Shown: in pieces, positions 1-64,000 of the stretch
How the letters are laid out: each line of letters opens with the position of its first letter
How positions within the stretch are numbered: position 1 is the first letter of the stretch
Assembly: GCA_964501445.1 (NCBI GenBank)
Contig: CAZCSJ010000001.1
Location: 7,248 to 71,247 of the forward strand
Length of the DNA stretch: 64,000 nt
Source: an uncultured Candidatus Saccharibacteria bacterium
Lineage (GTDB): Bacteria; Patescibacteriota; Minisyncoccia; Sungbacterales; HO2-52-23
Direction: 5' to 3'
Made by a program: the position numbers and the translations under genes
Notes under the pieces: model-generated
Seen by the model: the letters and a program-made list of their open reading frames with translations, nothing else
The model's database searches: none
Told to the model about the DNA's origin: nothing

Positions 1-807
1 TGACCAATTCTGGACAGTTGTATAACGCACCTCCGCGCCTTTTTTTACAAAAATTTCCACCACCGCGGAATGGAGCGAATCGGTTGAATACTTTGGCGCT
101 GTGCAACTCTCAATGTAATGAACCGCGCTCCCTTCCTCCGCAATGATAAGCGTATGTTCAAATTGTCCGGACTGCGGCGCGTTCATGCGGAAATAGGTTT
201 GCAAAGGCAAATCCACTTTCACTCCTTTTGGCACATACACAAAACTCCCGCCGCTCCAGACCGCACCGTGGAGTGCGGCAAATTTGTGATCCGCGATCGG
301 AACACAGCGCGTCATGAAATACTCTTTCACAAGTTCCGGGTACTTTTGTACCGCGGTGTCGGTATCGGTGAAAATCACTCCAGACCGCTCCCATCGCTCT
401 TTTAACCGCGCGTAAAATCCTTCGGACTCATACTGCCCCACAAGCCCCGCGAGCATATGCTGCTCCGCCTTCGGAATCCCGAGTTTGTCATAGACCGATT
501 TAATATCTTGCGGTACCTCATCCCAATTCTTATACCGTTTCTCCTCGGGACGGATAAAATAGGTGATGTCGTCAAAATTCAATGGCGACAAATCCACGCC
601 CCATGTGGGCAGCGGTTTTTGCTTGAAAATTTTGTATGCGGCAAGACGTTTTTCTCGCATCCACGCGGGCTCATTTTTCATCCACGAGATCTCCTCTACC
701 ACTTTTTCCGAAAGCCCCTGAGGGGTTTTGGAAATGAAACGCAGCGGAGAGGGTTTCTCCCATTCGTGGTCGTAGGTCTGCGATATGTCAGTTGCCTTAC
801 GTTCCAT
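1..807 (-). CDS. sufB: Fe-S cluster assembly protein SufB (3-prime end runs off the window start)
   Basis: Not listed as an ORF in the track. My minus-strand translation from ATG at 807 is open to position 1 and reads MERKATDISQTYDHEW...FAALHGAVWSGGSFVYVPKGVKVDLPLQTYFRMN...EHTLIIAEEGSAVHYIESCTAP, typical SufB. It lies directly downstream of sufC. Confidence 0.85.
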   Translation of the reverse strand, partial: MERKATDISQTYDHEWEKPSPLRFISKTPQGLSEKVVEEISWMKNEPAWMREKRLAAYKIFKQKPLPTWGVDLSPLNFDDITYFIRPEEKRYKNWDEVPQDIKSVYDKLGIPKAEQHMLAGLVGQYESEGFYARLKERWERSGVIFTDTDTAVQKYPELVKEYFMTRCVPIADHKFAALHGAVWSGGSFVYVPKGVKVDLPLQTYFRMNAPQSGQFEHTLIIAEEGSAVHYIESCTAPKYSTDSLHSAVVEIFVKKGAEVRYTTVQNWS

Positions 808-902
808 AATTCATAATTCCTGATTTATATTTCTTCCTGACAACATCCTTACAAACTCCAGTTTGTAGGGATGTTTTTACTGCCCGCGGTACTCCTTATA
901 AT

Positions 903-1643
903 TCACATCGTAAATTGCTCAAATCCTTTCTCCTCTACTTGCTTTACGATCTCCGCGCCGCCGCAGGCGACAATTTTCCCTTGCATCATCACATGTACGA
1001 CATCGGGTTTTAGATATTCGGCGAGGCGGCCGTAATGCGTGATGATGAGGAGCGCGCGGTGCGATGTCATATATTCTTTCAGTGCGGCGCAGACGGCTTT
1101 AAGCCCGTCTACATCAAGGCCGGAATCAAATTCATCAAGCACCGCGAGGTCGGGTTTCAACACCTGCAGTTGGAAAATCTCGCTTCGCTTTTTTTCACCT
1201 CCGGAAAACCCCTCGTTCACGTTTCGCGCAAAAAATGCCTCGGGAAGTTTTAATGAAGCGGCCGCGGGCGCGAATTCAGTCGCAAAATCAGTATCGGCTT
1301 TAAACGGCGCGCCGCGCGCGGCGCGCACACTTCGCAAAAACATCGCCATTGGCACTCCCCCGACTTCCGCCGGGTACTGAAAACCGAGATATAAACCGCG
1401 CCGCGCGCGCTCGTCGGGCGCAACTTTTGTAATTTCCTCGCCCTTGAAACAAATCGCGCCCTCACGCACGGAAACCGCAGGATGCCCCATCAAGACATTG
1501 CCAAACGTACTTTTGCCCGAGCCATTGGGCCCCATCAAAAAATGAATCTCGCCCGGGCGAACTTCCACATCAACGCCCTGGAGAATTTCTTTCTCCTGAA
1601 TTGATGCGTGAAGGTTTTTGACTAATAAGAGAGATGCCATCAC
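903..1643 (-). CDS. sufC: Fe-S cluster assembly ATPase SufC
   Basis: 246 aa. Walker A GPNGSGKST, ABC signature FSGGEKKR, Walker B LAVLDEFDSGLD. Adjacent to sufB. Confidence 0.95.
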   Translation of the reverse strand: MMASLLLVKNLHASIQEKEILQGVDVEVRPGEIHFLMGPNGSGKSTFGNVLMGHPAVSVREGAICFKGEEITKVAPDERARRGLYLGFQYPAEVGGVPMAMFLRSVRAARGAPFKADTDFATEFAPAAASLKLPEAFFARNVNEGFSGGEKKRSEIFQLQVLKPDLAVLDEFDSGLDVDGLKAVCAALKEYMTSHRALLIITHYGRLAEYLKPDVVHVMMQGKIVACGGAEIVKQVEEKGFEQFTM

Positions 1644-1673
1644 AAGCCCACCATACCATCGCAGAGAGTAGCG

Positions 1674-2324
1674 TCAATCATCGCGATGGCGCCGCTGGCC
1701 TTTCCGGTATTCGCGCCAAAAATGAATGACGCTCGGAAGCGAGGAAATGACGACAATACCCGCGACAATCGGCCAGAGATAGCGGTCAATACCCGGAATC
1801 GAGCTCCCGAGGTAGTAGCCCGCCGCAGGAATCCCAATCGCCCAGATGACTGCGCCAAGGATGTTATACCAAAGAAACGTCGGATACGGCATTTCGGCAA
1901 CCCCTGCCAAAATCGGCGCAAAGGTCCGCACCACAGGAATGAAACGCGCGAGGACTATTGCTTTCGCGCCATGCCGCAGATAAAACGCGCGCGCCGTATC
2001 CACATGGTCTTTGTGGAAGAAAAACGAATCGTCGCGCACGAAAATTTTGGGGCCAACCCTGCGGCCGAAGGCGTACCCCACAGAGACGCCCAGAATCGCA
2101 CCGAGGAAACAGACGGGAATCAGCCATCGGATATCAAATGCGCCTTGTGACGCGAGAAAACCCGCGGTAAAAAGGAGCGAATCACCCGGCAGAAAAAACC
2201 CAAAAAACACGCCGGATTCCAAAAAGATAATAAGGCCAATGCCGAAAAGCCCGACGAACTTCGCGAATTCCACTAAACTAATGCCGACAAGCGCTTCCAT
2301 CCGCTGAGTATATATCAGAAGCAA
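1674..2324 (-). CDS. DedA/VTT-family membrane protein
   Basis: 216 aa, multi-TM. FLPGDSLLFTAG and LARFIPVVRTFAP motifs are typical of the DedA (SNARE-associated) family. Confidence 0.85.
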   Translation of the reverse strand: MLLIYTQRMEALVGISLVEFAKFVGLFGIGLIIFLESGVFFGFFLPGDSLLFTAGFLASQGAFDIRWLIPVCFLGAILGVSVGYAFGRRVGPKIFVRDDSFFFHKDHVDTARAFYLRHGAKAIVLARFIPVVRTFAPILAGVAEMPYPTFLWYNILGAVIWAIGIPAAGYYLGSSIPGIDRYLWPIVAGIVVISSLPSVIHFWREYRKGQRRHRDD

Positions 2325-2388
2325 AGAAAGAAAAACTGCCCATCGCGGACAATGCGAAGTCCTGTAGGAGTATCAACGATATTCTTAG

Positions 2389-4941
2389 TTAGAACCCTTG
2401 AAGCAGTTGTATGAGTTTCTCTCGCATCGTCTCTAAGATTTGAGAAATAACCGCGAGGTTTTTGGCGCGGGTATCAATGGAGGAAGTGGTGGTGGAGGTA
2501 ATAGGGGCTTGCAAGGGAAAAATCAATTCATCGTCTTTCGAGGATGAATTATCCCCCGGAGTTTTTTGGCAAGTAACTCGGATATGTAAATTATTGCGGG
2601 ATTCATAGTATGGATCAGTACTACGGGCGTATAACTGTATGCTACCTGATGGGGGAATGAAGTTTACTATTCCTACTGGTGACCATATACCGCCGCCTAC
2701 CTTCGGAATAGGATATCCGCTTTCTAAGCAGGTACCTGCTCCGCTAGAAGTCCATGAAACAGTGAGTACCGAATTATAAGGAACTGACGACAGTTGGTCT
2801 TGTCCGTTTACTTTTACGTCCACGCTCATCGGAGTAGCCGCAGGTGTGGTTGCCGAAACCGGACTTGACTGCGCCGATACGTTGCCTGCGGCATCATACG
2901 CGGCAACGGTGTAGGTATATGTCGTGGCGGCGGTAAGTCCGTTAAGTCCAAGATCAGTGAAGCTCGTATATGGACTATTGGTTAGAAAAGCTCCGTTTCG
3001 GTATACTTTGTATCCAGTAACCCCACCCACATCATCCCTAGAAGCTGACCATGAAAGATTGATTTGGGTTGAAGAAATGACATTCGCGTTAAGGTTACCG
3101 GGGATTGAAGGAGCAGAGGTGTCTGCAAATGTGGTGATAGAAGCCGTATTTGATTGCGCTGATATATTTCCCGCCACATCATACGCGGCAACGGTATAGG
3201 TATACGTCGTGGAAGGAGCAAGTCCGAGATCGGTGTAACCGATAGAAGAGACAGTCATTACCAAAGTTCCATTTCGATATATTTTGTAACCGGCTACGCC
3301 AACAACATCAGTAGAGGCACTCCACAACAAATCAACTCTGGTGGTTGGAACGAAGGATGTATTAATTTGGTAGGAAAAAGCGAGGGCAGTAGCAGTAAAA
3401 TTGGCTGGTGTTGAGGGGGCGATGGTATCGGTAGTAGCGGTAGAAGTAGTAGGCGGGTTGAGCGTGATTTTGATTGTATCATGCACACCCGGCCAATTTG
3501 GAGGCGTGGAGCAGTAAGCCCCAATATCAATTACTAATTGGTTGGGGAAATTGGCGTGCCGAGCGTAGAGTTGTGTACTGCCGGAGAGCGGTATACCGCT
3601 ATTCGAACTGTCGCCTATTGGATATGGCCATTGGCTATTACCGTTCGCGCCCGGGACGATAGAGCCTTCTCTCGCACAGTTCGTGGCTCCGGATGAGGTC
3701 CAAGTTACGTTGAGAATGGAGTTATAGGGAACGTTTGAAAGCGTATCCTGACCATTGACTTTTACATCTACTGATATCGGGGCGGATGCGGTGGTGGTTG
3801 TCGCGGTGGTGGCAGTTGTTGCAAGCGTTGTTGCCGAAACCGGAGATGACGATGCTGAGAAATTTCCCGCAGCATCATACGCGGCAATGGTGTAGGTATA
3901 TGTTATGAAAGCGAAGCGTCCGGTATCACTATAACTGGTAGAACTATTATTCGCTGCAAAAGTTCCGTTTCGATATATTTGGTAACCGGCTACGCCGACA
4001 TTATCGGTTGCAGCTGTCCATGAAAGGTTGATCTGCGAAGATGAAATTGCCGTAGCAGTAAGATTGATCGGTACAGAAGGAGAGATGACATCAGTTGTAG
4101 AAGTCGCTGTGGTTGATGTGGAAGTAGATGTCGACTGGGCCGGTACTGCTGGTGTCGCGGGGATTGCCGACGTAGCGGGTTGAGCAGGAGTGGCGGGAGT
4201 AGCCGGTATGGCAGGGGTTATTCCCGATGGAGTAGTAGTGGCCGTTGTGGTAGTAGTCGTTGTCGCAGTTTGTTGAACCGGTATCGCCAGAATAGTTGTT
4301 GTTCCGGTAAGGCCCATTGGTTGAGCGGGGATGGTACCAGATGGAGTAGAGGTAGGGATTGTCGCGACGGGAATTCTCAGTAATCCCGGCGGAACAACAC
4401 CCGATGCTCCTGCACCATACGCTAAGAGACCCTGTACCACTCCCCTGCCAAGCTCTTGGAACTTCGCAAGGGTTTTGGGCCCTACAATCCCTACTGATTC
4501 AATCCCATGTTTTTCCTGCCATTTTTTTACCGCTTTTTCCGTGAGAGGACCAAAAAAGCCGGTGATAAGACCGTTGGGATAGATTTCCTTATCTCTTGCG
4601 AGAAATGCCTGGAGTTTGCGCACATCGTCGCCGGATGCGCCGCGGGAAAGAGGGCGGGTAAGTTCTGGGGGGGTTGCTTCGGGTTCTACAGGGGGAACAT
4701 CGGGAAGGATTGCTGACGGAGTGGTTTTGCTCGTTGGAGTTGCTTTTTCCGGTTCTTGGCCGAGTTCTCCCTGTAATGTTGCTACCTGCTGTTGGAGCGC
4801 CTGGATTTGTTTCAAGAGGTCCTGAATTTGTTTTTGGAGGTCGGCAGTAGAAAGTTTTTGATCGGCGCTTTGGGCGAAAACAAAAAATGGGGTGGCAAGA
4901 AGTAGTAATAACGTAATAGATGCAATGGAAAAGTTTTTCAT
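2389..4941 (-). CDS. Secreted cell-surface protein: signal peptide, coiled coil, peptidoglycan-binding domain, Thr/Pro linkers, 3 FN3-like domains and 2 copies of a Cys-containing Ig-like module
   Basis: 850 aa. N-terminal hydrophobic signal. PG_binding_1-like DDVRKLQAFLA...GFFGPLTEKAVKKWQ. FN3-like INLSW(T/S)A..D.VGV.GY.IYRNG repeated. The module VDVKVNGQD.LS.VPYNS.L.V.WTSSGA..C...GS.QLYAR occurs twice. Confidence 0.8.
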   Translation of the reverse strand: MKNFSIASITLLLLLATPFFVFAQSADQKLSTADLQKQIQDLLKQIQALQQQVATLQGELGQEPEKATPTSKTTPSAILPDVPPVEPEATPPELTRPLSRGASGDDVRKLQAFLARDKEIYPNGLITGFFGPLTEKAVKKWQEKHGIESVGIVGPKTLAKFQELGRGVVQGLLAYGAGASGVVPPGLLRIPVATIPTSTPSGTIPAQPMGLTGTTTILAIPVQQTATTTTTTTATTTPSGITPAIPATPATPAQPATSAIPATPAVPAQSTSTSTSTTATSTTDVISPSVPINLTATAISSSQINLSWTAATDNVGVAGYQIYRNGTFAANNSSTSYSDTGRFAFITYTYTIAAYDAAGNFSASSSPVSATTLATTATTATTTTASAPISVDVKVNGQDTLSNVPYNSILNVTWTSSGATNCAREGSIVPGANGNSQWPYPIGDSSNSGIPLSGSTQLYARHANFPNQLVIDIGAYCSTPPNWPGVHDTIKITLNPPTTSTATTDTIAPSTPANFTATALAFSYQINTSFVPTTRVDLLWSASTDVVGVAGYKIYRNGTLVMTVSSIGYTDLGLAPSTTYTYTVAAYDVAGNISAQSNTASITTFADTSAPSIPGNLNANVISSTQINLSWSASRDDVGGVTGYKVYRNGAFLTNSPYTSFTDLGLNGLTAATTYTYTVAAYDAAGNVSAQSSPVSATTPAATPMSVDVKVNGQDQLSSVPYNSVLTVSWTSSGAGTCLESGYPIPKVGGGIWSPVGIVNFIPPSGSIQLYARSTDPYYESRNNLHIRVTCQKTPGDNSSSKDDELIFPLQAPITSTTTSSIDTRAKNLAVISQILETMREKLIQLLQGF

Positions 4942-5128
4942 AAGAGAGGTCTAGACGTGTATCTTTTCAAAAGTATACCATGCCAAGCGGCAACATAAAA
5001 AGCATGTTGTGCACAAGGCGCATGCCATTCTGTAGCTTTAGCGAAAGATGGCTGCCCGGGCGGGAACTCCTCGATAAACTACCACACGGAATGTTATAGA
5101 ACTTCGGGGTAACATTCGGAGTTAGGTA

Positions 5129-5824
5129 TTATTTCTGTAACACAACATGAATCCAAAATAATTTGTCTTTTCTAAAATACTCTTTCTTTTTTAGAATCAT
5201 ACCGAGGGTCTCAAACTGCTCAATATATTTCTTACTACACCAATCTTCATTGCGCCACGGACGGACATTATGTGTAATCAAAATTCTTCCATCAGATTTC
5301 AATACATTCACAAATTTCTTAAGAATCTGAAAAAACTCGTCTGGTATATATGTATCTCCTAAATAATAAAGCACTTCTCCTAAAACTATTAGATTAAATT
5401 TTTCTTGAAACTCCATATCGCGTATATTTCCTGCCAAAAATTGTATATTTTTACTGTTTCCTAGTCGTTCTTTTGCGCGTACAATAGCTTCTTCTGAAAT
5501 ATCAACCGCAACTACCTCGTTACATAGTATAGAGATATGTTCGGCAAAATACCCCATACCCGTTCCTACATCAAGACATCTTTCATATTTTTTATCTGAA
5601 ATAAGTTGTATGGAAGAATACACCTGTTCGGTATTTTTATTTCTTCCCCACGGATCAATATCTTTCTTGTATACATCCTCCATATCCCATTTTTTCTTTA
5701 GATCAAAAAGAAAAACTACTGGGTTCTTCAAAAATTTTGTAAAGAAATCAATCATCGTGATATACCACATGGCCGCAGGTGCTATTCTTATAGGCATTTT
5801 ACCGCGAGCGCAGTTTTCATACAT
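5129..5824 (-). CDS. Class I SAM-dependent methyltransferase (NodS-like)
   Basis: 231 aa. DPWGR motif followed by the SAM-binding LDVGTGMGYF and VVAVDISEEAI. The gene is visibly AT-rich relative to its neighbours. The start codon is uncertain. Confidence 0.8.
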   Translation of the reverse strand: MYENCARGKMPIRIAPAAMWYITMIDFFTKFLKNPVVFLFDLKKKWDMEDVYKKDIDPWGRNKNTEQVYSSIQLISDKKYERCLDVGTGMGYFAEHISILCNEVVAVDISEEAIVRAKERLGNSKNIQFLAGNIRDMEFQEKFNLIVLGEVLYYLGDTYIPDEFFQILKKFVNVLKSDGRILITHNVRPWRNEDWCSKKYIEQFETLGMILKKKEYFRKDKLFWIHVVLQK

Positions 5825-5863
5825 TTTCTCTTGGGAACTCCATTCGTAGGACTCCCAGTAATG

Positions 5864-5936
5864 CTGCCGGGCCAGGGATCGAACCTGGAGTCTTTTGGTC
5901 CAGAGCCAAACGTGTTACCAATTACACCACCCGGCA
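5864..5936 (-). tRNA. tRNA-Gln (anticodon CTG)
   Basis: Manual cloverleaf, 73 nt: acceptor TGCCGGG/CCCGGCA (U1-A72, G73 as in bacterial tRNA-Gln), D arm GTGT/ACAC, anticodon loop CTCTGGA, T arm CCAGG-TTCGATC-CCTGG. No encoded CCA. Confidence 0.9.
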
Positions 5937-5946
5937 ATACGAAAAA

Positions 5947-5980
5947 ATGAAAGCGTTCCGATAACACGGAACGCTTTCAT
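5947..5980 (-). terminator. Intrinsic terminator downstream of ftsX
   Basis: Perfect 14-bp stem ATGAAAGCGTTCCG/CGGAACGCTTTCAT with a 6-nt loop, followed on the minus strand by TTTTTT. Confidence 0.75.
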
Positions 5981-6012
5981 TGTAGGCGAAACGGGTGAAT
6001 TTTTCAATCTCG

Positions 6013-6918
6013 TCAGATGTGCAGATACCGACGAATCGCGATGGCGCTTGAAATGACGCCAAGCCCCACTCCTGCAACGAGCATCACCAAGAAAAACTCC
6101 CAGAAATTCGTGAGGAAATAATTCTGGAGATTGAAACTTGGAACCAACACGCTGATTTTTGGAGAAAGGGTCCATGCGATCGGAAAGAAAAGAAGTGTCG
6201 TTATCACCGCCGCAACCGCGCCGTAGAGCACCCCGGTTACGAGAAAGGGCCCTCGGATAAACCACTGAGTCGCGCCCACAAGCCGCATGATGCCGATTTC
6301 TTCCCGCATGGTGTAAATCGCAAGACGCACGGTGTTAAACGCCACAAGGACCGCAGTGAAGGCAAGGAGTACTATGAGCCCCGCACCCAGACGCCGCGTG
6401 GTTCCCAGAATCGCGCCGAGGCGGTCAATCACCATCTGATTTTCAAAGTAATTCACCTTGTCCACAACTGGATAGTTTTTATCAAGCAAAAACTCGCTGA
6501 TGGACGCATACTCAGCCGCGTCTTTTGCTTTGATATTTACACTCGCCACAAGAGGGTTTTCGCCCAGTTCCTCCAGCGCATCAAGGATGAGGGCGTTACC
6601 GCTGTGCTTCTGACGGAAAATGACCAACGCCTCGTCCCGCGAGATATACGAAACCTCGGCAACCGCCGGAAGCGACTCAAGGTCGTGCTTCACCGAAAGA
6701 ATCCCCTCCTCCGGCGCATCCTCTTTGAAATACACCGTCACGTCAATTTTTTCCTCAAGTGCCGCAATCACGGTTGATGTGAGTGCAGAGAGAAATACGA
6801 GATTCCCGAGCACAAAGAGTGCCAGCACCATAATCAAAACCGTTGCGGTGGAGAGCCAGCCGTTGCGGCGGAAACTGAGATATCCTGCATAAATAATTCT
6901 CCGAAGATTTACGAGCAT
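6013..6918 (-). CDS. ftsX: Cell-division ABC transporter permease FtsX
   Basis: 301 aa. N-terminal TM, periplasmic domain and 3 C-terminal TMs (FtsX topology). Downstream of ftsE. Confidence 0.9.
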   Translation of the reverse strand: MLVNLRRIIYAGYLSFRRNGWLSTATVLIMVLALFVLGNLVFLSALTSTVIAALEEKIDVTVYFKEDAPEEGILSVKHDLESLPAVAEVSYISRDEALVIFRQKHSGNALILDALEELGENPLVASVNIKAKDAAEYASISEFLLDKNYPVVDKVNYFENQMVIDRLGAILGTTRRLGAGLIVLLAFTAVLVAFNTVRLAIYTMREEIGIMRLVGATQWFIRGPFLVTGVLYGAVAAVITTLLFFPIAWTLSPKISVLVPSFNLQNYFLTNFWEFFLVMLVAGVGLGVISSAIAIRRYLHI

Positions 6919-6948
6919 ATATACATTATAACATATCCACTACAATCC

Positions 6949-7088
6949 TGAATCTGCCTGATGTGATTTTGAAACCATGGGAGGAGGAATTTGCTTGGTT
7001 CCGCTTTAGCGGAAAATTCCGACGACCATGAGCGCAGCGCACCGCTGGAGTGCGCAAGCGTGTTGAAAAATCACATCAGGCAGATTCA
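6949..7088. repeat. 140-bp element with perfect 22-bp terminal inverted repeats between ftsE and ftsX
   Basis: TGAATCTGCCTGATGTGATTTT at 6949-6970 is the exact reverse complement of 7067-7088. Internal hairpins include GCGCAC-CGCTGGA-GTGCGC. Confidence 0.9.
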
Positions 7089-7089
7089 C

Positions 7090-7770
<681 letters not shown>

Positions 7771-7772
7771 AT

Positions 7773-7876
7773 CGCGATGCCAATATACGAATGCATACTA
7801 ATTATACTAATATAATATATGGTGAGCGTAGTCGAACCATTCGTATCATTGGTATAATTCGTATATTCGCATCGTA
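7773..7876 (-). repeat. Family-A intergenic TIR repeat, copy 1 (prfB stop to ftsE start)
   Basis: CGCGATGC(C/T)AATATACGAATGCATAC...ATTCGTATCATTGGTATAATTCGTATATTCGCATCG. Shared with 30238-30325, 42453-42552, 45255-45383 and 54034-54122. Confidence 0.9.
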
Positions 7877-8972
7877 TTAGGAGCGGAGCTCCGCTTCTAT
7901 AAACTCATCCAATTCTCCGTCCAGCACCTTATCAATCTGGGAAGTCTCCGCCCCTGTCCGGTGGTCTTTTACCATCTGATACGGGTGCATCACATACGAA
8001 CGGATCTGACTCCCCCACTCAATTGCCACTTTTTCTTGCCGGATGCCTTGGCGCTCTTTTTCCTGCTGCTGGAGCCGGAACTGATAGAGACGCGAGCGCA
8101 AAAGACCCATTGCGACTTCCCTGTTTCTCTCCTGCGAACGCTCCACCTGCGATGCGACCTGGAGTCCCGTCGGCAGATGGGTGATGCGAACCGCGGTCTC
8201 GCGCTTATTCACATTCTGTCCTCCCGGACCGGATGAGCGAAAAAAATCAATTTTCAAATCCTCGGCTGTAATCTCCACTTCTTCGGGCGCGACAAATTCG
8301 GGCATCACGTCCACCAGCGCAAACGAGGTGTGGCGGAGCGACTGCGACGAAAATGGGGAAATGCGCACGAGCCGATGCACGCCAGATTCTTTTTTCAAAT
8401 ATCCGTAGGCATACTCCCCCGCTATTGCAATCGTCGCGTTCTTCACTCCCCATCCGGAAGGACCGTTCTGTTCGCCCCAATGTTCATGAATTGTTTTGAT
8501 ACTCCATCCGCGCTGTTCCGCAAATCTCCGAAACATCCGAATGAGAATTGCCGCCCAATCCTCCGCGTCTTTCCCGCCCGCACCCGCATACATCGAGAGC
8601 ACGGCGTTTCCTTTATCATACTTCCCCGAGAGAAAGAGTTCCAACTCAATCCGATGAAGCTCTTTTTCAAGGGCAGCGACGCGCGATGCAGTCTCGGAAA
8701 CCAGTGTGTCATCCTCTTGGGCAATCCCGAGAAGCGTACGGAGATCAACGGTATCAGCATACATGCGATCCCATCGCTCTATCTCGCGTTTCAGCGCGGC
8801 GGCTTCTTTGCTTATTTCCCCCGCTCGCTCTGTATCGCTCCAGAACTCCGGACGCGCCATTTCAACCTCCATCCGCGCGACATCGTGCCGCTTTCGCTCA
8901 ATATCAAAGACGGTCCGCCAACTGGCGGATGTGAGTTTCAAGCGAATCAATTCGTTCCCGCAATTCGTTCAT
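7877..8972 (-). CDS. prfB: Peptide chain release factor 2, programmed +1 frameshift: join(8972..8907, 8905..7877)
   Basis: The main frame carries SPF and GGQ (SGPGGQNVNK) motifs. Upstream, frame 0 runs from ATG at 8972 as MNELRERIDSLETHIRQLADRL, then CTT TGA T (TGA at 8906-8904). A +1 shift continues DIERKRHD.. in the listed ORF frame. Confidence 0.9.
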
Positions 8973-9006
8973 ATCGTTCCCATTCTACCATCCCGCAATT
9001 CAAAAA

Positions 9007-9040
9007 GAAAGAGGCCCCGCGAGCTCGCGGGGCCTCTTTC
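9007..9040. terminator. Hairpin terminator downstream of hsp20
   Basis: Perfect 34-nt palindrome GAAAGAGGCCCCGCGAGCTCGCGGGGCCTCTTTC with flanking A/T runs. Confidence 0.7.
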
Positions 9041-9051
9041 GTTTTGATTAC

Positions 9052-9489
9052 TCACGTAACCTTCACTTTTACTTTTTGCGTTCCCCTCCTCTTCTTAGGA
9101 AGGACAATCGTGAGAAGACCGTGCTTCAATTGCGCTTCTGCCCGTTCATCATCCACTTCTTCCGGAAGAATGACCGAGCGGGAAAATGTCCCCCAAAAGA
9201 GTTCTTTGTAGTAGTAGTGCTCATCGTGCACTTCGTCTATCCGTTCACGCTTGCCGCGGATTCCCACCATATCGTCGGTGATGGACACGTCCAAATCCTC
9301 GGGCCGCACTCCCGCGACAGTTGACTGAATCACGATCGCGTCGCCCTTGTCGTAGATATCAACGGTGAGTTCCCCTTCTTCGTCCACTTCCGGTTCGGAT
9401 GCCGGGGCGATGACGGCCGGTTTCTCTTCTGTCTCAATCTTCAATCGTGTGCCGGCAAGATGAGGAGATTGTATGTTATTTTCACTCAT
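9052..9489 (-). CDS. Hsp20/alpha-crystallin small heat-shock protein
   Basis: 145 aa. The alpha-crystallin domain ends in ..AEAQLKHGLLTIVLPK. Confidence 0.9.
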   Translation of the reverse strand: MSENNIQSPHLAGTRLKIETEEKPAVIAPASEPEVDEEGELTVDIYDKGDAIVIQSTVAGVRPEDLDVSITDDMVGIRGKRERIDEVHDEHYYYKELFWGTFSRSVILPEEVDDERAEAQLKHGLLTIVLPKKRRGTQKVKVKVT

Positions 9490-10214
9490 ACAGAATCTTT
9501 TGATTTTAACTTCTCAAAATCAATGAAGACCATGACCGCCATCGTGGAGAGGAGCAGAATGATGTAGTAGATCCCCTGCGATGACGTTTCCATAATCAGT
9601 ATAAAATAGTTGAAGGCGGTGTGCAAGATGGCGGCAAGGAGAATGCCAAGCCACAGGAAATGATGGCGGTAGTGCGAGAACCATGCGCGCGCGAGAAAGA
9701 AGCCCACAATGCCCGAAGAGAGCGCGTGGAGCAAATTTGCGCCCAAAAAGCGGTTTGCCGTAACTTGGATCCCAGAAAGGAAGCTGTCGTGGAAGAGCGG
9801 AATTAAGAAAAGCGCGTTTTCAAGCGCGGCAAAGCCAAGGGCCGCGGTCATCATATAGACCATTGCGTCAATGGGTTCATCGAAGTCCGGACGCCCGAGG
9901 ATAAAAAATTTAACCGGCAGATATTTTATATATTCTTCAATAAGCGCGATCCCAAAGAAGAGCACGATAGGATTTGTCATGGGATTTGCGCCGCGGAAGC
10001 AGGAACCGGAATTTGCAAAAATCCACACGCATTCAAATGCGAGCGCAAGAAACGCGGCGAGCATCCCCCCGACAAAGGTGAGAAGCAGGAAGCGTTTTGG
10101 TTCGGGGTGCGCGTCTTCGCGAAGGTAAAAAACGAGCCAGAGGATTGGCGGGAGAAATGTGAGCAGGAGATAGCCGGCGTTGGTGCCGATGATGGCGGCG
10201 GTTATTTGGGCCAC
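9486..10214 (-). CDS. prsW: PrsW-family intramembrane glutamic protease
   Basis: 242 aa, multi-TM. Motifs IEEYIKY, FAALENALF, LLHALSSG and HTAFNY. GTG start. 4-nt overlap with hsp20. Confidence 0.8.
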   Translation of the reverse strand: MAQITAAIIGTNAGYLLLTFLPPILWLVFYLREDAHPEPKRFLLLTFVGGMLAAFLALAFECVWIFANSGSCFRGANPMTNPIVLFFGIALIEEYIKYLPVKFFILGRPDFDEPIDAMVYMMTAALGFAALENALFLIPLFHDSFLSGIQVTANRFLGANLLHALSSGIVGFFLARAWFSHYRHHFLWLGILLAAILHTAFNYFILIMETSSQGIYYIILLLSTMAVMVFIDFEKLKSKDSV

Positions 10215-10275
10215 AAATGAGAAGTAAGAATTAAGGACGATACGACTTTTCCTTGATTCCTGCTTCTTGATTCTA

Positions 10276-12387
10276 TCATTTAGGCCATGATTCTACCAGT
10301 AGCATCCGTTTATCTTTTGTGTGGAGGTGGCACCAGATCTCTTCGGTGACAAACGGCATGAATGGGTGGAGGAGTTTAAGGGAAGTTGCGAGGGTGTGGA
10401 GGAGGATGTGCTGTGTAGATTCCTTCAGTTTGGGGTCTGCGAGCTGTGTTTTGCTCGCTTCAAGATATTTGTCGCAGAATTGGTGCCAGAAGAAATCGTA
10501 GAGTGTGTGGAGTGCGGGGCCGAATTCGTATTTTTCTATTTTCTCACTCACGGTCTTTTGCATTTTTTTGAGTTGAGTGAGAATTCTCTTATCGGCAAGA
10601 GTTTTTGGACGAGGTTTCAGGTTGTCCCTCGACTTCGCTCGGGATATATTTCCTGAGCCATTCGGCACTGAGCTCATGGCCGAAGTGCTTGTCGAAGGAT
10701 AGGTGGTGGCGTGCAAATTACTTAACACAAACCGCGATGCGTTCCAGATTTTGTTTGCAAACTTCTTCCCTGCAACCACATGCTCCTCAGACCAATGGAT
10801 ATCCTGATTGCCCATTGCCTGCCAGATGAGACCGAAGCGAGTTGCATCCGCGCCGTAGCGCGAGATTAAATCCATCGGGTCAATGCCGGTGCCGAGCGAC
10901 TTTGACATCCGCTTGCCGTCTTTGGTGAGAATAGTCGCATGGATAATTACATCTTTGAATGGGTCCTTGCCCGTAAATTCTTTTCCAGAAAACACCATCC
11001 GTGTAACCCAAAGATTGATAATATCCCGCGCGGTTGATAATACCTGTGTGGGATAAAATGTTTTTAGGTCCTTACCTTTTGACAGTGTGGCAAACGGCCA
11101 GAGCGCGGAGGAAAACCATGTGTCCAACACATCATCTACTCCGTCAATCGGGATCTTGTGTCCCCACCAGATTTGGCGCGAGATGCACCAGTCCTTTATA
11201 TTTTTCAGCCAGTCAAAATATACTTTTTCCCAACGTTTGGGGTGAAAGCGTATTTTGCCGGATTTTACCGATTGCGTGGCCATCTTGGCGAGTTCCCCCA
11301 TTTTCAAAAACCACTGCAAACTCGGCATCGGCTCAATGACTGTTGCGCACCGATAACAGACCGCGACGTTGTGCGTATAGGGCTTTTCTGAAACAATGAG
11401 TCCTTTTTTGCGAAGGTCTTCTGTAATTTGTTTCCGCGCTTCGGCAACCGGTAGCCCCGCGTATTTTTCCGCGAGCTCGGTCATCTTGCCGTCCGGGCCG
11501 ATTACTTTTTTTACTTCAAGGCCGTGTTTTTCCGCGAGTTCAAAGTCGTGGATGTCGTGCGCCGGTGTTACTTTCATCGCACCTGTTCCGAACTCCATAT
11601 CCACGCTCGGGTCTCCGACCACTTTCATTTTCCGCGGCCCGAGAACGGTTTCCACATCTAGTTCTTTTCCAATATATTTTTTGTAGCGCGCGTCTTTAGG
11701 GTTTACCGCAATTGCGGTATCCCCTACTTTTGTCTCGGGGCGCACCGTGCCGATTGTAAGCGGCCCATATTTAATTGAGTACCATGTTACTTTTTCTTCT
11801 TTGTACTCAAGTTCCAAATCCGACAAGCTCGTGCGGCACCGCGTGCACCAATTCACCACGCGCTCCGCGCGATATATCCACCCCTTTTTGTAGTAATGCA
11901 AAAATGCCTCCTCAACCGCCTTTTGATAATCGGGGTCCATGGTGAAGCGCGTGCGAGACCAATCCATTGAGGAGCCGAGCTTCTTGAATTGCCCCAAAAT
12001 GATGTGGCCGTATTTCTCTTTCCACTCCCAGACCTTTTCAAGAAATTTCTCGCGGCCGAGCTCGTGGCGCGAGATACCCTGTTTTCGTAAATCTTTCTCC
12101 ACCACATTTTGCGTGGCAATTCCCGCATGGTCCGTGCCCGGAAGCCAGAGGGTTTTAAACCCCTCCATTCGTTTTTTGCGAATCAAAATATCCTGAATTA
12201 CGGCATTCAAGGCGTGGCCCATGTGGAGCGAGCCCGTAACATTGGGCGGAGGAACGGTGATGGTGTAGGACTTCGCGCGTTTGCCGGGCAATTTATCCGG
12301 ATTAAAAAAACCGGATCGTTCCCACTTTCGATAGACCGTTTCCTCAACGGATTTAGGGTCGTATTGGGGTGTTAGCTCTTTTCTCAT
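10276..12387 (-). CDS. valS: Valine--tRNA ligase (short form without the C-terminal coiled coil, carrying an in-frame repeat insertion)
   Basis: 703 aa. HIGH-type SLHMGHAL, editing-domain motifs TVRPETKVGDTAIAV and KVTPAHD, and KMSKS. Confidence 0.95.
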   Translation of the reverse strand: MRKELTPQYDPKSVEETVYRKWERSGFFNPDKLPGKRAKSYTITVPPPNVTGSLHMGHALNAVIQDILIRKKRMEGFKTLWLPGTDHAGIATQNVVEKDLRKQGISRHELGREKFLEKVWEWKEKYGHIILGQFKKLGSSMDWSRTRFTMDPDYQKAVEEAFLHYYKKGWIYRAERVVNWCTRCRTSLSDLELEYKEEKVTWYSIKYGPLTIGTVRPETKVGDTAIAVNPKDARYKKYIGKELDVETVLGPRKMKVVGDPSVDMEFGTGAMKVTPAHDIHDFELAEKHGLEVKKVIGPDGKMTELAEKYAGLPVAEARKQITEDLRKKGLIVSEKPYTHNVAVCYRCATVIEPMPSLQWFLKMGELAKMATQSVKSGKIRFHPKRWEKVYFDWLKNIKDWCISRQIWWGHKIPIDGVDDVLDTWFSSALWPFATLSKGKDLKTFYPTQVLSTARDIINLWVTRMVFSGKEFTGKDPFKDVIIHATILTKDGKRMSKSLGTGIDPMDLISRYGADATRFGLIWQAMGNQDIHWSEEHVVAGKKFANKIWNASRFVLSNLHATTYPSTSTSAMSSVPNGSGNISRAKSRDNLKPRPKTLADKRILTQLKKMQKTVSEKIEKYEFGPALHTLYDFFWHQFCDKYLEASKTQLADPKLKESTQHILLHTLATSLKLLHPFMPFVTEEIWCHLHTKDKRMLLVESWPK

Positions 12388-12476
12388 GCATGTATTGTAT
12401 GCGGAACTCCGTGACGAGTAAATAGAAATTTATTCGTCATACCCACTGACGATCGTCAGAGAGGATGACGAATAAA

Positions 12477-13808
12477 TCATCTGCGGGAATTGATGGTGAG
12501 GTTTGGATGCGCTTCCAGTTTCTTCCAGGGCTTTCCGCCAGCTGGCGGATTGCCTGTGAAGTATGCCGCGAGTGCGATCATGAGGGCGTTGTCGCCGGTC
12601 AACGATGAATTAGGAATTAAGAAGTATGAATTATGGACTTCTTTTCTTAGTGCTTCCCGGAGTTTTTGTTGTAGCAGATGGTTTGCGGCAACTCCGCCGC
12701 CGAGGAGCACGGTTTTGGCTTTGTATTCTTTTACCGCTCTGACAGTTTTTTTCACGAGTACATCTACAACCGCGTCTTGAAATTCTTTTGCGATCGCAGG
12801 GCGCAAGCGGCGTATGTCTGCGGGCTTCATCTCACGGAGCATATAGAGTACTGCGGTTTTGAGCCCCGAAAAGGAAAAATCGTAATCGTGTGAATGGAGC
12901 ATGGGTCGCGGGAGTATCACTTTATAATTTTTGTATTCCCTCGACTCTGCTCGGGAAATATTTCCTGAGCTTGTCGAAGAACTATCTTTTATACCGCGCG
13001 CTATACGCGCGATCTCCGGTCCTCCAGGGTATGGCAGTCCCAAAAGCCGCGCGACTTTATCGAACGCCTCCCCTGCCGCATCGTCCCGCGTCTCGCCGAT
13101 TATTTTGAATTTTCCGTGTCCGCGCATAAGTACGAGTTCTGTGTGCCCGCCGGATACCAGAAGCGCGAGGGCGGGGAATTTGATAGGTTTTAGGGGGTAG
13201 GTTTTAGGGGGTAGGGACTTTGGTATGAGAGCGGAATATAAATGACCTGCCATGTGGTCGGTTGGAAGCAACGGCACGTTCCAAAGTGCAGAAAGCGCGC
13301 GGGCAAAATTCACCCCGACCCAAAGCGCGGGCGCAAGTCCGGGGCCGTGCGTGACCGCGATTGCGTCTATCTTTGGCGCAGGCAGCGGTGCGATATGTTT
13401 TTTGAAGCGAAACAGGAGTTCGGGTTCACGTTCGAGGATCAAATTAAGGTTGCCCCTCGACTTCGCTCGGGGAATAATAATTCCTGAGCCTGTCGAAGGA
13501 TTACTTTTCAGTTTATGCAGTTTTCCTTCCTTCAGTGCTTTGAGTAAAAGTGGCACGAGATTTTTCTGGTGTTCCCGTTTTGCGAGATTGGGCACCACCC
13601 CACCGAATTTTTGGTGTATTTTCACCTGCGAGGAGATGAGGTTTGCTAATACGCGGATTTTCGCAGATGATAACGCAGATTTACGCAGATTCGTATCCGC
13701 GCGGATCCGCGAGGGTTGTTTAATCGGTGTTAATCCGCGGCCATTGCTGAATTCCGCAATGGCAATTGCGGTTTCATCACAGCTGGTCTCTATCGCGAGA
13801 ATGCGCAT
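12477..13808 (-). CDS. tsaD: tRNA N6-adenosine threonylcarbamoyltransferase TsaD (about 100 aa longer than usual because of repeat-derived inserts)
   Basis: 443 aa. MRILAIETSCDET.., GGVVPNLAKREH, SGGHTEL and LGGGVAANHLL are Kae1/TsaD hallmarks. Confidence 0.9.
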   Translation of the reverse strand: MRILAIETSCDETAIAIAEFSNGRGLTPIKQPSRIRADTNLRKSALSSAKIRVLANLISSQVKIHQKFGGVVPNLAKREHQKNLVPLLLKALKEGKLHKLKSNPSTGSGIIIPRAKSRGNLNLILEREPELLFRFKKHIAPLPAPKIDAIAVTHGPGLAPALWVGVNFARALSALWNVPLLPTDHMAGHLYSALIPKSLPPKTYPLKPIKFPALALLVSGGHTELVLMRGHGKFKIIGETRDDAAGEAFDKVARLLGLPYPGGPEIARIARGIKDSSSTSSGNISRAESREYKNYKVILPRPMLHSHDYDFSFSGLKTAVLYMLREMKPADIRRLRPAIAKEFQDAVVDVLVKKTVRAVKEYKAKTVLLGGGVAANHLLQQKLREALRKEVHNSYFLIPNSSLTGDNALMIALAAYFTGNPPAGGKPWKKLEAHPNLTINSRR

Positions 13809-13832
13809 AGTGCGCGCATCATAGCGCGCAGT

Positions 13833-14318
13833 TTATATTCGTTCAAGCGTCAGAAAGGTGTAGCGGTACGGATTTTTCTCATCCGGTTCGTGGGGTTCGC
13901 GGCTGATTTCGCACCACTCGCTCCGGTCAAACTCCGGGAAAAAGATGTCGCCGTCAAACTCATGATCAATTTCCGTGAGGTAGAGGCGGTCTGCCTTGGG
14001 GAGAAATAGTTTGTAGATAGTACCTCCGCCGATCACCATCACCTCTTCGGCGTTTTCGGCTGCGGCAATTGCCTCCTCTGGGGAATGTACCACAATGCAT
14101 CCCTCTTTTTTAAAATCGGCCTCGTGCGTGATGATTATATTGAGGCGATCCGGCAAGGGTTTGCCGATGGCTTCAAAAGTTTTGCGCCCCATGATGATGG
14201 GCTTGCCGCGCGTGAGGTCGCGGAAGTGTTTGAGGTCGGCAGGCAAGTACCACGGGAGCGCATTGGTTTTGCCAATCACGCGGTTGCGGCCCATGGCGGC
14301 GATGAGGGATAGTATCAT
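13833..14318 (-). CDS. folA: Dihydrofolate reductase
   Basis: 161 aa. LIAAMGRNRVIGKTNALPW..L..DLKHFRDLT..KPIIMGRKTF. Confidence 0.95.
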   Translation of the reverse strand: MILSLIAAMGRNRVIGKTNALPWYLPADLKHFRDLTRGKPIIMGRKTFEAIGKPLPDRLNIIITHEADFKKEGCIVVHSPEEAIAAAENAEEVMVIGGGTIYKLFLPKADRLYLTEIDHEFDGDIFFPEFDRSEWCEISREPHEPDEKNPYRYTFLTLERI

Positions 14319-14336
14319 AACAAATAGGTTTTATTG

Positions 14337-14389
14337 CCCGAGCTTGTCGAAGGCGTACATTTAATGAAGCCCTTCGACTTCGCTCAGGG
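14337..14389. repeat. Family-C palindromic element, non-coding copy (thyA-folA spacer)
   Basis: CCCGAGCTTGTCGAAGG-(loop)-CCTTCGACTTCGCTCAGGG. The same arms occur inside valS, tsaD and recG. Confidence 0.85.
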
Positions 14390-14400
14390 AGTCTTATTGG

Positions 14401-15246
14401 TTATACCGCCATTGGGGCTTTAATCGTGGGGTGCGATTGGTAGTTCTCGAGCTTGACATCGTCCATGGTGAAGTCCTCAAGGCGCGTGATTGCGGGATTC
14501 AACCATAGTTTTGGTAAGGTGTACGGTTCCCGCGCGAGCTGTTCTTTCACTTGGTCAAAATGATTGAGATAGATATGCGCATCGCCAAGCGTATGCACGA
14601 ATTCCCCGGGTTGAAGTCCCGTTACTTGCGCAACCATTGAGAGCAGGAGCGAGTAAGACGCAATGTTCAAGGGAACGCCCAAAAACATATCGCATGAGCG
14701 CTGGTACATTTGGAGCGAGAGCGCGCCGTCTGCCACGAAAAACTGGAAAAACGCGTGGCAGGGCGGAAGCGCCATACGGTCAAGCTCTCCCGGATTCCAG
14801 GCAACCACAATGTGGCGGCGGTCATACGGTTTTTCCTTGATGCGCTGGATTACTTCTCCAAGCTGGTCAATTTTTCTGCCGTCCGGCGCCTGCCACGCGC
14901 GCCACTGGACCCCATAGACGCGTCCGAGGTCGCCGTCAAACGCGGCTTTCGGTTTCCAGTAGTCGGCCTCCGCGTTCTCTGTCCAGATGGTTTTTTTCTC
15001 TTTGTCGCGCGTGCCGTGGAGGATTTCTGCAAGCCGCCGCTCATCGTTTGACCCCTCAACGAACCAGAGGAGTTCTGACGCCATGGTTTTCCACGGGAGT
15101 TTTTTTGTGGTCATCGCGGGAAATCCCTTGGAGAGGTCGTATCGCATCTGCATGCCAAATACCGCGCGCGTGCCCACACCCGTCCGGTCCTGCCGATCCG
15201 AGCCATGGTCAAGAATATATTGCATTGCGTCAAGATAGGCCTTCAT
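14401..15246 (-). CDS. thyA: Thymidylate synthase (ThyA type)
   Basis: 281 aa. DRTGVGT, LPPCH.F.QF and DMFLGVPLNIASY motifs. Confidence 0.95.
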   Translation of the reverse strand: MKAYLDAMQYILDHGSDRQDRTGVGTRAVFGMQMRYDLSKGFPAMTTKKLPWKTMASELLWFVEGSNDERRLAEILHGTRDKEKKTIWTENAEADYWKPKAAFDGDLGRVYGVQWRAWQAPDGRKIDQLGEVIQRIKEKPYDRRHIVVAWNPGELDRMALPPCHAFFQFFVADGALSLQMYQRSCDMFLGVPLNIASYSLLLSMVAQVTGLQPGEFVHTLGDAHIYLNHFDQVKEQLAREPYTLPKLWLNPAITRLEDFTMDDVKLENYQSHPTIKAPMAV

Positions 15247-15259
15247 AGTATTCGTATTA

Positions 15260-15952
15260 TCACTCTTTTTTAGCGAGCGTCAAAAACACGGTTTCCCAAA
15301 TTTTTTCATGAATGACCTCCGGAGAAAGGAGTGCGCCTGACGCATCGGTGCATTCTATGACGACATGATTTTTTGGGAAGCGGCGCGCAAGCCAGAGGTA
15401 GGCCTGCTCCGTTGCGCGGAGATGCGGGAGATTTGCCTCCAGCCCGTCGCGTTTTTTGCCTCTAGTGTAGGCGCGTGAGGGTTTTTTTAGAATGAGTTTG
15501 TAACTTATGCGTGCAGGCACATGGAGAAGTAGAATAACATCGGGTTTGGGAAGCCGAAGTATTCCATATTCAAGGGTGTAGAGCCACGAGAGGAAGGCCG
15601 TGCGCTTCGCACTGCTTCGTATTTTCCCTCCCTGATGTCCTGCATTTGAATCCACATAGCGGTCAAGCACCACGGTCTTCCCCTGCGAGAGAAGTTTTTG
15701 TATGGCAAAGGAAGCGTCAAAGCGGTCAAGCGCGTAGAGGTATGATGCAATGCACGGGTCAAGCGTCGCGGGATTGCCGTATGCGCCCATGAGATAATTT
15801 TCAATGAGCCCAGCAGATTTCTTGCCGTATTGGGGAAATGAAAATGTTGCCGCGGGTATCCGCTCTTTTTTTAAGCGGCGTATGAGGAGTTCGGTCTGGG
15901 TCCGTTTGCCCGACCCGTCCGTGCCTTCTATTTCTATGAGAACTCCTTTCAT
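15260..15952 (-). CDS. tmk: Thymidylate kinase
   Basis: P-loop EGTDGSGKRTQ. I place the start at the ATG at 15952 (MKGVLIEIEG..) rather than at the ORF-track start 16003, which runs into the upstream terminator hairpin. Confidence 0.85.
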   Translation of the reverse strand: MKGVLIEIEGTDGSGKRTQTELLIRRLKKERIPAATFSFPQYGKKSAGLIENYLMGAYGNPATLDPCIASYLYALDRFDASFAIQKLLSQGKTVVLDRYVDSNAGHQGGKIRSSAKRTAFLSWLYTLEYGILRLPKPDVILLLHVPARISYKLILKKPSRAYTRGKKRDGLEANLPHLRATEQAYLWLARRFPKNHVVIECTDASGALLSPEVIHEKIWETVFLTLAKKE

Positions 15953-15969
15953 CGGAGGTAGTATAACAC

Positions 15970-15998
15970 AAAACCGCCAGCCCTGGGCTGGCGGTTTT
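15970..15998 (-). terminator. Hairpin terminator downstream of rplK
   Basis: AAAACCGCCAGCC-CTG-GGCTGGCGGTTTT, a 9-bp GC stem flanked by A/T runs. Confidence 0.65.
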
Positions 15999-16015
15999 GT
16001 CACTTCGCCCTCTTC

Positions 16016-16057
16016 TTTACATGTACTTTTTAGCTATAGCTAAAAAGTACATGTAAA
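16016..16057. repeat. Perfect 42-bp AT-rich palindrome
   Basis: TTTACATGTACTTTTTAGCTATAGCTAAAAAGTACATGTAAA equals its own reverse complement. Confidence 0.95.
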
Positions 16058-16082
16058 TGACGTGCAACGGGATTATACGGTA

Positions 16083-16511
16083 TCACTTTTCAATCACCTC
16101 AATCCCCATATTGCGCGCGGTTCCCATAATGATTTTTTCTGCCGCTTCTATCGTTTCTGCATTCAAATCCTCCATTTTGCGCTCGGCGATTTTGCGGATA
16201 TCATCTTGTGTCACTTTCCCCACCTTGTTTTTATTCGGTATGCCCGAGCCCTTCTCCACGCCTGCCGCGCGTCGCAAAAGGTCGGATGCCGGCGGGGTTT
16301 TCAGTTTGAAATCAAATGTCCGGTCCTCATAAATCGTAATTTCCACGGGGACGATCTCGCCCGACATTTGTCCGGTTGCGTCATTATACTTTTTCACAAA
16401 GTCGCCGATGTTGATGCCGTGCGGCCCCAAGGCGGTGCCTACCGGCGGCGCGGGAGTTGCCTTGCCCGCGGGAATCTGGAGTTTGATTATGGTTTTGATT
16501 GCCTTCGCCAT
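16083..16511 (-). CDS. rplK: 50S ribosomal protein L11
   Basis: 142 aa. [26 protein letters not shown] is the uL11 signature. Confidence 0.97.
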
Positions 16512-16534
16512 AATAGTTTAATCAGTTGCTGAGT

Positions 16535-16921
16535 TTAATGAGTTGTAGAGTTTTTGTCAAAGTTTATACTTACGAATCGAATATATCCATGTAGTGCTTT
16601 ACGTAACTCTGTATATCCTTCTGAAATGCTGTTTGCACGATCTATTGGAAGAAAACCTTTCTCTGCGCAGCGAAGAATATTACTTCGCGTTTCTTCTCCT
16701 TCCGTCATCGCAATATTTCGCAGGATGTAGCATTTTTCTTTTGCAGATTTTTTGTAATAAGACTCCGCGATGTTATTAGTTACTGATGATGACGAGCGTT
16801 TGAGTTGGTCTACACTACGATATCTCTCGTCATGTGGAAAATCTGCTGTGGCGACATGGATTTTCATTTCCAAGTTTTTTGCCATTTGATAGATTTTGAG
16901 ATTTTCGAGTCCCGTAGCCAC
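16535..16921 (-). CDS. Four-helix-bundle protein (23S rRNA intervening-sequence protein family)
   Basis: 128 aa. The family-typical pattern is IYQ.A..L....H......P..ERY...DQL.RSS.SV..NIAE. AT-rich and flanked by about 40-bp inverted repeats at 16513-16550 and 16921-16960. Confidence 0.8.
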   Translation of the reverse strand: MATGLENLKIYQMAKNLEMKIHVATADFPHDERYRSVDQLKRSSSSVTNNIAESYYKKSAKEKCYILRNIAMTEGEETRSNILRCAEKGFLPIDRANSISEGYTELRKALHGYIRFVSINFDKNSTTH

Positions 16922-16960
16922 AACTCAGCAACTTATTAAACTCAGTAACTCAACAACTGA

Positions 16961-17506
16961 TTACAGTTTCTTAATCTGCAAATAGTCAATCTCTATCGGG
17001 GTGTTGCGGCCAAATACATTGATAAGCACTTTGATCTTTCCGCGCTCGTGGTCCACTTCCGACACTTTGCCGTCAAAATCCTTGAACGGGCCATCCACGA
17101 TTTTTACTGGGTCGCCCGGGGCAACCTCAATTTTGAATTTCGGCTCCTCCGCGCCCATCCGTTTCAGGAGCGTATCAATTTCTTCCTGTGAGAGCGGGGT
17201 TGGCGTGGTGCCTGCGCCCACGAATCCCGTGACGCGCGGGGTGTTTCGCACCACATACCACGAGTCGTCGGTCACAATCATCTCCACCAGCACATAACCC
17301 GGATAGATTTTTTCCTCCACGGTCACGCGCTTCCCGCCCTTGATTTTGATTTTCTTCTCGGTCGGCACGAGCACGTTAAAAATGCGGTCCTCCATGCCCA
17401 TGGACTCAATGCGCTGTTTCAAATTGCGCGCGACCGCATCTTCATACCCCGAGTAGGTGTGAATCGCGTACCAATTTTTACCGAATTCAGAGGTCTGTTT
17501 GGGCAT
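16961..17506 (-). CDS. nusG: Transcription termination/antitermination factor NusG
   Basis: 181 aa. NGN domain WYAIHTYSGYE plus a KOW motif. secE-nusG-rplK context. Confidence 0.95.
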   Translation of the reverse strand: MPKQTSEFGKNWYAIHTYSGYEDAVARNLKQRIESMGMEDRIFNVLVPTEKKIKIKGGKRVTVEEKIYPGYVLVEMIVTDDSWYVVRNTPRVTGFVGAGTTPTPLSQEEIDTLLKRMGAEEPKFKIEVAPGDPVKIVDGPFKDFDGKVSEVDHERGKIKVLINVFGRNTPIEIDYLQIKKL

Positions 17507-17602
17507 ATTTCAGAGTTTAATCAGTTATGAGTTTAACGAGTTATTGAGTTGACTGCGAGGTCGCGAAGCGACCGAAACCCATTAACCTCATAACTCACCT
17601 AA

Positions 17603-17794
17603 CTATAGAACGAAGGTATTCAAAAGGAATTGAAACACATAATCCAACCCCCCAAGAAACGCCGCCACCGCCGCGCTGATGACCACCACCAAAAGGGTAT
17701 AACGAGTTGTTTCTTCGCGCGTGGGCCATACGACCTTGCGAAGCTCGGCACGAGTTTCTTTCAGAAATGTAATTGTCCGCTCAAAAAATGACAT
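17603..17794 (-). CDS. secE: Preprotein translocase subunit SecE
   Basis: 63 aa. ELRKVVWPTREET followed by a single TM. Upstream of nusG. Confidence 0.9.
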   Translation of the reverse strand: MSFFERTITFLKETRAELRKVVWPTREETTRYTLLVVVISAAVAAFLGGLDYVFQFLLNTFVL

Positions 17795-17888
17795 ATTTTG
17801 AGTTTTTTAAAAGCCCTCGCGGGCTTAATATCAGTAGCTTATACCCCTCTAGAGAGAGTGTCAAGCGCTTTTTAAATATCCAAATTCT

Positions 17889-17996
17889 TCACCCCGTTAG
17901 AGATCTCTACTTTGGGATAGTAAATTTTGTTAGATAAAAATTGTGGGAATATCCCAAATTGATATTAACTCTATCCGCATCTCTAACGGGGTTCAC
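17889..17996 (-). repeat. Family-B inverted-repeat element, copy 1 (immediately after the gyrB stop)
   Basis: ACCCCGTTAGAGAT ... ATCTCTAACGGGGT arms around about 80 nt, with an inner TTTGGGATA/TATCCCAAA hairpin. Confidence 0.85.
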
Positions 17997-18004
17997 CGCC
18001 TACA

Positions 18005-20062
<2,058 letters not shown>

Positions 20063-20267
20063 CTAATAAACCCGCATATGTATCAAGCGGATCTACTATC
20101 TGTTATTATCACATTATAGCATAAGAGAGCCCTGTATTCAATGAGAAAAATATCAGCTCCAAAAAAGAAAAAGTCCCGTCTGGGACTTGGTGAGTACTAG
20201 ACGGGATGTCATATAGTGGGTATATCATTTCCGCGCTGGAGACCACTTCTTACGGGCCTTTCTATCC

Positions 20268-20294
20268 TTTGTACCGATCTAAGATCGGTACAAA
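20268..20294 (-). terminator. Hairpin terminator downstream of the PheRS gene
   Basis: TTTGTACCGATCT-A-AGATCGGTACAAA, starting 3 nt after the stop codon. Confidence 0.65.
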
Positions 20295-20296
20295 CG

Positions 20297-21445
20297 CTAC
20301 CGTAACGTTACACGGAAGACCTCTGCAGTTTCGCGGTAGACCCTGTCTTGCAAGGGGTCGATCTCTTCGGTCGTGAGCGTGCGCTCGTTTGAGCGATAGG
20401 TGATGCGGTAGGTGTAGCTCACTTTACCTTTGCCGAATTTTTCCGGGTCTTCATAGCGATCCAGCAATTTTACTTCCTCCACAAGGTCCCCTCCGATGTC
20501 GCGGATGAGGTCAAAGTAGTTATTGGGAACGAAATCAGCATCTATGATAAAAGAAATGTCGCGGGTGATCGCGGGGTATTTGCTGACTTCTTTGTATGTC
20601 GTCCCGAGTGCGAGTTGGCGCGTGATACGCGGGTCATGCGACCAAAGCAATCGGATGTCCGGCAGATCCATTGAAATGATCGCAAGGCGCTCCAGTCCAA
20701 ATCCGAATGCCCAGCCGTTGTACTGTTTCGGATCAATACCGAAATTCCCGAGCACCACAGGCCGCACGAGTCCCCCGCCGAGCACCTCAATCCAGCGCTC
20801 CCCCACTTTGATTTCCATTTCAATGCTGGGGTCAGTGTAGGGAAAGGTGTCGCGATTGAAGCGGTACTGAATGTCGGGGCCGTAGATGGCGCGCGCGACC
20901 TCTGCGAGCGCCTCTTCCAAGTCCTCGGGCGTGATTATTTTCTGGTCACTGGGCGCAAGATACAGCCCGTCCATCTGGTGGAAAATATTCATGTGGTTTC
21001 GGTCTATCTCATCTTTCCGATACACTTTCCCATATGAGAACACCTTGAGCGGCTCATTCTTTTTGATTTTTTCTTTAATGTGCGGCGAGTTTACATAGTA
21101 GTACCACATGACTGTCGTGTGGGTGCGGAGGATATTTTGGGGATCCACATAGTAAGTGTCTGAGGGGCTGCGTACAGGGTGGTCTGCGGGGAAATTAAAA
21201 AGATCAAAGCTGATGTCCGCCGGGACAACTTCCGGCGCATCAATCACATCAAACCCTTTGAAATACTCAAGCGCGATAATGCGTCCGACAAGCTCATGTA
21301 TTGGACTTCCGGGGGTGCGTGAGAGATCCGGCATTTTCAAAAAACGCACGAGCCGTTTTGCTTCTGCATCGCTTCGCGCTTCAAGCGATGCGCGAAATTT
21401 CTGTTCTTCGCTTTTATCAATTGTTATCTCCATAAGGATGCGCAT
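20297..21445 (-). CDS. pheS: Single-chain phenylalanine--tRNA ligase (PheS-type catalytic core fused to a C-terminal FDX-ACB domain, mitochondrial-type)
   Basis: About 382 aa. Class II core (HP.R...DT.Y, GWAFGFGLERLA). The C-terminus KYPAITRDISF...IGGDLVEEVKLLD...YRITYRS.ERTLT closely resembles the FDX-ACB domain of monomeric mitochondrial PheRS. Start could be 21448, 21445 or 21433. Confidence 0.85.
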   Translation of the reverse strand: MRILMEITIDKSEEQKFRASLEARSDAEAKRLVRFLKMPDLSRTPGSPIHELVGRIIALEYFKGFDVIDAPEVVPADISFDLFNFPADHPVRSPSDTYYVDPQNILRTHTTVMWYYYVNSPHIKEKIKKNEPLKVFSYGKVYRKDEIDRNHMNIFHQMDGLYLAPSDQKIITPEDLEEALAEVARAIYGPDIQYRFNRDTFPYTDPSIEMEIKVGERWIEVLGGGLVRPVVLGNFGIDPKQYNGWAFGFGLERLAIISMDLPDIRLLWSHDPRITRQLALGTTYKEVSKYPAITRDISFIIDADFVPNNYFDLIRDIGGDLVEEVKLLDRYEDPEKFGKGKVSYTYRITYRSNERTLTTEEIDPLQDRVYRETAEVFRVTLR

Positions 21446-21451
21446 CAAGAA

Positions 21452-21525
21452 GTCATTCTGAGCGAAGTCCCGCTAAGCGGGCGAGTGAAGAATCTCCGGA
21501 GATCCTTCACTGCGTTCAGGATGAC
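21452..21525. repeat. Family-E palindromic element (GTCATYCTGAGCGAAG type)
   Basis: GTCATTCTGAGCGAAGT...CACTGCGTTCAGGATGAC with nested hairpins. A related copy lies at 35355-35421. Confidence 0.8.
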
Positions 21526-21599
21526 GCACTGATGTCAGATATGAATTCCAGTGTAACGTGGCATTTCCCTGATTACAACTCTCGTGTCCGAACATCAAA

Positions 21600-23093
21600 T
21601 CACCGTACTTTCTTAAGATTCTTGAGCGCTTCAAAGAGGTCCGCTCCTTCGGAGAGCGAGGGTCGCGCGGGGGTCTGCCGGGCGAGCGCCGCGCCATGGA
21701 TGAATTCGCTCTCAAGGTATGTGATGATCGCGCGTATGTCTGATATCCGATTACGAGAGCCAAGCGTGATGATTGCAACAGGCCGCGCGCCGTATTCGGA
21801 AACCCGCACCGCATACACCCCGGCCATGGTCTGGAGCGATTCTTCAATCCATCCCGCTTTTCCGCCCAAAAACCGCTTGTCGCCCGCAGGCCAGTTGATG
21901 TTGCGCCAGTTGTGGCGCGCTTTTTTGTTTTCCGCAACCGCAGAGTATTCGCGCGCTTTGGTCGCCTCCAACAAGTCGGGGTGCGTATCTCTGATGTAGC
22001 GGAGGAGTTTAAAAAGGTCGGAGGCGCTCGCGATATTATCAAAATCAAGTCCGCTTGAATCCTCGTACACGGTTTTGGTCATGCCAAGTTCTCGCGCCTT
22101 TTGATTCATAAGGTCAAGGAAACCGGGTACTGCAAGTTCAAGTGCTTTAGCGGCGTCGTTTGATGAAGGCAGCATCATGCCGTAAAGGAGGTTTTTTGCA
22201 GTAAATTGCTCCCCTTTCACAAATCCTCCGGAGTTTCCGTAGGTGTCCAGCGCCTCGGGAGTAATTTCCACAAAGTCATCGGGCTCAAGGTGTTCCAATG
22301 CTACCACCGCGGTCATGAGTTTGGAGACCGACGCGAGCGGGAAGGTATCGTTGGTATTTTTCTCAAAAAGAATTTCGCCCGTTTCCAGATCCGCGGCAAG
22401 GGCAGAGGCGGCAGTTACTTCCGGCACGCGATGCGGGAAATTGGTGCGGCGAAAATAAGTGAATGGCGCCGGTGTTTTGACATCGGTATATGCGATGAGC
22501 ACCTGCATCCCGGGCGATACGAGTTCGTAGAGTTCTTTTGCGTCCGTGTATGACAGGCGGATGCCTCCGCCCGGCGCGGTATTTACGAGCGCGCGGCCGT
22601 GTGCCTTCGGAACACCATGGATCACGTAGTTTCCATAGAGATACAGCGTCCACGGGAGTGTAATTTTTTCCAATTTTGAGGGGTGGGTTTCGGCTTTTGC
22701 CTGAATCGTATAAAACCCGCTTGGCGTTTCAAAAAATCCGCCCTCCATGGGTTTTGCGACAATCGGGAAGGTGCGCACGAGCGTGCCGTGCTCATACAAA
22801 GCGAGTGTCATCTCGTGTAAGTCAGCGAAGAGAAAATCGCGCTCCTCCCAGACGAGCGGGTCGCGTTTTTTCAACACCTCCTTTTTTGAGGCAAAAAGCG
22901 GCGTTTCTTTGGGGACGTCAATATAGAAATCGTCTGCCGACACCCGCGAGGGGAAGTCAATAAACGGGAGTTCAGGCACAAGGTAGAGTTCAAGCTGGCC
23001 TGCGGCAAAGGTGAAGGAGGCAAAAATCACCACCAAGAGCCCGATGAATTCAACGGCATACAACGCCCCGTGTTTATCCATGTGGAGTTCCAT
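21600..23093 (-). CDS. Membrane-anchored fusion of a YkuD (L,D-transpeptidase)-like domain and a D-alanyl-D-alanine carboxypeptidase (peptidase S11, PBP5-like)
   Basis: 497 aa. YkuD-like VIHG....GGGIRLSYTDAKELYELV. S11 motifs SVSK (SxxK), SSND (SxN) and KAG (KTG-like). Confidence 0.85.
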   Translation of the reverse strand: MELHMDKHGALYAVEFIGLLVVIFASFTFAAGQLELYLVPELPFIDFPSRVSADDFYIDVPKETPLFASKKEVLKKRDPLVWEERDFLFADLHEMTLALYEHGTLVRTFPIVAKPMEGGFFETPSGFYTIQAKAETHPSKLEKITLPWTLYLYGNYVIHGVPKAHGRALVNTAPGGGIRLSYTDAKELYELVSPGMQVLIAYTDVKTPAPFTYFRRTNFPHRVPEVTAASALAADLETGEILFEKNTNDTFPLASVSKLMTAVVALEHLEPDDFVEITPEALDTYGNSGGFVKGEQFTAKNLLYGMMLPSSNDAAKALELAVPGFLDLMNQKARELGMTKTVYEDSSGLDFDNIASASDLFKLLRYIRDTHPDLLEATKAREYSAVAENKKARHNWRNINWPAGDKRFLGGKAGWIEESLQTMAGVYAVRVSEYGARPVAIITLGSRNRISDIRAIITYLESEFIHGAALARQTPARPSLSEGADLFEALKNLKKVR

Positions 23094-23215
23094 GAATTGA
23101 TTATACCAAAAAAAGAATAGCGGAGCGCTATTCTTTTTCTAAAGTCCTGAAGCGTGTTAGGGGGGCAGACCCCTGACAAATTGCCGTAGAGGAAGATTTC
23201 CTGCATAATCTCACT

Positions 23216-24853
23216 ATGATACCGAAACTCATTCTTGTCGCATTTGGGGCAATCGTGGCGGCGATTCCTTTGCCCTTTCTGCCTAATTTTTTCCCTCCAC
23301 CCCCTCCGCCTCCCCCGCTTTCCGAAAGGGAGTTCACCGAAAAGAGGTCCATCTACGTTGAATCTGTGGACGACACAGCACCCGACGAGTTTATTGATTA
23401 CGCGCTCGTTTCGGTGTGGAAACCGAAGCTCACGACCAAGGACGGCGCGGAGGGGTTCCTGCTCCCTTTTACCGTAAGAAACCTCGCGAAGCAAAAATAC
23501 GGAGTTCGCATCGCGCTTATCTGTGCCAACATTCACGTAGAGGATGTTTTCTATGACGTGCCACCCTACCGCGTGTGGTCAAGAGAACCGGTGAAATTCC
23601 TTTTTCACGGATTTCAAGATACCGTGAATGGCCGAGGAGAGGAAGCAGCGGCGTTTCGCGCAGGCAAAAAGACAGAGCAATGCAGTCTGCAAATCGTCGA
23701 GGTGCAACAGAGAAGTTTCTCCGACCCAAATGGACCGGCGGACGCTGACCTTTCGAACAACGCCTTTCGTTTTACGCTCACAATGCGTCGCGGTGCGCTT
23801 GCTCTTGAACATCTCGAGCGGGAGGCGCTTAGTGTCTCGGAGCGCGTAAAAAAGTTGAACCTGCCCCTCACCCAAGACGAACTCCAAACGTACACGTCCC
23901 TGGCCGCGGAACAATGCGTCAACGTGTTGATCTCAAGTTCCCGCCGCGGCACGTATTATAACGGCGAGCCAATTGAGCCGTCGCCTTCGCAGGCGCACAT
24001 CGCCGGCGACCGCATCGGGTATGTGAGGGGCAACACTGTTATCGTTGACGGAAAGGAGGTCGGAGCGCTCAATGACATTAACTTTCCTGTGACGCGCCCT
24101 GGCGAAAATCTCAAACTGAATGAAAAACACTTTGCCTATCATCGGCTGGTTGGTCTCGACGCCGACCGCGTGCCGATCTCTCACCTCATTTTTGACGGCA
24201 AGGACCTCGGCCCCGCCAACCTCTTCTTATACAGATTGAACGGCGACTTCGTCATCTATGGGCGGACTGATGAACAAGGCGGGAAGCGAGAGGAGGATCT
24301 CTTCGCAAACGGTAAAAAAATCGCCGATGGCGCGTTCGGGGATTATGACGGAAAGAATATTGCCTATATTGACTTCAATGACACCCAGCAACTTATCGTG
24401 AACGGGAAAAGCATCGGGTTTGGAGGCGATGTGACATTTCGAGACGGCCACACCGCTTTCATCAAGGGGAAAACCGAAAACGTTGTGGAACCGCACGTAA
24501 TGTACGACGGCAAAGATTTGGGAAGGGGCCGAGCGCCGGTTCTTGAAAAGAACCACATTGCCTTCATACGGGCGCCATCGGAAATTGATCCGCGATCAAA
24601 AGATGAATACCCTCGGGTCGTGTATGACAGGAAGGAATTCGGCAAGATCGGCGGTTTTGGGTGGAAGATCAGTCTTGCTGGCGACCACATTGCCTATCTG
24701 CGCCGGCTTGATGAAAGAGAAAATCCATTCGTGTATCCGGAGGATTTTGCTCGAGTCAACATTGACGGGAAAGATTACCCCGGCGATTTCCTCTCCAGCG
24801 ACGTGTATGTGGAAATCGCCGAAAAAGCAGACCGGCGCGGATGCAAAAAATGA
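23216..24853 (+). CDS. Membrane-anchored repeat protein (poly-Pro stretch, about 8 degenerate DGK.xG / hA(F/Y)(I/L)R repeats, beta-propeller-like)
   Basis: 545 aa. N-terminal hydrophobic anchor, PPPPPPPP, and recurring (V/Y/F)DGK(D/E).G and H(I/T)A(F/Y)(I/L)(R/K) units. No family assigned. Confidence 0.65.
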   Translation: MIPKLILVAFGAIVAAIPLPFLPNFFPPPPPPPPLSEREFTEKRSIYVESVDDTAPDEFIDYALVSVWKPKLTTKDGAEGFLLPFTVRNLAKQKYGVRIALICANIHVEDVFYDVPPYRVWSREPVKFLFHGFQDTVNGRGEEAAAFRAGKKTEQCSLQIVEVQQRSFSDPNGPADADLSNNAFRFTLTMRRGALALEHLEREALSVSERVKKLNLPLTQDELQTYTSLAAEQCVNVLISSSRRGTYYNGEPIEPSPSQAHIAGDRIGYVRGNTVIVDGKEVGALNDINFPVTRPGENLKLNEKHFAYHRLVGLDADRVPISHLIFDGKDLGPANLFLYRLNGDFVIYGRTDEQGGKREEDLFANGKKIADGAFGDYDGKNIAYIDFNDTQQLIVNGKSIGFGGDVTFRDGHTAFIKGKTENVVEPHVMYDGKDLGRGRAPVLEKNHIAFIRAPSEIDPRSKDEYPRVVYDRKEFGKIGGFGWKISLAGDHIAYLRRLDERENPFVYPEDFARVNIDGKDYPGDFLSSDVYVEIAEKADRRGCKK

Positions 24854-25112
24854 GTTTACGTATGGCGGTGACGGGCGCGACCCCAGTAGCAGTCCCGACG
24901 TAACGTCGGGACGCTACGGGGCAAGCCGGATTCCGCTTCGCTAGAACCGTCGCGGCGGCTCAACCAGGTGGACTCGCCACCGCTCTCGGAAACCCCTCGG
25001 TTTCCGTTCTTCCGCCACGGGAAAACTCCCGTTTTCCCGACCCCTTTCCCCGGTTCGAATCCGGTCGTAAAGAGAAAATTCCGGTACACAAGGCACCGAA
25101 ATCTTCTCTTTA

Positions 25113-25188
25113 CGGGCGCGACCGGATTCGAACCGGCGATCTCCACAGTGACAGTGTGGCGTGTTAGACCAGGCTACACCACGCGCCC
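25113..25188 (-). tRNA. tRNA-Asp (anticodon GTC)
   Basis: 76 nt. Acceptor GGGCGCG/CGCGCCC, anticodon loop CTGTCAC, T arm GCCGG-TTCGAAT-CCGGT. Confidence 0.92.
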
Positions 25189-25202
25189 AATATGCAGTTG
25201 TA

Positions 25203-25273
25203 TGCCGATGGGAGGAATTGAACCTCCTTCCGAGCTTTATGAGGGCTCTGCTTTACCATTAAGCTACACCGGC
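25203..25273 (-). tRNA. tRNA-Met (anticodon CAT; elongator, or an Ile2 precursor)
   Basis: 71 nt. Acceptor GCCGGTG/CATCGGC, D arm GCTT/AAGC, anticodon loop CTCATAA, T arm GGAGG-TTCAATT-CCTCC. Confidence 0.85.
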
Positions 25274-25356
25274 AAGCACTCACAGAGTAACAGAATATAT
25301 GTGAGAATTCAACGGATCGGTATTGAGTTTTTTCATCTAATGGGCTACTATCCTCT

Positions 25357-25427
25357 TGCGGGGTAGAGGAGAAGTACCTCGCGAGGCTCATAACCTCGAG
25401 ACGCCCGTGCAATTCGGGCCCCCGCAA
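25357..25427 (+). tRNA. tRNA-Met (anticodon CAT), initiator-like
   Basis: 71 nt. The ends TGCGGGG...CCCCGCA-A resemble E. coli tRNA-fMet (CGCGGGG...CCCCGCAACCA). Anticodon loop CTCATAA, G30-C40 and G31-C39 present. The T loop is the unusual TGCAATT. Confidence 0.75.
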
Positions 25428-25439
25428 CACAGATGTCTC

Positions 25440-25475
25440 CACCAAAAAGACCGCATGCGTGCGGTCTTTTTGGTG
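25440..25475. terminator. Bidirectional intrinsic terminator
   Basis: 16-bp stem CACCAAAAAGACCGCA/TGCGGTCTTTTTGGTG between the + strand tRNA and the convergent minus-strand CDS. Confidence 0.8.
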
Positions 25476-25497
25476 AGTGAAAATTTGCGCCGAAACC

Positions 25498-26628
25498 TTA
25501 GAACCCAAACCAATCAACAACTTTCTCCCAAAGCGAAGCCGAATAATTTTTATAGGTATAGTAGGAAAGCTGATCCCTGGTATTCCCCATTGATCGTTTC
25601 TCTTCGGGTTTCTGCTGCTCTTCTCTCTGAATGGTCTGCTGCAGCTTCTCTTCCAATCTCTGGAGGCGGTTTCGCATATCGTTGCTTATGTTTGACTTAT
25701 TTCTCACCGCACTCATCACTTTCCAAAGCTCCTGGTCCACCTCGTTTATGAGCGTGTTCGCTTCGCGGAAATCGCCGGAATTCACGGCATCATAGACGGG
25801 TGCCAAAACCTCTTGTATATCGCTTCTCACGCTCTCCGATTTTATTACCTTCAACCGCCGGGTCATCTCCGCTAATCTGTTTAACACGCCGAACATCTCG
25901 CCGGGGTGGGCGCCGTCTTCATAAACCACTTGCATTGCTTCCTGCGCTTCCTCTAAATTGCCCTGCGCCAGATTCTCCCGCGCGTGGCTGACCGCGGCCT
26001 TCACTTCCTCAATTTTCACTCTCACCTTCTCCATATCTATCCCTTCCACCACGAATGTCTTTTTATTTATCATCTTCTCCAATCGTTTCATCTCGCGCTC
26101 TATCCCCTTGAGTTCGTTGGGCAGTTCTATTTTTACCCTGATATTGTTCATGGTGTCCCATATTTGCGCATCATAGAAATCCTGAAGAGTGTCGCGCGAA
26201 ACCCTGTCCTTGGAACCCCTGAGCGCTGCCTCGGTGGCAGAAACTTGCATTACCAATTCGTTCAATTTTGCTGTTTCGGCGGTAAATCCGGCCTTCGTTG
26301 CCTTTTTAATGATCCTGTTTGCCTCCCGTTTGATATCTTTTATCTGCCGGAGCACATCCCGTATCTCCTGCGGATCAACAAATTCTTCTCTCCTATCTTC
26401 TTCAGGAATTCCGGGTCCCTTCTCTGATTCGAGTGAAGGGGGAGGCGGTGGCGGCGCCGGCGCCCGCTCCTCAACCGGTTTTACTGTGGGCTGCGGCATC
26501 ACTTCCGCGGGTGCGGGTGCGGATACGGAAGGAGCCGGTACCGCGGTTTCTTGCGCAAAGAGCATCAACGGCGCAAGAAACGCAATGGATGTGCCCGTGA
26601 GAATATGAATAATAAAGTTACCTTTCAT
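25498..26628 (-). CDS. Secreted alpha-helical/coiled-coil protein with a Pro-rich N-terminal region
   Basis: 376 aa. Signal peptide, APAPPPPPPS stretch, then a long charged helical region. No family assigned. Confidence 0.7.
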   Translation of the reverse strand: MKGNFIIHILTGTSIAFLAPLMLFAQETAVPAPSVSAPAPAEVMPQPTVKPVEERAPAPPPPPPSLESEKGPGIPEEDRREEFVDPQEIRDVLRQIKDIKREANRIIKKATKAGFTAETAKLNELVMQVSATEAALRGSKDRVSRDTLQDFYDAQIWDTMNNIRVKIELPNELKGIEREMKRLEKMINKKTFVVEGIDMEKVRVKIEEVKAAVSHARENLAQGNLEEAQEAMQVVYEDGAHPGEMFGVLNRLAEMTRRLKVIKSESVRSDIQEVLAPVYDAVNSGDFREANTLINEVDQELWKVMSAVRNKSNISNDMRNRLQRLEEKLQQTIQREEQQKPEEKRSMGNTRDQLSYYTYKNYSASLWEKVVDWFGF

Positions 26629-26729
26629 GTATGTAGAGAAATTATGTTATGACTCTGCCTCATTCGACATCACAATTATACCAACCAAAGAATCGTCATG
26701 CAATTGGCGTACGCGAAGGGATATGCACA

Positions 26730-26768
26730 CCTAAAAATCCCCTTCGACATGCTCAGGGGATTTTTAGG
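26730..26768. terminator. Hairpin terminator downstream of the 26797..27987 gene
   Basis: 13-bp stem CCTAAAAATCCCC/GGGGATTTTTAGG. The loop carries a family-C half-site, CCTTCGACATGCTCAGG. Confidence 0.65.
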
Positions 26769-26796
26769 ATTTCGGGGTTTCCCTCTGCGAGTTGCT

Positions 26797-27987
26797 TTAG
26801 ATCTTAATCCCCACGAGCGAATTCTGATTTTTCCGCTCCTCGGCCTTTTTCATAATGGTAAATACCGTAAACGCCGTTGCCGCAACCGAGAGAATAATAA
26901 TCACCGCGGCAAAGAGGAAGGAGTTTCGTTCAAGCGAGGCGAGGGCCGCGGCAAGACCCTTCTCGGAATCGCCTGTTTTTGCGCTCTCCCCTGCTTTCAC
27001 AAATCCGTTTTCAAGGCAAAGTTTTTCCGTAGGATCCACTTCCGGAGCTTTGGGTGCAAGCGCAATAGATGCGACGGTGCGCGTCGGCTGTGTCGCCGCT
27101 GCTGCCGGATTTACCGCAACCCGGCACGTTGCCGAGGCACTCCGACCCGCCTCATCGCGCGCCGTTACCGTGGCACTTTTCGTTCCGGTACTTGTAAATG
27201 TGGCGGTCTTGGCAGCGCCGCTTCCCGAGACGTCTCCTGTCCATGAAAAGGTTGTCTGGCCTGTTCCCCCTGATGCGCCGCCAGCAAAGGTTACCCGATC
27301 GCCAACCCGGATGGTCGAAGGACTTGTCACGCAGGACGCCGCAAAGGATGCAGGTATTGGCGCAGGAGCCCGATTCACGAGCACGGTCTTATTTGCCGAT
27401 GCAGATCCGCCGCTTGCATTGGTGCACACGAGCGAGTAGGTAGTGTTTACGGCGGGCGTTACACGTTCAGTACCCGAAAGAAGTTTTGTGCCAGACCAGA
27501 TCCCCCCTGATGCGATACATGTGCTCGCCCCGGAAGAACTCCAGGCAAGAGTTGCTGCCTCGCCGGAGGCAACACTTTCAGGAACGGCATTTAATGTAGC
27601 TGTGACACCCGCAATCCCGCTTCCCGTACCGGTGGTGGATACGGGGGTAACGGTGGTCGGCACCGAAACAGAAACGGTAACGCGCTGAGAGGCCGACCCC
27701 TCAGGACCCGTGCATACGATCGCGTATTCTGTGGTTTGGCGCGGCGCGTCCCATGCCGAACCATAGGTTTGGAGGTATCCGCTCCATCCGCCTGATGCGA
27801 CACAATACGAAGCATTGGACGCGTTCCAGGAGAGCGACACCGCCTGTCCCTGCGAAACGGATGTGGGGTTTGCGTTAAACGTAAGCGTCGGGGGCGCGGC
27901 AAACACCGGTGCGGCAGTCAACACAAACACCGCGATCCCAAACGCGATCCCACACACAATTCGTTTTGCGAGTTGAAGTTTTTCCAT
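26797..27987 (-). CDS. Cell-surface protein with repeated Ig-like/PKD-like modules and a C-terminal TM anchor
   Basis: 396 aa. Signal peptide. Repeated ..LSWN(A/S)S.AS.C.ASGGWSG...Y.(I/L)VCT modules. PKD-like TFSWTGDVSG...VTARDEAGRSASATC. C-terminal hydrophobic helix. Confidence 0.75.
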   Translation of the reverse strand: MEKLQLAKRIVCGIAFGIAVFVLTAAPVFAAPPTLTFNANPTSVSQGQAVSLSWNASNASYCVASGGWSGYLQTYGSAWDAPRQTTEYAIVCTGPEGSASQRVTVSVSVPTTVTPVSTTGTGSGIAGVTATLNAVPESVASGEAATLAWSSSGASTCIASGGIWSGTKLLSGTERVTPAVNTTYSLVCTNASGGSASANKTVLVNRAPAPIPASFAASCVTSPSTIRVGDRVTFAGGASGGTGQTTFSWTGDVSGSGAAKTATFTSTGTKSATVTARDEAGRSASATCRVAVNPAAAATQPTRTVASIALAPKAPEVDPTEKLCLENGFVKAGESAKTGDSEKGLAAALASLERNSFLFAAVIIILSVAATAFTVFTIMKKAEERKNQNSLVGIKI

Positions 27988-28107
27988 ATCATCACCAATT
28001 CTATGGTATCTATATATTACGACAAAATATAAAAATTGTCAATACAACAGCGTGAATTGCCTTTATATAAGAGAAAAATATCCGATGTTACTTCGTGAAA
28101 GTGCGCG

Positions 28108-28743
28108 TTAGAGCACCTTGAGCTCCTTAAATGCCTTTTCGTAGGCCTTGAGCGCGTAGCGAATGGAGTCTTGAGGATGCTGGGCGGTCGGTTCGTGCGC
28201 AACGAGATTTCGCAGGCGATGCGCTGACCACACGTCGTCAAGCGACGGCATCTGGACGCGGTCCACAATTTTCAGGCGGTCCGAGAGCGTTTCGCCCTGA
28301 TACCCAAAACGTTGGAGCGTTTCGTCAAGAAGCGCATCTGCCCGAAGAACCGCCATGTTCCAATCCGATGCGTTCGCGGAAGCGGCGAGGGCCTGGATCT
28401 GTATCCAATTCTCCGTTACCGCACGCATCGCACCTGCCGTCTCATCGCGGGCATAGACCGCGGTCGGGTACGCGAGCTGCTGCCGGACGCGTTCATGGTA
28501 GCGGATGGCGTTGCGTATGATGAACGTAATGAGGAGGAGATTTACGAGGGAAAACGCAATTGCCGCAAGCCTATTTGCACTCCTCCAATCAAACCCATAC
28601 CACCATGTGAGGAAATCGCGATACCACCCAACCCCCGTGGTGACGTAATTTCCCAAGAGCGCTGCAAAAACGATAAACGCAAGCACTGCGAGGGCAATCT
28701 CTGCAAACGTCGTGGTGAGATTTGATGTACTCTTTTCGTCCAT
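28108..28743 (-). CDS. Membrane protein with 3 N-terminal TM helices and a C-terminal HEPN/DUF4145-like domain
   Basis: 211 aa. The C-terminal helical domain carries WSAHRLRNLVAHE (R178-N-x3-H183, codons 28212-28195), the Rx4-6H HEPN signature. Confidence 0.6.
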   Translation of the reverse strand: MDEKSTSNLTTTFAEIALAVLAFIVFAALLGNYVTTGVGWYRDFLTWWYGFDWRSANRLAAIAFSLVNLLLITFIIRNAIRYHERVRQQLAYPTAVYARDETAGAMRAVTENWIQIQALAASANASDWNMAVLRADALLDETLQRFGYQGETLSDRLKIVDRVQMPSLDDVWSAHRLRNLVAHEPTAQHPQDSIRYALKAYEKAFKELKVL

Positions 28744-28752
28744 ATGAGTGGA

Positions 28753-30231
28753 TCAGGCGCGAAGCGCTTCAAGCGCGTCGGCGGCGGCGAGAATCTTTAA
28801 TTCCTTGTGCCACGCGCCGATGAGCTGGAGTCCCACCGGCAGCATGACGCCCTCTCGCGCCACTTCCCCTACGGGGAGGGAGAGTGCCGGCAGGCCGGCA
28901 AGGTTAATCGCAACCGTGTAGATATCAGCAAGATACATGGAAAGCACGTCATCCGTCCTCTCTCCAATGCGAAACGCAGGAGAGGGGGTGGTCGGTCCCG
29001 CAATAATGTCCACTTCCTCAAATGCACGCGCAAAGTCGTCTCGTATGAGCCGCCGGACTTTTTGGGCCTTTGCATAGTACGCGTCATAGTACCCGGCCGA
29101 GAGCGCATAGGTGCCAAGCATGATGCGCCGTTTCACTTCCGGCCCGAGCCCTTCGCTTCGGGAACGCGCATAGACATCATAGAGCGCGATTTCGCGCATT
29201 GCCGCCACACTATGACCATACCGTATTCCGTCAAATCGCGCGAGGTTTGCCGACACTTCGGAGGGCACAATGACATAGTATGCGGGAAGAGCGAAGCGCG
29301 AGTGCGGCAGAGAAATATCTTTGACATCGGCCCCTGCGCGGCGCATCTCGTCAATTGCGTTTTTGATTGCTTCCGCAACATCGGGGTCAAGCCCATCTCC
29401 GAAGTATTCTTTGGGAACCCCGATCTTCAAGTTCTTCAGTTGATGAGTTGATGAGTTTATGAGTTCTCTTTCTGACTCCTTAAACTGATTAAACTCACCG
29501 ACTGAGGTCGCATCAAACGCATCTCCTCCCCTGATCGCCTCAAAGAGGATTCGCGCATCTTCAACGGTTTTGGTGATAGGTCCTATCTGATCAAGCGATG
29601 ATGCCATAGCAATGAGGCCGTGTCGCGAGACGCTCCCGTAGGTCGGCTTGAGGCCGACAACTCCGCAAAATGATGCGGGCTGGCGGATGGAGCCGCCGGT
29701 GTCGGAGCCAAGTGCGGCAACACAAAGACTTCCCGCAACCGCTGCGGCAGATCCTCCGGATGATCCGCCCGGAACCCGCGTCATGTCGCGCGGATTTTTT
29801 GTGGGGCCATATGCGGAATTTTCCGTGGAAGACCCCATGGCAAATTCGTCAAGATTCGTTTTCCCGAGCACAATCGCGCCCGCGGCTTTCAGCCGCGTGA
29901 TCACCGTTGCGTCGTAACTTGCCGTATACTCTTTAAGAACCTTGGAGCCCGCGGTGCAACGCATCCCCTCCACCATGATATTATCTTTTACGGCAATGGG
30001 GATGCCGAAAAGCGCGGGGAGACGCGCGCGCTCGACATCGCTCATGTTCTCAAGCATGGTATCACGCTCCTCGGCCTGCGTTTCTGTATCTTCGGAGAGC
30101 GTGAGGAAACTTTTGAGATGCGGGTCGCGTTCGCGTATCGCGCCGAGGCAGTGAGACAAAAGTTGTGTTACCGAAAACTCACCTTTGCGGAGTCCTTCGG
30201 CTGCCTGCTGAATTGTGAGCGTATTGAACAT
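28753..30231 (-). CDS. gatA: Glutamyl/aspartyl-tRNA amidotransferase subunit A
   Basis: Amidase signature GGSSGGSAAAVA. I place the start at the ATG at 30231 (MFNTLTIQQAAEGL..), because the ORF-track start 30270 lies inside repeat A. Confidence 0.93.
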   Translation of the reverse strand: MFNTLTIQQAAEGLRKGEFSVTQLLSHCLGAIRERDPHLKSFLTLSEDTETQAEERDTMLENMSDVERARLPALFGIPIAVKDNIMVEGMRCTAGSKVLKEYTASYDATVITRLKAAGAIVLGKTNLDEFAMGSSTENSAYGPTKNPRDMTRVPGGSSGGSAAAVAGSLCVAALGSDTGGSIRQPASFCGVVGLKPTYGSVSRHGLIAMASSLDQIGPITKTVEDARILFEAIRGGDAFDATSVGEFNQFKESERELINSSTHQLKNLKIGVPKEYFGDGLDPDVAEAIKNAIDEMRRAGADVKDISLPHSRFALPAYYVIVPSEVSANLARFDGIRYGHSVAAMREIALYDVYARSRSEGLGPEVKRRIMLGTYALSAGYYDAYYAKAQKVRRLIRDDFARAFEEVDIIAGPTTPSPAFRIGERTDDVLSMYLADIYTVAINLAGLPALSLPVGEVAREGVMLPVGLQLIGAWHKELKILAAADALEALRA

Positions 30232-30237
30232 ACTTGA

Positions 30238-30325
30238 CGCGATGCTAATATACGAATGCATACTAATCATACTAATACTTCCTATCCATTCGTATCATTA
30301 GTATTATTCGTATATTCGCATCGTA
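30238..30325 (-). repeat. Family-A intergenic TIR repeat, copy 2 (gatC stop to gatA start)
   Basis: GCGATGCTAATATACGAATGCATAC...CATTCGTATCATTAGTATTATTCGTATATTCGCATCG. Confidence 0.9.
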
Positions 30326-30619
30326 TTATTCAAACACCGCTTTTACTTTCACATATCCCTTTTCGCGCTCGGGCGCTGCGGAAAGCAGACGCTCCGGATT
30401 TCCTTCAAGCGATGTATCGATCGCATCGTCCTCTCGCATGACGTTTTTTAACTGCGTGCCGCCGGTCATGGGAAGAACATTCTCCGTATCCAATTCCCCC
30501 AACTGCTCCACAAACGACAAAATCGCCGAGAGTTCTTTCTCAAACTTCTCTTTTTCCGTGTCGGTCAGGGCGATTCGCGCGAGATGCGCGATATGTGCGA
30601 CGTCGTTTTTTGAAATCAT
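30326..30619 (-). CDS. gatC: Glutamyl/aspartyl-tRNA amidotransferase subunit C
   Basis: 97 aa. VAHIAHLARI.L...E......L..IL.FVE.L is GatC-typical. The ATGA overlaps the stop of the ligase gene. Confidence 0.9.
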   Translation of the reverse strand: MISKNDVAHIAHLARIALTDTEKEKFEKELSAILSFVEQLGELDTENVLPMTGGTQLKNVMREDDAIDTSLEGNPERLLSAAPEREKGYVKVKAVFE

Positions 30620-32394
30620 TTTCTGAACATCTTTTCTACTTCTCTCACGGTGGTGGCATCTTCCGGATTTTTGTCTTCGCGGTACCGCACCAGGCGCGGG
30701 AAACGGAGCGAGTAGCCCCGGGTGTGTTCCGTGCGCCCCGCGGTGTGCCGGGGAGAACGCGAAATTTCGTCTGCCAAGATCTCTGCAACGAGCGCCGGCT
30801 TCACCCAGATGTCGGGCGCGCTCTCCTTATCTGCCACATACTCTCTGGGCGGGGCAGAGACGCGGAGGGTCTCGATCCTTCGCTTTGTTTCGCGAAATTG
30901 CTCATCGGAGAGTCCGGTGCCAAGACGCGAAATGGTGTAGTACCGATCGTCTTTTCCCCGCACGCCAAGGAGCAGCCCGCCGATGCCAAATTGCGTACGT
31001 TTCCCTCTTCCTTTATATGCGCCCATGACGACACAGTCAATCGTATCAAGCACCTGTGTCCGCGTTTTCTTTGCGCCCGCACGGAGAGCCCCAAGCGCCG
31101 CAGACGTGCTCTTGATTTTCACCCAGTGAAATCCCCTGCTCCCGGCTTCATAGGGCGCCTCAAGATTTTTTATCACCAATCCCTCAAGACCCGCATCAAT
31201 GCTTTTTTTGAGTTCCCGCGCGACCAGGTCCGGATCATCGCTTTCTTTCTGTTCCGCGAGATGAATCGCGGATTTGTCTCTCTGATGCGCGAGCATCCTC
31301 TCAAGCGCTCCCCTTCGCTCCCGGAACGGACGCTCCAAGAGCGACTCTCCGTTTTTATAGAGCACATCAAACACGAATATCGCGAGAGGAATTTTTTTTG
31401 CAAACGCTTCTACATCGTGTTTTCGCTTGCGCTGAACGGTTTCCTGAAAGGGTGCGAAGCGATGGGTCTTTTGAGAGTACCCGATCGTTTCTCCGTCAAG
31501 AATGGCGCTTGAGAGTGAGAGCCGGCGCGCCGCGTCCTCAATTTCCGGAAACATCGCGGTGGTATTTTCAAGATTCCGGGAAAAGAGTGCGACTCGTTTC
31601 CTCCCCCCTTCGTTCCACACATGCACCTGCGTGCGGAAACCATCAAGTTTATATTCAATCCCCACGCGGGGGCCCGCTTTTTTCAACGCGTCGGGAATGT
31701 CTTTCACGCGCTCCGCGAGCGACGGCCGTATCGGAATGCCGAGTTTTGGCGTCACGCGCCCAAGGCCCGTGAGTCCGTGTTCTTTCACGCGTTTTGCAAT
31801 CGCGCCGATGTCGGCCGTCACATTATACGCCCGCTCTATGACTTGGCGCGCTGATTTATCCCCTCTCTCCAGAACCGAGAGCGCGTCAAGGATCGTGGCA
31901 TCCGAAAATCCAAGGCGGAGTTTTCCCACCGGAATCCGCGCGACAAAGCGCGCAGACAATGGATCAAGGGAAGAGAGAATATCTGCCATCGCGCGAATTT
32001 TTCGCTCCTGGCTTCCCTCGCCCGAATCCTTTGCCAGATGCAGGAGCCGGTCGTAGATATCGCGTATGCGAAGGGTACCCGCGGATCTTCGCGTGCCGCG
32101 CGCGAGTTCTTCTGCGGTATCGCCGATATCCCCCTTTGTTTTATAGCGTCTCGCAACTGCATCCTGCGGTATGCCATAGGCGGCCGCGAGCGCCTGCACC
32201 ATGAGCTTCTCCGCAATTTGAAATTCCACTCCGCGGTACGCGGGCAGAAGTTCGCCGAGAAGCACATAACACGCGGCGTCAATTTCATCCGCGCGGATTT
32301 TTTTGAAGAGTGCGGCAAGGAGCCGCGTCATTTCATTGCGGGAAGGGGTTTTTTCAAGCTCTTCAAGATGCGTTGCGAATTCGGAGATGATCAT
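30616..32394 (-). CDS. ATP-dependent DNA ligase (archaeal/eukaryal Lig1-like, with an N-terminal DNA-binding domain)
   Basis: 592 aa. Adenylation motif I in IEYKLDGFRTQVH (KxDG), plus OB-fold C-terminal motifs. Confidence 0.9.
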   Translation of the reverse strand: MIISEFATHLEELEKTPSRNEMTRLLAALFKKIRADEIDAACYVLLGELLPAYRGVEFQIAEKLMVQALAAAYGIPQDAVARRYKTKGDIGDTAEELARGTRRSAGTLRIRDIYDRLLHLAKDSGEGSQERKIRAMADILSSLDPLSARFVARIPVGKLRLGFSDATILDALSVLERGDKSARQVIERAYNVTADIGAIAKRVKEHGLTGLGRVTPKLGIPIRPSLAERVKDIPDALKKAGPRVGIEYKLDGFRTQVHVWNEGGRKRVALFSRNLENTTAMFPEIEDAARRLSLSSAILDGETIGYSQKTHRFAPFQETVQRKRKHDVEAFAKKIPLAIFVFDVLYKNGESLLERPFRERRGALERMLAHQRDKSAIHLAEQKESDDPDLVARELKKSIDAGLEGLVIKNLEAPYEAGSRGFHWVKIKSTSAALGALRAGAKKTRTQVLDTIDCVVMGAYKGRGKRTQFGIGGLLLGVRGKDDRYYTISRLGTGLSDEQFRETKRRIETLRVSAPPREYVADKESAPDIWVKPALVAEILADEISRSPRHTAGRTEHTRGYSLRFPRLVRYREDKNPEDATTVREVEKMFRK

Positions 32395-32418
32395 CCCCGT
32401 ATATCAACCTCGACTGCG

Positions 32419-32450
32419 CTCCGCCTCCGCCAGCTGGCGGAGGCGGAGCG
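32419..32450. repeat. Perfect 32-bp palindrome (family-D core CCGCCAGCTGGCGG), likely a terminator between the pilin block and the ligase gene
   Basis: GCTCCGCCTCCGCCAGCTGGCGGAGGCGGAGC, flanked by family-C-like arms. Confidence 0.9.
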
Positions 32451-32567
32451 GCTCGTTCGGAGTTGATAAATGAGCGGTTAGGTTATCTTTGTATACATTG
32501 TTCACATCCATACAGAGGGTATCGCTTTACGCACTGACTATAGTCGAGGTTGTATTACGGGGTCATT

Positions 32568-33008
32568 TCAGTAGACAACCTGGAACCCGCGCCGGACCAC
32601 ACGGTCGGGATTCACACCGCAGCGGTATTGGCCGGACGCTTGGATCACAGTATCAAGAACGCCATCGGGCGGCTCCACATCCTTCTGTGATACTTTCACC
32701 GTATAGCAGGCGCTCGCACCTCCGCCCGAAGAAATGGTGATGGTCTCTTCGGGCATACAGGGATCTCCGAAATTCACCACGTTTCCTTTATCGCATACAT
32801 CGTCTGCCGCTCTCCGGTCGCGATAGAGCATCCGCTCCATGCCTTGGTCGGCCGCATAGGACGCAAAAAAAGAATCCGCGAGTTCCCCGGAAATCCGAAG
32901 CTGGCCGTAGGCAACATTGAAAATCCCTACGCTGATAGAGAGGAGAGCGGAGACGATCACCACGACAAGGAGGAGAGTAATACCCTCACGCGAATGAAAC
33001 TTGAACAT
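32568..33008 (-). CDS. Minor pseudopilin-like protein (no Glu at +5)
   Basis: I place the start at the ATG at 33008 (MFKFHSREGITLLLVVVIVSALL..). The longer ORF-track N-terminus is encoded by a 15-bp inverted repeat (33030-33044 / 33074-33088). Confidence 0.6.
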   Translation of the reverse strand: MFKFHSREGITLLLVVVIVSALLSISVGIFNVAYGQLRISGELADSFFASYAADQGMERMLYRDRRAADDVCDKGNVVNFGDPCMPEETITISSGGGASACYTVKVSQKDVEPPDGVLDTVIQASGQYRCGVNPDRVVRRGFQVVY

Positions 33009-33118
33009 CACGCCAACACGCGAACATATGCGAACAACGCAAATGAAAACACCAGGAGTATCTTGAGTCATTGATTTGCGTTGTTCGCGTTGAGTTCGTG
33101 TCGTTCGCATGATGCTGT

Positions 33119-33877
33119 TTAAAATTCCCTTAGCCGCGGGACAATGCTCGTCTGAAGCGACAGGGACACAGGAGACGAGAGCCGCGGATCTGCGGACTGG
33201 ACTTGAAGGACGATCGTCGCGATCGGCTGGCCATCGGAAGAACCCCGCGTCGCGCCATGGAGAACGAAACGGAGATTTTTCACTCTCACCTCATCGCTCG
33301 TGAGCGGCTGGGTGTATGCCGTCTCCCCGCAGTTTTGGTGATTTACACTGTCACTCATCCGCATGATGGTGAGATTTTCCGGCCGCGAATCCCAGTAGTA
33401 GGTAATCTGCGTTCCCTCGGAGTTGGTAAACGTGAGTTCGTGGATCGGATCAAACCCGGAACCCACGCAGTTTAACCCAAAGGAGGTATTTTGGTACCCA
33501 AAACCCGTGCGGAGCTCTTTTGTAATCAACTCCAAACTGAAACGGACATTATCTTGGATCGCCTGGGTTTCGGCCGCGCGGACCTGCGCATTCATGATAT
33601 CAATCGTGACTCCGATCGCGCTCACCACGATCACCAAAAAAATCCCCATGGAGGTAACCATCTCAAGCAAGGTAAACCCGTTTCGCCCCCCACCCCACGA
33701 TGAGATTCCTATGCGTTTTTGCGAAATTGTGGAGGCGTGGCGCACAAATAACCGAAGCGAGGAGGATGGGAAACAGGGGCGCGAGTCCCGCGGGAAGCGG
33801 GACGAGCGAACACTGAGGGGTTCCCGCCGACGAGCGAGGATTATTTGTCCACGCCGAAACGTTGAAGCAAAACGCAT
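33119..33877 (-). CDS. Type IV pilin-like pseudopilin with a long identical N-terminal module
   Basis: G|FTLLEMVTSMGIFLVIVV prepilin motif. The ATG at 33877 lies 7 nt after the upstream stop. The first about 70 codons are identical to the next gene. Confidence 0.75.
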   Translation of the reverse strand: MRFASTFRRGQIILARRREPLSVRSSRFPRDSRPCFPSSSLRLFVRHASTISQKRIGISSWGGGRNGFTLLEMVTSMGIFLVIVVSAIGVTIDIMNAQVRAAETQAIQDNVRFSLELITKELRTGFGYQNTSFGLNCVGSGFDPIHELTFTNSEGTQITYYWDSRPENLTIMRMSDSVNHQNCGETAYTQPLTSDEVRVKNLRFVLHGATRGSSDGQPIATIVLQVQSADPRLSSPVSLSLQTSIVPRLREF

Positions 33878-33879
33878 AG
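33663..33879 (-). repeat. Duplicated pseudopilin 5-prime module, copy 1
   Basis: 33663-33863 is identical base for base to 34456-34656 (201 bp, compared by eye). Similarity continues through the ATG. Confidence 0.95.
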
Positions 33880-33884
33880 GAATC

Positions 33885-34670
33885 TCATCTCCAATTATAT
33901 AATCGCTCCCGCAACTCGACCTCTTTTCGCACTCCGCGCTCATCCCACCATACTCGTGAGATAACATCCATTTGGTCGTTCTTGTTGATGTTATTCGCTT
34001 GATCTTCATTATCGGGCGGCGATCTCACGGTGACGGTGCGGCGAAAGATCGTGGGCTCCGCACCGCCGTATCCCACAAGACCGGTTGCTGGATCCCGCGA
34101 GAGATTTTGATTCCCCACGCCGGCCTGGGCAGGAGAAAACAACGGCATGGGAATTACGGGGTTTCCCCCGCACGTGATTCCTTCCGGTCCGATCTGGGTG
34201 GCATCCACCTCCCATGTGCCGTCCATGGATCCGCTCCCCGAGGGATGACGCTCCCAATCCCATTTTGGCTTGCCGTTCAATTGATCGCACAGCACATTAT
34301 TTTCACGCACGAGCCGCACGATCTCAATTCCCTCTTGCGCGAGGTGCAGGGCGGCAAGACGGTTTTTGGCGGAAGGGAAAGAAGAAATACTGCGCGTGAC
34401 CACCGCAACCGGCCCCACGACTGCCGCGAGAATCAGAGAGAGGGCGATAATGGTTTCAAGCAAGGTAAACCCGTTTCGCCCCCCACCCCACGATGAGATT
34501 CCTATGCGTTTTTGCGAAATTGTGGAGGCGTGGCGCACAAATAACCGAAGCGAGGAGGATGGGAAACAGGGGCGCGAGTCCCGCGGGAAGCGGGACGAGC
34601 GAACACTGAGGGGTTCCCGCCGACGAGCGAGGATTATTTGTCCACGCCGAAACGTTTGAGTAAAACGCAT
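33885..34670 (-). CDS. Type IV pilin-like pseudopilin with a long identical N-terminal module
   Basis: G|FTLLETIIALSLILAAVV prepilin motif. The ATG at 34670 lies 7 nt after the upstream stop. Confidence 0.75.
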   Translation of the reverse strand: MRFTQTFRRGQIILARRREPLSVRSSRFPRDSRPCFPSSSLRLFVRHASTISQKRIGISSWGGGRNGFTLLETIIALSLILAAVVGPVAVVTRSISSFPSAKNRLAALHLAQEGIEIVRLVRENNVLCDQLNGKPKWDWERHPSGSGSMDGTWEVDATQIGPEGITCGGNPVIPMPLFSPAQAGVGNQNLSRDPATGLVGYGGAEPTIFRRTVTVRSPPDNEDQANNINKNDQMDVISRVWWDERGVRKEVELRERLYNWR

Positions 34671-34672
34671 AG
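34456..34672 (-). repeat. Duplicated pseudopilin 5-prime module, copy 2
   Basis: See copy 1. Confidence 0.95.
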
Positions 34673-34677
34673 TGGCT

Positions 34678-35334
34678 TCACTTTATACTTATCTGCCCGT
34701 TCGTTTTCACAATGATGGTTCGCTGCGGACTGCCGTCGGAGGGGGCCACGACAATACGCAGTTCACTTCCAATATCTGCTCCATTCTCATCGGTAAGCGT
34801 GAGTTTTGCTTCTGGCGCGGCAAAAAGAACGTGCGCCGCGGGATAGGGATTTTGCGACTGCAAGCCGCGGAGTTCATAGATCGTGGTACCACGCGGCAAG
34901 TAATACTTTTGGATATCAAGATCCGCGCCGCCTTGCTCGCCGAGCGGCACATATTTTCCGTCAGGCGGATTTCCCATATCGGCAAAAGTTTGCGTGGAGA
35001 GTTCCCCTGCCCGAATCCACACCCCGACCACCGGAGCGGTCACGGGTCCCGCCTGTGTCGGTACGGCGCGCACCGCGAGCGCCATGTTCTGGGCGCTCCG
35101 AAGGGTAAGTGCTACCTCGCGGCTGGCGCGGTTCAATACCCCTCCCTCATTGAGGCCGGTGAAACTCACAAGCACCAACGCGCTCATGAAGGTTACCACC
35201 GCAATCATGACGACCGCTTCAACGAGTGTGAATCCCGCACATAACTTCTTTTTACTTCTCTCGTGCACCCCTTCATTGTATCGTGTTTTGTCTAAATAAA
35301 AAATCCCCTCGTATGGGCAATGGGATTCTCGCAT
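34678..35334 (-). CDS. Type IV pilin-like pseudopilin
   Basis: KKKLCAG|FTLVEAVVMIAVV prepilin motif. The real start may be the in-frame GTG at 35268, which would give a 12-aa leader. Confidence 0.8.
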   Translation of the reverse strand: MRESHCPYEGIFYLDKTRYNEGVHERSKKKLCAGFTLVEAVVMIAVVTFMSALVLVSFTGLNEGGVLNRASREVALTLRSAQNMALAVRAVPTQAGPVTAPVVGVWIRAGELSTQTFADMGNPPDGKYVPLGEQGGADLDIQKYYLPRGTTIYELRGLQSQNPYPAAHVLFAAPEAKLTLTDENGADIGSELRIVVAPSDGSPQRTIIVKTNGQISIK

Positions 35335-35354
35335 ACACCTATCTACGTTTCCAT

Positions 35355-35421
35355 GTCATCCTGAGGGCGAAGCCCGAAGGATCTTGAGATTCTTCTCCGC
35401 CAACTGGCGGATCAGAATGAC
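35355..35421. repeat. Family-E palindromic element with a nested family-D-like core
   Basis: GTCATCCTGAGGGCGAAG...CTCCGCCAACTGGCGGATCAGAATGAC. Confidence 0.8.
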
Positions 35422-35428
35422 AAAAAAA

Positions 35429-35839
35429 TCACTTTTCAAACCGCAGTTCGTATTGGTCGCCTGACGCGATGGTGAGCGCGCGAAGGGGACCTGCCACCGG
35501 CGCGCCATTTTTATACACCACGCCGCGGCGGATGCGGTCAGACCCGTCTCCGGAGAGAATCTCCTCACCCTCTATTCGGATGGGGAGGTCGGCATCGCGA
35601 ATGATCTCCTTGAGGACAAGAGAGAACGGATAGGATGAATTTTCCATCGGCCCCTCAAATGCGCGTCGTGTTCCGTTTCCAAAATCAATGCTCACCCATG
35701 CGGCCTTTGCGCTCTGATGCAAAAGAGGAGAAACAGAACCCTCATCCTTTTTTGCGACAAAAAGAGGCACCGCGACAAAAAAGAGGAGCGCCGCGGAGGT
35801 AATCAGGAGTATGAAAATGAGGGGGAGGCGTACGCGCAT
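35429..35839 (-). CDS. Membrane-anchored hypothetical protein of the pilus locus
   Basis: MRVRLPLIFILLITSAALLFFVAV.. gives a single TM plus a roughly 100-aa extracytoplasmic domain. No family assigned. Confidence 0.6.
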   Translation of the reverse strand: MRVRLPLIFILLITSAALLFFVAVPLFVAKKDEGSVSPLLHQSAKAAWVSIDFGNGTRRAFEGPMENSSYPFSLVLKEIIRDADLPIRIEGEEILSGDGSDRIRRGVVYKNGAPVAGPLRALTIASGDQYELRFEK

Positions 35840-35901
35840 ATAGTTATTATTTTGAAACCCGCTCAAGAATCTGCCCGCCTGATATTACTACTGTTCATTA
35901 G

Positions 35902-36732
35902 TTAGAGAAATAAGGGGAAACCTGCGATACGCAAAAGTGTGGAGCTGTAAAAATATGCGATGAGAGTGCCTAAAAGAATAAAGGGACCGAAAGGTATGGT
36001 TTCGGCAAGAGTTCTCCTTTTTGAAAAAAGAAGCAGAATACCCACCGCAGCCCCTGTCCAGAACGAAAAGAGGAATGCGGCAATTGACGCGGGGAATCCC
36101 ACAAGGAGCGAGGTTGCGAGCGCCAATTTCGCATCGCCAAATCCCATCCAGCGGCCGCGCGACGCATACCAGAGAACCGCAAAAAAGAGTGCGATCACAC
36201 ACGCGCTTATTCCATCATAGAGGAGAGACCCAAACCATGACAATGACGATGACCATGATGGCAACGATGATAAAGACCGCATGATGGTGGCGGCAATACC
36301 CAAAAACGCCAATACGAGCACCGCGCCGTCAGGAATAATCATCCAACGGAGATCCGACACAAAAATCACGATTGCGGCGGCGATGCCGACGAATACGGCG
36401 CTAAGAAGTGCGAGGGATCCAAGCGATGCGTCAAGCGACGGCAAGAGGTGCCAGAGCGCAATGCCGTAGGCAAGGGCAGTTCCCGCTTCCACAAGCGGGT
36501 ATTGGAGCGAAAGGGCGGCGCCGCATGAACGGCACCGCCCTTTCTGAAAAAGAAAACTTGCAACCGGAATGAGTTCTTTTATTGAGAGGGTGCGCGCGCA
36601 GTGGGGACAGCGCGATCGCCCTCCGAGCGTCTCTCCATTCTTGCCGCGCAGGATCACCACATTGAGGAAGCTCCCGACGACGAGTCCGAGAATCACCGCG
36701 CCTCCTATCGCGATGTAAGCGAACGGAAGCAT
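35902..36732 (-). CDS. pilD: Prepilin peptidase (A24 family)
   Basis: 276 aa. The Cys-pairs CPHC...CRSC, the catalytic Asp motifs GFGDAKL, and the IPFGPF C-terminus. Confidence 0.92.
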   Translation of the reverse strand: MLPFAYIAIGGAVILGLVVGSFLNVVILRGKNGETLGGRSRCPHCARTLSIKELIPVASFLFQKGRCRSCGAALSLQYPLVEAGTALAYGIALWHLLPSLDASLGSLALLSAVFVGIAAAIVIFVSDLRWMIIPDGAVLVLAFLGIAATIMRSLSSLPSWSSSLSWFGSLLYDGISACVIALFFAVLWYASRGRWMGFGDAKLALATSLLVGFPASIAAFLFSFWTGAAVGILLLFSKRRTLAETIPFGPFILLGTLIAYFYSSTLLRIAGFPLFL

Positions 36733-36741
36733 GGAGGGGAG

Positions 36742-37281
36742 TTATGGACGCACGTCGTAGCAGGTTTCGTCCTCCACAGGATCGGCTTTCGTACCATCGC
36801 ACTGACCGGTTGTCGTCTCACTCTGTCCGTGGAAGCCGTTCGTATAAGCGGTGGAGTCAAAATCAGCATCGGTCTTAAGAGCCCCCTGTTTCTTATCTTC
36901 CAGCCGCCCTCCCAAGTGGTACGTGGTGGGCTTCGTATCGTCTTTCACCGTCGCGTATCGGTAACAGGTATCTGATGAACCCGCATCCCGAGGCACTTGC
37001 GGAATTTGAGTTCCTTCCATTACTTCCAAGCCGTTATCCGTGCTCGCGTCGCAACCCGCTGATGCCACCGGATATTTGCTGTTCGCGTCAAAATAGAGTT
37101 CAAGGGCAAGCTGAATCTGCTTCAAATCGCTTATGCGGCGCACATCGCGCGATTTCTGGCGGGCGTTGTTTAACGACGCGAGCACGATGGAGGAGAGCAC
37201 CCCGATGATTGCAATGACGACCAGAAGTTCTATCAACGTGAAGCCGATGTCGGCGCGCTTTTTATTCAGTAATTGGACCAT
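36742..37281 (-). CDS. Type IV major pilin-like protein
   Basis: 179 aa. KKRADIG|FTLIELLVVIAIIGVLSSIVL is the canonical class III signal. Confidence 0.88.
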   Translation of the reverse strand: MVQLLNKKRADIGFTLIELLVVIAIIGVLSSIVLASLNNARQKSRDVRRISDLKQIQLALELYFDANSKYPVASAGCDASTDNGLEVMEGTQIPQVPRDAGSSDTCYRYATVKDDTKPTTYHLGGRLEDKKQGALKTDADFDSTAYTNGFHGQSETTTGQCDGTKADPVEDETCYDVRP

Positions 37282-37391
37282 GTCGTAATTAAAATTAAAG
37301 GATTAAATAAAATTACGTGTTCACAAATGAGGTATGCGACCTTTTTCTATTATACGCGAGCGCGAATACTATACAAAATATGTTATCCACA

Positions 37392-37459
37392 TCCCGTTAG
37401 AGGTCCGATTTTCTTAGAGAAAATCGGCAGAAACCATAGGTTTCTTACCTCTAACGGGA
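37392..37459 (-). repeat. Family-B inverted-repeat element, copy 2 (immediately after the pilC stop)
   Basis: TCCCGTTAGAGGT ... ACCTCTAACGGGA enclosing two hairpins (CCGATTTTC/GAAAATCGG and AGAAACC/GGTTTCT). Confidence 0.85.
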
Positions 37460-38668
37460 CTAAATGCTTCCCACAAGGTTATAGAGCGGCACCAGCACCG
37501 CCGAAACGAGCGCGGCAACTCCAAGGCCCAGCCCGATGATCAAAATCGGCTCAATCAACGCCACAAGGTTATCCACCGCTGAATCCACTTCGCGCTGGTA
37601 GAACTTCGCAACGCTCCCGAGGATAAAATCAAGCCGTCCGGACGCCTCCCCGATACGAACCATCTGGGTCACAAGCACCGGAACGCGGTTTGACCTCTCA
37701 AGGGCGGAAGAGATCGTACTGCCGCCCTTCACCGACTCAATCGCGTCGGTAATCACGCGCTGGTAGACGGCATTCCCCACCACATCGCGCGTGACTTCAA
37801 GCGCCCGAAGAATCGGGATGCCGCCGACAATCAGGGTCCGGAGGTTATCCGTAAAACGCGCCATATAGAGCTTTTGGTAGAGGCCGCCGAATACCGGCGC
37901 CCGAAGCTGCAGCATATGGAGCGCATATTTCCCGCGTGCCGTAACTCCCCACCGCCAGACAAGAATCGCTCCGGCGATAACAAAAAGAAGCAGGAGCACA
38001 CCCCACTGCTGGAGGAAGGTGGAGAGCCCGATTATAAACCTCGTGAACAGGGGAACTTGCTGTTGGGTTTCCTCAAATATTTTTACAAGCCGCGGGATAA
38101 TGACCACGAGCATGATGATAAGCACCGCGACAAACGCAAAGAGCACAAATGCGGGATAGATCATGGCATTGCGCGCTTTTGAAGTAAGGTAGTAGGAACG
38201 CTCCAGATAGTCGGCAAGATAGGTGAATACCTCCTGCAGTTTTCCCGATTCCTCGCCCGAACGCACAAGGTAAATATAGAACGGAGAGAAAATGGCAGGG
38301 TGTTTGGCAAGGGCTTGGGAGAGCGCGAGGCCTCCGGACACGTCATCAAGAATCGTCGCAATCGCGGTTTTGAGCGCAGGGGTCGGCGTTTCACCCACAA
38401 GAGTTTTTAAGGCGGTCGCAACGGGAATGTTTGCTTCAAAGAGGGTTGCGAGCTGCCGCGAGAATATGACCACATCTTTTTGCTTCACGCGGCCGCCAAG
38501 TATTGAAATGTTCCATGCGGCAATACGGTCACGCTCCTCTTCCACAGAGATAATGAGAAGGTTTTGCTGATGGAGAATGTCTATTGCCCCGTCCCGGGAG
38601 GAGGCGTCAATCACGCCGGAACGGATTTCTCCTTGTTGAGTTTTGGCTTTGTAGTTAAAAGTAGGCAT
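37460..38668 (-). CDS. pilC: Type IV pilus platform protein PilC (GspF family)
   Basis: 402 aa. Two GspF repeats and 3 TM segments. Confidence 0.93.
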   Translation of the reverse strand: MPTFNYKAKTQQGEIRSGVIDASSRDGAIDILHQQNLLIISVEEERDRIAAWNISILGGRVKQKDVVIFSRQLATLFEANIPVATALKTLVGETPTPALKTAIATILDDVSGGLALSQALAKHPAIFSPFYIYLVRSGEESGKLQEVFTYLADYLERSYYLTSKARNAMIYPAFVLFAFVAVLIIMLVVIIPRLVKIFEETQQQVPLFTRFIIGLSTFLQQWGVLLLLFVIAGAILVWRWGVTARGKYALHMLQLRAPVFGGLYQKLYMARFTDNLRTLIVGGIPILRALEVTRDVVGNAVYQRVITDAIESVKGGSTISSALERSNRVPVLVTQMVRIGEASGRLDFILGSVAKFYQREVDSAVDNLVALIEPILIIGLGLGVAALVSAVLVPLYNLVGSI

Positions 38669-38788
38669 TGGTACGAGGGACTAGGGGTTAGGTTTTAGGT
38701 TGTAGGGGGTAAGGGGTCCTGCTAATGATTACCGGTAACTAATTATCAATTTATTAATCCCTAGCCCCTAATCCCTAAAACCTAGAAC
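38669..38788. repeat. G-rich TTAGGG-like repeats in inverted arrangement around an AT-rich core (pilT-pilC spacer)
   Basis: Left arm CTAGGGGTTAGGTTTTAGGTTGTAGGGGGTAAGGGG. Right arm CCCTAGCCCCTAATCCCTAAAACCTAGAACCTAG. Confidence 0.8.
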
Positions 38789-39856
38789 CTAGTTTTTAAG
38801 GAGCGTTTGCAGCTCTTCAGGATTGAGAGAGTAGCGGGTGGCGTTTTCTATGGAAATTTCGCCGCGCCGGATCAAATCCACGAGCGAGCGGTTCAAACTC
38901 ATCATTCCTTCGCCCGAGCTGGTTTCAATCACAAGATTGATTTCGTGGACTTTATTCTCGCGGATGAGATTCCTGATCGCGGGATTCACCAGCATCACTT
39001 CCACCGCCGGAATGAGGCCGCCTGAGATCCTCGGCACCAAGCGCTGCGACACAATGCCCACGAGCGAGGATGCGAGCTGCGCGCGGATCTGCCCCTGCTG
39101 GTCGCCGGGAAAGGAATCAATAATGCGGTCAATGGTCTGGGCGGCGTTGTTGGTGTGCAGAGTGGAGAGAATAAAATGGCCGGTTTCCGCGGCGGTGACG
39201 GCAATCGCCATGGTCTCGGCATCCCGCATCTCGCCCACCATTGCCACATCCACATCTTCGCGGAACACCGAACGGAGCGCTTTATGGAAGGAATGGGTGT
39301 CAAACCCCACTTCGCGCTGGTCAATAATTGCGCGGTCTGACACAAAGAGATATTCAATAGGATCTTCAATCGTGATGATGTGGTCTGCGCGGGTATGATT
39401 TATGAAATCCACCATTGCGGCAAGCGTGGTAGATTTTCCGTGGCCCGTGGGGCCCACCACGAGCAGAAATCCCTGCTGGAGTCCTGCGAGTTCTTTTAAT
39501 ATCGGTGGGAGGAATAACTCCTCTGCGGTTTTAATGGCGTTGGGAATGAGGCGCAGGGCCGCCCCCATGTATCCCCGCTGGAAAAACACATTCACCCGAA
39601 AGCGCGCGCGGTCGCGAAAGTTATACGAGAGATCAAGCTCCTTCTCTTCCATGAATTTTTTCTCCTGCTCGGGCGAGAGCATCGCGAGAATAAAATCGCG
39701 CACCACCTCGGGGGTCACGATCTCTTCTTTTACGAGCAGTATAAGCGAACCGTTGACGCGGAGCGTAGGATGGCGCCCCACCGAGAGGTGGAGATCCGAC
39801 GCGTTCTCCTTTACCACAGTGGAGAGGAGCTCTTCAAGATAGTTTTTTCCTGCCAT
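38789..39856 (-). CDS. pilT: Type IV pilus retraction ATPase PilT
   Basis: 355 aa. Walker A GPTGHGKST, Asp box, GHFILSTLHTNNA. Confidence 0.93.
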   Translation of the reverse strand: MAGKNYLEELLSTVVKENASDLHLSVGRHPTLRVNGSLILLVKEEIVTPEVVRDFILAMLSPEQEKKFMEEKELDLSYNFRDRARFRVNVFFQRGYMGAALRLIPNAIKTAEELFLPPILKELAGLQQGFLLVVGPTGHGKSTTLAAMVDFINHTRADHIITIEDPIEYLFVSDRAIIDQREVGFDTHSFHKALRSVFREDVDVAMVGEMRDAETMAIAVTAAETGHFILSTLHTNNAAQTIDRIIDSFPGDQQGQIRAQLASSLVGIVSQRLVPRISGGLIPAVEVMLVNPAIRNLIRENKVHEINLVIETSSGEGMMSLNRSLVDLIRRGEISIENATRYSLNPEELQTLLKN

Positions 39857-39893
39857 AGAACGAATTGAGGTTTCAGGTTTTAGGAATTGGGGC

Positions 39894-40277
39894 TTACGAT
39901 ATCCCTAATACCCTTTTCACTTTCTCCACCACTTCATTTGGCGTGAAGTGGGCTTTGATGATGTAGTCGTCCGCCCCAAGCTTCATGCCCCGATCCACAT
40001 CTTCCTTCTGTCCGAGGTTTGTCAAAAGTATGACTTTGACATCTCGGAGCGCCGGGTCCTCCTTCAACGTCCGGAGCACCTCAAAGCCGTCCATCGCGGG
40101 CAGCACAATATCAAGAAGCATGACGCGCGGAGAGGTCTCTTTCATTTTCTTCAACGCATCTTTCCCGTTTTTTGCAATGGCAATGGCAAACCCCTTCTCC
40201 TGAAACTTCAGAACATACATATCAAGAATAAACGGGTCGTCGTCAACTATAAGAATGGTGGGTTTGTCTTTTACCAT
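39894..40277 (-). CDS. Stand-alone response-regulator receiver (CheY/PilH-like)
   Basis: 127 aa. ILIVDDD.., phospho-acceptor LLDIVLPAMDG, and K at LGADDYIIK. Confidence 0.9.
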   Translation of the reverse strand: MVKDKPTILIVDDDPFILDMYVLKFQEKGFAIAIAKNGKDALKKMKETSPRVMLLDIVLPAMDGFEVLRTLKEDPALRDVKVILLTNLGQKEDVDRGMKLGADDYIIKAHFTPNEVVEKVKRVLGIS

Positions 40278-40286
40278 ACGTATATA

Positions 40287-40703
40287 TTATGGAGATGCGG
40301 TATGGGATCCTTTTGATTTTCCCGAGATACTACTGGTCTCAAGGGAGTAGGTAATCGTGTAGGTAGATCCGGTGGGCGATTCGTAGACGTAGCGGTAGGG
40401 ATCGCTCTCAAGAGGGTCTTTGGGAATCTGAGAGATGGCGTCTTCCGCGATAAGAGCGGCGGACACCGCATCTTTTCCGGTCAGCGGTATCGGCTCTTCT
40501 GCTATTGGGTAAATTCCCTTGTTTACCGCATAGATCGCGAAGGCATTTTGGAGTGTTTTTATCTCCTGTTCCCGCTCGGCGTCGCGCGCGCGAGCGCGCG
40601 CTTCCCCAAGCTGGACAAACACGAGCGATCCGACCATACCCATGATCGCGAGCACCACCAGTATCTCTAAAATCGTGAAACCGTAGTTATCGCTTCTTTC
40701 CAT
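40287..40703 (-). CDS. Type IV pilin-like protein
   Basis: 138 aa. SDNYG|FTILEILVVLAIMGMVGSL prepilin motif. Confidence 0.85.
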   Translation of the reverse strand: MERSDNYGFTILEILVVLAIMGMVGSLVFVQLGEARARARDAEREQEIKTLQNAFAIYAVNKGIYPIAEEPIPLTGKDAVSAALIAEDAISQIPKDPLESDPYRYVYESPTGSTYTITYSLETSSISGKSKGSHTASP

Positions 40704-40715
40704 AATCGTAGTATA

Positions 40716-42437
40716 CTATGCCACCTCCAGCAAATCCTCCAAGCCAATCACACCCTTGGCGACCTTCAAGATGCCGTCTTGGCGCATCGTAATCATCGCC
40801 TGGCGCCGGGCTTCTTCCGCGATTTGCGCCTCCGAGGGACTTGAGAGGATTATCTTTTCAAGTTCGGGGGACATCGCGAGCGTTTCAAAAATCCCTGTCC
40901 GTCCCCGCGTGCCCTTGGGGCATGTCGGCGACACCTCGGCGTGATACACCTCCGAAGGAAATGTCTTTTTGAGTTCCACCTTCAACGCATCCGGCATGCC
41001 CTCAAGTTCTTTTGCAATAATCTCTTTTATTTTCCCTGTCACCTTTGCGGTCTTTTTGGAATCCGGACAGAGCTTTCGCACAAGCCGCTGGCCGACCGCG
41101 AGCACGAGCGTGGTGGAAATGAGGAACGGCTCCACTCCCATGTCCACAAGGCGCGGGACCACCCCTATCGCGTTATTCGTATGGAGGGTTGAGAGCACGA
41201 GGTGGCCGGTGAGTGCCGCGTGAATCGCGAGCGCCGCAGTTTCTTTGTCGCGTATTTCGCCGACCATAATCACGTCCGGATCTTGACGCAAGATATGGCG
41301 CAGACCCGTGGCAAAGTCATACCCGATCTCCGGCCGGATCTGGGACTGATTGACGCCCGGGATGTAGTACTCCACCGGATCTTCTAAACTAATGATGTTC
41401 ACCCCCTCTTGATTGAGAATCTGGAGGAGCGCGTAGAGCGTGGTGGATTTGCCGGATCCCGTGGGACCGGTGATGAGAATAAGTCCATACGGCCGTTTGA
41501 TGCTCTCCTGAAGGAGAGTTAAGTTCCTCCCCTCAAGTCCCAAGTCATCAAGCGTGGCAATGCCTGCTTGCGGGTTCAAGATCCGAATCGCGATCTTCTC
41601 GCCAAATGATGTCGGGAGGAACGAGACGCGAAAGTCAATCTCGTGCCCCCCGACTTCGGCATGGAATCTGCCGTCCTGGGGTACGCGCGTTTCGTCAATT
41701 TTCAAATTGGTCATGACTTTGACACGGGTCACAAATGCCGGATGCACCTCAATTGGCAGGCGCAAGCTCGTGTGAAGCACCCCGTCCACCCGAAACCGCA
41801 CCCGCAGGTGGTCGCGCGCGGGCTCAATGTGCACATCGGACGCGAGGCCATCCACCGCATGCTTGATGATGACGCTGATCATCTTGGTAATCGGCGCCTC
41901 CTCTATGATTTTTGCCGGCTCGTCTTTGACGATTTTCACCTCTTCAACCCCGCCAAACTCCGGATATTCTTTCTTAAACTCGCCAAGGGCTTGCGTCACC
42001 TCGCCCGACAAGCTTTTATACTCCTGAAGAATTGATTGGAAATCCGTCGGCGTCACGACAAACACCCGCGTGGGGAGATTGGTGCGGGCGGAAATGAATT
42101 TGAGCGCCTCCTGCGCCGCGACGTCTTCCGGGGCGAGCATCCCGACATCAAGATACCCTCCGTCTTTGCCAAGCGGAATCATCCGGTAGTGGCGCGCGGA
42201 CTCCTCGGGAATGTAGTGGAGAATGTCAAAAGGGACCGGCGCGCCCCGGAGGTAGCGCGCGGGAAGTCCCGTGAGTTCGCTTTTGGCTTCCGCCACGTCT
42301 TCTTCTCGTATGCCGAACTGGTAGAGGATGTCTTCTATTGCCACCCCCTTTTCTTTTGCGGTTTTTTTCGCCTCACCCGCGCGGGTGAGGTCAATGAGTC
42401 CTTTTGCAATGAGTTGATCCGTGAGGGTTTTTGCCAT
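40716..42437 (-). CDS. pilB: Type IV pilus assembly ATPase PilB (GspE family)
   Basis: Walker A GPTGSGKST, GHLVLSTLHTN, and an N-terminal GSPII_E_N domain. I place the start at the ATG at 42437 (MAKTLTDQL..). The ORF-track start lies in repeat A. Confidence 0.93.
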   Translation of the reverse strand: MAKTLTDQLIAKGLIDLTRAGEAKKTAKEKGVAIEDILYQFGIREEDVAEAKSELTGLPARYLRGAPVPFDILHYIPEESARHYRMIPLGKDGGYLDVGMLAPEDVAAQEALKFISARTNLPTRVFVVTPTDFQSILQEYKSLSGEVTQALGEFKKEYPEFGGVEEVKIVKDEPAKIIEEAPITKMISVIIKHAVDGLASDVHIEPARDHLRVRFRVDGVLHTSLRLPIEVHPAFVTRVKVMTNLKIDETRVPQDGRFHAEVGGHEIDFRVSFLPTSFGEKIAIRILNPQAGIATLDDLGLEGRNLTLLQESIKRPYGLILITGPTGSGKSTTLYALLQILNQEGVNIISLEDPVEYYIPGVNQSQIRPEIGYDFATGLRHILRQDPDVIMVGEIRDKETAALAIHAALTGHLVLSTLHTNNAIGVVPRLVDMGVEPFLISTTLVLAVGQRLVRKLCPDSKKTAKVTGKIKEIIAKELEGMPDALKVELKKTFPSEVYHAEVSPTCPKGTRGRTGIFETLAMSPELEKIILSSPSEAQIAEEARRQAMITMRQDGILKVAKGVIGLEDLLEVA

Positions 42438-42452
42438 ATCGTGCTTCGCACA

Positions 42453-42552
42453 TCGCGATGCTAATATACTAATGCATACCAATTATACGAATACCGTATC
42501 ATTTGTATCATTGGCATAATTCGTATATTCGCATCGTATTATATTGGCATCG
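42453..42552 (-). repeat. Family-A intergenic TIR repeat, copy 3 (upstream of pilB)
   Basis: CGCGATGCTAATATACTAATGCATACC...ATTTGTATCATTGGCATAATTCGTATATTCGCATCG. Confidence 0.9.
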
Positions 42553-42849
42553 TTAAAACGGTGTAAACGGATTCTGGCGTCCATGCTCTCCCTCCCCGCC
42601 CGCTAAGGATTCCTGAAATGTGGGCGCAGTTTCAAGCGCACGGAAAAGCGGGTCTTGGAAAACCGAGGTGTCAAGGCGAAGATTTTTGAGGCGCCGGAGC
42701 GTTCCCAAACGATCCTGGAGCGCTTTTGGACCATTAGCAATCGGCGTTTCAGTGGGGAGGGCTGGCGCGGATCCAAAATAGGCGTACCACACATATCCTA
42801 TTGCGGCGAGTGCCAGTATCAGAATAAGTACGAGAATGGTTTGTCTCAT
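42553..42849 (-). CDS. Small membrane-anchored protein of the pilus locus (PilP position)
   Basis: 98 aa with a single N-terminal TM. It follows pilO with a 1-nt gap. No family assigned. Confidence 0.6.
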   Translation of the reverse strand: MRQTILVLILILALAAIGYVWYAYFGSAPALPTETPIANGPKALQDRLGTLRRLKNLRLDTSVFQDPLFRALETAPTFQESLAGGEGEHGRQNPFTPF

Positions 42850-42850
42850 C

Positions 42851-43438
42851 CTATTGGTAGTAAATTACGCTTTTGACGCTAAACTCTATGGGGTCGCCCG
42901 GACGCGGAGGCGCAATGAATGTCAAATCTTTCACGGTCACGACGCGAGAGAATCGTTCAAGTTCTGCAAGGAAGTTTTTGAACGCATCGTAAGAACCGGA
43001 GACCGTGAAAGAAACCGTAACCTCTTTGATCCCGCCCGTTTTCGCAACGCCCGAAGGGGCGGCCGAGGGCCGCGGCTGTCCGGACTTGGACCCTTCAGAA
43101 TCTTTGGCACCGCTGCCAAGCGTCGGAACATCGGTACGCCGCAGGAGAAGACCGTTTCGGAGCACCATTTTTTCAAGATCCACGAGAAACTCCGCGCTCT
43201 GGGGCCCCTTGGGGAGCGCCTGCGCAACTCGGTCAAGATCTTCCTTCCGGATTTTGCTTATGACACTCCCGACGCTGTTGAGGTTGCCTATGAGTTCATC
43301 CACTTCTCCCGAGAGCGCGTGGAGGTCTTCGGTTTGCTTGCGAAGCGAGAGAAACTCGTTCCAGGCCGGCGCAAAATATAAGACCCCGACACCGACAATT
43401 GCCGCAAGAAGAAGTAATGGGAGGATAAGACGAGCCAT
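42851..43438 (-). CDS. pilO: Type IV pilus biogenesis protein PilO-like
   Basis: 195 aa with N-terminal TM, coiled coil and a C-terminal ferredoxin-like part (FKNFLAELERFSRVVTVKDL). Position after pilM/pilN. Confidence 0.75.
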   Translation of the reverse strand: MARLILPLLLLAAIVGVGVLYFAPAWNEFLSLRKQTEDLHALSGEVDELIGNLNSVGSVISKIRKEDLDRVAQALPKGPQSAEFLVDLEKMVLRNGLLLRRTDVPTLGSGAKDSEGSKSGQPRPSAAPSGVAKTGGIKEVTVSFTVSGSYDAFKNFLAELERFSRVVTVKDLTFIAPPRPGDPIEFSVKSVIYYQ

Positions 43439-43447
43439 TGTGAGGTT

Positions 43448-44023
43448 TTAGGGGTTAGGGGTTAGGGGGGAAGAAAGAGAGGCGCGGAAAAATGAGGGGG
43501 TAAAAATGATCGTGGTCTGGAATCTAAGAATGTTATTTTGGTCAAGCGCCAAATTGCCAAATTCCACCCGCTCTATGCGGGGATCTCCCTCAAGGAGCGC
43601 GATTTGCCGCGCGAGTGTCGCATAGCCCGCTGCCTCGCCTGACATATCAAGGCGCCGGGTATCCGCGCGGAAATTAAAATTGAGGAAACGGACCCGAGGG
43701 TTGGTCGTGCTCTCAAGGAACGAAAAAATTGGGGTGAGGAAAAGGCGCTGCGAGAGAATAGTCCGCATGTCGCGGAGACGGCTATCCAGGAGAAACACCT
43801 GATTTATCGCTTCCGGCCGGATTTCTGCCTTGCTCTCAATCTCTGCGGTGAGTTCCTCAAGAGCTGAAGCCTGATACCGGTTGAGCACAAAAAGTCCGCC
43901 GTAGGCAGCGCCTTCCAGCACCAAAAGCGCAACGCCCGCATAGATAAGCAGGGGTACGGTTGAACGCACCGTGACGTCAATTTTGGAACCCATTGTTGCT
44001 TTTGATGAAAGGAGGTCGGCCAT
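43448..44023 (-). CDS. pilN: Type IV pilus biogenesis protein PilN-like
   Basis: I place the start at the ATG at 44023 (MADLLSS..). Single TM plus coiled coil. The C-terminal PLTPNP is encoded by the CCCCTAA repeat. Confidence 0.7.
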   Translation of the reverse strand: MADLLSSKATMGSKIDVTVRSTVPLLIYAGVALLVLEGAAYGGLFVLNRYQASALEELTAEIESKAEIRPEAINQVFLLDSRLRDMRTILSQRLFLTPIFSFLESTTNPRVRFLNFNFRADTRRLDMSGEAAGYATLARQIALLEGDPRIERVEFGNLALDQNNILRFQTTIIFTPSFFRASLSSPLTPNP

Positions 44024-44138
44024 CGCTTCGCTAAAATCAAATAGTAAAATGCAAAATGCAAAATGGAGGTGTCGCTTCGCGACCATGTAAAAATGCGTGT
44101 ATGTTTACATTTTGATCTGTCATTTTGACTCCTGGATG

Positions 44139-45251
44139 TTACCTTGTGGTGATCTCATGGAGTGCTAATCCCACGGCGGTGGAAAAGTTCGGGCCGATGT
44201 CGCGCAGCATCGGCTGGAGAAATGCGGGTGCTACCACGCGCGCAAAGGGATTCCCGCGCGTCACCTCTATGCCAAATCGGGTGCTCGTGTAATCAATAAG
44301 GCCTTTCATATGCGATCCTCCGCCGGTCAAATTTATTTTCTGGATCTTTCGGTCGGTACGGCGATTGTAGAGCGCTACAATCCGTTCAATTTCCGCGAGG
44401 AGCGAATCGGTAAGGGGCGTTAAGACCGACGTAATCTCTTTTTGCTCCACCCGTTCCTCAATGCCGATGTCCTGCTTTATCGCCTCCGCGCGCTCCTGAT
44501 TGATACCCATGCCCTGCGCTAACGCCCGCGTGAGCTCCTCTGAACCGCGACTGATGTTATGCGACATCCGGAGTTTGCCGCGGTCAACGACCGCAACGGT
44601 GGTCGTATAGTGCCCCATATTGAGAATCAGGGTCGGGGTGGTATCCATGCCCATAAGCGACCGGACAATGCTGAACGTTTCCACTTCCAGCGCCACAAGT
44701 GTTATGTCGAGCATCTGGCTTATCCGTTTGAACTTTTCAATGACTTCTTTTGGCACTGCCACAAGCAGAACCGTAACCCCCTGATCGGTCTCCTCAATCA
44801 CCTCCCAGTCAAGGGTCACTTCTGCGATCGGTATGGGAACGTACTTTCGCGCCTCAAAAGGGATCGCCTGCGAAATTTCCTTTATCGCGATCTTCGGGAA
44901 CGGGATCGGGGTAACAAAACTTGAGGTTGCGGGTACGCCGATAACCGCGTCTTTCGCAGTCACATTGGACTCGCGGAGGATATCCCGGAGCAGATCCGCA
45001 ATATCAGCATCGGTGTAGCGGAGAAACCCCCCTCCGCCAGCTGGCAGACCCCCTTCACTTGTTTTGAGATACTTTCCCGAAAGCAATTCGCCGTACGTTT
45101 CAAGGATTGCCCGCTCTTTCTCGTAGTGTAATTGTACCACTTTCGCAGAATGGATTCCAACATCAATACCCACCGTGCGGGACGGCTTGCCTTTGAGAAA
45201 GTCAAGCGAGAATCCGGGAAGACGAAGTTTTTTAAGAAAAGGAATGTCCAC
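44139..45251 (-). CDS. pilM: Type IV pilus assembly protein PilM (actin-like ATPase)
   Basis: 370 aa. VGIDVGIHSAKVVQL and LTGGGSHMKGL are actin-fold phosphate motifs. GTG start. Confidence 0.9.
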   Translation of the reverse strand: MDIPFLKKLRLPGFSLDFLKGKPSRTVGIDVGIHSAKVVQLHYEKERAILETYGELLSGKYLKTSEGGLPAGGGGFLRYTDADIADLLRDILRESNVTAKDAVIGVPATSSFVTPIPFPKIAIKEISQAIPFEARKYVPIPIAEVTLDWEVIEETDQGVTVLLVAVPKEVIEKFKRISQMLDITLVALEVETFSIVRSLMGMDTTPTLILNMGHYTTTVAVVDRGKLRMSHNISRGSEELTRALAQGMGINQERAEAIKQDIGIEERVEQKEITSVLTPLTDSLLAEIERIVALYNRRTDRKIQKINLTGGGSHMKGLIDYTSTRFGIEVTRGNPFARVVAPAFLQPMLRDIGPNFSTAVGLALHEITTR

Positions 45252-45254
45252 GGA

Positions 45255-45383
45255 GCGCGATACGAATTACCGCGATGCTAATATACGAATGCTCCGCCAG
45301 CTGGCGGACTAATTATACGAATATATATGGTGAGCGCAGTCGAACCATTCGTATCATTAGTATAATTCGCATATTCGCATCGG
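45255..45383. repeat. Family-A repeat, copy 4, in the divergent pilM/comF spacer, with a nested family-D palindrome
   Basis: CGCGATGCTAATATACGAATG-[CTCCGCCAGCTGGCGGAC]-TAATTATACG...CATTCGTATCATTAGTATAATTCGCATATTCGCATCG. Confidence 0.9.
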
Positions 45384-45423
45384 TTACATTCGTATAGTAC
45401 CATTTTTAAGGTAAAATAGGGGG

Positions 45424-46146
45424 ATGCATTATCCCCAATTGATTCGCGGTAAGGAAGCGGTGCTTGACCTTCTCTTCCCGCTCCGGTGTGTGGAGTGCGG
45501 CAATGAAGGCGATCTCTGGTGCGCGGCATGCCGCGGGCTCGTGCGGGTAGTGCCGCCTCTCTGTGTCCGATGCGGTCTCTGGACACTCGCACGTTCCCGC
45601 GTCCGTCCGGGACGCACATGCCCTTCCTGCCAACCGCATTCTTCAATATACGCGTATGTATCTCCGTATCGCTATGACACGCCCGCTGTCCGAGAACTTA
45701 TCCACCGGATGAAGTATCAACGCGTACGCTCAATTGCTCTGCTTTTTGGTGCGCTTCTTACGGACGCGTGCGTACGCACAGGAATTTCTCTATCGGACAT
45801 GTCGTATATTGTCCCTATCCCATTGCACCCGGCGCGCGAGCGCGTACGCGGGTTTAACCAATCGCAATTAATCGCTGAGGAAGTCCGTCGCCGTGCCGGA
45901 CTCGCGGTCCGAAGCGACCTCCTCACGCGCGTGCGGCGCACACTGCCGCAAGTTGAGTGCAGCGGAGAGGAACGCCTCGCAAATGTCCGAGACGCGTTTG
46001 CGGTTGTCAACCCATTAGCGGTTCGTGATGCGACCATACTGCTTCTTGACGACGTAAAAACAACCGGCGCCACCCTGGAAGAGGCGGCGCGGGTGTTGAA
46101 AGAGGCAGGCGCGAAGAGAGTGTGGGCGATGACAGTGGCGCACTGA
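45424..46146 (+). CDS. comF: ComF-family protein (competence-associated phosphoribosyltransferase)
   Basis: 240 aa. N-terminal Zn-finger-like C..C...C..C and the PRT motif ILLLDDVKTTGATL. Confidence 0.88.
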   Translation: MHYPQLIRGKEAVLDLLFPLRCVECGNEGDLWCAACRGLVRVVPPLCVRCGLWTLARSRVRPGRTCPSCQPHSSIYAYVSPYRYDTPAVRELIHRMKYQRVRSIALLFGALLTDACVRTGISLSDMSYIVPIPLHPARERVRGFNQSQLIAEEVRRRAGLAVRSDLLTRVRRTLPQVECSGEERLANVRDAFAVVNPLAVRDATILLLDDVKTTGATLEEAARVLKEAGAKRVWAMTVAH

Positions 46147-46184
46147 TCCTTCACTTGAGATGGCAATGCGCGTGAGCGGGTTGG

Positions 46185-46241
46185 AGGCCGAGCGGGCATG
46201 GTCCGAGCACTCAACGCATTGAGTGCTCGGGAGCGAGGCTT
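46185..46241 (+). other. GCGGGCATGGT structured motif, copy 1 (strand not established)
   Basis: P1 AGGCC/GGCTT; J GAGCGGGCATGGT; P2 12-bp stem CCGAGCACTCAA/TTGAGTGCTCGG; J GAGCGA. Confidence 0.5.
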
Positions 46242-46341
46242 AATTCGTAAGATGTTTCAAGCGAGCCTATCGCACGCGAGCGTAATTGTGGAGGCGCGTT
46301 TTTATTTTAGGCGAGAAGCAGTTCGTTTATGAGCGGGGTTT

Positions 46342-46392
46342 GAAAGCCGAGCGGGCATGGTCTCCGATATATATCGGAGGAGCGAGGCTTTC
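46342..46392 (+). other. GCGGGCATGGT structured motif, copy 2 (strand not established)
   Basis: P1 GAAAGCC/GGCTTTC; J GAGCGGGCATGGT; P2 CTCCGAT/ATCGGAG; J GAGCGA. Enclosed by a long-range stem between 46315-46330 and 46432-46447. Confidence 0.5.
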
Positions 46393-46399
46393 ACCTATG

Positions 46400-46420
46400 A
46401 AAATCCTCGCTGGGGATTTT
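46400..46420 (-). terminator. Shared hairpin AAAATCCTCGCTGGGGATTTT downstream of rny
   Basis: The identical 21-mer recurs at 48622-48642 downstream of the sigma gene. The stem is weak (7 bp, A/U-rich), so a terminator function is tentative. Confidence 0.45.
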
Positions 46421-46450
46421 CATAAAAGCGAATAAACGAAGTGCTTCGAG

Positions 46451-47977
46451 CTACCGAGCATACTCAATCACCCTATTCTCCCGTATCACATTTACCTTAA
46501 TCTCCCCCGGATATTTGAGTTCGTTTTCAATTTGGATCGCGATGTTTCGCGCAAGCTCCCGCGCTTCAAGGTCGCTTATTTTCTCGGGTGTGACAAAAAT
46601 CCGTATTTCGCGGCCGCCGGAGATCGCGTATGTTTTTTCCACCCCATCAAATGAGTTTGCGATCCGTTCAAGATCTTCCAGTCGCTTGATGTAATGTTCA
46701 AGCGTGTCGCGGCGCGCACCCGGGCGTGAGGCGGAGATCGCGTCTACCGTCTGCACAATGACGGATTCTATGGTTTCGTACGGATACTCTTCGTGATGCG
46801 ATTGCATGGCTTTTATCACCCGCTCGTCCACGCCGAATTTCTGGAGGATCCGCCTGCCGATTTCCACATGCGTTCCCGTCACCTCGTGGTCAACCGCTTT
46901 TCCGATATCGTGCAGGAGCGCTCCTTTCTTTGCAATTGCGATGTCTCCCCCGACCTCCGAAGCAAGCATGCCTGCCAAGTGCGCCATTTCTATTGAGTGG
47001 TGGAGCACATTTTGTCCGTAGCTCGTGCGGAATGCCAACCGCCCGAGGAGGGTGACAAGCCGCGGGTCAAGGTCAAAGATGCCGACCTCAAATGCCGCCT
47101 GCTCGCCCGATTTTTTGACTTCTTTCTCTATTTCCGTACGCGCCTTCTCTACGGTTTCTTCAATACGCGCGGGCTGGATCCGCCCGTCCTGAATCAACAT
47201 TTCCAGCGCCATTTTTGCGATGTGGCGGCGCACGGGGTCAAAGCCGGAAATCACAATGGAACCCGGCGTTTCGTCCACAATAATCTCCACACCCGCCGCG
47301 CGCTCCAGCGCCTTGATGTTTCGCCCCTCCTTTCCGATTATTTTTCCCTTGAGGTCGTCTGAGGGAATCGCAACAGTGGTGGTGGTGACCTCTGAAGTTG
47401 TCGCAGAGGCAATGCGCTGGATAACGGCGGCGAGGATGTGTTTTGCCCTCTGTTCCAGCGCTTCAACGCCATGCACTTCAAGTTTCTTTACGCGCACCAT
47501 CATGTCCTCGGCGTGGTCCCGCTCAACTTTGGCGACCAATTCCTTTTTTGCTTCTTCCTCGGAGAGATGCGCGACCCGCTCAAGTTCTTTCCCGAGCGCT
47601 TCATGTTTTTCCTCAAGCTCGGTTTTTACCGTTTTTACCTTTTCAATCCGCGCCTCCACGTCCCGCTCCCGTTTTTCAAACTCTTGAGCCCTCCGGTCAA
47701 ACGCGGTTTCGCGCTCAAGCAGCCGTTCTTCAAGACGCCGCACCTGCGAGAGCAAGTCCTTCTCTTCCTTTTTTGCGCTATCAGCAATGCGCGCTGCCTC
47801 TTCCTTTGCATTGAGGACGGTATCTTTTGCTTCGCGCTTCGCGTCCTCAACCAGTTTACGGAGGCGCGCTTCAATGGATGAGCGCCGGATGACGACGACG
47901 AGCTGCCGGATGAGGTAGCCGAGCACGACGCCAAGTCCGAGCACGAGCGCTCCCCATACCATAAGTGATGTATTCAT
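46451..47977 (-). CDS. rny: Ribonuclease Y
   Basis: 508 aa. N-terminal TM, long coiled coil, KH domain (GKIIGKEGRNIK) and HD domain (LLHDIGK). Confidence 0.95.
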   Translation of the reverse strand: MNTSLMVWGALVLGLGVVLGYLIRQLVVVIRRSSIEARLRKLVEDAKREAKDTVLNAKEEAARIADSAKKEEKDLLSQVRRLEERLLERETAFDRRAQEFEKRERDVEARIEKVKTVKTELEEKHEALGKELERVAHLSEEEAKKELVAKVERDHAEDMMVRVKKLEVHGVEALEQRAKHILAAVIQRIASATTSEVTTTTVAIPSDDLKGKIIGKEGRNIKALERAAGVEIIVDETPGSIVISGFDPVRRHIAKMALEMLIQDGRIQPARIEETVEKARTEIEKEVKKSGEQAAFEVGIFDLDPRLVTLLGRLAFRTSYGQNVLHHSIEMAHLAGMLASEVGGDIAIAKKGALLHDIGKAVDHEVTGTHVEIGRRILQKFGVDERVIKAMQSHHEEYPYETIESVIVQTVDAISASRPGARRDTLEHYIKRLEDLERIANSFDGVEKTYAISGGREIRIFVTPEKISDLEARELARNIAIQIENELKYPGEIKVNVIRENRVIEYAR

Positions 47978-48204
47978 ACATGGAACTCCCTTAAATCACA
48001 AAGGTCCTCTTTCCGGAAGAGGATAATGAGGGAGAGATATCGCAAATGTTACATTACCGATCGGTTGAGATCGGTTGAGGCATGAGAATAGAGGTGTGGA
48101 GCGGAAGAAAATCTCATGAAATGGTCTACCTTTTGCTCATTATCGCTCTTCCCGTGTGACCGGGAGCGTGTTATTCAAAAAGTTATTTGCTTTCTATAAC
48201 TCGC

Positions 48205-48233
48205 ATCGTAGCACTCCTGTTTTCTGATGTCAA
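48205..48233 (-). promoter_or_regulatory. Candidate sigma-70 promoter for rny
   Basis: On the minus strand, TTGACA (48233-48228), a 17-nt spacer, then TACGAT (48210-48205). This would give a roughly 220-nt leader. Confidence 0.45.
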
Positions 48234-48528
48234 AAAAAGATGTAATATCCACTCGCGTCATTGACATTTTGTCCCTTCCCGCGCGGGTCCTTCTCGCCCC
48301 ATCCTTTCCCGCTCACAGTGCTCCGCGCGGACACATTCTACGCGCTCCGCTCGGGGAACCCCTCCGTGTTCTCCGACGATACGTCGGAGCCCCGGTTTCC
48401 CCTTCGCTCCGCCTGCGTGAATGTGTATCCGGCGCTCCGCAAGTTCGCGGATAAAGGGTGGTGCGTGCTCCCGCGCGGGAATACCATATCCCAGAGCAGT
48501 CGAGCCGCCTCGTTTACGTGCGGCGCTC

Positions 48529-48611
48529 AAAGGTGCGGCGGGCATGGTTTGTCAAGGCTCTCATTCGTTGCCGTCCGCAGGACATACTGCCTTGACAACC
48601 GACGCACCTTT
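48529..48611 (+). other. GCGGGCATGGT structured motif, copy 3 (strand not established)
   Basis: P1 AAAGGTGCG/CGCACCTTT; J GCGGGCATGGT; P2 TTGTCAAGGC/GCCTTGACAA with a 30-nt loop; J CCGA. Followed 10 nt later by the shared 21-mer at 48622-48642. Confidence 0.5.
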
Positions 48612-48741
48612 GCGCGAACCTAAAATCCTCGCTGGGGATTTTGGGTGACCGCACTGAGCGAGGCGGCGAGGCCTGCCTGCCGGCAGAGAACCGCGATGGA
48701 TTCCTACAAAAAAAGAGGTCTCTGGTGTTACCTAAAGACCC

Positions 48742-49656
48742 CTACGAAAGCGATTGGTGGAGGATTTTTGCGGCAGGAGAACGCCGAAGCTTTTCCAGTG
48801 CATTGGCCTCAATCTGGCGTACGCGCTCGCGGGCTATCCCAAATATGTTCCCTACTTCTCTAAGAGAAAGCCCCTGTTCCCCTCCGATGCCGAAACGCAG
48901 CCGTACCACTTGGGCGTGGCGTTCAGGGAGAGTGTTTTTCAGGAGCGCATCCACTCTTTGCGCAAAATCGCGAGCGGCGATTTGTTCATCGAGCGGTGTC
49001 TGGCCGTCCGGGATGTTTGCGCCAAGCCGATCCGGCTCTTGCGTGGGTCGTTTTCCTTCTTCGTTGACAGCTTCGTCAAGCGAACGAAGGGGTTTGGCCA
49101 CCACAAGTTCCCTCATTTGAAAAATAATTTTTGGGGGGAGGCCTATTTCTCGAGCGATCTCCGCGTCAGTCGGATCTCTCCCGAGTTCCACAGAGAGGCG
49201 GCGAGTCGCGTATTTGATGCGCGAACGCCGGTCGTGGATATGAACGGGAATACGTATGGTCCTCCCGTAGTCCGCATTCGCGCGGCTCACTGCCTGCCGA
49301 ATCCACCATGTCGCGTACGTTGAAAATTTAAACCCCTTGCGGTAGTCAAACTTGTCAACTGCCCGGAGAAGGCCGACGTTTCCTTCCTGAATTAAATCCA
49401 GGAAGGTGAGGTTTGACGACCCGTCCAGATGATTTTTGACAATGGAAACCACAAGGCGGAGATTTGCCAGATATAGTTTCTCCCGCGCCTTTGCATCCCC
49501 CTTTTCCATCCGCCTGCCAAGCTCCTGTTCCTCCTCTTTGCTCAAGAGCGGGATTTTCCCGATTTTATAGGCGTAGAGACGGAGGGAACTTTCCAGAATC
49601 TCGCTCTCCTTATTTCCTTTCCCATTCTCTCCATCTCCATCGTGATATCTTTCCAT
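48742..49656 (-). CDS. RNA polymerase sigma-70 family factor (RpoD/SigA-like, lacking region 1.1)
   Basis: 304 aa. Region 2 [35 protein letters not shown] and a region 4 HTH. Canonical SD AAGGAGG lies 8 nt upstream of the ATG. Confidence 0.92.
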
Positions 49657-49782
49657 TCATGTATCCTCCTTATTTCCAAGGTACTGGGTACGATTCTCCA
49701 GAGCGCACGCTCTAGATTTTGCACATAGCGTAACACCCCATGCATGAAATACAAGTGGCGCAGCCGTGGTATAATCCATCGT

Positions 49783-51363
49783 ATGACAAGAAAACCGTTG
49801 CTTCTCGTAATTCTTGACGGCTTCGGGGTTTCCATTGACCCCAAAGGCAATCCGGTTGCGGAAGCAAAAAAACCAACGCTTGAGATGCTTGAACGCGAGT
49901 TTCCTTTTACCACGCTTCAAGCGTCGGGCGTGGCAGTCGGCCTCCCGTGGGGAGAAGCAGGAAACTCCGAGGTGGGGCATTTGACGATTGGCTCTGGCCG
50001 CGTCATCTACCACCACCTTCCGCGCATCATCAATGCGATTGCGGATGAATCATTTTTCAAAAACGAGGCGTTTTTGGGTGCGGCCGCGCATGTAAAAAAG
50101 AATAATACACGCTTCCATATTGCGGGGCTCGTGTCTTCCGGCTCCGTGCATGCGTATATTGACCATCTCTACGCAATTCTTGATTTTACCAAACAGCAAG
50201 GAATCGCCGAAGTATATCTGCATCTTTTTTCCGATGGCAAAGACGCGCCGCCGCAAGAGGGCGCAACGTTTTATGAAGCGCTTGAAGAGCGGCTGCAGCG
50301 CGACTATCCGCACGCGCGGATCGCTTCCCTCATCGGAAGGTTTTACGCCCTTGACCGCGGCGAACAGTGGGAGAGAACACAAATCGCATACGCGCTTCTG
50401 ACAGAAGGGAAGGGTGAAATAATCTCTTCGGTTCCCGAATATCTCTCGCGTTCCTACAAAGAAGGCCTTGCGGATGAAACCATCCGTCCGGCCCTCGTCG
50501 CGGATGCGAAAGGCACTCCTCTTCCCCGAATTGCAGAGGGTGATGCGCTTATCTTTACCGATTTTCGCGAGGACTCAATGCGGCAACTCGCGCATGCGTT
50601 TGGGGACGTCGCATTTGACCATTTTCCCCGAAAGAAGGTGGAAAATCTCTTTTTGGCAACTATGACCGAGTACGAAAAGGGACTCGCGGCGCACCCTGCC
50701 TTTCCGCAATTTGGAGTCGCTTGGCCTCTTGCGCGGGTGCTTGGAGACGCGGGATTGCGCCACCTCCACATTGCCGAAACCCAGAAGTACGCGCACGTGA
50801 CGTATTTTTTCAACGGAGGGATTGAGAAGCCGTTTCCGGACGAGGAGCGAGTGCTGATTCCTTCAGCACCCGCCGCGCACTTTGACGAGGCGCCGGAGAT
50901 GCGGGCACCTGACATCACGCAAAAAATTATACAGGGGCTGGATACCTATGATGTGATTATCGCAAACTACGCCAATGCCGACATGGTGGGGCATTCCGGC
51001 AATTTTCAGGCAGCGATTCGCGCGGTAGAAGCGATTGATGCAGCGCTCGGCGAGCTCGCAAACGCGATTCTCTCGCGGCCCAATGCCGTGATGATTGTGA
51101 CCGGAGACCACGGAAATGTGGAGTTAAAACGTCATTTGGTCTCGGGTGAGAAGCGAACCGAACACTCACTCTCCCCGGTCTACTGCATACTCGTGGGAAA
51201 GGAGTTTCGCCGCGCGGTTCCCCGCACCTCCGACGAGGTGCTCCGGGCAAAAAAAGAAGTCGGCGGGATTTTGACCGACATCGCGCCGACAATCATTGAA
51301 CTGCTTGGGTTAAAAAAACCCGCGGAGATGACAGGTGAAAGTTTGATTAAAATCCTTTTATAG
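49783..51363 (+). CDS. gpmI: 2,3-bisphosphoglycerate-independent phosphoglycerate mutase
   Basis: LLLVILDGFG, SEVGHLT.GSGR and GDHGN motifs. I place the start at the ATG at 49783 (MTRKPLLL..). Confidence 0.93.
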   Translation: MTRKPLLLVILDGFGVSIDPKGNPVAEAKKPTLEMLEREFPFTTLQASGVAVGLPWGEAGNSEVGHLTIGSGRVIYHHLPRIINAIADESFFKNEAFLGAAAHVKKNNTRFHIAGLVSSGSVHAYIDHLYAILDFTKQQGIAEVYLHLFSDGKDAPPQEGATFYEALEERLQRDYPHARIASLIGRFYALDRGEQWERTQIAYALLTEGKGEIISSVPEYLSRSYKEGLADETIRPALVADAKGTPLPRIAEGDALIFTDFREDSMRQLAHAFGDVAFDHFPRKKVENLFLATMTEYEKGLAAHPAFPQFGVAWPLARVLGDAGLRHLHIAETQKYAHVTYFFNGGIEKPFPDEERVLIPSAPAAHFDEAPEMRAPDITQKIIQGLDTYDVIIANYANADMVGHSGNFQAAIRAVEAIDAALGELANAILSRPNAVMIVTGDHGNVELKRHLVSGEKRTEHSLSPVYCILVGKEFRRAVPRTSDEVLRAKKEVGGILTDIAPTIIELLGLKKPAEMTGESLIKILL

Positions 51364-51396
51364 TAAACCCGCCAATCTGCCTTCGCCACTCCCCTA

Positions 51397-51424
51397 TTGA
51401 CAGATTATCGAGATTTGCTATACT
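51397..51424 (+). promoter_or_regulatory. Near-consensus sigma-70 promoter with no CDS downstream
   Basis: TTGACA (51397-51402), a 16-nt spacer, then TATACT (51419-51424). It is followed within about 20 nt by the terminator hairpin. Confidence 0.45.
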
Positions 51425-51442
51425 TACAATGTGATGACACTC

Positions 51443-51476
51443 TGGAGTATCCGCAAGGATAGCTCCAGATTTTTTA
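51443..51476. terminator. Bidirectional terminator between gpmI and the NYN gene
   Basis: CTGGAG-TATCC-GCAA-GGATA-GCTCCAG followed by ATTTTTTATT on the + strand. It abuts the NYN stop codon at 51474. Confidence 0.75.
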
Positions 51477-51986
51477 TTGGCTGATTTCGTCTTTGAGTTT
51501 ACGAAGATCAATATACTTTGCTCTCTCCAGCAATTCTTTTGAGATATGACCTCTCGTGGACATTACAATAATTCGTTTTCCTGCCTTTTTTATTCGGTCA
51601 ATCGGCACGGCAAAATCGCTGTCTCCTGATAAAAGCACCGCCGTATCATATTTCTCTTTTGTGTCATCCATTTCAAAAGCAAGTTCCATATCCAAATTGC
51701 TTTTCCACTCCTCTTTGCCGCTTTTTCGGTCTTTTATCCTCTTAACAACTTTTGTTCTCAAAATATAGCCGTTAATCTCCAGCATATCCAGAAATTTCCT
51801 CTGCCCCGTATTAAACTCGTCTACTCCTTTGTAGATAAAACACTTAATCTCATCACCGCACTCTTGCTCGAGATAGCCCCTCAGCCTCTCATAGGAAATC
51901 CTCCAACCCAAAGTGCGCTGTGCATAAAACACATTTTCAGCGTCTATAAAAACATACACTTTTCCTTTTATGAACTGCCGCAACAT
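51474..51986 (-). CDS. NYN-domain (LabA-like, PIN-like RNase fold) protein
   Basis: 170 aa. N-terminal VYVFIDAENV and LLSGDSDF acidic motifs of the NYN/LabA family. Visibly AT-rich. Confidence 0.8.
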   Translation of the reverse strand: MLRQFIKGKVYVFIDAENVFYAQRTLGWRISYERLRGYLEQECGDEIKCFIYKGVDEFNTGQRKFLDMLEINGYILRTKVVKRIKDRKSGKEEWKSNLDMELAFEMDDTKEKYDTAVLLSGDSDFAVPIDRIKKAGKRIIVMSTRGHISKELLERAKYIDLRKLKDEISQ

Positions 51987-52013
51987 AACCCACTATCAAT
52001 GTAACAGGTTTAT

Positions 52014-52391
52014 TTAGGTTCGGCTAACTTTTGCGGCATGGCGTTTGGCGAGCGCGCGCTCTCGCGCGCGCCGGAATTTTGCCGTATCAAGATATCGTTT
52101 CCACGCGAGCACCCGGAAACGGATAAAGACGTGCGGGTCTCCGCGAAGCAACTTTCCTTCTTCTGCGACGCGGTGCTGGAGGAGCGGGGGCGCGTTCCAA
52201 AGGTCTACAAGGTCAATTTTGTCTTCTGAAATTTTCAGCATACGGGCAATTTTACATGCGAGGTCCGCTTTCTCTTCCATATCCAACGCGTGGTCGGCAA
52301 GCGCCGCCACATCCGCGTCTGAATTTTTACTTTCGGTTCCTCGCGCGCGGGAACCAAAGAGGACGATGAATTGTACGCCAACCATAGGCAT
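52014..52391 (-). CDS. Minimal nucleotidyltransferase (MNT/MntA-like) domain protein
   Basis: 125 aa. LFGSRARGTESKNSDADVA is the GS-x9-12-D.D NTase motif. It lies 27 nt upstream of the NYN gene. Confidence 0.8.
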   Translation of the reverse strand: MPMVGVQFIVLFGSRARGTESKNSDADVAALADHALDMEEKADLACKIARMLKISEDKIDLVDLWNAPPLLQHRVAEEGKLLRGDPHVFIRFRVLAWKRYLDTAKFRRARERALAKRHAAKVSRT

Positions 52392-52420
52392 GGCCCCACT
52401 ATAGCACCGTTTCCCCTCAG

Positions 52421-53305
52421 TTAGAAGAAAAGTATCGCGAGCACAACCGCCGCGGCGACCAAAAGAAATCCCGCCATAGGAATCCCGACGAGGATTTTTT
52501 TGTCACGGCCGGTGGGGGCCACTTCCCCGCCTTTTGCGTCTTTGAGCGCGCGATAGAGAAGGTAGATGTACGCAGTCGCAAATGGCGTGAGGAAAATCGC
52601 GGGTATGGCGGAAAGAAAATCAAGCCAATCGTCGGGAATATTAGTGAGGATATCAAGAATCATAAACGGCGCCATTGCGGCAATCCAAATCGCGGCAAGG
52701 AGAAGCAGGCGCCACACCACAGCCAACCAGTAGCCCTCCACATACTTTTTGCTTTTGGCGAGCGCCCGAAATCCCCGTTCGTTTTCGGATACAAGCACAT
52801 AGAGCGCTGGAAAAAACCACACAAGCATCACAATGCCGGGGAGAAAAAAGAGGAGAAAACTGCCGAGGGTCAAAAGACCTCCGAGAATCGTGACCCAGAG
52901 ATACGGGAGAATCTTTGCAAAACCGCGCGAAAATGATTCACGGATGCCGATTTTTTCTTCCGCATCCTTCAGAGCGTATAGTAACGCGAGTTCGCTCCAG
53001 AGTTGCAGGAACCATGCCAGAATCCAGACGAGAATCACGGAGCCGAAAAGCACAATATCTTTTGTAAGGGGCATACGCCATGCGATGGCATTATCTGCCG
53101 CCTCCCCCAGCGCCAAAAACACGGATGTCAAAAGTAGTACGACTGCGAGCGGAATAAAAACAATCCCCAAGAGCGTCCAGAATCGGCTGCGGTAGAGCGT
53201 CCACGCATTTTTCAGGAGCGCCCTCGCGCTCAAGAAACCCGCTGCATGGGGCGCGGGCAATTCCGGGCGCTGGAGTTCTGATGAGAGAAGTTCGGGAGAG
53301 GGCAT
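52421..53305 (-). CDS. Multi-pass membrane protein (6-7 TM), function unknown
   Basis: 294 aa with repeated hydrophobic helices. No motif recognised. Confidence 0.7.
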   Translation of the reverse strand: MPSPELLSSELQRPELPAPHAAGFLSARALLKNAWTLYRSRFWTLLGIVFIPLAVVLLLTSVFLALGEAADNAIAWRMPLTKDIVLFGSVILVWILAWFLQLWSELALLYALKDAEEKIGIRESFSRGFAKILPYLWVTILGGLLTLGSFLLFFLPGIVMLVWFFPALYVLVSENERGFRALAKSKKYVEGYWLAVVWRLLLLAAIWIAAMAPFMILDILTNIPDDWLDFLSAIPAIFLTPFATAYIYLLYRALKDAKGGEVAPTGRDKKILVGIPMAGFLLVAAAVVLAILFF

Positions 53306-53407
53306 CCCGTTAGAGATTTTTATGTGGTGTTGAGTACCTAAAAGATAGAGACCCTATACGCATCATCCTCCAAGATTTTGATTTCATAGTCGCATCTCTA
53401 ACGGGAT
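53304..53407 (-). repeat. Family-B inverted-repeat element, copy 3 (clpP stop to next start)
   Basis: ATCCCGTTAGAGAT (53304-53317) and ATCTCTAACGGGAT (53394-53407). Confidence 0.9.
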
Positions 53408-53413
53408 CACGAA

Positions 53414-54031
53414 TTATTTCCCATTCGTTTTTCGCTTGATGATTTCATCAATGATGCCGTACTTTTTTGCGTCCTCGGCGGTCATGTACTTGTCGCGCTC
53501 GGTGTCGTCATGCACTTGCTCCAGCGTTCTGCCGCTGTGTTTTGCGAGGATTTGGTTGAGTCGTTCTTTGAGTTGTAAGATATGCTTTGCAGAAATTTCA
53601 ATCTCCGTTGCCTGCCCCTCAATGCCGCCTGCCATCACTTGGTGGATCATCACCTCCGCGTTCTGGAGCGCGAAGCGTTTGCCTTTTGCTCCTGCGGCAA
53701 GCAGCAACGCCGCGCCCGATGCCGCCATGCCGACACAAATGGTTGAGACATCGGGCTTCACATACTGCATGGTGTCGTAGATCGCCAAAGTCGCCGGAAC
53801 CGAACCGCCCGGGGAATTGACATAGAGCTTGATGTCTTTTTTTTCATCCTCCGATTCAAGGAAAAGGAGCTGGGCAATAATGGCGTTTGCCACCGGGTCC
53901 ACGATCGGCCCGCCAAGGAAAATAATCCGCTCTTTTAAGAGCCGCGAGTAGATGTCGTATGCCCGCTCGCCAAACTGCGATTTTTCAATGACGGTCGGAA
54001 TGAGGTATTGGTTGTAGGTTTCGTTATTCAT
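53414..54031 (-). CDS. clpP: ATP-dependent Clp protease proteolytic subunit
   Basis: 205 aa. [14 protein letters not shown] (catalytic Ser), IHQ (His), and DTERD. Confidence 0.97.
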
Positions 54032-54033
54032 GT

Positions 54034-54122
54034 ATCGCGATGCTAATATACTAATGCATACTAATTATACTAATACTTCCTATCCATTCGTATCATTGGT
54101 ATAATTCGTATATTCGCATCGA
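54034..54122 (-). repeat. Family-A intergenic TIR repeat, copy 5 (tig stop to clpP start)
   Basis: TCGCGATGCTAATATACTAATGCATAC...CATTCGTATCATTGGTATAATTCGTATATTCGCATCG. Confidence 0.9.
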
Positions 54123-54123
54123 T

Positions 54124-55425
54124 TTAGAGTTGTTCAAGAAACTCAAACACTTTCTCGTTTGTCAACACGTCTTTAGTATATGCGCGGAGCGCCTCGGGGT
54201 CAAAATCCTTTTTGGCGTTTTCCGCAGAGCGGTAGCGCGCAAGGATTTCGTTTGCCCGCGTCTCTATCTCCTGGGCGGCGGGCTCAATTTTCTCAACCCC
54301 GCCTATTTCGTGGAGTACGAGCGCGATCCGCACGCGTTTCTGGGCGTCTTTCTCCCAGTCGGTTTTGAGGTCTTCCGGCGTTTTCTTTATGTGCGCGAGA
54401 TACTCCTCCCACTTCATCCCCATATCCCCAATGCTCGCGCGGAGCTCGTCTGTCATCTTTTCAATCTCCCGATCAATAAGGATCCTGGGCACCTCCATGG
54501 CGGAAGCGTCGGCAATTGCCTCAAGGGTCAAAGCGCGAATCCGCTGGATTTCTTTTTGTTCTTTTTCCTGCGCGATCCCCTCGGCAACGTTTTTTTTCAA
54601 CGCCGCAACCGAGTCAAAATTCCCGAGGCCTTTTGCGAATTCATCGGTCATTTCAGGCATAGACCGCTCCTGCACCAGATTCATCTTTACGGTGAAGTCA
54701 AGCGATTTCTCCGCATATCCCTTGTCGTGCCAGTCCTTGGGGGCTTGGAGCGAAAATGATTTCTCTTCTCCCGCCTTCATGCCCTCAATCGCATCTTCAA
54801 AACCCGGGAGAAAACGGCCCTTGCCAAGAATAAAAAGGTGGTTTCTGGACTCGCCACCTTCAATTTTGACCCCTCCGTGGCGCGTGTCAAAATCAATGGT
54901 AACCGCGTCGCCCGGAGCCGCGGCGCGGTTGACCGTCACAAGGACTGAGCGCGACTCGCGGATCCACTCAAGGGTTTTTTCCGTTTCCTCATCGCTCACC
55001 GAAACCGCCTGTTTTCCTTTGCCGAGGCGCCGCGCAATCGCTTTGTAGTCAGGCAGTGTTACCTTTGGGAAAAGCGCTGTCTTCACTTTGAATTCAAGGT
55101 CGCTTCCGGGTGCGAGCTTTGTTATGGCGATTTCCGGACGTCCGATCGGCGGGGTTTTGGAAAGCTCACCCGACACAAGTTCCTCCATGAGTTTCGGGTA
55201 GGCCGCGCGTACTGCGAGCTCGGCGCCGCGCTCATAGAGCGCGAATTCGCCCACGCGGTCTTTTACGACGTCGTAGGGCGCTTTGCCCTTGCGAAATCCT
55301 TCAATTACCGTTTCTTCGGAGATCACAATCGCCGCGCGCTTCACGTGCGGTTCAAATTCGGCGTGAGGGACGATAACAGTAATCTCCGCTTCCGAGTGCG
55401 GGAGGAGCGTTACGGAATGATTCAT
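54124..55425 (-). CDS. tig: Trigger factor
   Basis: 433 aa. N-terminal ribosome-binding GFRKGKAP, a central FKBP-like domain and a C-terminal helical domain. Upstream of clpP. Confidence 0.93.
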   Translation of the reverse strand: MNHSVTLLPHSEAEITVIVPHAEFEPHVKRAAIVISEETVIEGFRKGKAPYDVVKDRVGEFALYERGAELAVRAAYPKLMEELVSGELSKTPPIGRPEIAITKLAPGSDLEFKVKTALFPKVTLPDYKAIARRLGKGKQAVSVSDEETEKTLEWIRESRSVLVTVNRAAAPGDAVTIDFDTRHGGVKIEGGESRNHLFILGKGRFLPGFEDAIEGMKAGEEKSFSLQAPKDWHDKGYAEKSLDFTVKMNLVQERSMPEMTDEFAKGLGNFDSVAALKKNVAEGIAQEKEQKEIQRIRALTLEAIADASAMEVPRILIDREIEKMTDELRASIGDMGMKWEEYLAHIKKTPEDLKTDWEKDAQKRVRIALVLHEIGGVEKIEPAAQEIETRANEILARYRSAENAKKDFDPEALRAYTKDVLTNEKVFEFLEQL

Positions 55426-55496
55426 ACGAGAATTATGAATTACGAGTTATGAATTATGGTTTCGTATTGTAATTTTCTTAATTCGTAATTCATACT

Positions 55497-56780
55497 TCAT
55501 AATTCTGGCTCTTTGTCTTTACTCTCTTCGGTGCCTGTAGATTCGGCTACCGCCTCCTCCTCTTCAGACCCTGCCGGAGTTTCCGGTGCGTTGGAACGTA
55601 CATCAATCTTCCAACCGGTAAGGCGCGCGGCAAGGCGCACATTCTGCCCGCCCTTGCCGATCGCAAGCGAGAGCTGGTCTTCGGCAACAATGGCGCGCGC
55701 CTCGCGGCGCTCCTCATTGAGTTCCACATCAAGGACTTTTGCGGGCGAAAGGGCGTGCGACACAAACTCTGCCGCATCTTCGGACCATTCAATAATATCT
55801 ATCTTCTCGCCTCCGAGTTCGTTTATGACGGTGGAGACCCGAATGCCTTTCTGCCCCACGAGCGAACCCACGGGATCCACGCCCTGTTCGTTTGACGCGG
55901 CCGCGACCTTGGCGCGCGACCCGGGTTCGCGCGCGATCGCTTTTATCTCAACCGCCCCGGACGGTATTTCCGGAACTTCAAGCTCAAAGAGTTTTTTCAA
56001 AAGCAGGGGGTGGGAGCGCGAGAGCACGATCCCGGGCCCTCTCGGATTTTTCTCAACCGCCAAAATGAGGGTTTTGATACGGCTGCCGATATGCAGGCGT
56101 TCGTACGAATTCTGCTCTTCGGGAGGGAGGGCGGCAACCGTCCGTCCGATATCCACATAGACCATGCGCCCTTCAATCCGCTGGATGATGCCCGACACCA
56201 GCTCCCCCTCACGGTTTTTATAGTCGTCATAAATCGTCTCGCGTTCAATTTCGCGGATGCGTTGTATAATCACCTGTTTTGCGGTCTGCGCCGCAATCCG
56301 GCCGAAGTCGTCGTGCGACTGGAGCGGAAACTCAAGCTCATCTCCGGTCTTCACCTCGGGGGTGATCGCGCGCGCCTCTTCAATCATGATGTGTTTCTCC
56401 GGATTGAAACGGACTTTCTTCTCACCCGGCTCCTCGCTTTCCTCTTCCCGCTCTCCTTTTTTCCCTTTTTCTTTTTCCTTCTCTTCCTGTTCTTCCGGCG
56501 CAATGCCCGCAAGCCGCCGCGCGCGCTCCTCTTCCTCTGCCTGCACCTCTTCTTCGGATTTAATCATCGTGTCATCCACGACGATTTTAATTTGGCGCAT
56601 TTCCAACGCCCCGGTTTTCGGATCCATCTTCGCACGGATAAGCTGGCCGCGTTTGCCATAGTCACGTTTGTAGGCGGCAGCTAACGCCATCTCTATGGTC
56701 TCAAAAATCTTTTCCTGCGGGATTCCTTTCTCGTCGGCAATCTGCTGGATTGCCTGTGTAAATGTTTTGAGGTCAATCAT
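55497..56780 (-). CDS. nusA: Transcription termination/antitermination factor NusA (with a Glu/Lys-rich insert)
   Basis: 427 aa with NusA N-domain, S1 domain and two KH domains (GQKGIRV.., GKGGQNVRLA). Confidence 0.93.
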   Translation of the reverse strand: MIDLKTFTQAIQQIADEKGIPQEKIFETIEMALAAAYKRDYGKRGQLIRAKMDPKTGALEMRQIKIVVDDTMIKSEEEVQAEEEERARRLAGIAPEEQEEKEKEKGKKGEREEESEEPGEKKVRFNPEKHIMIEEARAITPEVKTGDELEFPLQSHDDFGRIAAQTAKQVIIQRIREIERETIYDDYKNREGELVSGIIQRIEGRMVYVDIGRTVAALPPEEQNSYERLHIGSRIKTLILAVEKNPRGPGIVLSRSHPLLLKKLFELEVPEIPSGAVEIKAIAREPGSRAKVAAASNEQGVDPVGSLVGQKGIRVSTVINELGGEKIDIIEWSEDAAEFVSHALSPAKVLDVELNEERREARAIVAEDQLSLAIGKGGQNVRLAARLTGWKIDVRSNAPETPAGSEEEEAVAESTGTEESKDKEPEL

Positions 56781-56894
56781 ATACGATGGAATTACGAATT
56801 ATGAATTATGGACACGTGAGTAGCAAGAAAGTCCGTTCTACAGAACGGACTTTCTTCATAAATCTATAATAGGATATGCGTCGATCGGTGTCAA

Positions 56895-57572
56895 CTATGC
56901 GTTTGCGAGCTTGAGCACCACCACCTCTGTTTTTCCTTCCGCTTCCACGTCTTTTTTCTTCAACGTAAGCTTTTCCTGCGGCTCCTCCGCCTCCGCCAGC
57001 TGGCGGATTTGGCGGATCCCCGCGCCCATCGCCTTCAAAAACTCATCGGCATTCGCGATGTTGATTGTGAGCCCGGGGATTTTATAGTGCATGGGAATGA
57101 CGAAGCGCGGTTCAATCTGTTTTGTAACCCGGGCCGCTGTCTCGCCGTCAATGGTGTAGACCCCGCCGACCGGCGTCAACAGCACGTGAACCTCGCCTAT
57201 TTCTTCAAGCGTTTCATCACGGAGTTTTTCTTCTCCAAAATCTCCGAGGTGGAGCAGGCGAATTCCCTCCATCTCAATCACATACACGGTGTTCATCCCC
57301 CGCTCCCTGCCCTGCGACTGGTCATGGAAGGTGGAAATCCCATGGACATACACCCCTTTCACTTCGTACTCTCCCGGACCGCGAATCAAAAAGGGGTCGC
57401 CGGCCAGCGCCTCAAGATTGGCGTGGTCATAGTGGCCGTGGGTTGCGAGCGCCACATCCGCGCGAAAACGCGGCGGGGTCAACCCCACCTCCTTTGCATA
57501 CGGGTCAATCACGACCACGAGATCGCCTGACTGGATTTTAAAACACGCGTGCCCGTACCATTGGATAACCAT
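56895..57572 (-). CDS. MBL-fold metallo-hydrolase (UPF0173-like)
   Basis: I place the start at the ATG at 57572 (MVIQWYGHACFKIQ..). HGHYDH motif. The ORF-track N-terminal extension is encoded by a 9-mer tandem repeat. Confidence 0.85.
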   Translation of the reverse strand: MVIQWYGHACFKIQSGDLVVVIDPYAKEVGLTPPRFRADVALATHGHYDHANLEALAGDPFLIRGPGEYEVKGVYVHGISTFHDQSQGRERGMNTVYVIEMEGIRLLHLGDFGEEKLRDETLEEIGEVHVLLTPVGGVYTIDGETAARVTKQIEPRFVIPMHYKIPGLTINIANADEFLKAMGAGIRQIRQLAEAEEPQEKLTLKKKDVEAEGKTEVVVLKLANA

Positions 57573-57619
57573 GAGGTAAGAATAAAGAAGCAAGACCCAA
57601 GAAGCAAGGGCAATACGGA

Positions 57620-57700
57620 GTATCCTCGTATCCATTGTATCCATTGTATCCATTCCCCCCCATGTCAACAATTTTGGACGATCGTCTGAAATTGTTGACA
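57620..57700. repeat. Tandem 9-mer (GTATCCATT x3) plus a 39-bp palindrome in the divergent MBL/rpsA spacer
   Basis: ATGTCAACAATTT-TGGACGATCGTCTG-AAATTGTTGACAT at 57662-57700. It contains TTGACA in both orientations. Confidence 0.85.
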
Positions 57701-57778
57701 TCCCCCAACACCTCACACCCTCACAAAAATTCCTTGCAATCTGTGATGCGGACGGGTATACTACCGAACGCTACTCGT

Positions 57779-58984
57779 ATGTACGAAACATCCAATACCA
57801 CTGCAGTTCCCGTTGCCGCCCCCTCGCGCCAAAACCGCATCATGGAATCGCTCTTAAAGAGCCGGGAAACGCACGGACTTTTTGTGAAGCAGGGAGAGGT
57901 GGTGGAAGGGACGGTCGTGGAAAAACGTGGCTCTTCGCTCTTTGTGGATCTTGGCGCGCGCGGCATGGGGATCGTGTACGGCCGCGAATACTACGCTGCG
58001 CAGGACATCATTAAACGCCTGGCGCCGGGCGATACCGTGAGCGCAAAGGTGGTGGAGCCGGATAATGAAGAGGGGTATGTAGAACTCTCGCTCAAAGAAG
58101 CGGGCGATGAGAAAAAATGGCTCACTCTTCGCCGTTTCATGAATGAGGGCGAGGTGTTGGAACTTCCGATCATGGAGGCAAACCGCGGCGGCTTGATTCT
58201 TGAGGCAGAGGGAGTGCGCGGGTTTCTCCCCGCATCCCAGCTTGCCCCGCAAAATTATCCTCGGGTTGAGGGCGGCGACAAAGAGAAAATTCTTGAGGAA
58301 CTTCAAAAGCTCGTGGGCGAGAAACTGAAAGTGAAAGTGCTTGACGTGAATCCTGTAGAGGCAAAGCTCATTTTCACCGAGCGGCGCCAAGTGTCGGAAG
58401 AAATGAAACAATTCCTCGCCACACACGCGATCGGCGACGCGGTGGAGGGCGAAGTGGTGAGCGTGGTGGATTTTGGCGCGTTTATGAAAATTGCCGAAAC
58501 CGACCTTGAGGGGCTTATCCATATTTCCGAGATTGACTGGAGTTTGATTGAAGACCCGCGGGAGGTACTGAAAACCGGCGACCGCGTGAGGGCAAAAATC
58601 ATTGATGTGCAGGGCGACCGAATTTCGCTCTCGCTAAAACAGCTCAAAGAGGATCCATGGGTTTCGTTCGGCGAGTCCCACAAAAAAGGCGATACGGTCA
58701 CCGGCCGCGTGACAAAAGTGAATACCTTTGGCGCATTTGTAGAATTCGTAAAGGGAGTAAATGGGCTCGCGCATGTGTCGGAGTTCGGCACGGAAACGCG
58801 TATGCGGGAAACCCTCACGCCCGGAAACGAATATCCATTTGTCATTCTCCTTCTTGATCCAAAAGAGCATAAAATGTCGCTCGGGATGCCCGAAAGCAAC
58901 CGCGAGCCGTCCCGAAACGCAGATGGGATCCCGCCCGAGGCACCCGACACCCCCTCCTCATCAAAGAATACGAACGCCGAGTAA
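57779..58984 (+). CDS. rpsA: 30S ribosomal protein S1 (4 S1 domains)
   Basis: Repeated S1 motifs (G..V.G.V......G.FV.L). The start is uncertain, either 57779 or 57842. The ORF-track start 57635 overlaps the repeats. Confidence 0.88.
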   Translation: MYETSNTTAVPVAAPSRQNRIMESLLKSRETHGLFVKQGEVVEGTVVEKRGSSLFVDLGARGMGIVYGREYYAAQDIIKRLAPGDTVSAKVVEPDNEEGYVELSLKEAGDEKKWLTLRRFMNEGEVLELPIMEANRGGLILEAEGVRGFLPASQLAPQNYPRVEGGDKEKILEELQKLVGEKLKVKVLDVNPVEAKLIFTERRQVSEEMKQFLATHAIGDAVEGEVVSVVDFGAFMKIAETDLEGLIHISEIDWSLIEDPREVLKTGDRVRAKIIDVQGDRISLSLKQLKEDPWVSFGESHKKGDTVTGRVTKVNTFGAFVEFVKGVNGLAHVSEFGTETRMRETLTPGNEYPFVILLLDPKEHKMSLGMPESNREPSRNADGIPPEAPDTPSSSKNTNAE

Positions 58985-59029
58985 TCCTTCCCCTCTCTTG
59001 GGGAGCGTCAAACATGCTATACTTTTGGC

Positions 59030-59569
59030 ATGCCCCAAAAGATTATTGATCTCCGAAAGAATGCGGCCGCTTCCCCTGCGGTTTCAGCGCCTCTTCCACG
59101 CGCTCCAAAGATACCCGACGCGATTGAGTGGTCCATACCCGCATTTGAACGCGGGAATCGTGATGTGGCATCACTCGCGTTTCCGGGAATTGCAGCACTC
59201 CTTCTCGTCATCCTTGCGATTTTCATCAAAAGCTACTTTTTTGCCGTGTTTGTCGCGCTTGCCTACGGGGTGCTCTTACTGTATGGTTTCCGTGAGCCGC
59301 GCATGATTTCCTGCCGCATCGCAAAAGAAGGGGTTGCGATTGGCCGGAAGAAGTATGGGTATGGCGATTTTGAATCCTTCTGTCTCTTCACAGGAGGAAC
59401 ACCCCATGAACTCTCCCTTGCCGTAAAAAGCGGATTGCTCCCCTTTATTCGCATGCCGCTTACGAATGTATCTTCGGAGGAGGTGCGCGCGACTCTCCTG
59501 CAATTTCTCCCCGAGAAAGAGCATCAGGAAGCCGCGTCCGACCAAATCGCGCGGACGCTGGGGCTTTAA
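59030..59569 (+). CDS. Two-TM membrane protein, function unknown
   Basis: 179 aa with two adjacent hydrophobic helices and a C-terminal soluble domain. No motif recognised. Confidence 0.6.
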   Translation: MPQKIIDLRKNAAASPAVSAPLPRAPKIPDAIEWSIPAFERGNRDVASLAFPGIAALLLVILAIFIKSYFFAVFVALAYGVLLLYGFREPRMISCRIAKEGVAIGRKKYGYGDFESFCLFTGGTPHELSLAVKSGLLPFIRMPLTNVSSEEVRATLLQFLPEKEHQEAASDQIARTLGL

Positions 59570-59675
59570 TTCTATGTCCTCATAGCCCCGACGCTTCATT
59601 TAAAAAGTTACAATAAAAGAAGTCGGGGTCCCGACCGAAGCGTCGGGACTCAATCGGACCCCGCACTAAAACTAT

Positions 59676-59747
59676 GTCCCCATAGCTCAACGGATAGAGC
59701 GTGAGTTTGCGGAGCTCAAGATCGAGGTTCGATTCCTCGTGGGGACG
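59676..59747 (+). tRNA. tRNA-Arg (anticodon GCG)
   Basis: 72 nt. Acceptor GTCCCCA/TGGGGAC, D arm GCTC/GAGC, anticodon loop TTGCGGA, T arm CGAGG-TTCGATT-CCTCG, G73. Confidence 0.88.
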
Positions 59748-59958
59748 CAAAAAAAGTGTTGGGGTGAAAGTCCTGTCGGGCACGCAATCGAGGAAAATTC
59801 GGAAAAGCAGCGGAGCCGCACCGCTCAAAACCGCCATAGTTCGATAAACTCACGACGAGAAGAACCCGTAGAAAAACAACTCTACTGAGTTTGTCGAAGT
59901 GGGGGAAGAAAATTTTTTAATTATAGAATAAAATTTCAATAATTAGTGCCCTGAACAT

Positions 59959-60615
59959 ATGAATCAAAAAGGTTTTACAAATGTTGTTTTAGTCTTAGTA
60001 ATCTTCTTGGTCGTAGGAGTAATCGGCTATTTTGCTTTTGTAAAAAAGTCAGCTCCGACTGCTCAACAAACACCAACACCTGTTCAAACAGAAACTGTCT
60101 CCCCAACTCCAATACCGGAAGATGGAACGGTGAATTGGAAAACTTACTCGAACAGCAAATATAATTTTTCTCTGAAATATCCAGATGGATGGGCAATTGA
60201 AGAATCTTCACGGGCAGATACAATAGGTAGAGTAATTTCTTTGAGAAGCCCAGAGATTGCACAGTTATTGCAAGAAAGAAAAATTGATTCTGGTTATTCA
60301 TATAACTTGATAATTTCATTTTGGCCAGACATCAATAACGAATACGCCCGTGGCGGTAGTTGGATTGGTCAAAGAAATTACACCAGTTTGGTAGATTATT
60401 TCACTGACAAAAACGCATTGAAGCGAAAGACTGGGAATATAAATGTTGCTGGCCAAAACGCTTACGAAGTAAGTATCGGTGGCGCCGGGCTTAATTATGG
60501 CGTTATGATTGAGCATAATGGAATTTATGAATTATCATTTGAAACGGCTTGGGATAAGTCAAAGCTTGGTCCTGTCGAAAAACAAATTTTGTCTACCTTT
60601 CAATTCTCGAGATAG
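59959..60615 (+). CDS. Membrane-anchored secreted protein (TM, Thr/Pro linker, W.TY.N..Y.FS.KYP domain)
   Basis: 218 aa. AT-rich. This domain pattern is common among uncharacterised small-genome bacterial exoproteins. Confidence 0.7.
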   Translation: MNQKGFTNVVLVLVIFLVVGVIGYFAFVKKSAPTAQQTPTPVQTETVSPTPIPEDGTVNWKTYSNSKYNFSLKYPDGWAIEESSRADTIGRVISLRSPEIAQLLQERKIDSGYSYNLIISFWPDINNEYARGGSWIGQRNYTSLVDYFTDKNALKRKTGNINVAGQNAYEVSIGGAGLNYGVMIEHNGIYELSFETAWDKSKLGPVEKQILSTFQFSR

Positions 60616-60776
60616 TTTGTAAGGATCTGCCACCAAAGAAAAACCTCAGTCGTAGAACGCTACGCATTCACTACGTGACAGGTTTGAAATTGTCGGCGTC
60701 TGTGATCATTTTTTTGGGGGGGGTGCTATCCGCGTGCTATAGCACGTTTTGATTGACAAGGTTATAATCAATCTAT

Positions 60777-60980
60777 ATGCACAGGGACTCTTTTTTTAGA
60801 TTTTACGCCAATTTACCTATCGGGGTTCGGCGCGAGGTTATTTTGGATTTGCCAGAACGAGGCCCTATCACTTGGGAGGTTGCCTATAGGGAAATAAACG
60901 AGGACTCAGAACTGGGCAAGGTAATTCTACAAAAACTTGTTGAGTTGGAATTTATTCCTGTTGGAGATAAGCGAAAATAA
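60777..60980 (+). CDS. Hypothetical 67-aa protein (first gene of the islet operon)
   Basis: The ATG lies 8 nt downstream of a TATAAT box. 2-nt gap to the next ORF. No motif recognised. Confidence 0.55.
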   Translation: MHRDSFFRFYANLPIGVRREVILDLPERGPITWEVAYREINEDSELGKVILQKLVELEFIPVGDKRK

Positions 60981-60982
60981 TC

Positions 60983-61243
60983 ATGGAAGAAAAAAACGAA
61001 GCTCAAACCATTTCTGATTCTGAGGATATAATAAACCTCGTAATAGCGAGGTTAAAGACCATTCCCTCAAATGTTGAATTGTCGATAGGAAACGAGGGCA
61101 GTTTTTCCATTGATGAGTTAATAGAAAGAGTCAAAAAGCAAGATAACATTGGTAGGAAAATGATAGAGATGCAACTGGCGTATTTACGTTCACTCGGTAA
61201 CTTACCTACTCAAGAATTACAAAATGCTCCTGCTATTAACTAG
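60983..61243 (+). CDS. Hypothetical 86-aa acidic protein
   Basis: Tightly coupled to both neighbours. No motif recognised. Confidence 0.55.
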   Translation: MEEKNEAQTISDSEDIINLVIARLKTIPSNVELSIGNEGSFSIDELIERVKKQDNIGRKMIEMQLAYLRSLGNLPTQELQNAPAIN

Positions 61244-61838
61244 GCCACGATACGACAGACCAACGCATTACCTGTTCTATTGGGCAGGTCTTTTAATTGA
61301 TGAAGCAAAGAAGAGAGGTATTGAGGTCATAGATTTAGACAAAAGCAAAGCAAAAAAGAAGAAACTACACAGCTATTTAGCAAAACAACCCATTGATGTT
61401 GTTATTTTGAATGGGCACGGAAATCAAGAAGCAGTTGCTGGTCAAGAAGAAATTATTCTTTCAATTGGAAACGGCACTGATCTCCTTAAAAATAAAACGG
61501 TGTTCGTAAGAGCGTGCGATGCGGGGGTGATATTGGGTAAAGAAATAATGAGAAATGGCGCAAAGGGTTTTATCGGCTACATTCAACCATTTATGTTTTT
61601 GATAGACAAAGATTCCCTCAATAAACCGCTTGAGGATGAATTGGCGGCCCCAGTTCTTGAGTGCTCAAATCAAGTCGGAACCTCTTTAATTAAAGGAAAA
61701 TCGGCAACAGAAGCACAAAAAGACAGTATCGATAAATACGCAAAAATGATTGATGGGTTTTCTTCAAGCGAGGCAACCAACTCTTTTTTGTTACCGATCC
61801 TGTTGTGGAATATGACGAGTCAGGTTTGCTACATCTGA
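61224..61838 (+). CDS. Minimal caspase-like (clan CD His/Cys dyad) protein
   Basis: 204 aa. DVVILNGHGN (His65) and KTVFVRACDAG (Cys98), each following a hydrophobic strand, as in caspase, CHAT and gingipain cores. Confidence 0.6.
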   Translation: MLLLLTRPRYDRPTHYLFYWAGLLIDEAKKRGIEVIDLDKSKAKKKKLHSYLAKQPIDVVILNGHGNQEAVAGQEEIILSIGNGTDLLKNKTVFVRACDAGVILGKEIMRNGAKGFIGYIQPFMFLIDKDSLNKPLEDELAAPVLECSNQVGTSLIKGKSATEAQKDSIDKYAKMIDGFSSSEATNSFLLPILLWNMTSQVCYI

Positions 61839-61871
61839 ACTTGTCTAAATGAGGAGGCATCTCTCTTTTTT

Positions 61872-63998
61872 ATGCAGATTACCCTTGCGACACCGCTCTC
61901 TTCTATTCCCAAAATCAGTGCGCGCATTCGGCCGGCGCTCGCGCGTCTCGGGATTCTCACCGTCCGCGATCTCCTTTTTCATTTTCCCTCGCGCTATGAC
62001 GATTTTTCGAATATGCGTCAGATCCGGAGCGTGGGGCTAAATGAAACCGTAACAGTGCAGGGAGTGATTGAACGCGTGAGCGCGCGGCGCACCGCAAAAA
62101 AGCACATGGCGTTGACCGAAGCCGTAATTCGCGACGGCTCCGGAGCGATACGCGCGATTTGGTTCAATCAGCCGTTTCTCGCGCGAACTTTAAAAGAGGG
62201 GCAGAGGGTAAGTATTTCCGGGAAAACCGCCCGCGGGGCGCAGGGCATCTATTTTCAGAACCCCGCCTACGAGCGCGCAAAACGAAATCTCCATACTGCG
62301 GGGCTTGTCGCGGTCTATCCGGAGAGTAAGGGCATCTCATCGCGCTGGCTCCGATTTCTTACGAAATCCTTCATGCCGCTCGCATCCTCCTTTCCCGATC
62401 CGCTTCCCTTAGAAACCCTTCGCAGGTATCAACTCCCCGGAGCGCGCGATGCCATCCGAATGATCCACTTCCCCAAGACCCTTGAAGAGGCAGAACGCGC
62501 AAAAAAGAGATTCCAGTTTGAGAAACTGCTTTTGATCCGGCTCCGGGCGCTCCGAGAGAAACACCTCTTGAAGAAAGAGGCGGCTCCGAGAATTCCCCTT
62601 GACCTTCCGCTCGTGAAATCATTCGTGGCATCGCTCCCGTTTGCCCTCACCGATGCCCAGCGCCGTTCCCTTTGGGAAATTCTGCAAGACCTTTCAAAGT
62701 CCCAGCCAATGAATCGGCTGCTTGAAGGCGATGTGGGATCAGGGAAAACCGTGGTGGCCGCCGCTGCCGCACTCTTGGTATCGCGCGCAGGGTTTCAGAC
62801 CGCGTTTCTTGCGCCAACGGAAATCTTGGCGCACCAGCATTTCGCAACGTTAGCGCAGGTACTCGCGCCATTTTCAATTTCCATGGGACTTCTCACAGGG
62901 ACTCACAAACGCTCCATGCCTTCCGATGATGTGGTGGTGGGCACCCATGCGCTCCTTCAAAAAGATGTACGCTTTGATCGCCTTGGATTTGTGGTGGTGG
63001 ATGAACAGCACCGGTTTGGCGTGAGGCAGCGCGCGGCTTTACTTCAGAAGCAAGAAGAAATCCTTCGACAAGCTCAGGATATATCTCCCGAGCAGAGTCG
63101 AGGGATACCCAAGAGTCAAGGAAGTATGTTGCTTCCGCATTTTTTATCAATGTCCGCGACCCCCATTCCGCGCACACTTGCGCTCACCCTCTATGGCGAT
63201 CTTGACCTCTCGCTCCTTGACGAGATGCCGCAGTCCCGGAAAAAAATTATCACCTCTATCATTCCGCCGTCCAAACGCGAAGACGCATATCATTTCATCC
63301 GTAAAGAGGTAGCCGCGGGACGACAAGTATTTGTCATCTGTCCGCGGATAGACGCCGAATCAGGAATCAGGAATCAGGAATCAGGAAAAGGACAGCAGCA
63401 ACTTTTGCTTTCAGATGTGAAGGCGGTGAAGGAAGAGTATAAAAAGCTTTCCGAGGAGATTTTTCCCGATCTCCGCGTGGGAATGCTCCACGGCAAAATG
63501 AAGGCAAAAGAAAAAGCGGATGCTATGGAACGATTTCGCAAAGGTGAAGCGGATATTCTCGTCTCTACCTCTGTGGTGGAAGTGGGCGTGGATGTGCCAA
63601 ACGCTACCCTCATGATGATCGAGGGCGCGGAGCGGTTTGGGCTCGCCACTCTCCACCAATTCCGAGGGCGCGTGGGCAGAGGGAGCGAACAATCATACTG
63701 CCTCCTTTTTCCTACTGAAGATGGTGTGGGCGCACAGCGCCTCCGTGCGCTTATGGAGGCAAACACCGGCTTTGAACTCGCGGAAAAGGACTTAGAGCTG
63801 CGCGGCGCAGGGGATCTCTTGGGCGTGCGGCAGTGGGGTGTGGAGAGCGATCTTATAGACGCGCTTCGGGATCAGGCGCTCGTACGGATAGTGAACCGTG
63901 AAGCAACGCTCCTCATGGCGCGCGACCCCTCGCTTGCCTCGTGTCCCCTCCTGAAACAGGCGTTGGAGAGCGCAGAAAAGCAGATACATCTTGAATGA
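61872..63998 (+). CDS. recG: ATP-dependent DNA helicase RecG
   Basis: 708 aa. OB wedge domain, helicase motifs GDVGSGKT, DEQHRFG, SATPIPRT and QFRGRVGRG. Contains repeat-derived in-frame inserts. Confidence 0.95.
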   Translation: MQITLATPLSSIPKISARIRPALARLGILTVRDLLFHFPSRYDDFSNMRQIRSVGLNETVTVQGVIERVSARRTAKKHMALTEAVIRDGSGAIRAIWFNQPFLARTLKEGQRVSISGKTARGAQGIYFQNPAYERAKRNLHTAGLVAVYPESKGISSRWLRFLTKSFMPLASSFPDPLPLETLRRYQLPGARDAIRMIHFPKTLEEAERAKKRFQFEKLLLIRLRALREKHLLKKEAAPRIPLDLPLVKSFVASLPFALTDAQRRSLWEILQDLSKSQPMNRLLEGDVGSGKTVVAAAAALLVSRAGFQTAFLAPTEILAHQHFATLAQVLAPFSISMGLLTGTHKRSMPSDDVVVGTHALLQKDVRFDRLGFVVVDEQHRFGVRQRAALLQKQEEILRQAQDISPEQSRGIPKSQGSMLLPHFLSMSATPIPRTLALTLYGDLDLSLLDEMPQSRKKIITSIIPPSKREDAYHFIRKEVAAGRQVFVICPRIDAESGIRNQESGKGQQQLLLSDVKAVKEEYKKLSEEIFPDLRVGMLHGKMKAKEKADAMERFRKGEADILVSTSVVEVGVDVPNATLMMIEGAERFGLATLHQFRGRVGRGSEQSYCLLFPTEDGVGAQRLRALMEANTGFELAEKDLELRGAGDLLGVRQWGVESDLIDALRDQALVRIVNREATLLMARDPSLASCPLLKQALESAEKQIHLE

Positions 63999-64000
63999 GT

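Follow-up and report, generated by a model that had tools for sequence, protein, structure and literature searches.

In-frame copies of a palindromic double-hairpin repeat in valS, tsaD and recG of an uncultured Candidatus Saccharibacteria bacterium

Hairpin repeats in the analysed window

The window, which is the whole analysed stretch of 64,000 nucleotides, contains the genes valS, tsaD and recG. Each of them carries at least one copy of a hairpin-forming repeat that leaves the reading frame intact. Further copies and partial copies are located in intergenic spacers. The host genes and the repeat sequences are listed by position.

7820-7839, plus strand: H2-like hairpin TGGT-GAGCGTAGTCGA-ACCA, nested in a different, AT-rich intergenic repeat
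10276-12387, minus strand: valS host gene, 703 aa (PDB match 1GAX, E = 2.9e-184; Pfam families)
10626-10698, minus strand: composite (nested) double-hairpin copy in valS, identified from sequence and translation, in frame, encoding PSTSTSAMSSVPNGSGNISRAKSR(D)
10658-10687, minus strand: nested 30-nt hairpin, sense strand CACTTCGGCCATGAGCTCAGTGCCGAATGG (inverted repeat I1/I13; one occurrence in the window)
12477-13808, minus strand: tsaD host gene, 443 aa (Pfam TsaD, E = 4.8e-76)
12938-12980, minus strand: basic 43-nt copy in tsaD, SSTSSGNISRAESRE, in frame (nhmmer E = 5.9e-14)
13454-13499, minus strand: 46-nt copy in tsaD, PSTGSGIIIPRAKSRG, in frame (pattern and nhmmer)
14337-14388, minus strand: intergenic dimer with swapped modules (H2-type, then H1-type), between the DHFR and thymidylate synthase genes
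26730-26768, plus strand: solitary H1-type hairpin AAAAATCCCC-TTCGACATGCTCA-GGGGATTTTT, intergenic (fold -20.5 kcal/mol, z = -6.6)
45328-45347: second H2-like hairpin of the kind at 7820-7839
59840-59900, no strand assigned: inverted pair of degenerate first-block sequences, TTCGATAAACTCA ... TGAGTTTGTCGAA, downstream of tRNA-Arg
61872-63998, plus strand: recG host gene, 708 aa (Pfam RecG_wedge, DEAD, Helicase_C and RecG_dom3_C)
63062-63104, plus strand: basic 43-nt copy in recG, read as LRQAQDISPEQSRG, in frame and sense (nhmmer E = 3.7e-14)

The half-site patterns match 7 and 5 times in the window, against 0.14 and 0.10 matches expected, and none of 100 shuffles reached these counts. Four of the five full copies are located within genes, a proportion that needs no special targeting because about 83% of the window is coding. 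All window copies fold very stably (z = -3.5 to -6.6). Their flank-to-middle stems are short, at 3-5 bp, and a target duplication is unreadable in them.

Both tsaD copies reported in the initial annotation were found. The copy at 12938-12980 adds residues relative to the TsaD structure 3ZET, at a loop that is hypervariable in Parcubacteria and that holds a different insert in the relative L001. The copy at 13454-13499 is part of a 44-aa stretch without a counterpart in 3ZET, which forms a hypervariable linker. The peptide encoded by the element occurs in one of 119 other TsaD homologues. The recG copy is positioned between helicase motifs II and III, and RecG residues 395-423 correspond to four residues of Thermotoga maritima RecG (1GM5). 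It had been described as being in the opposite orientation, which holds only for the plus strand; relative to its gene the copy is in sense, in another frame. The proposed presence of a multi-copy palindromic repeat in frame in essential genes, in the manner of Rickettsia palindromic elements (RPEs), is supported by valS, tsaD (twice) and recG.

The copy expected in an intergenic spacer is present at 14337-14388, but its two halves are in swapped order. The dimer folds with -26.2 kcal/mol (z = -5.0). Two half-sites had been proposed near 26741 and 59885, and they were found at 26741-26757 and 59884-59900. The first is, however, a complete single hairpin: the conserved 13-nt block is enclosed by a perfect 10-bp stem, and a T run follows. 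The T runs of this hairpin are terminator-like on both strands. The second half-site is part of the inverted pair at 59840-59900.

A second 73-nt composite copy is located in a glycosyltransferase gene about 1.3 kb past the window end (L121, 13436-13508). It differs by three mismatches and includes the nested hairpin. The coding copies of this genome use all three sense frames: valS and tsaD share one, recG uses the second and the glycosyltransferase gene the third. A single reading frame common to all coding copies was accordingly rejected. Since all three frames are used, the conserved entity is DNA or RNA, not a peptide. An orientation set by replication, not by transcription, is unlikely, as the copies in recG (plus strand) and in the glycosyltransferase gene (minus strand) are both in sense to the right of the GC-skew switch.

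ValRS, TsaD, RecG, PilM and other proteins of the source genome carry inserts of several repeat families. Other repeat-like peptides occupy the same surface linkers in related lineages.

Insertion site in ValRS

The valS copy reads CCCTCGACTTCGCTCGGG-ATATATTT-CCTGAG[CCATTCGGCACTGAGCTCATGGCCGAAGTG]CTTGTCGAAGG on the plus strand and was matched by nhmmer with E = 1.3e-9. It is translated as ...YPSTSTSAMSSVPNGSGNISRAKSRDNLKP... within an intact ORF of 703 aa, in agreement with the initial annotation. In the first conserved block, the inserted nested hairpin separates ..ACAAG from CTCAGG. This second palindrome had been noted as a feature of the valS copy; it is present at 10658-10687, but is shared with the composite in the glycosyltransferase gene. 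The RNA of the valS copy is predicted to form a three-way structure of -32.2 kcal/mol (z = -4.1).

The 703-aa ValRS lacks the C-terminal coiled coil of Thermus thermophilus ValRS. A search for homologues returned 8000 sequences. The peptide occurs in none of 119 other ValRS homologues, and the nearest valS relative (L001; 90% amino acid and 83% nucleotide identity) has a 75-nt gap at the insert site. The insert is lineage-specific, as had been anticipated, and the genome holds further copies of the repeat. The valS flank is too diverged from that of L001 for a target duplication to be read.

In the structure alignment, ValRS residues 558-591 correspond to only seven residues of T. thermophilus ValRS. 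The alignment places the insert in a loop that links the catalytic body to the anticodon-binding helices, as had been proposed. The AlphaFold model of ValRS has pLDDT values below 50 at residues 565-589 only, and this stretch connects helices 535-556 and 597-618. The insert is thus predicted to occupy a disordered surface loop, the only such loop of the model. An example of a peptide that spans an insert junction is ...TYPSTSTSAMSSVPNGSGNISR....

Architecture and folding of the element

The basic unit is a hairpin-forming sequence of 15 codons without stops; five of its six reading frames are open. Its canonical form of 48 nt, including the target triplet, is NNN-CCC-[TTCGACARGCTCA]-GGG-N'N'N'-Y-CCC-[GAGCRRAGTCGA]-GGG-R-NNN. 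The bracketed blocks TTCGACARGCTCA and GAGCRRAGTCGA are the 12-13-nt loops of two adjacent hairpins. They are conserved across phyla, a conservation that is partly built in, as the loci were retrieved with a pattern that fixes the loops. The two blocks are mutually complementary, so the unit can also refold as one long hairpin. Such folds of doublets reach -21 to -26 kcal/mol. The inverted ends are imperfect and 17-18 nt long. Doublets occur in both H1-H2 and H2-H1 order, and the hairpin units also occur singly.

The stems vary and covary around the conserved loops. In the covariation test, 97-98% of the cells are paired in the two-hairpin model, compared with only 29-60% in slid controls. Changes on both sides of a stem were observed in 65-66 cells, against 18 in shuffles, and 0 of 500 shuffles reached the observed number. 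The stem mismatches are asymmetric between the strands, with 63 G.T against 33 A.C (p = 0.003). The description of the repeat as an imperfect palindrome is incomplete; the covariation supports two adjacent hairpins with conserved loops. Resemblances to a hammerhead-like ribozyme core and to a tRNA T-arm were considered and dropped after inspection of the sequences.

Source-genome copies have an AT-rich middle and range from 43 to 73 nt. In the basic copy the core measures 43 nt, and the insertion probably amounts to 45 nt. At least two copies belong to the 73-nt subfamily, which has a nested third hairpin. The middles and stems are adapted to each lineage, being rich in AT where the genome has a low GC content and rich in GC where it has a high one.

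Distribution across phyla

The initial annotation regarded the repeat as an independent case in a genome like those of the candidate phyla radiation (CPR). The wider distribution contradicts this. At least 118 loci, mostly from genomes labelled as Acidobacteriota, hold exact copies with identical conserved blocks, and some of these copies are likewise in frame in genes. At least ten labelled phyla other than that of the source genome are represented. The labelled phyla with copies, more than ten in all, include Acidobacteriota, Omnitrophota, Planctomycetota and Patescibacteria. Pfam-confirmed in-frame hosts elsewhere are UbiD, acyl-CoA dehydrogenase, ValRS, MacB/FtsX permease and PolyA_pol (CCA-adding enzyme). 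The variant with an AT-rich middle, typical of the source genome, is rare, as a metagenome scan gave only two matches, both intergenic. The exact pattern has no match in 2.9 million viral contigs (IMG/VR), nor does the canonical 48-mer in a blastn search of PLSDB plasmids and GenBank phages.

Almost all cross-phylum matches come from metagenome-assembled genomes, and some phylum labels are doubtful, such as 'Cyanobacteriota' and 'Bifidobacteriaceae' bins at 61-71% GC. On these grounds, one could suspect a chance resemblance or an artefact of assembly or binning. However, the counts far exceed those of shuffles, an independent assembly record of the source genome has the identical sequence, and copies are found in short-read and megabase long-read contigs alike. 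Frames are kept in real genes, and the middles and stems fit the GC content of each lineage. Mis-binning could only lower the number of phyla. We rejected this explanation for the window and consider it hardly credible overall.

Among 78 high-GC copies, 17 are intragenic and in frame, and 23 have no coding sequence on either side. The frame encoding STSSG is the commonest in the in-frame group (11 of 17). The hydrophilic peptide (STSSG..SRAKSRG) and its position in a disordered loop could indicate a selected protein module, a flexible linker or interaction motif that was gained repeatedly. The frame preference is, however, explained by the CGA target, which lies as NNC-GAN and gives rise to a recurrent 'DP' start. 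The use of three reading frames within one genome, the many non-coding copies, the conservation at the nucleotide level and the covarying stems also argue against a protein module, which we consider very improbable.

In-frame intragenic copies are in sense orientation in 19 of 22 cases, whereas a fraction of 0.6 is expected from the open frames (p = 0.008). The sense bias, the compensatory covariation of both stems, the excess of G.U-compatible mismatches on the sense strand and the stable folds of all window copies could also result from selection of an RNA structure in the mRNA. Such a structure might cause ribosome pausing, provide RNase protection or processing, or bind a protein, and would have spread by recruitment, not by selfish mobility; the solitary hairpin resembles an intrinsic terminator. 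Covariation and sense-strand bias fit RNA-structure selection equally well. However, the element matches no Rfam family: a search of the window and 18 loci with Rfam 15 at the gathering threshold returned only tRNAs and one c-di-GMP-I riboswitch. The host genes are functionally unrelated and the positions within them arbitrary. The element is missing from valS of the closest relatives and from most orthologues of every host tested, and 23 of the 78 high-GC copies lack coding sequence on both sides. Selfish repeats typically show nested copies and tandem tails like those observed here. We consider a selected RNA structure distinctly unlikely.

Probable mobility and the search for a mobilizing enzyme

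An empty and a filled form of one insertion site were identified in acyl-CoA dehydrogenase genes. The empty alleles read GACGGCGAACAC, and the filled alleles read GACGGCGA|CCCTTCGAC...GAGGGCCGA|ACAC. The filled form is longer by exactly 45 nt and shows a direct repeat of CGA. The 3-nt direct repeat at insert flanks is complementary to the central triplet of the element and is mostly CGA, CGG or TGA. The left and right flanking triplets are identical in 54 of 65 canonical copies. Centres TCG, CCG and TCA adjoin CGA, CGG and TGA, respectively, and define sub-families. Nested copies are present at one further locus (L097), in addition to the composites in valS and the glycosyltransferase gene. 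In a neighbour-joining tree, the empty acyl-CoA dehydrogenase alleles are interspersed with the 11 filled ones, which nevertheless have a rare middle variant in common. Such a pattern would need recombination or repeated precise loss.

No transposase or mobilizing gene was found by Pfam annotation of the window or in flanks of about 8 kb. No Y1 transposase-like ORF was seen in the window, and a regular-expression screen for HUH/Y1 transposases detected none in the 118 loci, each of 8 kb. When the ORFs within 2.5 kb of the 118 copies were clustered all against all, no neighbour recurred, and the only clusters were longer repeats harbouring the element. In the loci, a first and a second block spaced 60-3500 nt apart never delimit a convincing autonomous element, and no pair of ends encloses a transposase gene.

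Like REP and REPIN sequences, the element consists of small hairpins found alone or as inverted doublets, here in either order, and the doublet is able to form a larger hairpin. It could be a REP/REPIN doublet moved by a REP-associated tyrosine transposase (RAYT), or by a Y1 transposase of IS200/IS605 whose gene lies at another place in each genome. The flanking triplet complementary to an internal sequence is reminiscent of guide-target pairing in IS200/IS605. Intragenic REPs are known, including doublets that encode 20-30 aa (PMC3733652). However, the element has no unpaired conserved GTAG or CGTC tag, and its stem-adjacent positions are variable and base-paired. Conserved 12-13-nt loops on variable stems are the reverse of described REPs, and the screen for Y1 ORFs was negative. 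REPINs are described as vertically inherited and lineage-specific, whereas the element spans many phyla. We regard the REP/REPIN assignment as unlikely.

Comparison with known repeat families

RPEs are multi-copy palindromic repeats that are inserted in frame in unrelated housekeeping genes, encode a peptide at tolerated sites and have no associated transposase (PMC10969869; PMC3733652). The element resembles them as a repeated palindrome that keeps the frame of its host genes, namely valS, tsaD (twice), recG and one coding for a glycosyltransferase. It also resembles them in the compatibility of its insertion loops with the protein folds, according to the pLDDT values of ValRS and the gaps relative to solved ValRS, TsaD and RecG structures. 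With 43-73 nt, in comparison to about 100-150 bp for RPE-1, it is set apart from the ten Rickettsia families by length and host range. RPEs are restricted to one genus, whereas the element is present in more than ten labelled phyla, and its use of all three sense frames is a further difference. RPE-4 and RPE-6, which are shorter than RPE-1, are described as CGTC-tagged, with 8-9-bp stems and 4-5-nt loops (PMC3733652); the element lacks the tag, and its conserved loops are longer. The element works like an RPE, yet is not an RPE.

The likeness to REP, BIME and REPIN sequences extends to intragenic copies in several species. REPs have conserved stems, small loops and an unpaired GTAG or CGTC tag, the opposite of loops that are conserved on covarying stems. 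REPs are extragenic, unlike most full copies in the window and the in-frame fraction of the high-GC copies. No RAYT was found near the element, which is common to many phyla and not to one lineage.

MITEs (Correia/NEMIS, ERIC, Nezha and others) share with the element terminal inverted repeats, a short flanking direct repeat and the lack of own coding capacity. Occasional in-frame fusions with host ORFs are another common trait (PMC10969869). At 45 nt, the element is far smaller and consists of two inverted ends and a 4-nt centre only. The complementarity of the centre to the flanking repeat is unpredicted by the MITE model, and the element has no known parent insertion sequence.

Palindrome-associated elements derived from IS200/IS605 would have hairpins at both ends, a short adjacent target that pairs with an internal guide, and a Y1 transposase. 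The element shows hairpins and a target complementary to its centre, and no Y1 gene was seen in the loci. Its left-end geometry differs from that of IS608. Double-hairpin elements and GC clusters of fungal mitochondria are short mobile units of two hairpins located in spacers and protein-coding genes; the double-hairpin elements were reportedly described by Paquin, Laforest and Lang in 2000. These elements are organellar and unrelated in sequence, and the resemblance is in architecture only.

Literature searches of full texts for the element sequence, in either orientation and as DNA or RNA, returned no publication. Searches for CPR together with palindromic elements gave nothing relevant, and the element sequence and peptides are absent from the supplements of the REP catalogue paper.

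Proposed mode of spread

We propose that the repeat is probably a non-autonomous mobile double-hairpin DNA unit, akin to RPE, REPIN or MITE elements, and a tolerated passenger in genes. It may spread as a folded single-stranded nucleic acid, and an enzyme acting in trans would recognize the conserved loops. Selection or matching of the 3-nt target may depend on the exposed central triplet or on the stem that this triplet forms. Intragenic copies would then be tolerated passengers and not functional modules. Genes could tolerate the element because its insertion amounts to whole codons, five of six frames are stop-free, the encoded peptides are hydrophilic and flexible, and copies are kept only in surface linkers.

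We also speculate, tentatively, that the element is a coding-compatible mini-transposon of a kind not described before. The 45-nt double hairpin, found in many phyla including CPR, would pick its 3-nt target by pairing with the central triplet and be moved by an unrecognized loop-reading enzyme or by a universal host enzyme. Its length of 15 codons and its lack of stops would be adaptations to gene-dense genomes, in which it would remodel surface loops of essential proteins.

Implications

Rickettsia is the best-known case of selfish hairpin DNA that inserts into essential genes and leaves them intact. The copies described here extend the phenomenon to CPR, and the same 45-nt unit behaves likewise in many phyla, in lineages from soil and groundwater. 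Loops that are conserved on variable stems, the exact 15-codon insertion and the centre-complementary triplet together pose a transposition problem without a known enzyme. Repeat-derived segments of this kind should not be annotated as lineage-specific functional domains. The element may also help to trace the exchange of DNA between CPR cells and other bacteria. The findings point to a general route by which gene-dense, reduced genomes gain variable protein loops.

The valS element and its copies in the window

The element in valS lies within a gene for a 703-aa valyl-tRNA synthetase (ValRS; match to PDB 1GAX, E = 2.9e-184, and to Pfam families). Its plus-strand sequence is CCCTCGACTTCGCTCGGG-ATATATTT-CCTGAG-[CCATTCGGCACTGAGCTCATGGCCGAAGTG]-CTTGTCGAAGG, in which the bracketed 30 nt, CCATTCGGCACTGAGCTCATGGCCGAAGTG, form a nested palindrome. 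The valS reading frame runs unbroken across the element (...HATTYPSTSTSAMSSVPNGSGNISRAKSRDNLKPRPK... in translation). Half-site patterns have 7 and 5 matches in the window, compared with 0.14 and 0.10 expected from shuffles, and no shuffle reached the observed counts. The in-frame repeat in valS described by the initial annotation is therefore real and well above chance, and the further copies it had listed were all found in their places.

Copies of the element and related hairpins (window coordinates)
10276-12387, minus strand, valS host ORF
10626-10698, valS copy of the element
12938-12980 and 13454-13499, tsaD copies, pattern match
14337-14388, copy in the spacer between the DHFR and thymidylate synthase genes, a doublet with the module order swapped
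26741-26757 and 59884-59900, partial copies, pattern match
63062-63104, recG copy, pattern match
~65307-65379 (13436-13508 of L121, a locus extending past the window end), minus strand, composite 73-nt copy in a Glyco_trans_2_3 gene, 3 mismatches to the valS copy
26730-26768, solitary hairpin, terminator-like
7820-7839 and 45328-45347, hairpins resembling the second module (H2-like) inside another repeat

An nhmmer profile found the four intragenic window copies again (E = 1e-9 to 4e-14), together with a sixth full copy in the glycosyltransferase gene, ~1.3 kb past the window end. Since the 73-nt composite recurs there with so few mismatches, the composite form itself was copied. The 3' flank ACAACCT is common to both composite copies, and GCAACCT follows the tsaD copy at 13454. 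Computed folds of every window copy are very stable (-20.5 to -32 kcal/mol, z = -3.5 to -6.6).

A lineage-specific insert in a loop

Residues 558-591 of ValRS align with just seven residues of the T. thermophilus enzyme. The insert peptide is absent from the best 120 of 8000 ValRS homologues, all of which are Parcubacteria-like. The nearest relative, with 90% amino-acid identity in the alignable region and 83% nucleotide identity, has a 75-nt gap exactly at the insert site. The AlphaFold model of ValRS, built with 55 homologues, has a mean pLDDT of 86.9; pLDDT falls below 50 solely in residues 565-589, which form a coil joining helices 535-556 and 597-618. The homologue comparison, the gap, the model and the 1GAX alignment thus bear out the expected lineage-specific insertion at a loop. 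All three copies in tsaD and recG map to points without residues in solved structures. The closest ValRS relative, P0002 (L001 899-3634), is 911 aa long and matches a His_Phos_1 histidine phosphatase domain in mid-ValRS.

In a comparison with homologues P0002-P0120 and P0242-P0360, the linker of ValRS (aa 558-591) and the two sites in TsaD (aa 98-141 and aa 270-295) prove hypervariable among Parcubacteria. Other lineages carry other low-complexity, repeat-like peptides there, such as KSQIPNKSQIQNSK, CGQKRRGRRDASLRPP and IKYPVLSKRIQNTKYKILDT, and in L001 the corresponding TsaD loop holds another insert. These sequence comparisons suggest that colonization of surface loops by repeats is general among these bacteria.

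Other repeats in the window

A second repeat family is a 16-nt perfect palindrome, TCCGCCAGCTGGCGGA, which is in frame in pilM, in tsaD (as 'NPPAGGK') and in two further ORFs. Compared with E. coli-type TsaD, this TsaD has nine extra residues, 'PPKTYPLKP', encoded by tandem GGTTTTAGGGG units. The TsaD protein also has a 29-aa N-terminal insert (aa 23-51, ..IRADTNLRKSALSSAKI..); with at least five repeat-like inserts, it measures 443 aa compared with ~340 aa. An AT-rich intergenic repeat contains a nested H2-like hairpin in two of its copies and the 16-nt palindrome in one, which shows small hairpins nesting in other repeats. A 230-nt direct repeat lies upstream of type IV pilus genes.

Other repeats (window coordinates)
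8914-8929, 12534-12549, 45033-45048 and 56992-57007, 16-nt palindrome in genes
32426, 35396 and 45293, 16-nt palindrome, intergenic
13186-13210 (in tsaD), 38698-38708 and 43444-43454 (intergenic), tandem GGTTTTAGGGG units
7770-7874, 30235-30328, 42451-42541, 45268-45382 and 54033-54126, AT-rich palindromic intergenic repeat, ~95-110 nt, CGCGATGCTAATATACGAATGC...ATTCGTATATTCGCATCG
33650-33879 and 34443-34672, 230-nt direct repeat, 96% identical, in two adjacent ORFs without a Pfam match

Distribution across phyla

One genome per GTDB species was scanned for the exact pattern TTCGACARGCTCRGG-N4-20-CYGAGCRRAGTCGARGG. The pattern occurs at at least 118 loci, with an estimated chance expectation of <1e-4 matches. 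Most of the listed loci belong to Acidobacteriota (Vicinamibacterales). The others are from Omnitrophota, Planctomycetota, Patescibacteria (including Saccharibacteria and Parcubacteria), Acidimicrobiia, Chloroflexota, Binatia, Verrucomicrobiota, Zixibacteria, Bacteroidota, Aquificota and one gammaproteobacterium. Taxa were taken from record titles, and some bin labels look doubtful; the low-GC lineages have AT-rich middles and stems of their own, so the cross-phylum spread is real despite these labels. The viral contigs, plasmids and phages searched contain no copy. The RPE-like reading of the initial annotation was right about the effect of the element on genes and wrong about an independent invention in the CPR, given the number of loci and phyla.

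In-frame hosts confirmed by Pfam domain matches on both sides include UbiD, acyl-CoA dehydrogenase, a ValRS (with the insert at another site), a MacB/FtsX permease and a CBS-containing CCA-adding or PolyA_pol enzyme. A codon-position GC test of 78 copies from high-GC genomes placed 17 in frame within genes (14 sense, 3 antisense), 33 adjoining a gene end and 23 flanked on both sides by non-coding sequence. The element forms dense local arrays in L081 (~4700-7230, a Flavobacteriales MAG) and in L005 and L107 (Omnitrophota). Tandem 13-nt tails, ACGAAGTCGAGGG x3, directly follow the second hairpin in the L081, L005 and L107 entries.

The element is built of two hairpins

Nucleotides outside the conserved blocks of cross-phylum copies base-pair with the element's middle, as in cGACCC-TTCGACAAGCTCA-GGGTCG and TCGtCCC-GAGCGAAGTCGA-GGGaCGA, with stem variants TGACCC/GGGTCA and GAATCC/GGATTC. 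Covariation was evaluated on 45 distinct copies, aligned without gaps. The two-hairpin model pairs 97-98% of cells, compared with 29-60% in slid controls, and changes on both sides affect 65-66 cells versus 18 in shuffles, a count reached by 0/500 shuffles. For a single long hairpin no covariation appears, a result that is neutral because the search pattern fixed the columns concerned. In the second half, the variable position changes together with its own partner (C..G or T..A), not with its long-hairpin partner. The stem covariation identifies the conserved 13-nt and 12-nt blocks as hairpin loops. Mutual complementarity of these loops also allows the long hairpin to form. The energy model favours the long hairpin for the window copies, the flank-to-middle stems of which are just 3-5 bp.

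Reading frame and orientation

Translation gives PSTSSG..SRAKSRG for the copy in valS and the two in tsaD, LRQAQDISPEQSRG for the recG copy and, in the third frame, SFD..LRKYIPSNVEG for the glycosyltransferase copy. As all three sense frames are used, it is not the peptide that is conserved. Of the six frames of the basic element, five are free of stop codons. With ~83% of the window coding, no targeting is needed to account for the position of 4/5 full copies within genes.

All five intragenic copies, four in the window and one in the glycosyltransferase gene, are in sense orientation. GC skew changes sign at window ~57000-59000, where gene orientation switches from minus to plus. Right of this switch, the copies in recG (+) and the glycosyltransferase gene (-) are both sense; orientation therefore follows the gene, and is unlikely to be set by replication. 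An S1-domain gene and a tRNA-Arg lie near the switch, and dnaA was not seen there; the switch may be a replication origin. Pooled in-frame copies of the window and the high-GC genomes are sense in 19/22 cases (p = 0.008 versus 0.6 expected from open frames). Stem mismatches are G.T in 63 and A.C in 33 cases (p = 0.003). The G.T excess and the sense bias suggest folding of one specific strand, either as RNA or as single-stranded DNA. Selection on RNA structure is a minor rival explanation of the element.

Evidence for insertion and mobility

Orthologues of the acyl-CoA dehydrogenase are empty at the site (..VDGEHFTAF..) in 111/122 cases and filled with DPSTSSGSARAESRA in 11/122. The empty allele reads GAC GGC GAA CAC, and the filled allele GAC GGC GA/C CCT TCG ... 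AGG GCC GA/A CAC, an insertion of exactly 45 nt with flanks CGA..CGA and a centre, TCG, complementary to CGA. The left and right flanking triplets are identical in 54 of the 65 canonical copies; the triplet/centre pairs are CGA/TCG in 31 copies, CGG/CCG in 8 and TGA/TCA in 8. No wider target consensus was found beyond the triplet in these 65 copies. The CGA target sits as NNC-GAN, which accounts for the STSSG frame preference and the recurrent 'DP' at the insert start. Nested copies occur, for example in the cross-phylum locus L097. In a neighbour-joining tree of the acyl-CoA dehydrogenase, filled alleles are interspersed with empty ones, yet have a rare centre variant in common, which points to a putative single origin followed by recombination or precise loss.

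The window contains no transposase, and the 118 loci have no recurrent neighbour gene, no gene-enclosing pair of ends and no Y1-like ORF. We consider a non-autonomous mobile double hairpin, tolerated as a passenger in surface loops, to be the likeliest explanation, and a probable one.

Comparison with known repeats

Like Rickettsia palindromic elements, the element provides in-frame palindromic inserts in housekeeping genes; it differs from them in being much shorter, in its unrelated distribution and in its use of all three sense frames. Its form resembles REP doublets (REP/REPIN), and intragenic REPs are documented (PMC3733652). However, it lacks a GTAG or CGTC tag, its loops are conserved while its stems vary, the reverse of REPs, and it is not lineage-restricted as REPINs are. 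The formal definition of a MITE applies, with inverted ends and a 3-nt duplication, whereas centre-flank complementarity is foreign to the MITE model. We know of no parent insertion sequence. The complementarity may be likened to the guide-target pairing of IS200/IS605, and fungal mitochondrial double-hairpin elements would be an architectural analogue. The Rfam search returned no matching family, and the literature search found no publication with the sequence. Elements of this kind are already known; the variant is new: a 15-codon unit with conserved loops on covarying stems, a target-complementary centre and a cross-phylum range that includes the CPR.

Follow-up and report, generated by a model that had tools for sequence, protein, structure and literature searches.

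The closest analogues of the repeat DNA described here appear to be the RPEs of Rickettsia and the STRR and SDR repeats of cyanobacteria. An RPE is recognised by a conserved peptide of 30-50 aa, by homology to RPE-1 to RPE-10 and by a host belonging to the Rickettsiales. In PMC10969869, RPEs (Ogata et al. 2000, 2002) are presented as dispersed palindromes without a transposase of their own, lying in frame in unrelated housekeeping genes and also in intergenic DNA, open in the frame that is used and thought to be compatible with fold and function; their length is given there as ~100-150 bp and they are described as confined to Rickettsia. The DNA analysed here is a stretch of 64 kb (the window) from an uncultured, ultra-small bacterium of Parcubacteria/Sungbacteria-like (CPR) lineage, in which palindromic repeats are likewise found in frame in unrelated genes: family C twice in tsaD and also in valS and recG, family D in tsaD and pilM. 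In contrast to the RPEs, the elements are only 16-51 nt long, their host belongs to the CPR/Parcubacteria, several families are stacked in one gene (4-6 segments per 1.3 kb), and the same protein sites have been hit repeatedly across the whole clade. A relation in sequence is not expected; the elements work like RPEs but are not members of them.

Cyanobacterial STRRs (7-nt tandem repeats) and SDRs (dispersed repeats of ~20-27 nt) were reportedly described by Mazel in 1990 and Elhai in 2008. These repeats lie nested in other repeats, form part of hairpins and now and then interrupt conserved genes, and the STRR unit sequences differ from the heptamer units found here. The resemblance, of form only, lies in the 7-nt tandem arrays, the over-representation of period 7 and the tiny dispersed repeats; the differences are the phylum, the location of the arrays in the coding sequence of a core enzyme and their lineage-specific homogenisation at orthologous positions. 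To our knowledge such homogenisation in core-enzyme coding sequence has not been reported for STRRs.

Two further systems are more distant. REPs are defined as imperfect palindromes of 20-40 bp with a GTAG or CGTC head, accompanied by a RAYT (Y1 transposase) in the genome. They are short, GC-rich, located at gene ends in many copies, mobilised by RAYTs and extragenic by definition (PMC3733652). The repeats described here share with them the short GC-rich imperfect palindromes, the gene-end location and the many copies; family C, however, has no GTAG/CGTC head, four of its five copies in the window are genic (two in tsaD, one each in valS and recG), and it does not qualify as a REP. Y1_Tnp had no match among the ~60 ORFs of the window. 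MITEs carry terminal inverted repeats and target-site duplications, usually measure 100-400 bp and have a related full-length IS. Bacterial MITEs sometimes make in-frame fusions, as in the cases of Coxiella QMITE, ERIC and BOX (PMC5896051, PMC10969869). Family C, at most 51 nt long, lies below the MITE range and cannot be classed as a MITE; flanking direct repeats are not visible in its aligned copies, and the window contains no IS.

The tsaD gene and its length

As the first-pass annotation proposed, tsaD encodes 443 aa with repeat DNA in frame; the gene is intact, and the whole is borne out by the Pfam match, the metal ligands, the fold and the membership of the segments in repeat families (Table 1). 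Its product matches PF00814 at E=4.8e-76 in a Pfam profile search (256 bits against a cut-off of 24.8), the whole domain being covered in 2 stretches that are split by inserts, and the PDB chains of E. coli/Salmonella TsaD (337 aa) match it at E~1e-63. The metal ligands H185, H189 and D406 align to E. coli H111, H115 and D300; this His-x3-His plus Asp set is, like SGGHT (S219-T223) and GGGVAAN (G370-N376), invariant among 120 relatives and the query, and the query keeps 55/55 of the columns that are invariant among these relatives. In the TsaD family the His and Asp residues bind the metal, and the two glycine-containing motifs bind the nucleotide. In the AF2 model (pLDDT 89, pTM 0.89, core pLDDT >90) the two-lobe ASKHA fold of TsaD is predicted to be preserved and superposable on solved structures, with TM 0.88-0.90 to 3zet, 4ydu and 4wq5 (E. 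coli/Salmonella TsaD; Foldseek, normalised to those structures).

Furthermore the gene order folA-tsaD-valS-prsW-hsp20 is kept, with tsaD in its conserved syntenic place. The gene is the syntenic orthologue and not a decayed surplus copy. Gene calls in the remainder of the window are simple longest-ORF calls, and neither TsaB nor TsaE was found among the ~60 ORFs of the 64 kb. Judged from its sequence, tsaD is probably a working gene for a predicted TsaD enzyme with an essential function in tRNA modification, presumably the t6A threonylcarbamoyltransferase activity assigned to the TsaD/Kae1/Qri7 family, acting with TsaB/TsaE.

The first-pass annotation had set the product against a normal TsaD of ~340 aa and attributed the excess to repeat DNA. 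The product is indeed longer than E. coli TsaD, by 106 residues, but the clade median is 405 aa (368-473 aa in 120 Sungbacteria-like relatives) and ~26 of the 106 extra residues belong to a clade-conserved module, LILEREPELL.., which is not repeat-like. The positions of the five repeat segments were confirmed, each lying 1-3 nt from those given earlier. Relative to clade median lengths site 1 has +22 aa, site 2 +3, site 3 -1, site 4 +14 and site 5 +4; segments 1, 4 and 5 stand out in the alignment as clear insertions relative to the clade. Five insertions in an essential enzyme had been called unusual, which is true by comparison with textbook bacteria but not within the clade, where 77 of the 120 relatives (64%) have one or more inserts of 6 aa or longer, in the few hot spots that are occupied in the query too.

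The query inserts at sites 1, 2, 4 and 5 have no conserved sequence across the relatives, in which unrelated repeat peptides are found there instead, and identical 5-mers are common to different TsaD sites among relatives, the same repeat-encoded peptides occurring at different sites. In L121 one ~80 nt element is present at tsaD sites 3 and 4 and in valS; in L122 (AATTTCC)n lies at tsaD site 2, and no tsaD insert of L122 (P0009 gene) has a second copy within 21 kb. In the AF2 model the inserts are located between secondary-structure elements with pLDDT 48-75 against >90 in the core, and from these indel positions and the low pLDDT the insert sites are probably surface loops. Since the nearest TsaD relatives are only about 58-62% identical, no presence/absence polymorphism is visible and the insertions are not datable; repeat copies are 91-95% identical as against only ~60% for the nearest orthologous protein.

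Table 1. Coordinates of tsaD, its repeat segments and related repeats in the window
Feature	Position	Strand	Remarks
tsaD CDS, intact	12477..13808	-	443-aa ORF, PF00814, PDB TsaD match, AF2 model, synteny
Site 1, GCGGAT/GCAGAT-type repeat hairpin	13652..13739	-	encodes aa 24-53, reads ..RIRADTNLRKSALSSAKIRV
Site 2, family C palindrome, 51 nt	13450..13500	-	in linker variable in all relatives
Site 3, heptamer/14-nt tandem array	13173..13224	-	encodes LPPKTYP/LKPIKFP; segment clade-shared
Site 4, family C palindrome	12937..12982	-	aa 273-291 (12936-12992) extra relative to clade
Site 6, (GAATTAT)-type heptamer-periodic DNA	12601..12636	-	encodes HNSYFLIPNSS; sixth segment, absent from the first-pass annotation
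Site 5, family D 16-nt palindrome TCCGCCAGCTGGCGGA	12534..12549	-	net +4 aa (..PPAGG..)
Family C copy in valS, in frame	10622..10700	-	with nested second palindrome
Family C copy, intergenic	14332..14398		between folA and thyA; arms permuted in order
Family D variant in pilM, in frame	45033..45048	-	GLPAGG; same frame as site 5
Family D palindrome in one of five longer intergenic hairpin repeats	45290..45308		filled versus empty site
Family C copy in recG, in frame	63060..63108	+	different frame (ILRQAQDISPEQSRGIP); between DEQH and SATPIPRT
(GAATCAG)4 heptamer array in recG, in frame	63354..63391	+	

Repeat families and heptamer arrays

The family C arm CCCTCGACTTCGCTCGGG is found 5 times in the window (0.03 expected), and the family C ends read ATCCTTCGAC...GTCGAGGGAT. 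Folding the copies gives hairpins with energies between -21 and -25 kcal/mol (z between -4.5 and -6.2), with -23.7 kcal/mol at site 2 (z -4.5) and -21.5 kcal/mol at site 4 (z -5.5). The family is stop-free in 5/6 frames and two different frames are used among the genic copies. The copy at site 4, where occupancy in relatives is 0.1-0.3 and pLDDT 67-72, is 95% identical to the recG copy over 43 nt and 91% to the valS copy; the latter constitutes a 25-aa insert, absent from three orthologues, and its nested hairpins reach -32.2 kcal/mol. As for segment 2, previously placed at 13453-13499, family C is present but an insertion relative to the clade is not clear-cut, the linker varying in every relative (18-70 aa, 30 in the query; pLDDT 56-75).

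The arm matches base for base a cross-phylum palindromic motif, ..CCTTCGACTTCGCTCAGGATGAC.., whose classic versions are also found in intergenic DNA of the window (21449-21530 and 35354-35420). Elsewhere this motif is mostly interpreted as an intergenic hairpin or annotated as a spurious ORF, whereas here it lies in frame within essential genes; we know of no published name for it, and a literature search found no paper in which the sequence of family C or of the classic motif appears in a context relevant here. The arm is a real cross-phylum motif because its flanks, ATGAC and GCAGG, are conserved. Its count is uninformative by itself and was rejected as evidence, since at least 120 matches across 596 Gb of contigs compare with an estimated ~280 by chance; the same arm scan of 596 Gb found no close relatives of the source genome.

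Site 1 contains 8 copies of ATC[CT]GCG/CGC[AG]GAT and folds at -32.8 kcal/mol (z -2.4); no other cluster of this kind occurs in the 64 kb, for which 0.005 are expected. Its residues 25-46 (13671-13736) have no counterpart in most of the clade, with an occupancy of 0-0.1 among the 120 relatives and pLDDT 48-56. No second copy of the segment was found in the window by blastn (word size 7) or by a motif-cluster scan; a CCGCGGATAGACGC stretch in recG (63341-63354) was considered as a copy and rejected, as it encodes the native RecG motif CPRIDAES. Peptides of the same family, R[TI][DN]A[DE]..LRKS, are also present in the TsaD of relatives at sites 1 and 4, and at a further site in one relative; segment 1 is common to the nearest relatives and further expanded in the query.

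Family D, stop-free in 6/6 frames, has 7 copies in the window against 0.03 expected. It is present as segment 5, one base off the 12535-12550 reported earlier, at a 4-residue gap of zero occupancy in relatives. Its copy within the longer intergenic hairpin repeats provides a filled and an empty site: the alignment reads GAAT[GCTCCGCCAGCTG]GCGGACTAAT in the filled copy and GAAT-GCATACTAAT in the four other copies, which are otherwise collinear.

The remaining segments are heptamer-periodic. Site 3 carries GGTTTTAGGGGGTAG twice without mismatch (13186-13214) and 10 family matches where 1.3 are expected, and its coding strand forms no RNA structure. Its segment (xxxYxLxxIKFP) is found in ~80% of relatives (occupancy ~0.8), where its length is at least 12 aa and most often 19 aa, two values that lie 7 aa apart; in L124 and L121 the orthologous DNA is heptamer-periodic in the same register, with lineage-specific units. 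Segment 3 is not an insertion specific to the query, and the ground for refutation named in the first-pass annotation applies to it in part, by its alignment to a segment that most relatives share: it is a local 7-nt/21-nt tandem array running into conserved codons, which duplicates xxIKFP, and not an inserted mobile element. At site 6 there are 14 matches of the (GAATTAT)-type motif (1.8 expected), and intergenic arrays at 55430 and 56788 match its DNA over 26-30 nt with 87-92% identity. The region has a length of 21 in 116 of 120 relatives, and a true insertion was rejected on account of this fixed length; residue identity between i and i+7 is well above shuffles, in a statistic that ignores the kinship of the relatives. 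In the window as a whole, period-7 regions number 16 (0.6 expected) and period-14 regions 10 (0.5 expected), while periods 4, 5, 8, 10 and 11 are at background level. The heptamer arrays within coding DNA appear to evolve in concert.

Origin of the extra segments

We estimate at roughly 70% the probability that small dispersed hairpin repeats, and heptamer arrays prone to slippage, come to lie in permissive loops, where translation turns them into passenger peptides. The tsaD mRNA would be translated straight through short stretches of the genome's own repeats. Family C (~48 nt), family D (16 nt) and the GCGGAT-type hairpin would be dispersed, insertion-prone palindromes without a transposase of their own in view, and because they are open in nearly all frames an insertion of multiple-of-three length would leave the gene intact. 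The 7-nt arrays would expand, contract and homogenise via slippage or conversion, three units making 21 nt or 7 aa, and could in this way create or alter short parts of the coding sequence at sites 3 and 6. Selection would purge all events save in a few permissive positions of TsaD (the beta2-beta3 turn, the linker after helix 1, the loops before FPALALLVSGGH and LPRPM, and the C-terminal tail); because only these few survive selection, separate lineages would independently acquire insertions at the same hot spots. The peptides encoded there are expected to be hydrophilic, poorly ordered passenger loops, probably neutral. It is the preserved frame that points to read-through, every genic copy (four in tsaD, one in valS, two in recG, one in pilM) being frame-preserving and without stops. 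That the repeats are mobile is suggested by their dispersal, their nesting and the one filled/empty comparison, and the identity among copies, high beside that of the nearest orthologous protein, points the same way; no target-site duplications, terminal tags, transposase or RAYT were found in the 64 kb.

It could also be supposed that the hairpins are kept for a job at the RNA or DNA level, possibly as mRNA stabilisation or processing sites, for translational pausing, or as protein-binding or nucleoid sites, with the peptides as a by-product. The family C, family D and site-1 hairpins are stable well beyond shuffles, the same families form intergenic hairpins at gene ends, the place of the family C arm in a motif of many phyla with conserved flanks suggests constraint beyond one genome, and heptamer periodicity in coding DNA persists across lineages. 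We nevertheless regard this explanation as quite unlikely: the type and position of the elements vary among orthologues, the site-3 array is without any structure, the elements follow protein loops and not a regular spacing along the mRNA, and the in-gene hairpins match no family in Rfam. The in-gene hairpins were also considered as terminators and rejected, the coding strand having no U-tail or terminator-like site.

A little less probable again is that the inserted loops are adaptive features of CPR TsaD, recruited from repeats and kept by selection, for example for new contacts with TsaB, TsaE, tRNA or a host. The repeat-like segments fixed in the clade, namely the Y.L..IKFP of site 3 and site 6 (constant in length in 116/120 relatives), would fit this, and it has been proposed that insertions of the RPE type supply raw material for protein evolution (PMC10969869); however, the inserts at sites 1, 2, 4 and 5 are unconserved, have low pLDDT and are replaced by unrelated peptides in orthologues, and the same elements recur in genes for unrelated proteins, namely valS, recG and pilM, as well as between genes. 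Very improbable is an absence of the inserts from the protein, through mRNA excision, ribosome bypass, a pseudogene or a chimeric assembly. Intervening sequences in rRNA genes are known for CPR bacteria, a 23S-IVS protein gene lies in the window (16535-16921), and strong hairpins stand within the coding region. Against this, at least 8 genic copies are in frame and stop-free, neither of which an excised sequence needs, the independent assemblies of relatives have the same pattern, and tsaD keeps all invariant residues in a conserved syntenic place.

Beyond the translation of repeats as passenger loops, it is conceivable, if unlikely, that in Sungbacteria-like CPR an active, lineage-wide process at the DNA level keeps adding 7-nt arrays and very small palindromes to the coding sequence of core genes and homogenising them there; a dedicated enzyme or an unusual mode of replication/repair slippage may be candidates for it. 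If true, housekeeping proteins would have, at fixed hot spots, surface loops that turn over fast and are specific to each genome, even some core segments of fixed length such as site 6 of TsaD would be encoded by concertedly evolving 3x7-nt repeats, and a good part of the extra length and divergence for which CPR proteins are notorious would have one mechanistic source.

Meaning for CPR proteins

The pattern resembles what is known from Rickettsia as 'selfish DNA in protein genes', in denser form and in a new lineage; our literature search found no paper that links Patescibacteria/Parcubacteria to MITE, REP or in-frame repeats. The hot spots would show, as a map drawn by nature, where a universal and essential enzyme such as TsaD tolerates insertions, which is of use in protein engineering, and they raise the question of how elements only 16-50 nt long spread. 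The phenomenon of 'selfish DNA in protein genes' would be extended from Rickettsia to an unrelated radiation of reduced genomes, at much higher density. Part of the odd length and of the split domain matches of CPR proteins would then be translated repeats of their own genomes and not new domains, which is relevant to annotation, HMM coverage thresholds, structure prediction and phylogenomic alignments of CPR lineages.

Identity and integrity of the tsaD gene

The first-pass annotation had called the ORF a 443-aa tsaD, in agreement with its match to PF00814 in the Pfam profile search (256 bits, E=4.8e-76, split in two stretches) and with its closest solved structures, Salmonella and E. coli TsaD (337 aa, E~1e-63). 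The alignment to these consisted of three blocks; left unaligned were aa 22-51 and 98-141, some 9 aa around residue 200, some 19 aa between 271 and 289, and a few residues near the C-terminus. The metal ligands H185, H189 and D406 were in register with E. coli H111, H115 and D300. The AlphaFold2 model, built on 120 relatives (Sungbacteria-like TsaD proteins), had a mean pLDDT of 89 and a pTM of 0.89, and it superposed on TsaD structures with TM 0.88-0.90 (target-normalised). On sequence and model together the enzyme is predicted to be intact. Since the gene order folA-tsaD-valS-prsW-hsp20 is wholly or partly kept at the relatives' loci, this tsaD is the orthologous copy; neither a second TsaD/Kae1 nor a transposase was found among the ~60 ORFs of the window.

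Repeat elements inside and outside tsaD

All five repeat segments described earlier in tsaD were recovered, with coordinates correct within 1-3 nt; a sixth stretch ('site 6') had not been listed. Its heptamer-periodic DNA encodes HNSYFLIPNSS and is 87-92% identical to intergenic arrays over 26-30 nt. Segment 1 had no second copy within the window. The family C palindrome at site 4 shares 95% identity over 43 nt with the recG copy and 91% with the valS copy; the folding energies of the family C hairpins range from -21 to -25 kcal/mol (z from -4.5 to -6.2). Five of the six frames of family C and all six of family D are free of stops; in pilM, family D is translated as GLPAGG. The aligned family C copies carry neither target-site duplications nor a GTAG or CGTC head. 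Among five copies of a ~100-nt intergenic hairpin repeat that are otherwise collinear, one is filled by family D and four are empty, a sign of the mobility of family D; two of the five have a family-C-like loop insert in common.

Features of the window and of two relatives' loci (copies or matches are given as found/expected)
Feature	Position	Description	Found/expected
tsaD ORF	12477..13808, minus strand	encodes 443 aa	
Segment 1	13652-13739	8 ATC[CT]GCG/CGC[AG]GAT units; sole such cluster	
Segment 3 unit GGTTTTAGGGGGTAG	13186 and 13200 (exact)	family matches	10/1.3
Family C arm CCCTCGACTTCGCTCGGG		tsaD (two copies), valS, recG, one intergenic	5/0.03
Family D TCCGCCAGCTGGCGGA	12534-12549 in tsaD	16-nt palindrome	7/0.03
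Site 6	12601-12636 (tsaD aa 391-403)	(GAATTAT) type	14/1.8
valS insert	10622-10700	in-frame, 25 aa; family C and nested palindrome TTCGGCCATGAGCTCAGTGCCGAA; missing in three orthologues	
recG family C	63060-63108	other reading frame, between helicase motifs DEQH and SATPIPRT	
recG array	63354-63391	in-frame (GAATCAG)4, ~250 nt downstream of recG family C	
~100-nt intergenic hairpin repeat	7767-7880, 30232-30329, 42448-42553, 45265-45398, 54030-54126	TACNAAT-like units (CGCGATGCTAATATACGAATGCATACTAAT...)	
Array/inverted-complement hairpins	55426-55496, 38669-38788, 10215-10275, 39864-39895, 43437-43478	intergenic or gene-end; unit differs per locus (GAATTAT; TAGGnnn)	
Classic palindromes ..GTCATCCTGAGCGAAG..GAAGGATC..	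21449-21530, 35354-35420	in spacers	
Extended perfect palindrome CGCTCCGCCTCCGCCAGCTGGCGGAGGCGGAGCG	32417-32450 and 56985-57007	34 nt; family D core, CAGCTG site inside	
Direct duplication	33650-33879 / 34443-34672	230 nt, 96% identity, spacing 793 nt; in run of ORFs without Pfam match	
23S rRNA intervening-sequence protein gene	16535-16921	PF05635; between nusG-side genes and tmk	
nusA	55497-56780	NusA_N match in two stretches, apparently interrupted	
gyrB	18005-20056	HATPase_c, 140 aa on 106 profile positions, apparently interrupted	
Relatives' valS and gyrB	L121 12021-15224; L124 1-887	valS 1067 aa, His_Phos_1 between synthetase-core halves; gyrB with intein	

When 185,579 species genomes were scanned with the family C arm, at least 120 loci in many phyla were returned, a count that by itself is about chance level. 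The bases after the arm were strongly non-random (ATGAC in 19/136 matches, GCAGG in 14/136), so the arm belongs to a real palindromic motif that is widely distributed and not private to this genome. The classic motif with conserved flanks occurs at scanned loci of Acidobacteriota, Bacteroidota, Chloroflexota, Spirochaetota and CPR among many phyla, and we know of no published explanation for this spread.

Period-7 arrays were found in 16 regions of the window (0.6 expected) and period-14 arrays in 10 (0.5 expected), with periods 4, 5, 8, 10 and 11 at background level, and many spacers are hairpins made of a 7-nt array and its inverted complement. The apparent interruptions in nusA and gyrB may be further in-frame inserts; with the His_Phos_1 domain in the relatives' valS and the intein in their gyrB, core genes of this clade also carry in-frame insertions of other kinds.

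Insertion sites across the clade

The nearest proteins among 5.8 billion clusters were only 58-62% identical to the query and came from MAGs of Candidatus Sungbacteria and further Parcubacteria. TsaD of the relatives measures 368-473 aa (median 405), thus the ~340 aa taken as baseline in the first-pass annotation is the wrong yardstick here; of the 106 residues by which the query exceeds E. coli, ~26 form a clade-conserved, non-repeat-like module (LILEREPELLxxFKKxIxPL). When site lengths were taken between conserved anchor residues and compared with the clade median, segments 1 (33 against 11 aa, +22), 4 (28 against 14, +14) and 5 (15 against 11, +4) were real insertions, the site-1 element having a shorter form in the closest relatives (NGRG...R[TI][DN]AD..IRV) and being further expanded in the query. 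Family C at site 2 (30 against 27 aa, +3; range 18-70) lies within a linker that is variable in every relative, and segment 3 (18 against 19 aa, -1) falls in a segment present in ~80% of them. The observation of a repeat-rich tsaD is confirmed and its interpretation partly supported, with segments 1, 4 and 5 upheld as insertions, site 2 reassigned to a variable linker and segment 3 rejected as an insertion.

The pattern had been considered unusual, but in this clade it is the rule: 77 of the 120 relatives carry at least one insert of at least 6 aa relative to the clade core, and these inserts cluster at query positions ~21-24, 102-116, 200, 277, 328 and 418 and at both termini. Identical repeat-encoded peptide families occupy different sites in different genomes. 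Six proteins carry the R[TI][DN]A[DE]..LRKS peptide at site 1, seven carry it at site 4 and one at a further site; NFQF[SP]IS/KFQIP peptides occur at site 2, 3 or 4, and two proteins have the HPERSEG...SFGLRPQDD palindrome at site 3. In the DNA of the closest relative, L121, (AGAACTA)n stands at site 2 with copies within and after valS, and a ~80-nt element starting with (AATTTCC)4 is found at sites 3 and 4 and again in valS; L122, another relative's locus, combines (AATTTCC)n at site 2 with a hairpin of (GGAATGT)n at site 3.

At site 3 the 7-nt register is constant in three genomes and the units differ: CCTACCC/CCTAAAA twice in the query, CCTACAA/CCTACCA twice in L124, ACTATAA and similar in L121. 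Each array continues into conserved codons, ..ATCAAATTYCC, that encode IKFP. Its peptide duplicates the conserved xxIKFP in tandem over 7 aa (e.g. LQTINYK/LQTIKFP). Among the relatives the segment is at least 12 aa long with a mode of 19, and the 7 aa between these two values correspond to three heptamers. The length of site 6 is the same in 116 of the 120 relatives, and its DNA was heptamer-periodic with lineage-specific units in five of the seven genes inspected. In 119 proteins, phylogeny being ignored, i/i+7 identity there reached 32 for one pair of positions, where shuffles gave 9.0, and 54 for a second pair, where they gave 17.4 (e.g. PNT..PNT, PHVA..SHVA, PISD..PISD), an excess absent at other offsets within 5-9. 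Site 6 looks like a 3x7-nt repeat homogenised by slippage or conversion under selection that would keep its length constant.

Origin of the inserts and comparison with known elements

We consider it probable (roughly 0.7) that coding DNA takes up small hairpin repeats and heptamer arrays prone to slippage, that in-frame, stop-free events would survive at a few tolerant loops only, and that the surviving segments would be translated into passenger peptides that are hydrophilic and poorly ordered. This is suggested by the frame being kept in every genic copy and by the use of two frames of one element, by the pLDDT of the inserts (48-75 in the query model, against >90 in the core), and by an intact enzyme together with hot spots common to the clade. 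A role of the hairpins at the RNA or DNA level is unlikely, since no terminator-like site is present on the coding strand and no Rfam family was matched; that the inserts are adaptive loops seems slightly less probable still. Excision, bypassing, a pseudogene or an artefact is very improbable, for frame preservation and independent assemblies speak against all of these.

The heptamer arrays and tiny nested repeats of the window resemble the STRR (heptanucleotide tandem) and SDR (small dispersed) repeats of cyanobacteria. The closest analogue of the tsaD repeats is the Rickettsia palindromic element (RPE), known as an in-frame insertion from many unrelated genes (PMC10969869), and in-frame MITE insertions are on record in Coxiella (PMC5896051). 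By analogy the present elements would work like RPE without being RPE, as they differ from RPE, REP/RAYT and MITE in size, end motifs, target duplications or associated genes. The phenomenon is already known in principle; our literature search found no link between Patescibacteria and such elements, and what merits follow-up is the density of the repeats, the lineage they occur in, the hot spots shared across the clade and the heptamers that evolve in concert within a core gene.

Follow-up and report, generated by a model that had tools for sequence, protein, structure and literature searches.

Prepilin leaders are usually treated as short, uninteresting tags; those described for type IV pilins are about 5–30 aa long, and a leader of 67 residues, as predicted here, lies well beyond that range. 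Segments of pilin genes are known to evolve in concert by gene conversion, as in Neisseria pilE/pilS, and phase-variable surface genes carry repeat tracts in their signal-peptide-coding regions, such as the CTCTT repeats of Neisseria opa. Known contingency loci have many OFF alleles. Palindromic DNA occurs extragenically as REP/BIME-type elements, and intercistronic hairpins that occlude start codons enforce translational coupling in operons. Rickettsia palindromic elements (RPE) are reportedly palindromic repeats that are inserted in frame in protein-coding genes. The long class III leaders described so far measure about 15–30 aa, and their DNA is not known to be palindromic. Long class III signal peptides have been found in type IVb pilins and in the type IVa pilins of Streptococcus sanguinis (PMC10191384).

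Here we analysed two adjacent minor-pilin genes, A and B, in a 64-kb stretch of DNA (hereafter the window). Their leader-coding segments are identical, palindromic and open in frame, and we compared them with pilus loci of other Patescibacteria.

A repeated block in two adjacent minor-pilin genes

The pilin genes and the PilD gene described here are on the minus strand. The major pilin gene (36742..37281) encodes an ordinary 13-aa leader (MVQLLNKKRADIG↓FTLIE; the arrow marks the cleavage site). It is followed by the gene for the prepilin peptidase PilD (35902..36732; Pfam A24_N_bact and Peptidase_A24), the minor-pilin gene pp3 (34678..35334; G↓FTLVE), gene B (33885..34670; 261 aa, ATG at 34670), gene A (33119..33877; 252 aa from ATG 33877) and a fourth pilin-like gene, pp4 (32568..33110), whose ATG is located 8 nt after the gene A stop. 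The PilC and PilT genes, like the major pilin gene, are upstream of the gene A/B region; thus, the pilus machinery is encoded nearby, together with PilD, the enzyme expected to cut off the leader.

Both A and B read GRNG↓FTLLE and continue into a hydrophobic helix, with the Gly(-1) and Glu(+5) of class III signal peptides. The Gly(-1) codons are at 34472-34470 in gene B and 33679-33677 in gene A, and the mature parts begin with FTLLETIIAL and FTLLEMVTSM, respectively. In an alignment of 42 homologues, G67, F68, T69, L70 and E72 were invariant or nearly so. The Pfam N_methyl model (PF07963) scored 17.4 and 19.9 bits, below its cut-off of 21.2, and matched at the expected place (residues 65-84 in gene B and 65-87 in the other gene). 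Gene B was weakly PilV/GspI-like, as judged by sub-threshold NCBIfam matches. The search for a named minor-pilin family for A and B yielded just sub-threshold matches to the N-terminal helix (PilV, GspI, ComGE, GspH), no useful relative of either protein was found among solved structures, and an exact-protein look-up returned no record for the gene B product (261 aa) or for the longest gene A ORF (296 aa).

The original prediction was that the two genes share a 5′ module base for base and that their mature proteins are diverged. A repeat comparison of the window agreed on both points. The 201 nt at 33663..33863 (copy A, 5′ part of gene A) are identical to those at 34456..34656 (copy B, 5′ part of gene B), with the minus strand as the coding strand, and this is the maximal exact block between the copies. 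Looser homology surrounds it (33650-33879 versus 34443-34672, 96% over 230 nt). Despite the base-identical leader block, the mature parts of A and B are only 19.5% identical. No copies other than these two, in equivalent positions of adjacent minor-pilin genes, were present in the 64-kb window. An assembly artefact as the source of the repeat was ruled out by an independent metagenome assembly (ENA ERZ27284378, k=139), in which one contig stops at window position 34518 and another begins at 33801; both are 100% identical to the window, and both ends fall exactly 139 nt, that is k, inside the 201-nt block.

Palindrome, leader and start codon

The module had also been read as a partial palindrome with a central GTCCCGC/GCGGGAC hairpin. 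Inverted-repeat search and folding supported this reading and placed the ATG in the outer stem. In copy A the imperfect palindrome covers 191 nt (33699..33889), and its outer arms, at 33699-33719 and 33869-33889, are perfect over 21 nt; the upstream arm spans the gene B TGA stop, the 7-nt spacer and the gene A ATG. When aligned, the two halves of the palindrome match in 66% of 100 columns. The whole 191 nt are predicted to form one long imperfect hairpin around the central stem, with a folding energy of -97 kcal/mol (z -4.0) for the sense RNA and -111 kcal/mol (z -6.9) for the antisense strand. In copy B (34492..34672) the outer stem has just 11 nt (CTATGCGTTTT / AAAACGCATAG) because the upstream flank differs, and the outer 10 nt of the upstream arm are missing. 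Both module ATGs are placed in the outer stem of the predicted hairpin, 7 nt from the upstream TGA, which belongs to pp3 in the case of gene B.

The anticipated Arg-rich extension of about 70 aa ahead of G↓FTLLE corresponds to a 67-aa reading frame. The predicted leader, M1-G67 (34670-34470 in gene B and 33877-33677 in gene A), contains 14 Arg, 1 Lys, 1 Asp and 1 Glu and has a pI of 12. Across the module the pilin frame alone is open to G↓FTLLE, and the remaining two frames hold stops. The ATG at 33877 had been called the only in-frame ATG. It is the sole one after the gene B stop, but the gene A frame is open into gene B and contains more ATGs up to 34009. Start codons could not be distinguished by Shine–Dalgarno sequences, because the genes of this window carry no clear motifs. 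An in-frame GTG at 34536..34538 on the minus strand, 23 codons before Gly(-1), is an alternative start candidate and could be the true start; its equivalent in copy A is at 33743-33745. In the predicted fold, this GTG is buried in the 3′ arm of an inner stem. The putative pp4 start is a smaller-scale version of the gene A/B layout, with an in-frame 18-nt inverted repeat (33030-33047 / 33071-33088) followed by MFKFHSREG↓ITLLL.

The identity between the copies continues 36 nt past the palindrome, into the WGGGRNG↓FTLLE pilin codons, which looks like gene-to-gene copying rather than two insertions. No target-site duplication was found, the flanks (...AATTGGA before the element and GTGGGGT... after it) being without a direct repeat. 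A search for the module elsewhere, as had been proposed, returned nothing. The 21-nt arm had zero exact matches in 185,579 species-representative genomes and in the JGI metagenomes, both sets evidently without the source genome, and an inner 22-mer had none in viral contigs. When 5.8 billion proteins were searched with full-length B, the extension was found only in the two genes of the window and in one ENA variant. Two further candidates were rejected: a diversity-generating retroelement target, because the copies are identical and N-terminal, and an integron attC site, because the genes are syntenic across lineages and are not cassettes.

Hairpin leaders in related pilus operons

We surveyed 81 Patescibacteria loci by plain energy comparisons and with an explicit inverted-repeat finder. 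Inverted repeats scoring at least 12 were present in 43% of leaders longer than 30 aa, compared with 0-3% of coding controls. Many orthologues had leaders of 20-60 aa built on hairpins, often consisting of 7-nt tandem repeats and their complement; clear tandem units of this kind were not seen in the window's own module. Net positive charge was found in 97% of the long leaders. The gap between the upstream stop and the ATG had a median of 3-7 nt at any leader length, which places the additional sequence of long leaders within the ORF. L084, the closest B orthologue at 67% identity, illustrates this arrangement: its ATG directly follows the upstream TAA, and its hairpin, (CAAAACG)x4 with its complement, is entirely within the ORF. 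In a second locus (L085) the ATG overlaps the upstream stop as ATGA. The gene order pilD-pp3-B-A-pp4 is kept in L085 and in L089, where the B and A orthologues both have hairpin leaders. We found no description of such features in the literature on Patescibacteria pilin leaders and on heptamer or palindromic repeats in these bacteria. We consider it about as likely as not that the 201-nt module of the window is an exceptionally long case of something widespread in the pilus operons of Patescibacteria.

One observation named in the original prediction as speaking against it was that orthologues generally share the long leader and diverge in it at a normal rate. The outcome fitted neither alternative: long leaders were present in about half of the orthologues, but their sequences were unrelated, with a turnover far faster than that of the mature protein. 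About half of the B orthologues had short leaders without a hairpin, indicating that the element is dispensable; this weakens the claim of an essential regulatory role.

Leader segments were also shared within clusters. In L085, a stretch of 104 nt that starts exactly at the ATG is 100% identical between genes B and pp4; in L089, 169 nt are common to genes B, A and pp4, at 93% and 73%. Nine pairs had DNA matches of 40 nt or more between their leaders, and twelve loci, the window included, had matches of 36 nt or more; a mature-part DNA match occurred in none of 346 gene pairs. In the JGI metagenomes the L085 module was found just in its own two pilin-gene copies. Between strains, the hairpin segment was replaced wholesale, with flanks that were 98-100% identical, and within the 90% clusters the differences between members were whole-leader replacements or different start-site calls rather than frameshifts.

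A contig from a second sample (L088) has a B-type module start joined directly to a gene A body, and gene B is absent. It hints at direct-repeat recombination that removes a tip subunit; it could also be an assembler path through the repeat.

Interpretation and comparison with described systems

Three options had been offered for the module: a MITE-like insertion kept open in frame, a translational control structure with a non-ATG internal start, and a long pro-peptide homogenized by gene conversion. The last was best supported, with the twist that conservation attaches to a nucleic-acid palindrome, on which the peptide seems to be a passenger. We favour, with even confidence for and against, reading the module as a leader segment of type IV minor-pilin genes that is translated, forms a hairpin and is homogenized by gene conversion; the hairpin would couple initiation. 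In this scheme the gene would take its start codon from the module: the ATG at the foot of the 191-nt palindrome, separated by 7 nt from the stop codon of the cistron before it. The frame, open through the palindrome, would give a prepilin with a strongly basic 67-residue leader that stays in the cytoplasm, and PilD would cut this leader at G↓FTLLE. A nucleic-acid element could reside there because the leader sequence is almost unconstrained. We propose that the two copies are identical because neighbouring minor-pilin leader segments are repeatedly homogenized by gene conversion. The likely donor is copy A, where all 21 bp of the outer stem are matched and the stem takes in the stop/start junction native to gene A. 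On the polycistronic mRNA the start codon would be buried in a stem, and initiation would depend on a ribosome that terminates on the upstream cistron and melts the foot of the hairpin. We infer that the hairpin probably ties initiation to the upstream cistron in this way; such coupling would hold the minor pilins low and linked in amount.

The palindrome may instead be functionless or selfish. This explanation has the same origin story and differs only on function. The palindrome would arise by inverted duplication or template switching and persist where sequence is unconstrained, in spacers and in the leader; selection would only keep the frame open, and the identity of the copies would come from break repair between neighbouring palindromes. 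The absence of a hairpin from about half of the orthologues and its wholesale replacement between strains are consistent with this. In addition, heptamer palindromes were found in plain intergenic spacers, for example at 38688-38793 of the window between pilT and pilC, and 38 of 72 arrays were located outside pilin-leader territory; palindromes of this type may belong to the general make-up of these genomes. Some arms repeat neighbouring native sequence in inverted orientation: the one in the window duplicates the stop/ATG junction, and the cleavage codons form the centre of the palindrome TCCAACAGCGTGAAGC/GCTTCACGCTGTTGGA in L089 and L091. Moreover, the sense strand had no folding advantage. 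The antisense strand folded better in 18 of 24 hairpins, the window's included, contrary to the prediction of selection for sense-strand RNA structure alone. However, the same position was reused across distant lineages despite complete sequence turnover, hairpins were about ten-fold denser in leader territory than across the loci overall, and a long perfect stem that directly covers a start codon should carry a cost unless it were useful. We regard the absence of any function as rather unlikely.

It is decidedly unlikely that the module is an untranslated intercistronic RNA structure, acting in stability, processing or translation, with an incidental long ORF. Translation would then begin at the GTG (34538/33745), with a leader of 23 aa (MRHASTISQKRIGISSWGGGRNG↓F), or at some other near-cognate codon. 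The non-ATG internal start of the original prediction does have a candidate, since this GTG is in frame in both copies. Several relatives have a canonical start in the hairpin loop, about 10 codons ahead of Gly(-1) (L060, TTG-KKKVSRSLTG↓F; L027, MLRRIGSLTG↓F), and the chance of 66 open codons at this G+C, by our estimate roughly 0.1, is not negligible. On the other hand, the GTG is inside a stem and has no ribosome-binding motif, and L084 and many others have no alternative start. Among 24 hairpins abutting the cleavage codons, the pilin frame was open across the hairpin in 19, compared with 4 and 8 for the other two frames. An internal non-ATG start is the less likely one: a nearer start is mostly absent from relatives with hairpin leaders, their ATG remains a few nt from the upstream stop, and the pilin frame is preferentially open across the hairpin. 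Rfam 15 at the gathering score matched only tRNAs in the whole window and nothing in the module, and a search of 32900-35500 at E up to 1 gave no match overlapping the module, which also argues against a described RNA structure. A promoter/terminator scan showed no site linked to the module.

A genetic switch of pilus-tip composition appears very unlikely. Gene B would be lost or duplicated through recombination between the direct repeats, or the frame would be toggled by repeat tracts (in relatives the 7-nt units, in the window the G6 run). The L088 contig would fit the former, the 7-nt units are not a multiple of three, and the loss of a single G from the G6 run would bring a GTG that now lies out of frame, immediately behind the palindrome, into frame and yield MGWGRNG↓FTLLE. 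Yet no OFF alleles were found among about 260 surveyed genes: essentially all were ON with an intact frame from the start codon, and the mix of in-frame and out-of-frame alleles typical of phase-variable contingency loci was not seen in these relatives. The arrays have just 3-5 units, the G6 run is the same in both copies and in all three assemblies, the L088 junction may be an assembler path, and a deletion would be irreversible. Least probable of all is a MITE-like mobile element inserted independently in both genes and open in frame by chance: copy A has a typical size of 191 nt and perfect 21-nt terminal inverted repeats, and hairpin segments are replaced with sharp edges between close relatives, but there is no target-site duplication, one terminal repeat of copy B is missing its outer 10 nt and retains 11 nt, the identity overruns the palindrome by 36 nt into conserved pilin codons, the only two copies in 64 kb occupy matching positions in neighbouring genes with no dispersed copies at unrelated sites in the exact-match genome, metagenome and viral scans, and the L085 module is likewise restricted to two pilin genes.

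A bolder extension of the translated leader segment, which we consider unlikely, is that portable leader segments, each comprising a start codon and a palindrome, frequently made of 7-nt units plus their complement and read in frame as part of the cleaved leader, form a previously undescribed class in the minor-pilin operons of Patescibacteria. They would be swapped within a cluster, replaced between strains and serve as a dedicated control device of the pilus tip, through strict translational coupling or subunit-removing recombination. If so, bacteria reliant on type IV pili would have in these segments a route to altered pilus-tip composition.

In a large radiation of uncultured bacteria, the part of minor-pilin genes that encodes the leader hosts large palindromes. 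They stay in frame, change far more rapidly than the protein does, and are copied from gene to gene within one operon. Should the hairpins determine how much of each tip subunit is made, they would be a new control layer for type IV pili, which these genomes consistently encode. If they are merely tolerated, they would show, in a clean natural case, how selfish or mutational palindromes find shelter in a cleaved peptide. They would then also call for practical caution with gene callers and signal-peptide predictors, as these would misjudge starts and leader lengths here. Either way, a 67-aa leader would be a limit case for what a prepilin peptidase can process.

Compared with described systems, the module resembles RPE in being palindromic DNA of about 100-200 nt within an ORF, with the frame kept open and an extra peptide that is harmless to the mature protein. 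RPE form sequence families over many unrelated genes and intergenic sites of one genome, whereas the module has two copies in neighbouring pilin genes; no family across unrelated genes and no dispersed copies were found in the window, the protein search or the exact scans of genomes and JGI metagenomes. Unlike RPE, it is in a segment that is predicted to be cleaved off. With REP/BIME elements and start-occluding hairpins it shares a palindrome at a cistron junction of a polycistronic operon and a start a few nt from the upstream stop, paired in a stable stem of the predicted fold. Those hairpins are untranslated, while the module hairpin is read through as part of the ORF and its coupling effect is putative. 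Like the long leaders of type IVb and S. sanguinis pilins (PMC10191384), the predicted leader is hydrophilic and positive, ends in Gly and precedes a hydrophobic alpha1N with Glu5, with a PilD-type peptidase encoded nearby; it differs from long class III leaders in its 67 aa, its palindromic DNA and its base identity in two otherwise unrelated pilins. The related loci share with Neisseria opa short tandem repeats, here of 7 nt, in the leader-coding region of surface-filament genes, but no OFF alleles were seen among about 260 genes, and the arrays are short and paired with their own complement. As in Neisseria pilE/pilS, a pilin segment appears to be copied between neighbouring genes, leaving identical stretches in diverged genes. 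Conversion at pilE/pilS diversifies the exposed mature part, whereas conversion of the module would homogenize the discarded leader of two pilins whose mature parts are about 20% identical.

Operon context and structure of the module

The type IV pilus operon was encoded on the minus strand in the order pilT (38789-39856), pilC (37460-38668), the major pilin gene (36742-37281), pilD (35902-36732), a 145-aa ORF, and the pilin-like genes pp3 (34678-35334), gene B (33885-34670), gene A (33119-33877) and pp4 (32568-33110). An ATP-dependent DNA ligase gene, then gatC/gatA, came after pp4. The 201-nt repeat of the original prediction was present in the 5' parts of genes A and B: 33663-33863 (copy A) was identical to 34456-34656 (copy B). 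This exact block was maximal, with weaker homology around it reaching 33650-33879 and 34443-34672, and blastn detected no third copy of the module within the 64 kb. The mature parts of the two proteins were 19.5% identical.

A separate ENA assembly (ERZ27284378; MEGAHIT, k = 139) placed the major pilin and the ligase of the window on two contigs, one stopping at window position 34518 and the other starting at 33801. Both were 100% identical to the window, and both ends fell exactly 139 nt inside the 201-nt block. A de Bruijn graph breaks exactly k into a true repeat longer than k; thus, an assembly artefact as the source of the repeat was ruled out.

The ATGs of genes A and B each lay 7 nt past the TGA of the preceding gene, as predicted; the accompanying claim that no other in-frame ATG existed did not hold for gene A, whose frame was open upstream into gene B and contained more ATGs. 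From the module ATG the pilin frame was open for 67 codons, up to GGGRNG|FTLLE, and both other frames contained stops. The leader (M1-G67) contained 14 Arg and had a pI of 12.

The predicted partial palindrome proved to be real. Copy A was a 191-nt imperfect palindrome (33699-33889) with perfect outer 21-nt arms, and its upstream arm spanned the gene B stop, the spacer and the gene A ATG. The whole element folded as a single long hairpin (sense, -97 kcal/mol, z -4.0; antisense, -111 kcal/mol, z -6.9). In copy B, the outer stem was 11 nt only.

Right after the palindrome (GTGGGGTGGGGGGCG, minus strand, 33684-33698 and 34477-34491), a GTG one base out of frame was followed by G4 and G6 runs; a G run shorter by one G would give the canonical short prepilin MGWGRNG|FTLLE. 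The run did not differ between the two copies or among the three assemblies that cover it. On the minus strand of the module, GGA occurred at codon 10, before the inner stem (RRG-QII), and at codon 56, after the outer 3' arm (RIG-ISS). These repeated codons loosely resemble the take-off and landing codons of translational bypassing, but the frame is open and bypassing is unneeded; we regard the likeness as coincidence only.

In pp4, an in-frame 18-nt inverted repeat (33030-33047 and 33071-33088, minus strand, 94% complementary) was flanked by two ATGs, one 8 nt past the gene A stop and the other 9 codons ahead of G|ITLLL. This layout is a smaller version of that of the module. A plant microRNA precursor matched in pp4 by Rfam (E 0.0055; 29.9 bits against a gathering score of 70) was rejected as sub-threshold and reflecting the hairpin only.

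Palindromic leaders in related loci

The homologues of gene B were all from Patescibacteria (source names included Sungbacteria and Sungiibacteriota), and their alignment was limited to the mature 75% of the query. About half of them had leaders of their own, 20-56 aa long and unrelated in sequence to the window leader. Typically, one half was K/Q/N-rich and the other F/L-rich, the signature of a translated inverted repeat, which was confirmed by the DNA. In the closest gene B orthologue (locus L084, 67% identity), the ATG immediately followed the upstream TAA, and the leader consisted of (CAAAACG)x4, a small central hairpin and a complementary arm that stopped a few codons short of G|FTLLE; the leader contained no other possible start codon. 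Two loci syntenic with the window (L085 and L089; pilD-pp3-B-A-pp4-ligase-gatC) had hairpin leaders in both their B and A orthologues.

The survey covered 81 related Patescibacteria loci with about 260 pilin cleavage motifs. Many leaders were long, with 20 codons or more to the nearest in-frame ATG at 65-68 sites. Inverted repeats scoring at least 12 within 260 nt upstream were found for 43% of leaders longer than 30 aa and 14% of those of 20-30 aa, compared with 4-9% of short leaders and 0-3% of coding controls. Long leaders had a 7-nt periodicity (autocorrelation 0.348 at lag 7 and 0.319 at lag 14), with no 3-nt coding periodicity seen in them; a strong heptamer array occurred in 24% of long leaders, 1% of short leaders and 0% of coding controls. 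Net positive charge was found in 97% of the long leaders. The median distance from the upstream stop to the ATG was 3-7 nt at every leader length, indicating that the extra DNA separates the ATG from the cleavage site and does not precede the ATG. The pilin frame was open across 19 of the 24 hairpins abutting cleavage codons, compared with 4 and 8 for the other frames. Taken together, the survey points to translation of the leader hairpins within the leader, beginning at a start codon beside the upstream stop.

Near-perfect palindromes of 16-19 nt (TCCAACAGCGTGAAGC / GCTTCACGCTGTTGGA) were centred on the G|F cleavage codons in L089 (1619-1655 and 2349-2388) and in a further locus, L091 (175-208). 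In them, QQREA is encoded by the reverse complement of the FTLLE codons, which suggests that some arms are inverted copies of adjacent native coding sequence. Another inverted repeat, TCCCGTTAGAGGT / ACCTCTAACGGGA (window 37392-37404 and 37447-37459), lay in the 5' region of the major pilin gene, in the spacer separating it from pilC. Its core (CCCGTTAGAG / CTCTAACGGG) recurred in distant Patescibacteria (L027, L060, L071, L058 and L055), with the 3' arm overlapping the LTG|F codons, the 5' arm reading as a pseudo-site, GFTPLE, and the likely start codon often in the loop. Tandem 7-nt arrays were also present in the window at 38688-38717 and 38765-38793 (pilT-pilC spacer), 55430-55458 with 55474-55506, 12607-12635, 43439-43471, 44038-44067 and 63352-63392. 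Two sets were inverted pairs, such as TTAGGTT.../...AACCTAG between pilT and pilC; thus, the heptamer-palindrome style of the relatives' leaders is found in plain spacers between genes of this genome as well.

Entirely different leaders were found in some pairs of proteins with at least 90% identity (P0023 vs P0065, P0014 vs P0074). In the 90% clusters formed by these pairs and by P0010/P0057, leaders or called starts differed and mature parts were nearly identical. The DNA of L089 and L091 was 98-100% identical in the flanks on both sides and unalignable from the upstream stop to about 15 nt short of G|F, for the B gene and the A gene alike. Within clusters, B and pp4 of L085 shared 104 nt at 100% identity, starting exactly at the ATG and with unrelated flanks; JGI metagenomes contained only these two copies, on one contig. 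B, A and pp4 of L089 had a common 169-nt module (93% and 73% identity), with related arms in pp3. Leader-to-leader DNA matches of at least 40 nt were found in nine gene pairs of the survey, and matches of at least 36 nt in twelve loci, window included; mature-part matches were found in 0 of 346 gene pairs. This sharing makes the 201-nt identity the largest case of a recurrent, cluster-limited homogenisation of leaders.

The lineage-wide pattern is one of translated palindromic leaders, concerted evolution within clusters and wholesale replacement between strains, and exposing it is the main value of the module. We found no description of this pattern, or of palindromic or heptamer-repeat leaders in Patescibacteria pilins, in the literature. 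Automated gene calling and signal-peptide prediction will probably place pilin starts wrongly and misjudge leader lengths in these genomes.

Origin and possible role of the module

Among the explanations first offered, a long pro-peptide homogenised by gene conversion came nearest to the evidence. We give about an even chance to a composite in which the module is a structure-forming translated leader, cleaved by PilD, its copies equalised by gene conversion and its initiation coupled. The module would be a leader segment supplying the start codon, translation from its ATG would read through the palindrome, and the basic leader peptide would stay in the cytoplasm and be removed by PilD; prepilin leaders remain cytoplasmic (PMC10191384). 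Gene conversion would have made both copies identical. Copy A is the probable donor, since it has a perfect outer stem and the native stop/start junction, whereas copy B has a downstream arm without a partner. Palindrome-induced breaks, repaired from the neighbouring copy, may have confined conversion to the hairpin. Because the ATG is buried in a long stem 7 nt past the upstream stop, strict translational coupling would be the most likely functional effect, although this step by itself is less certain. Coupling would suit subunits required at low and matched levels.

A neutral or selfish origin by template switching is a serious rival, if a doubtful one. Lack of function would agree with half of the orthologues having no hairpin, with similar heptamer palindromes in ordinary spacers (38 of 72 arrays lay outside leader territory), and with the more stable fold of the antisense strand in 18 of 24 leader hairpins (L009-L084 and the window; mean advantage over the sense strand, 4.9 kcal/mol), an excess that dropped to a weak trend once near-duplicates were removed. 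Mismatches in leader hairpins tended to be A-C on the sense strand, often one per 7-nt unit. The antisense bias may be no more than a by-product of T-to-C changes removing stop codons.

An internal GTG start preceded by an untranslated hairpin is possible but rather unlikely. An in-frame GTG, missed by the original prediction, lies 23 codons ahead of the cleavage site in both copies. No Shine-Dalgarno motif was recognisable at the starts of pilT, pilC, pilA, pilD, ligase, gatC and gatA in the window, so ribosome-binding sites give no guide to the choice of start codon in this organism.

A phase-variation or deletion switch is improbable, as essentially no out-of-frame alleles were found among the surveyed motifs. 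It would fit a contig from a second sample (L088; ENA ERZ27284376, k119_584266, 1497 nt) in which gene B is missing: on comparison with window 34886-34456 and 33879-32597, the pp3 end and the start of a B-type module were joined directly to the gene A body. The gene A part differed from the window at 4 of 1283 nt, indicating a slightly different strain; the junction reflects either a real 793-nt deletion, through recombination of the two direct repeats, or the route that the assembler took through the repeat.

The MITE-like insertion first proposed is the least probable: there was no target-site duplication, the module occupies the same position in two adjacent related genes, identity runs 36 nt past the palindrome into the WGGGRNG|FTLLE codons, one arm of copy B is missing its outer 10 nt, and exact-match scans returned no other copies (21-nt arm, 185,579 species-representative genomes and JGI metagenomes; inner 22-mer, viral contigs). 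Among 5.8 billion proteins, the leader extension occurred only in the window's two genes and one near-identical ENA variant, and no Rfam family matched the module.

Comparison with known systems

Rickettsia palindromic elements share the in-frame palindrome with the module but are scattered across many genes. An equivalent operon position is taken by REP-type palindromes and by coupling hairpins at cistron junctions, none of which are translated. Repeat tracts in the signal-peptide regions of phase-variable genes use the same permissive position, but their ON/OFF pattern is absent here. Type IVb and S. sanguinis pilins have long class III leaders that are processed alike; however, these are much shorter and not palindromic.
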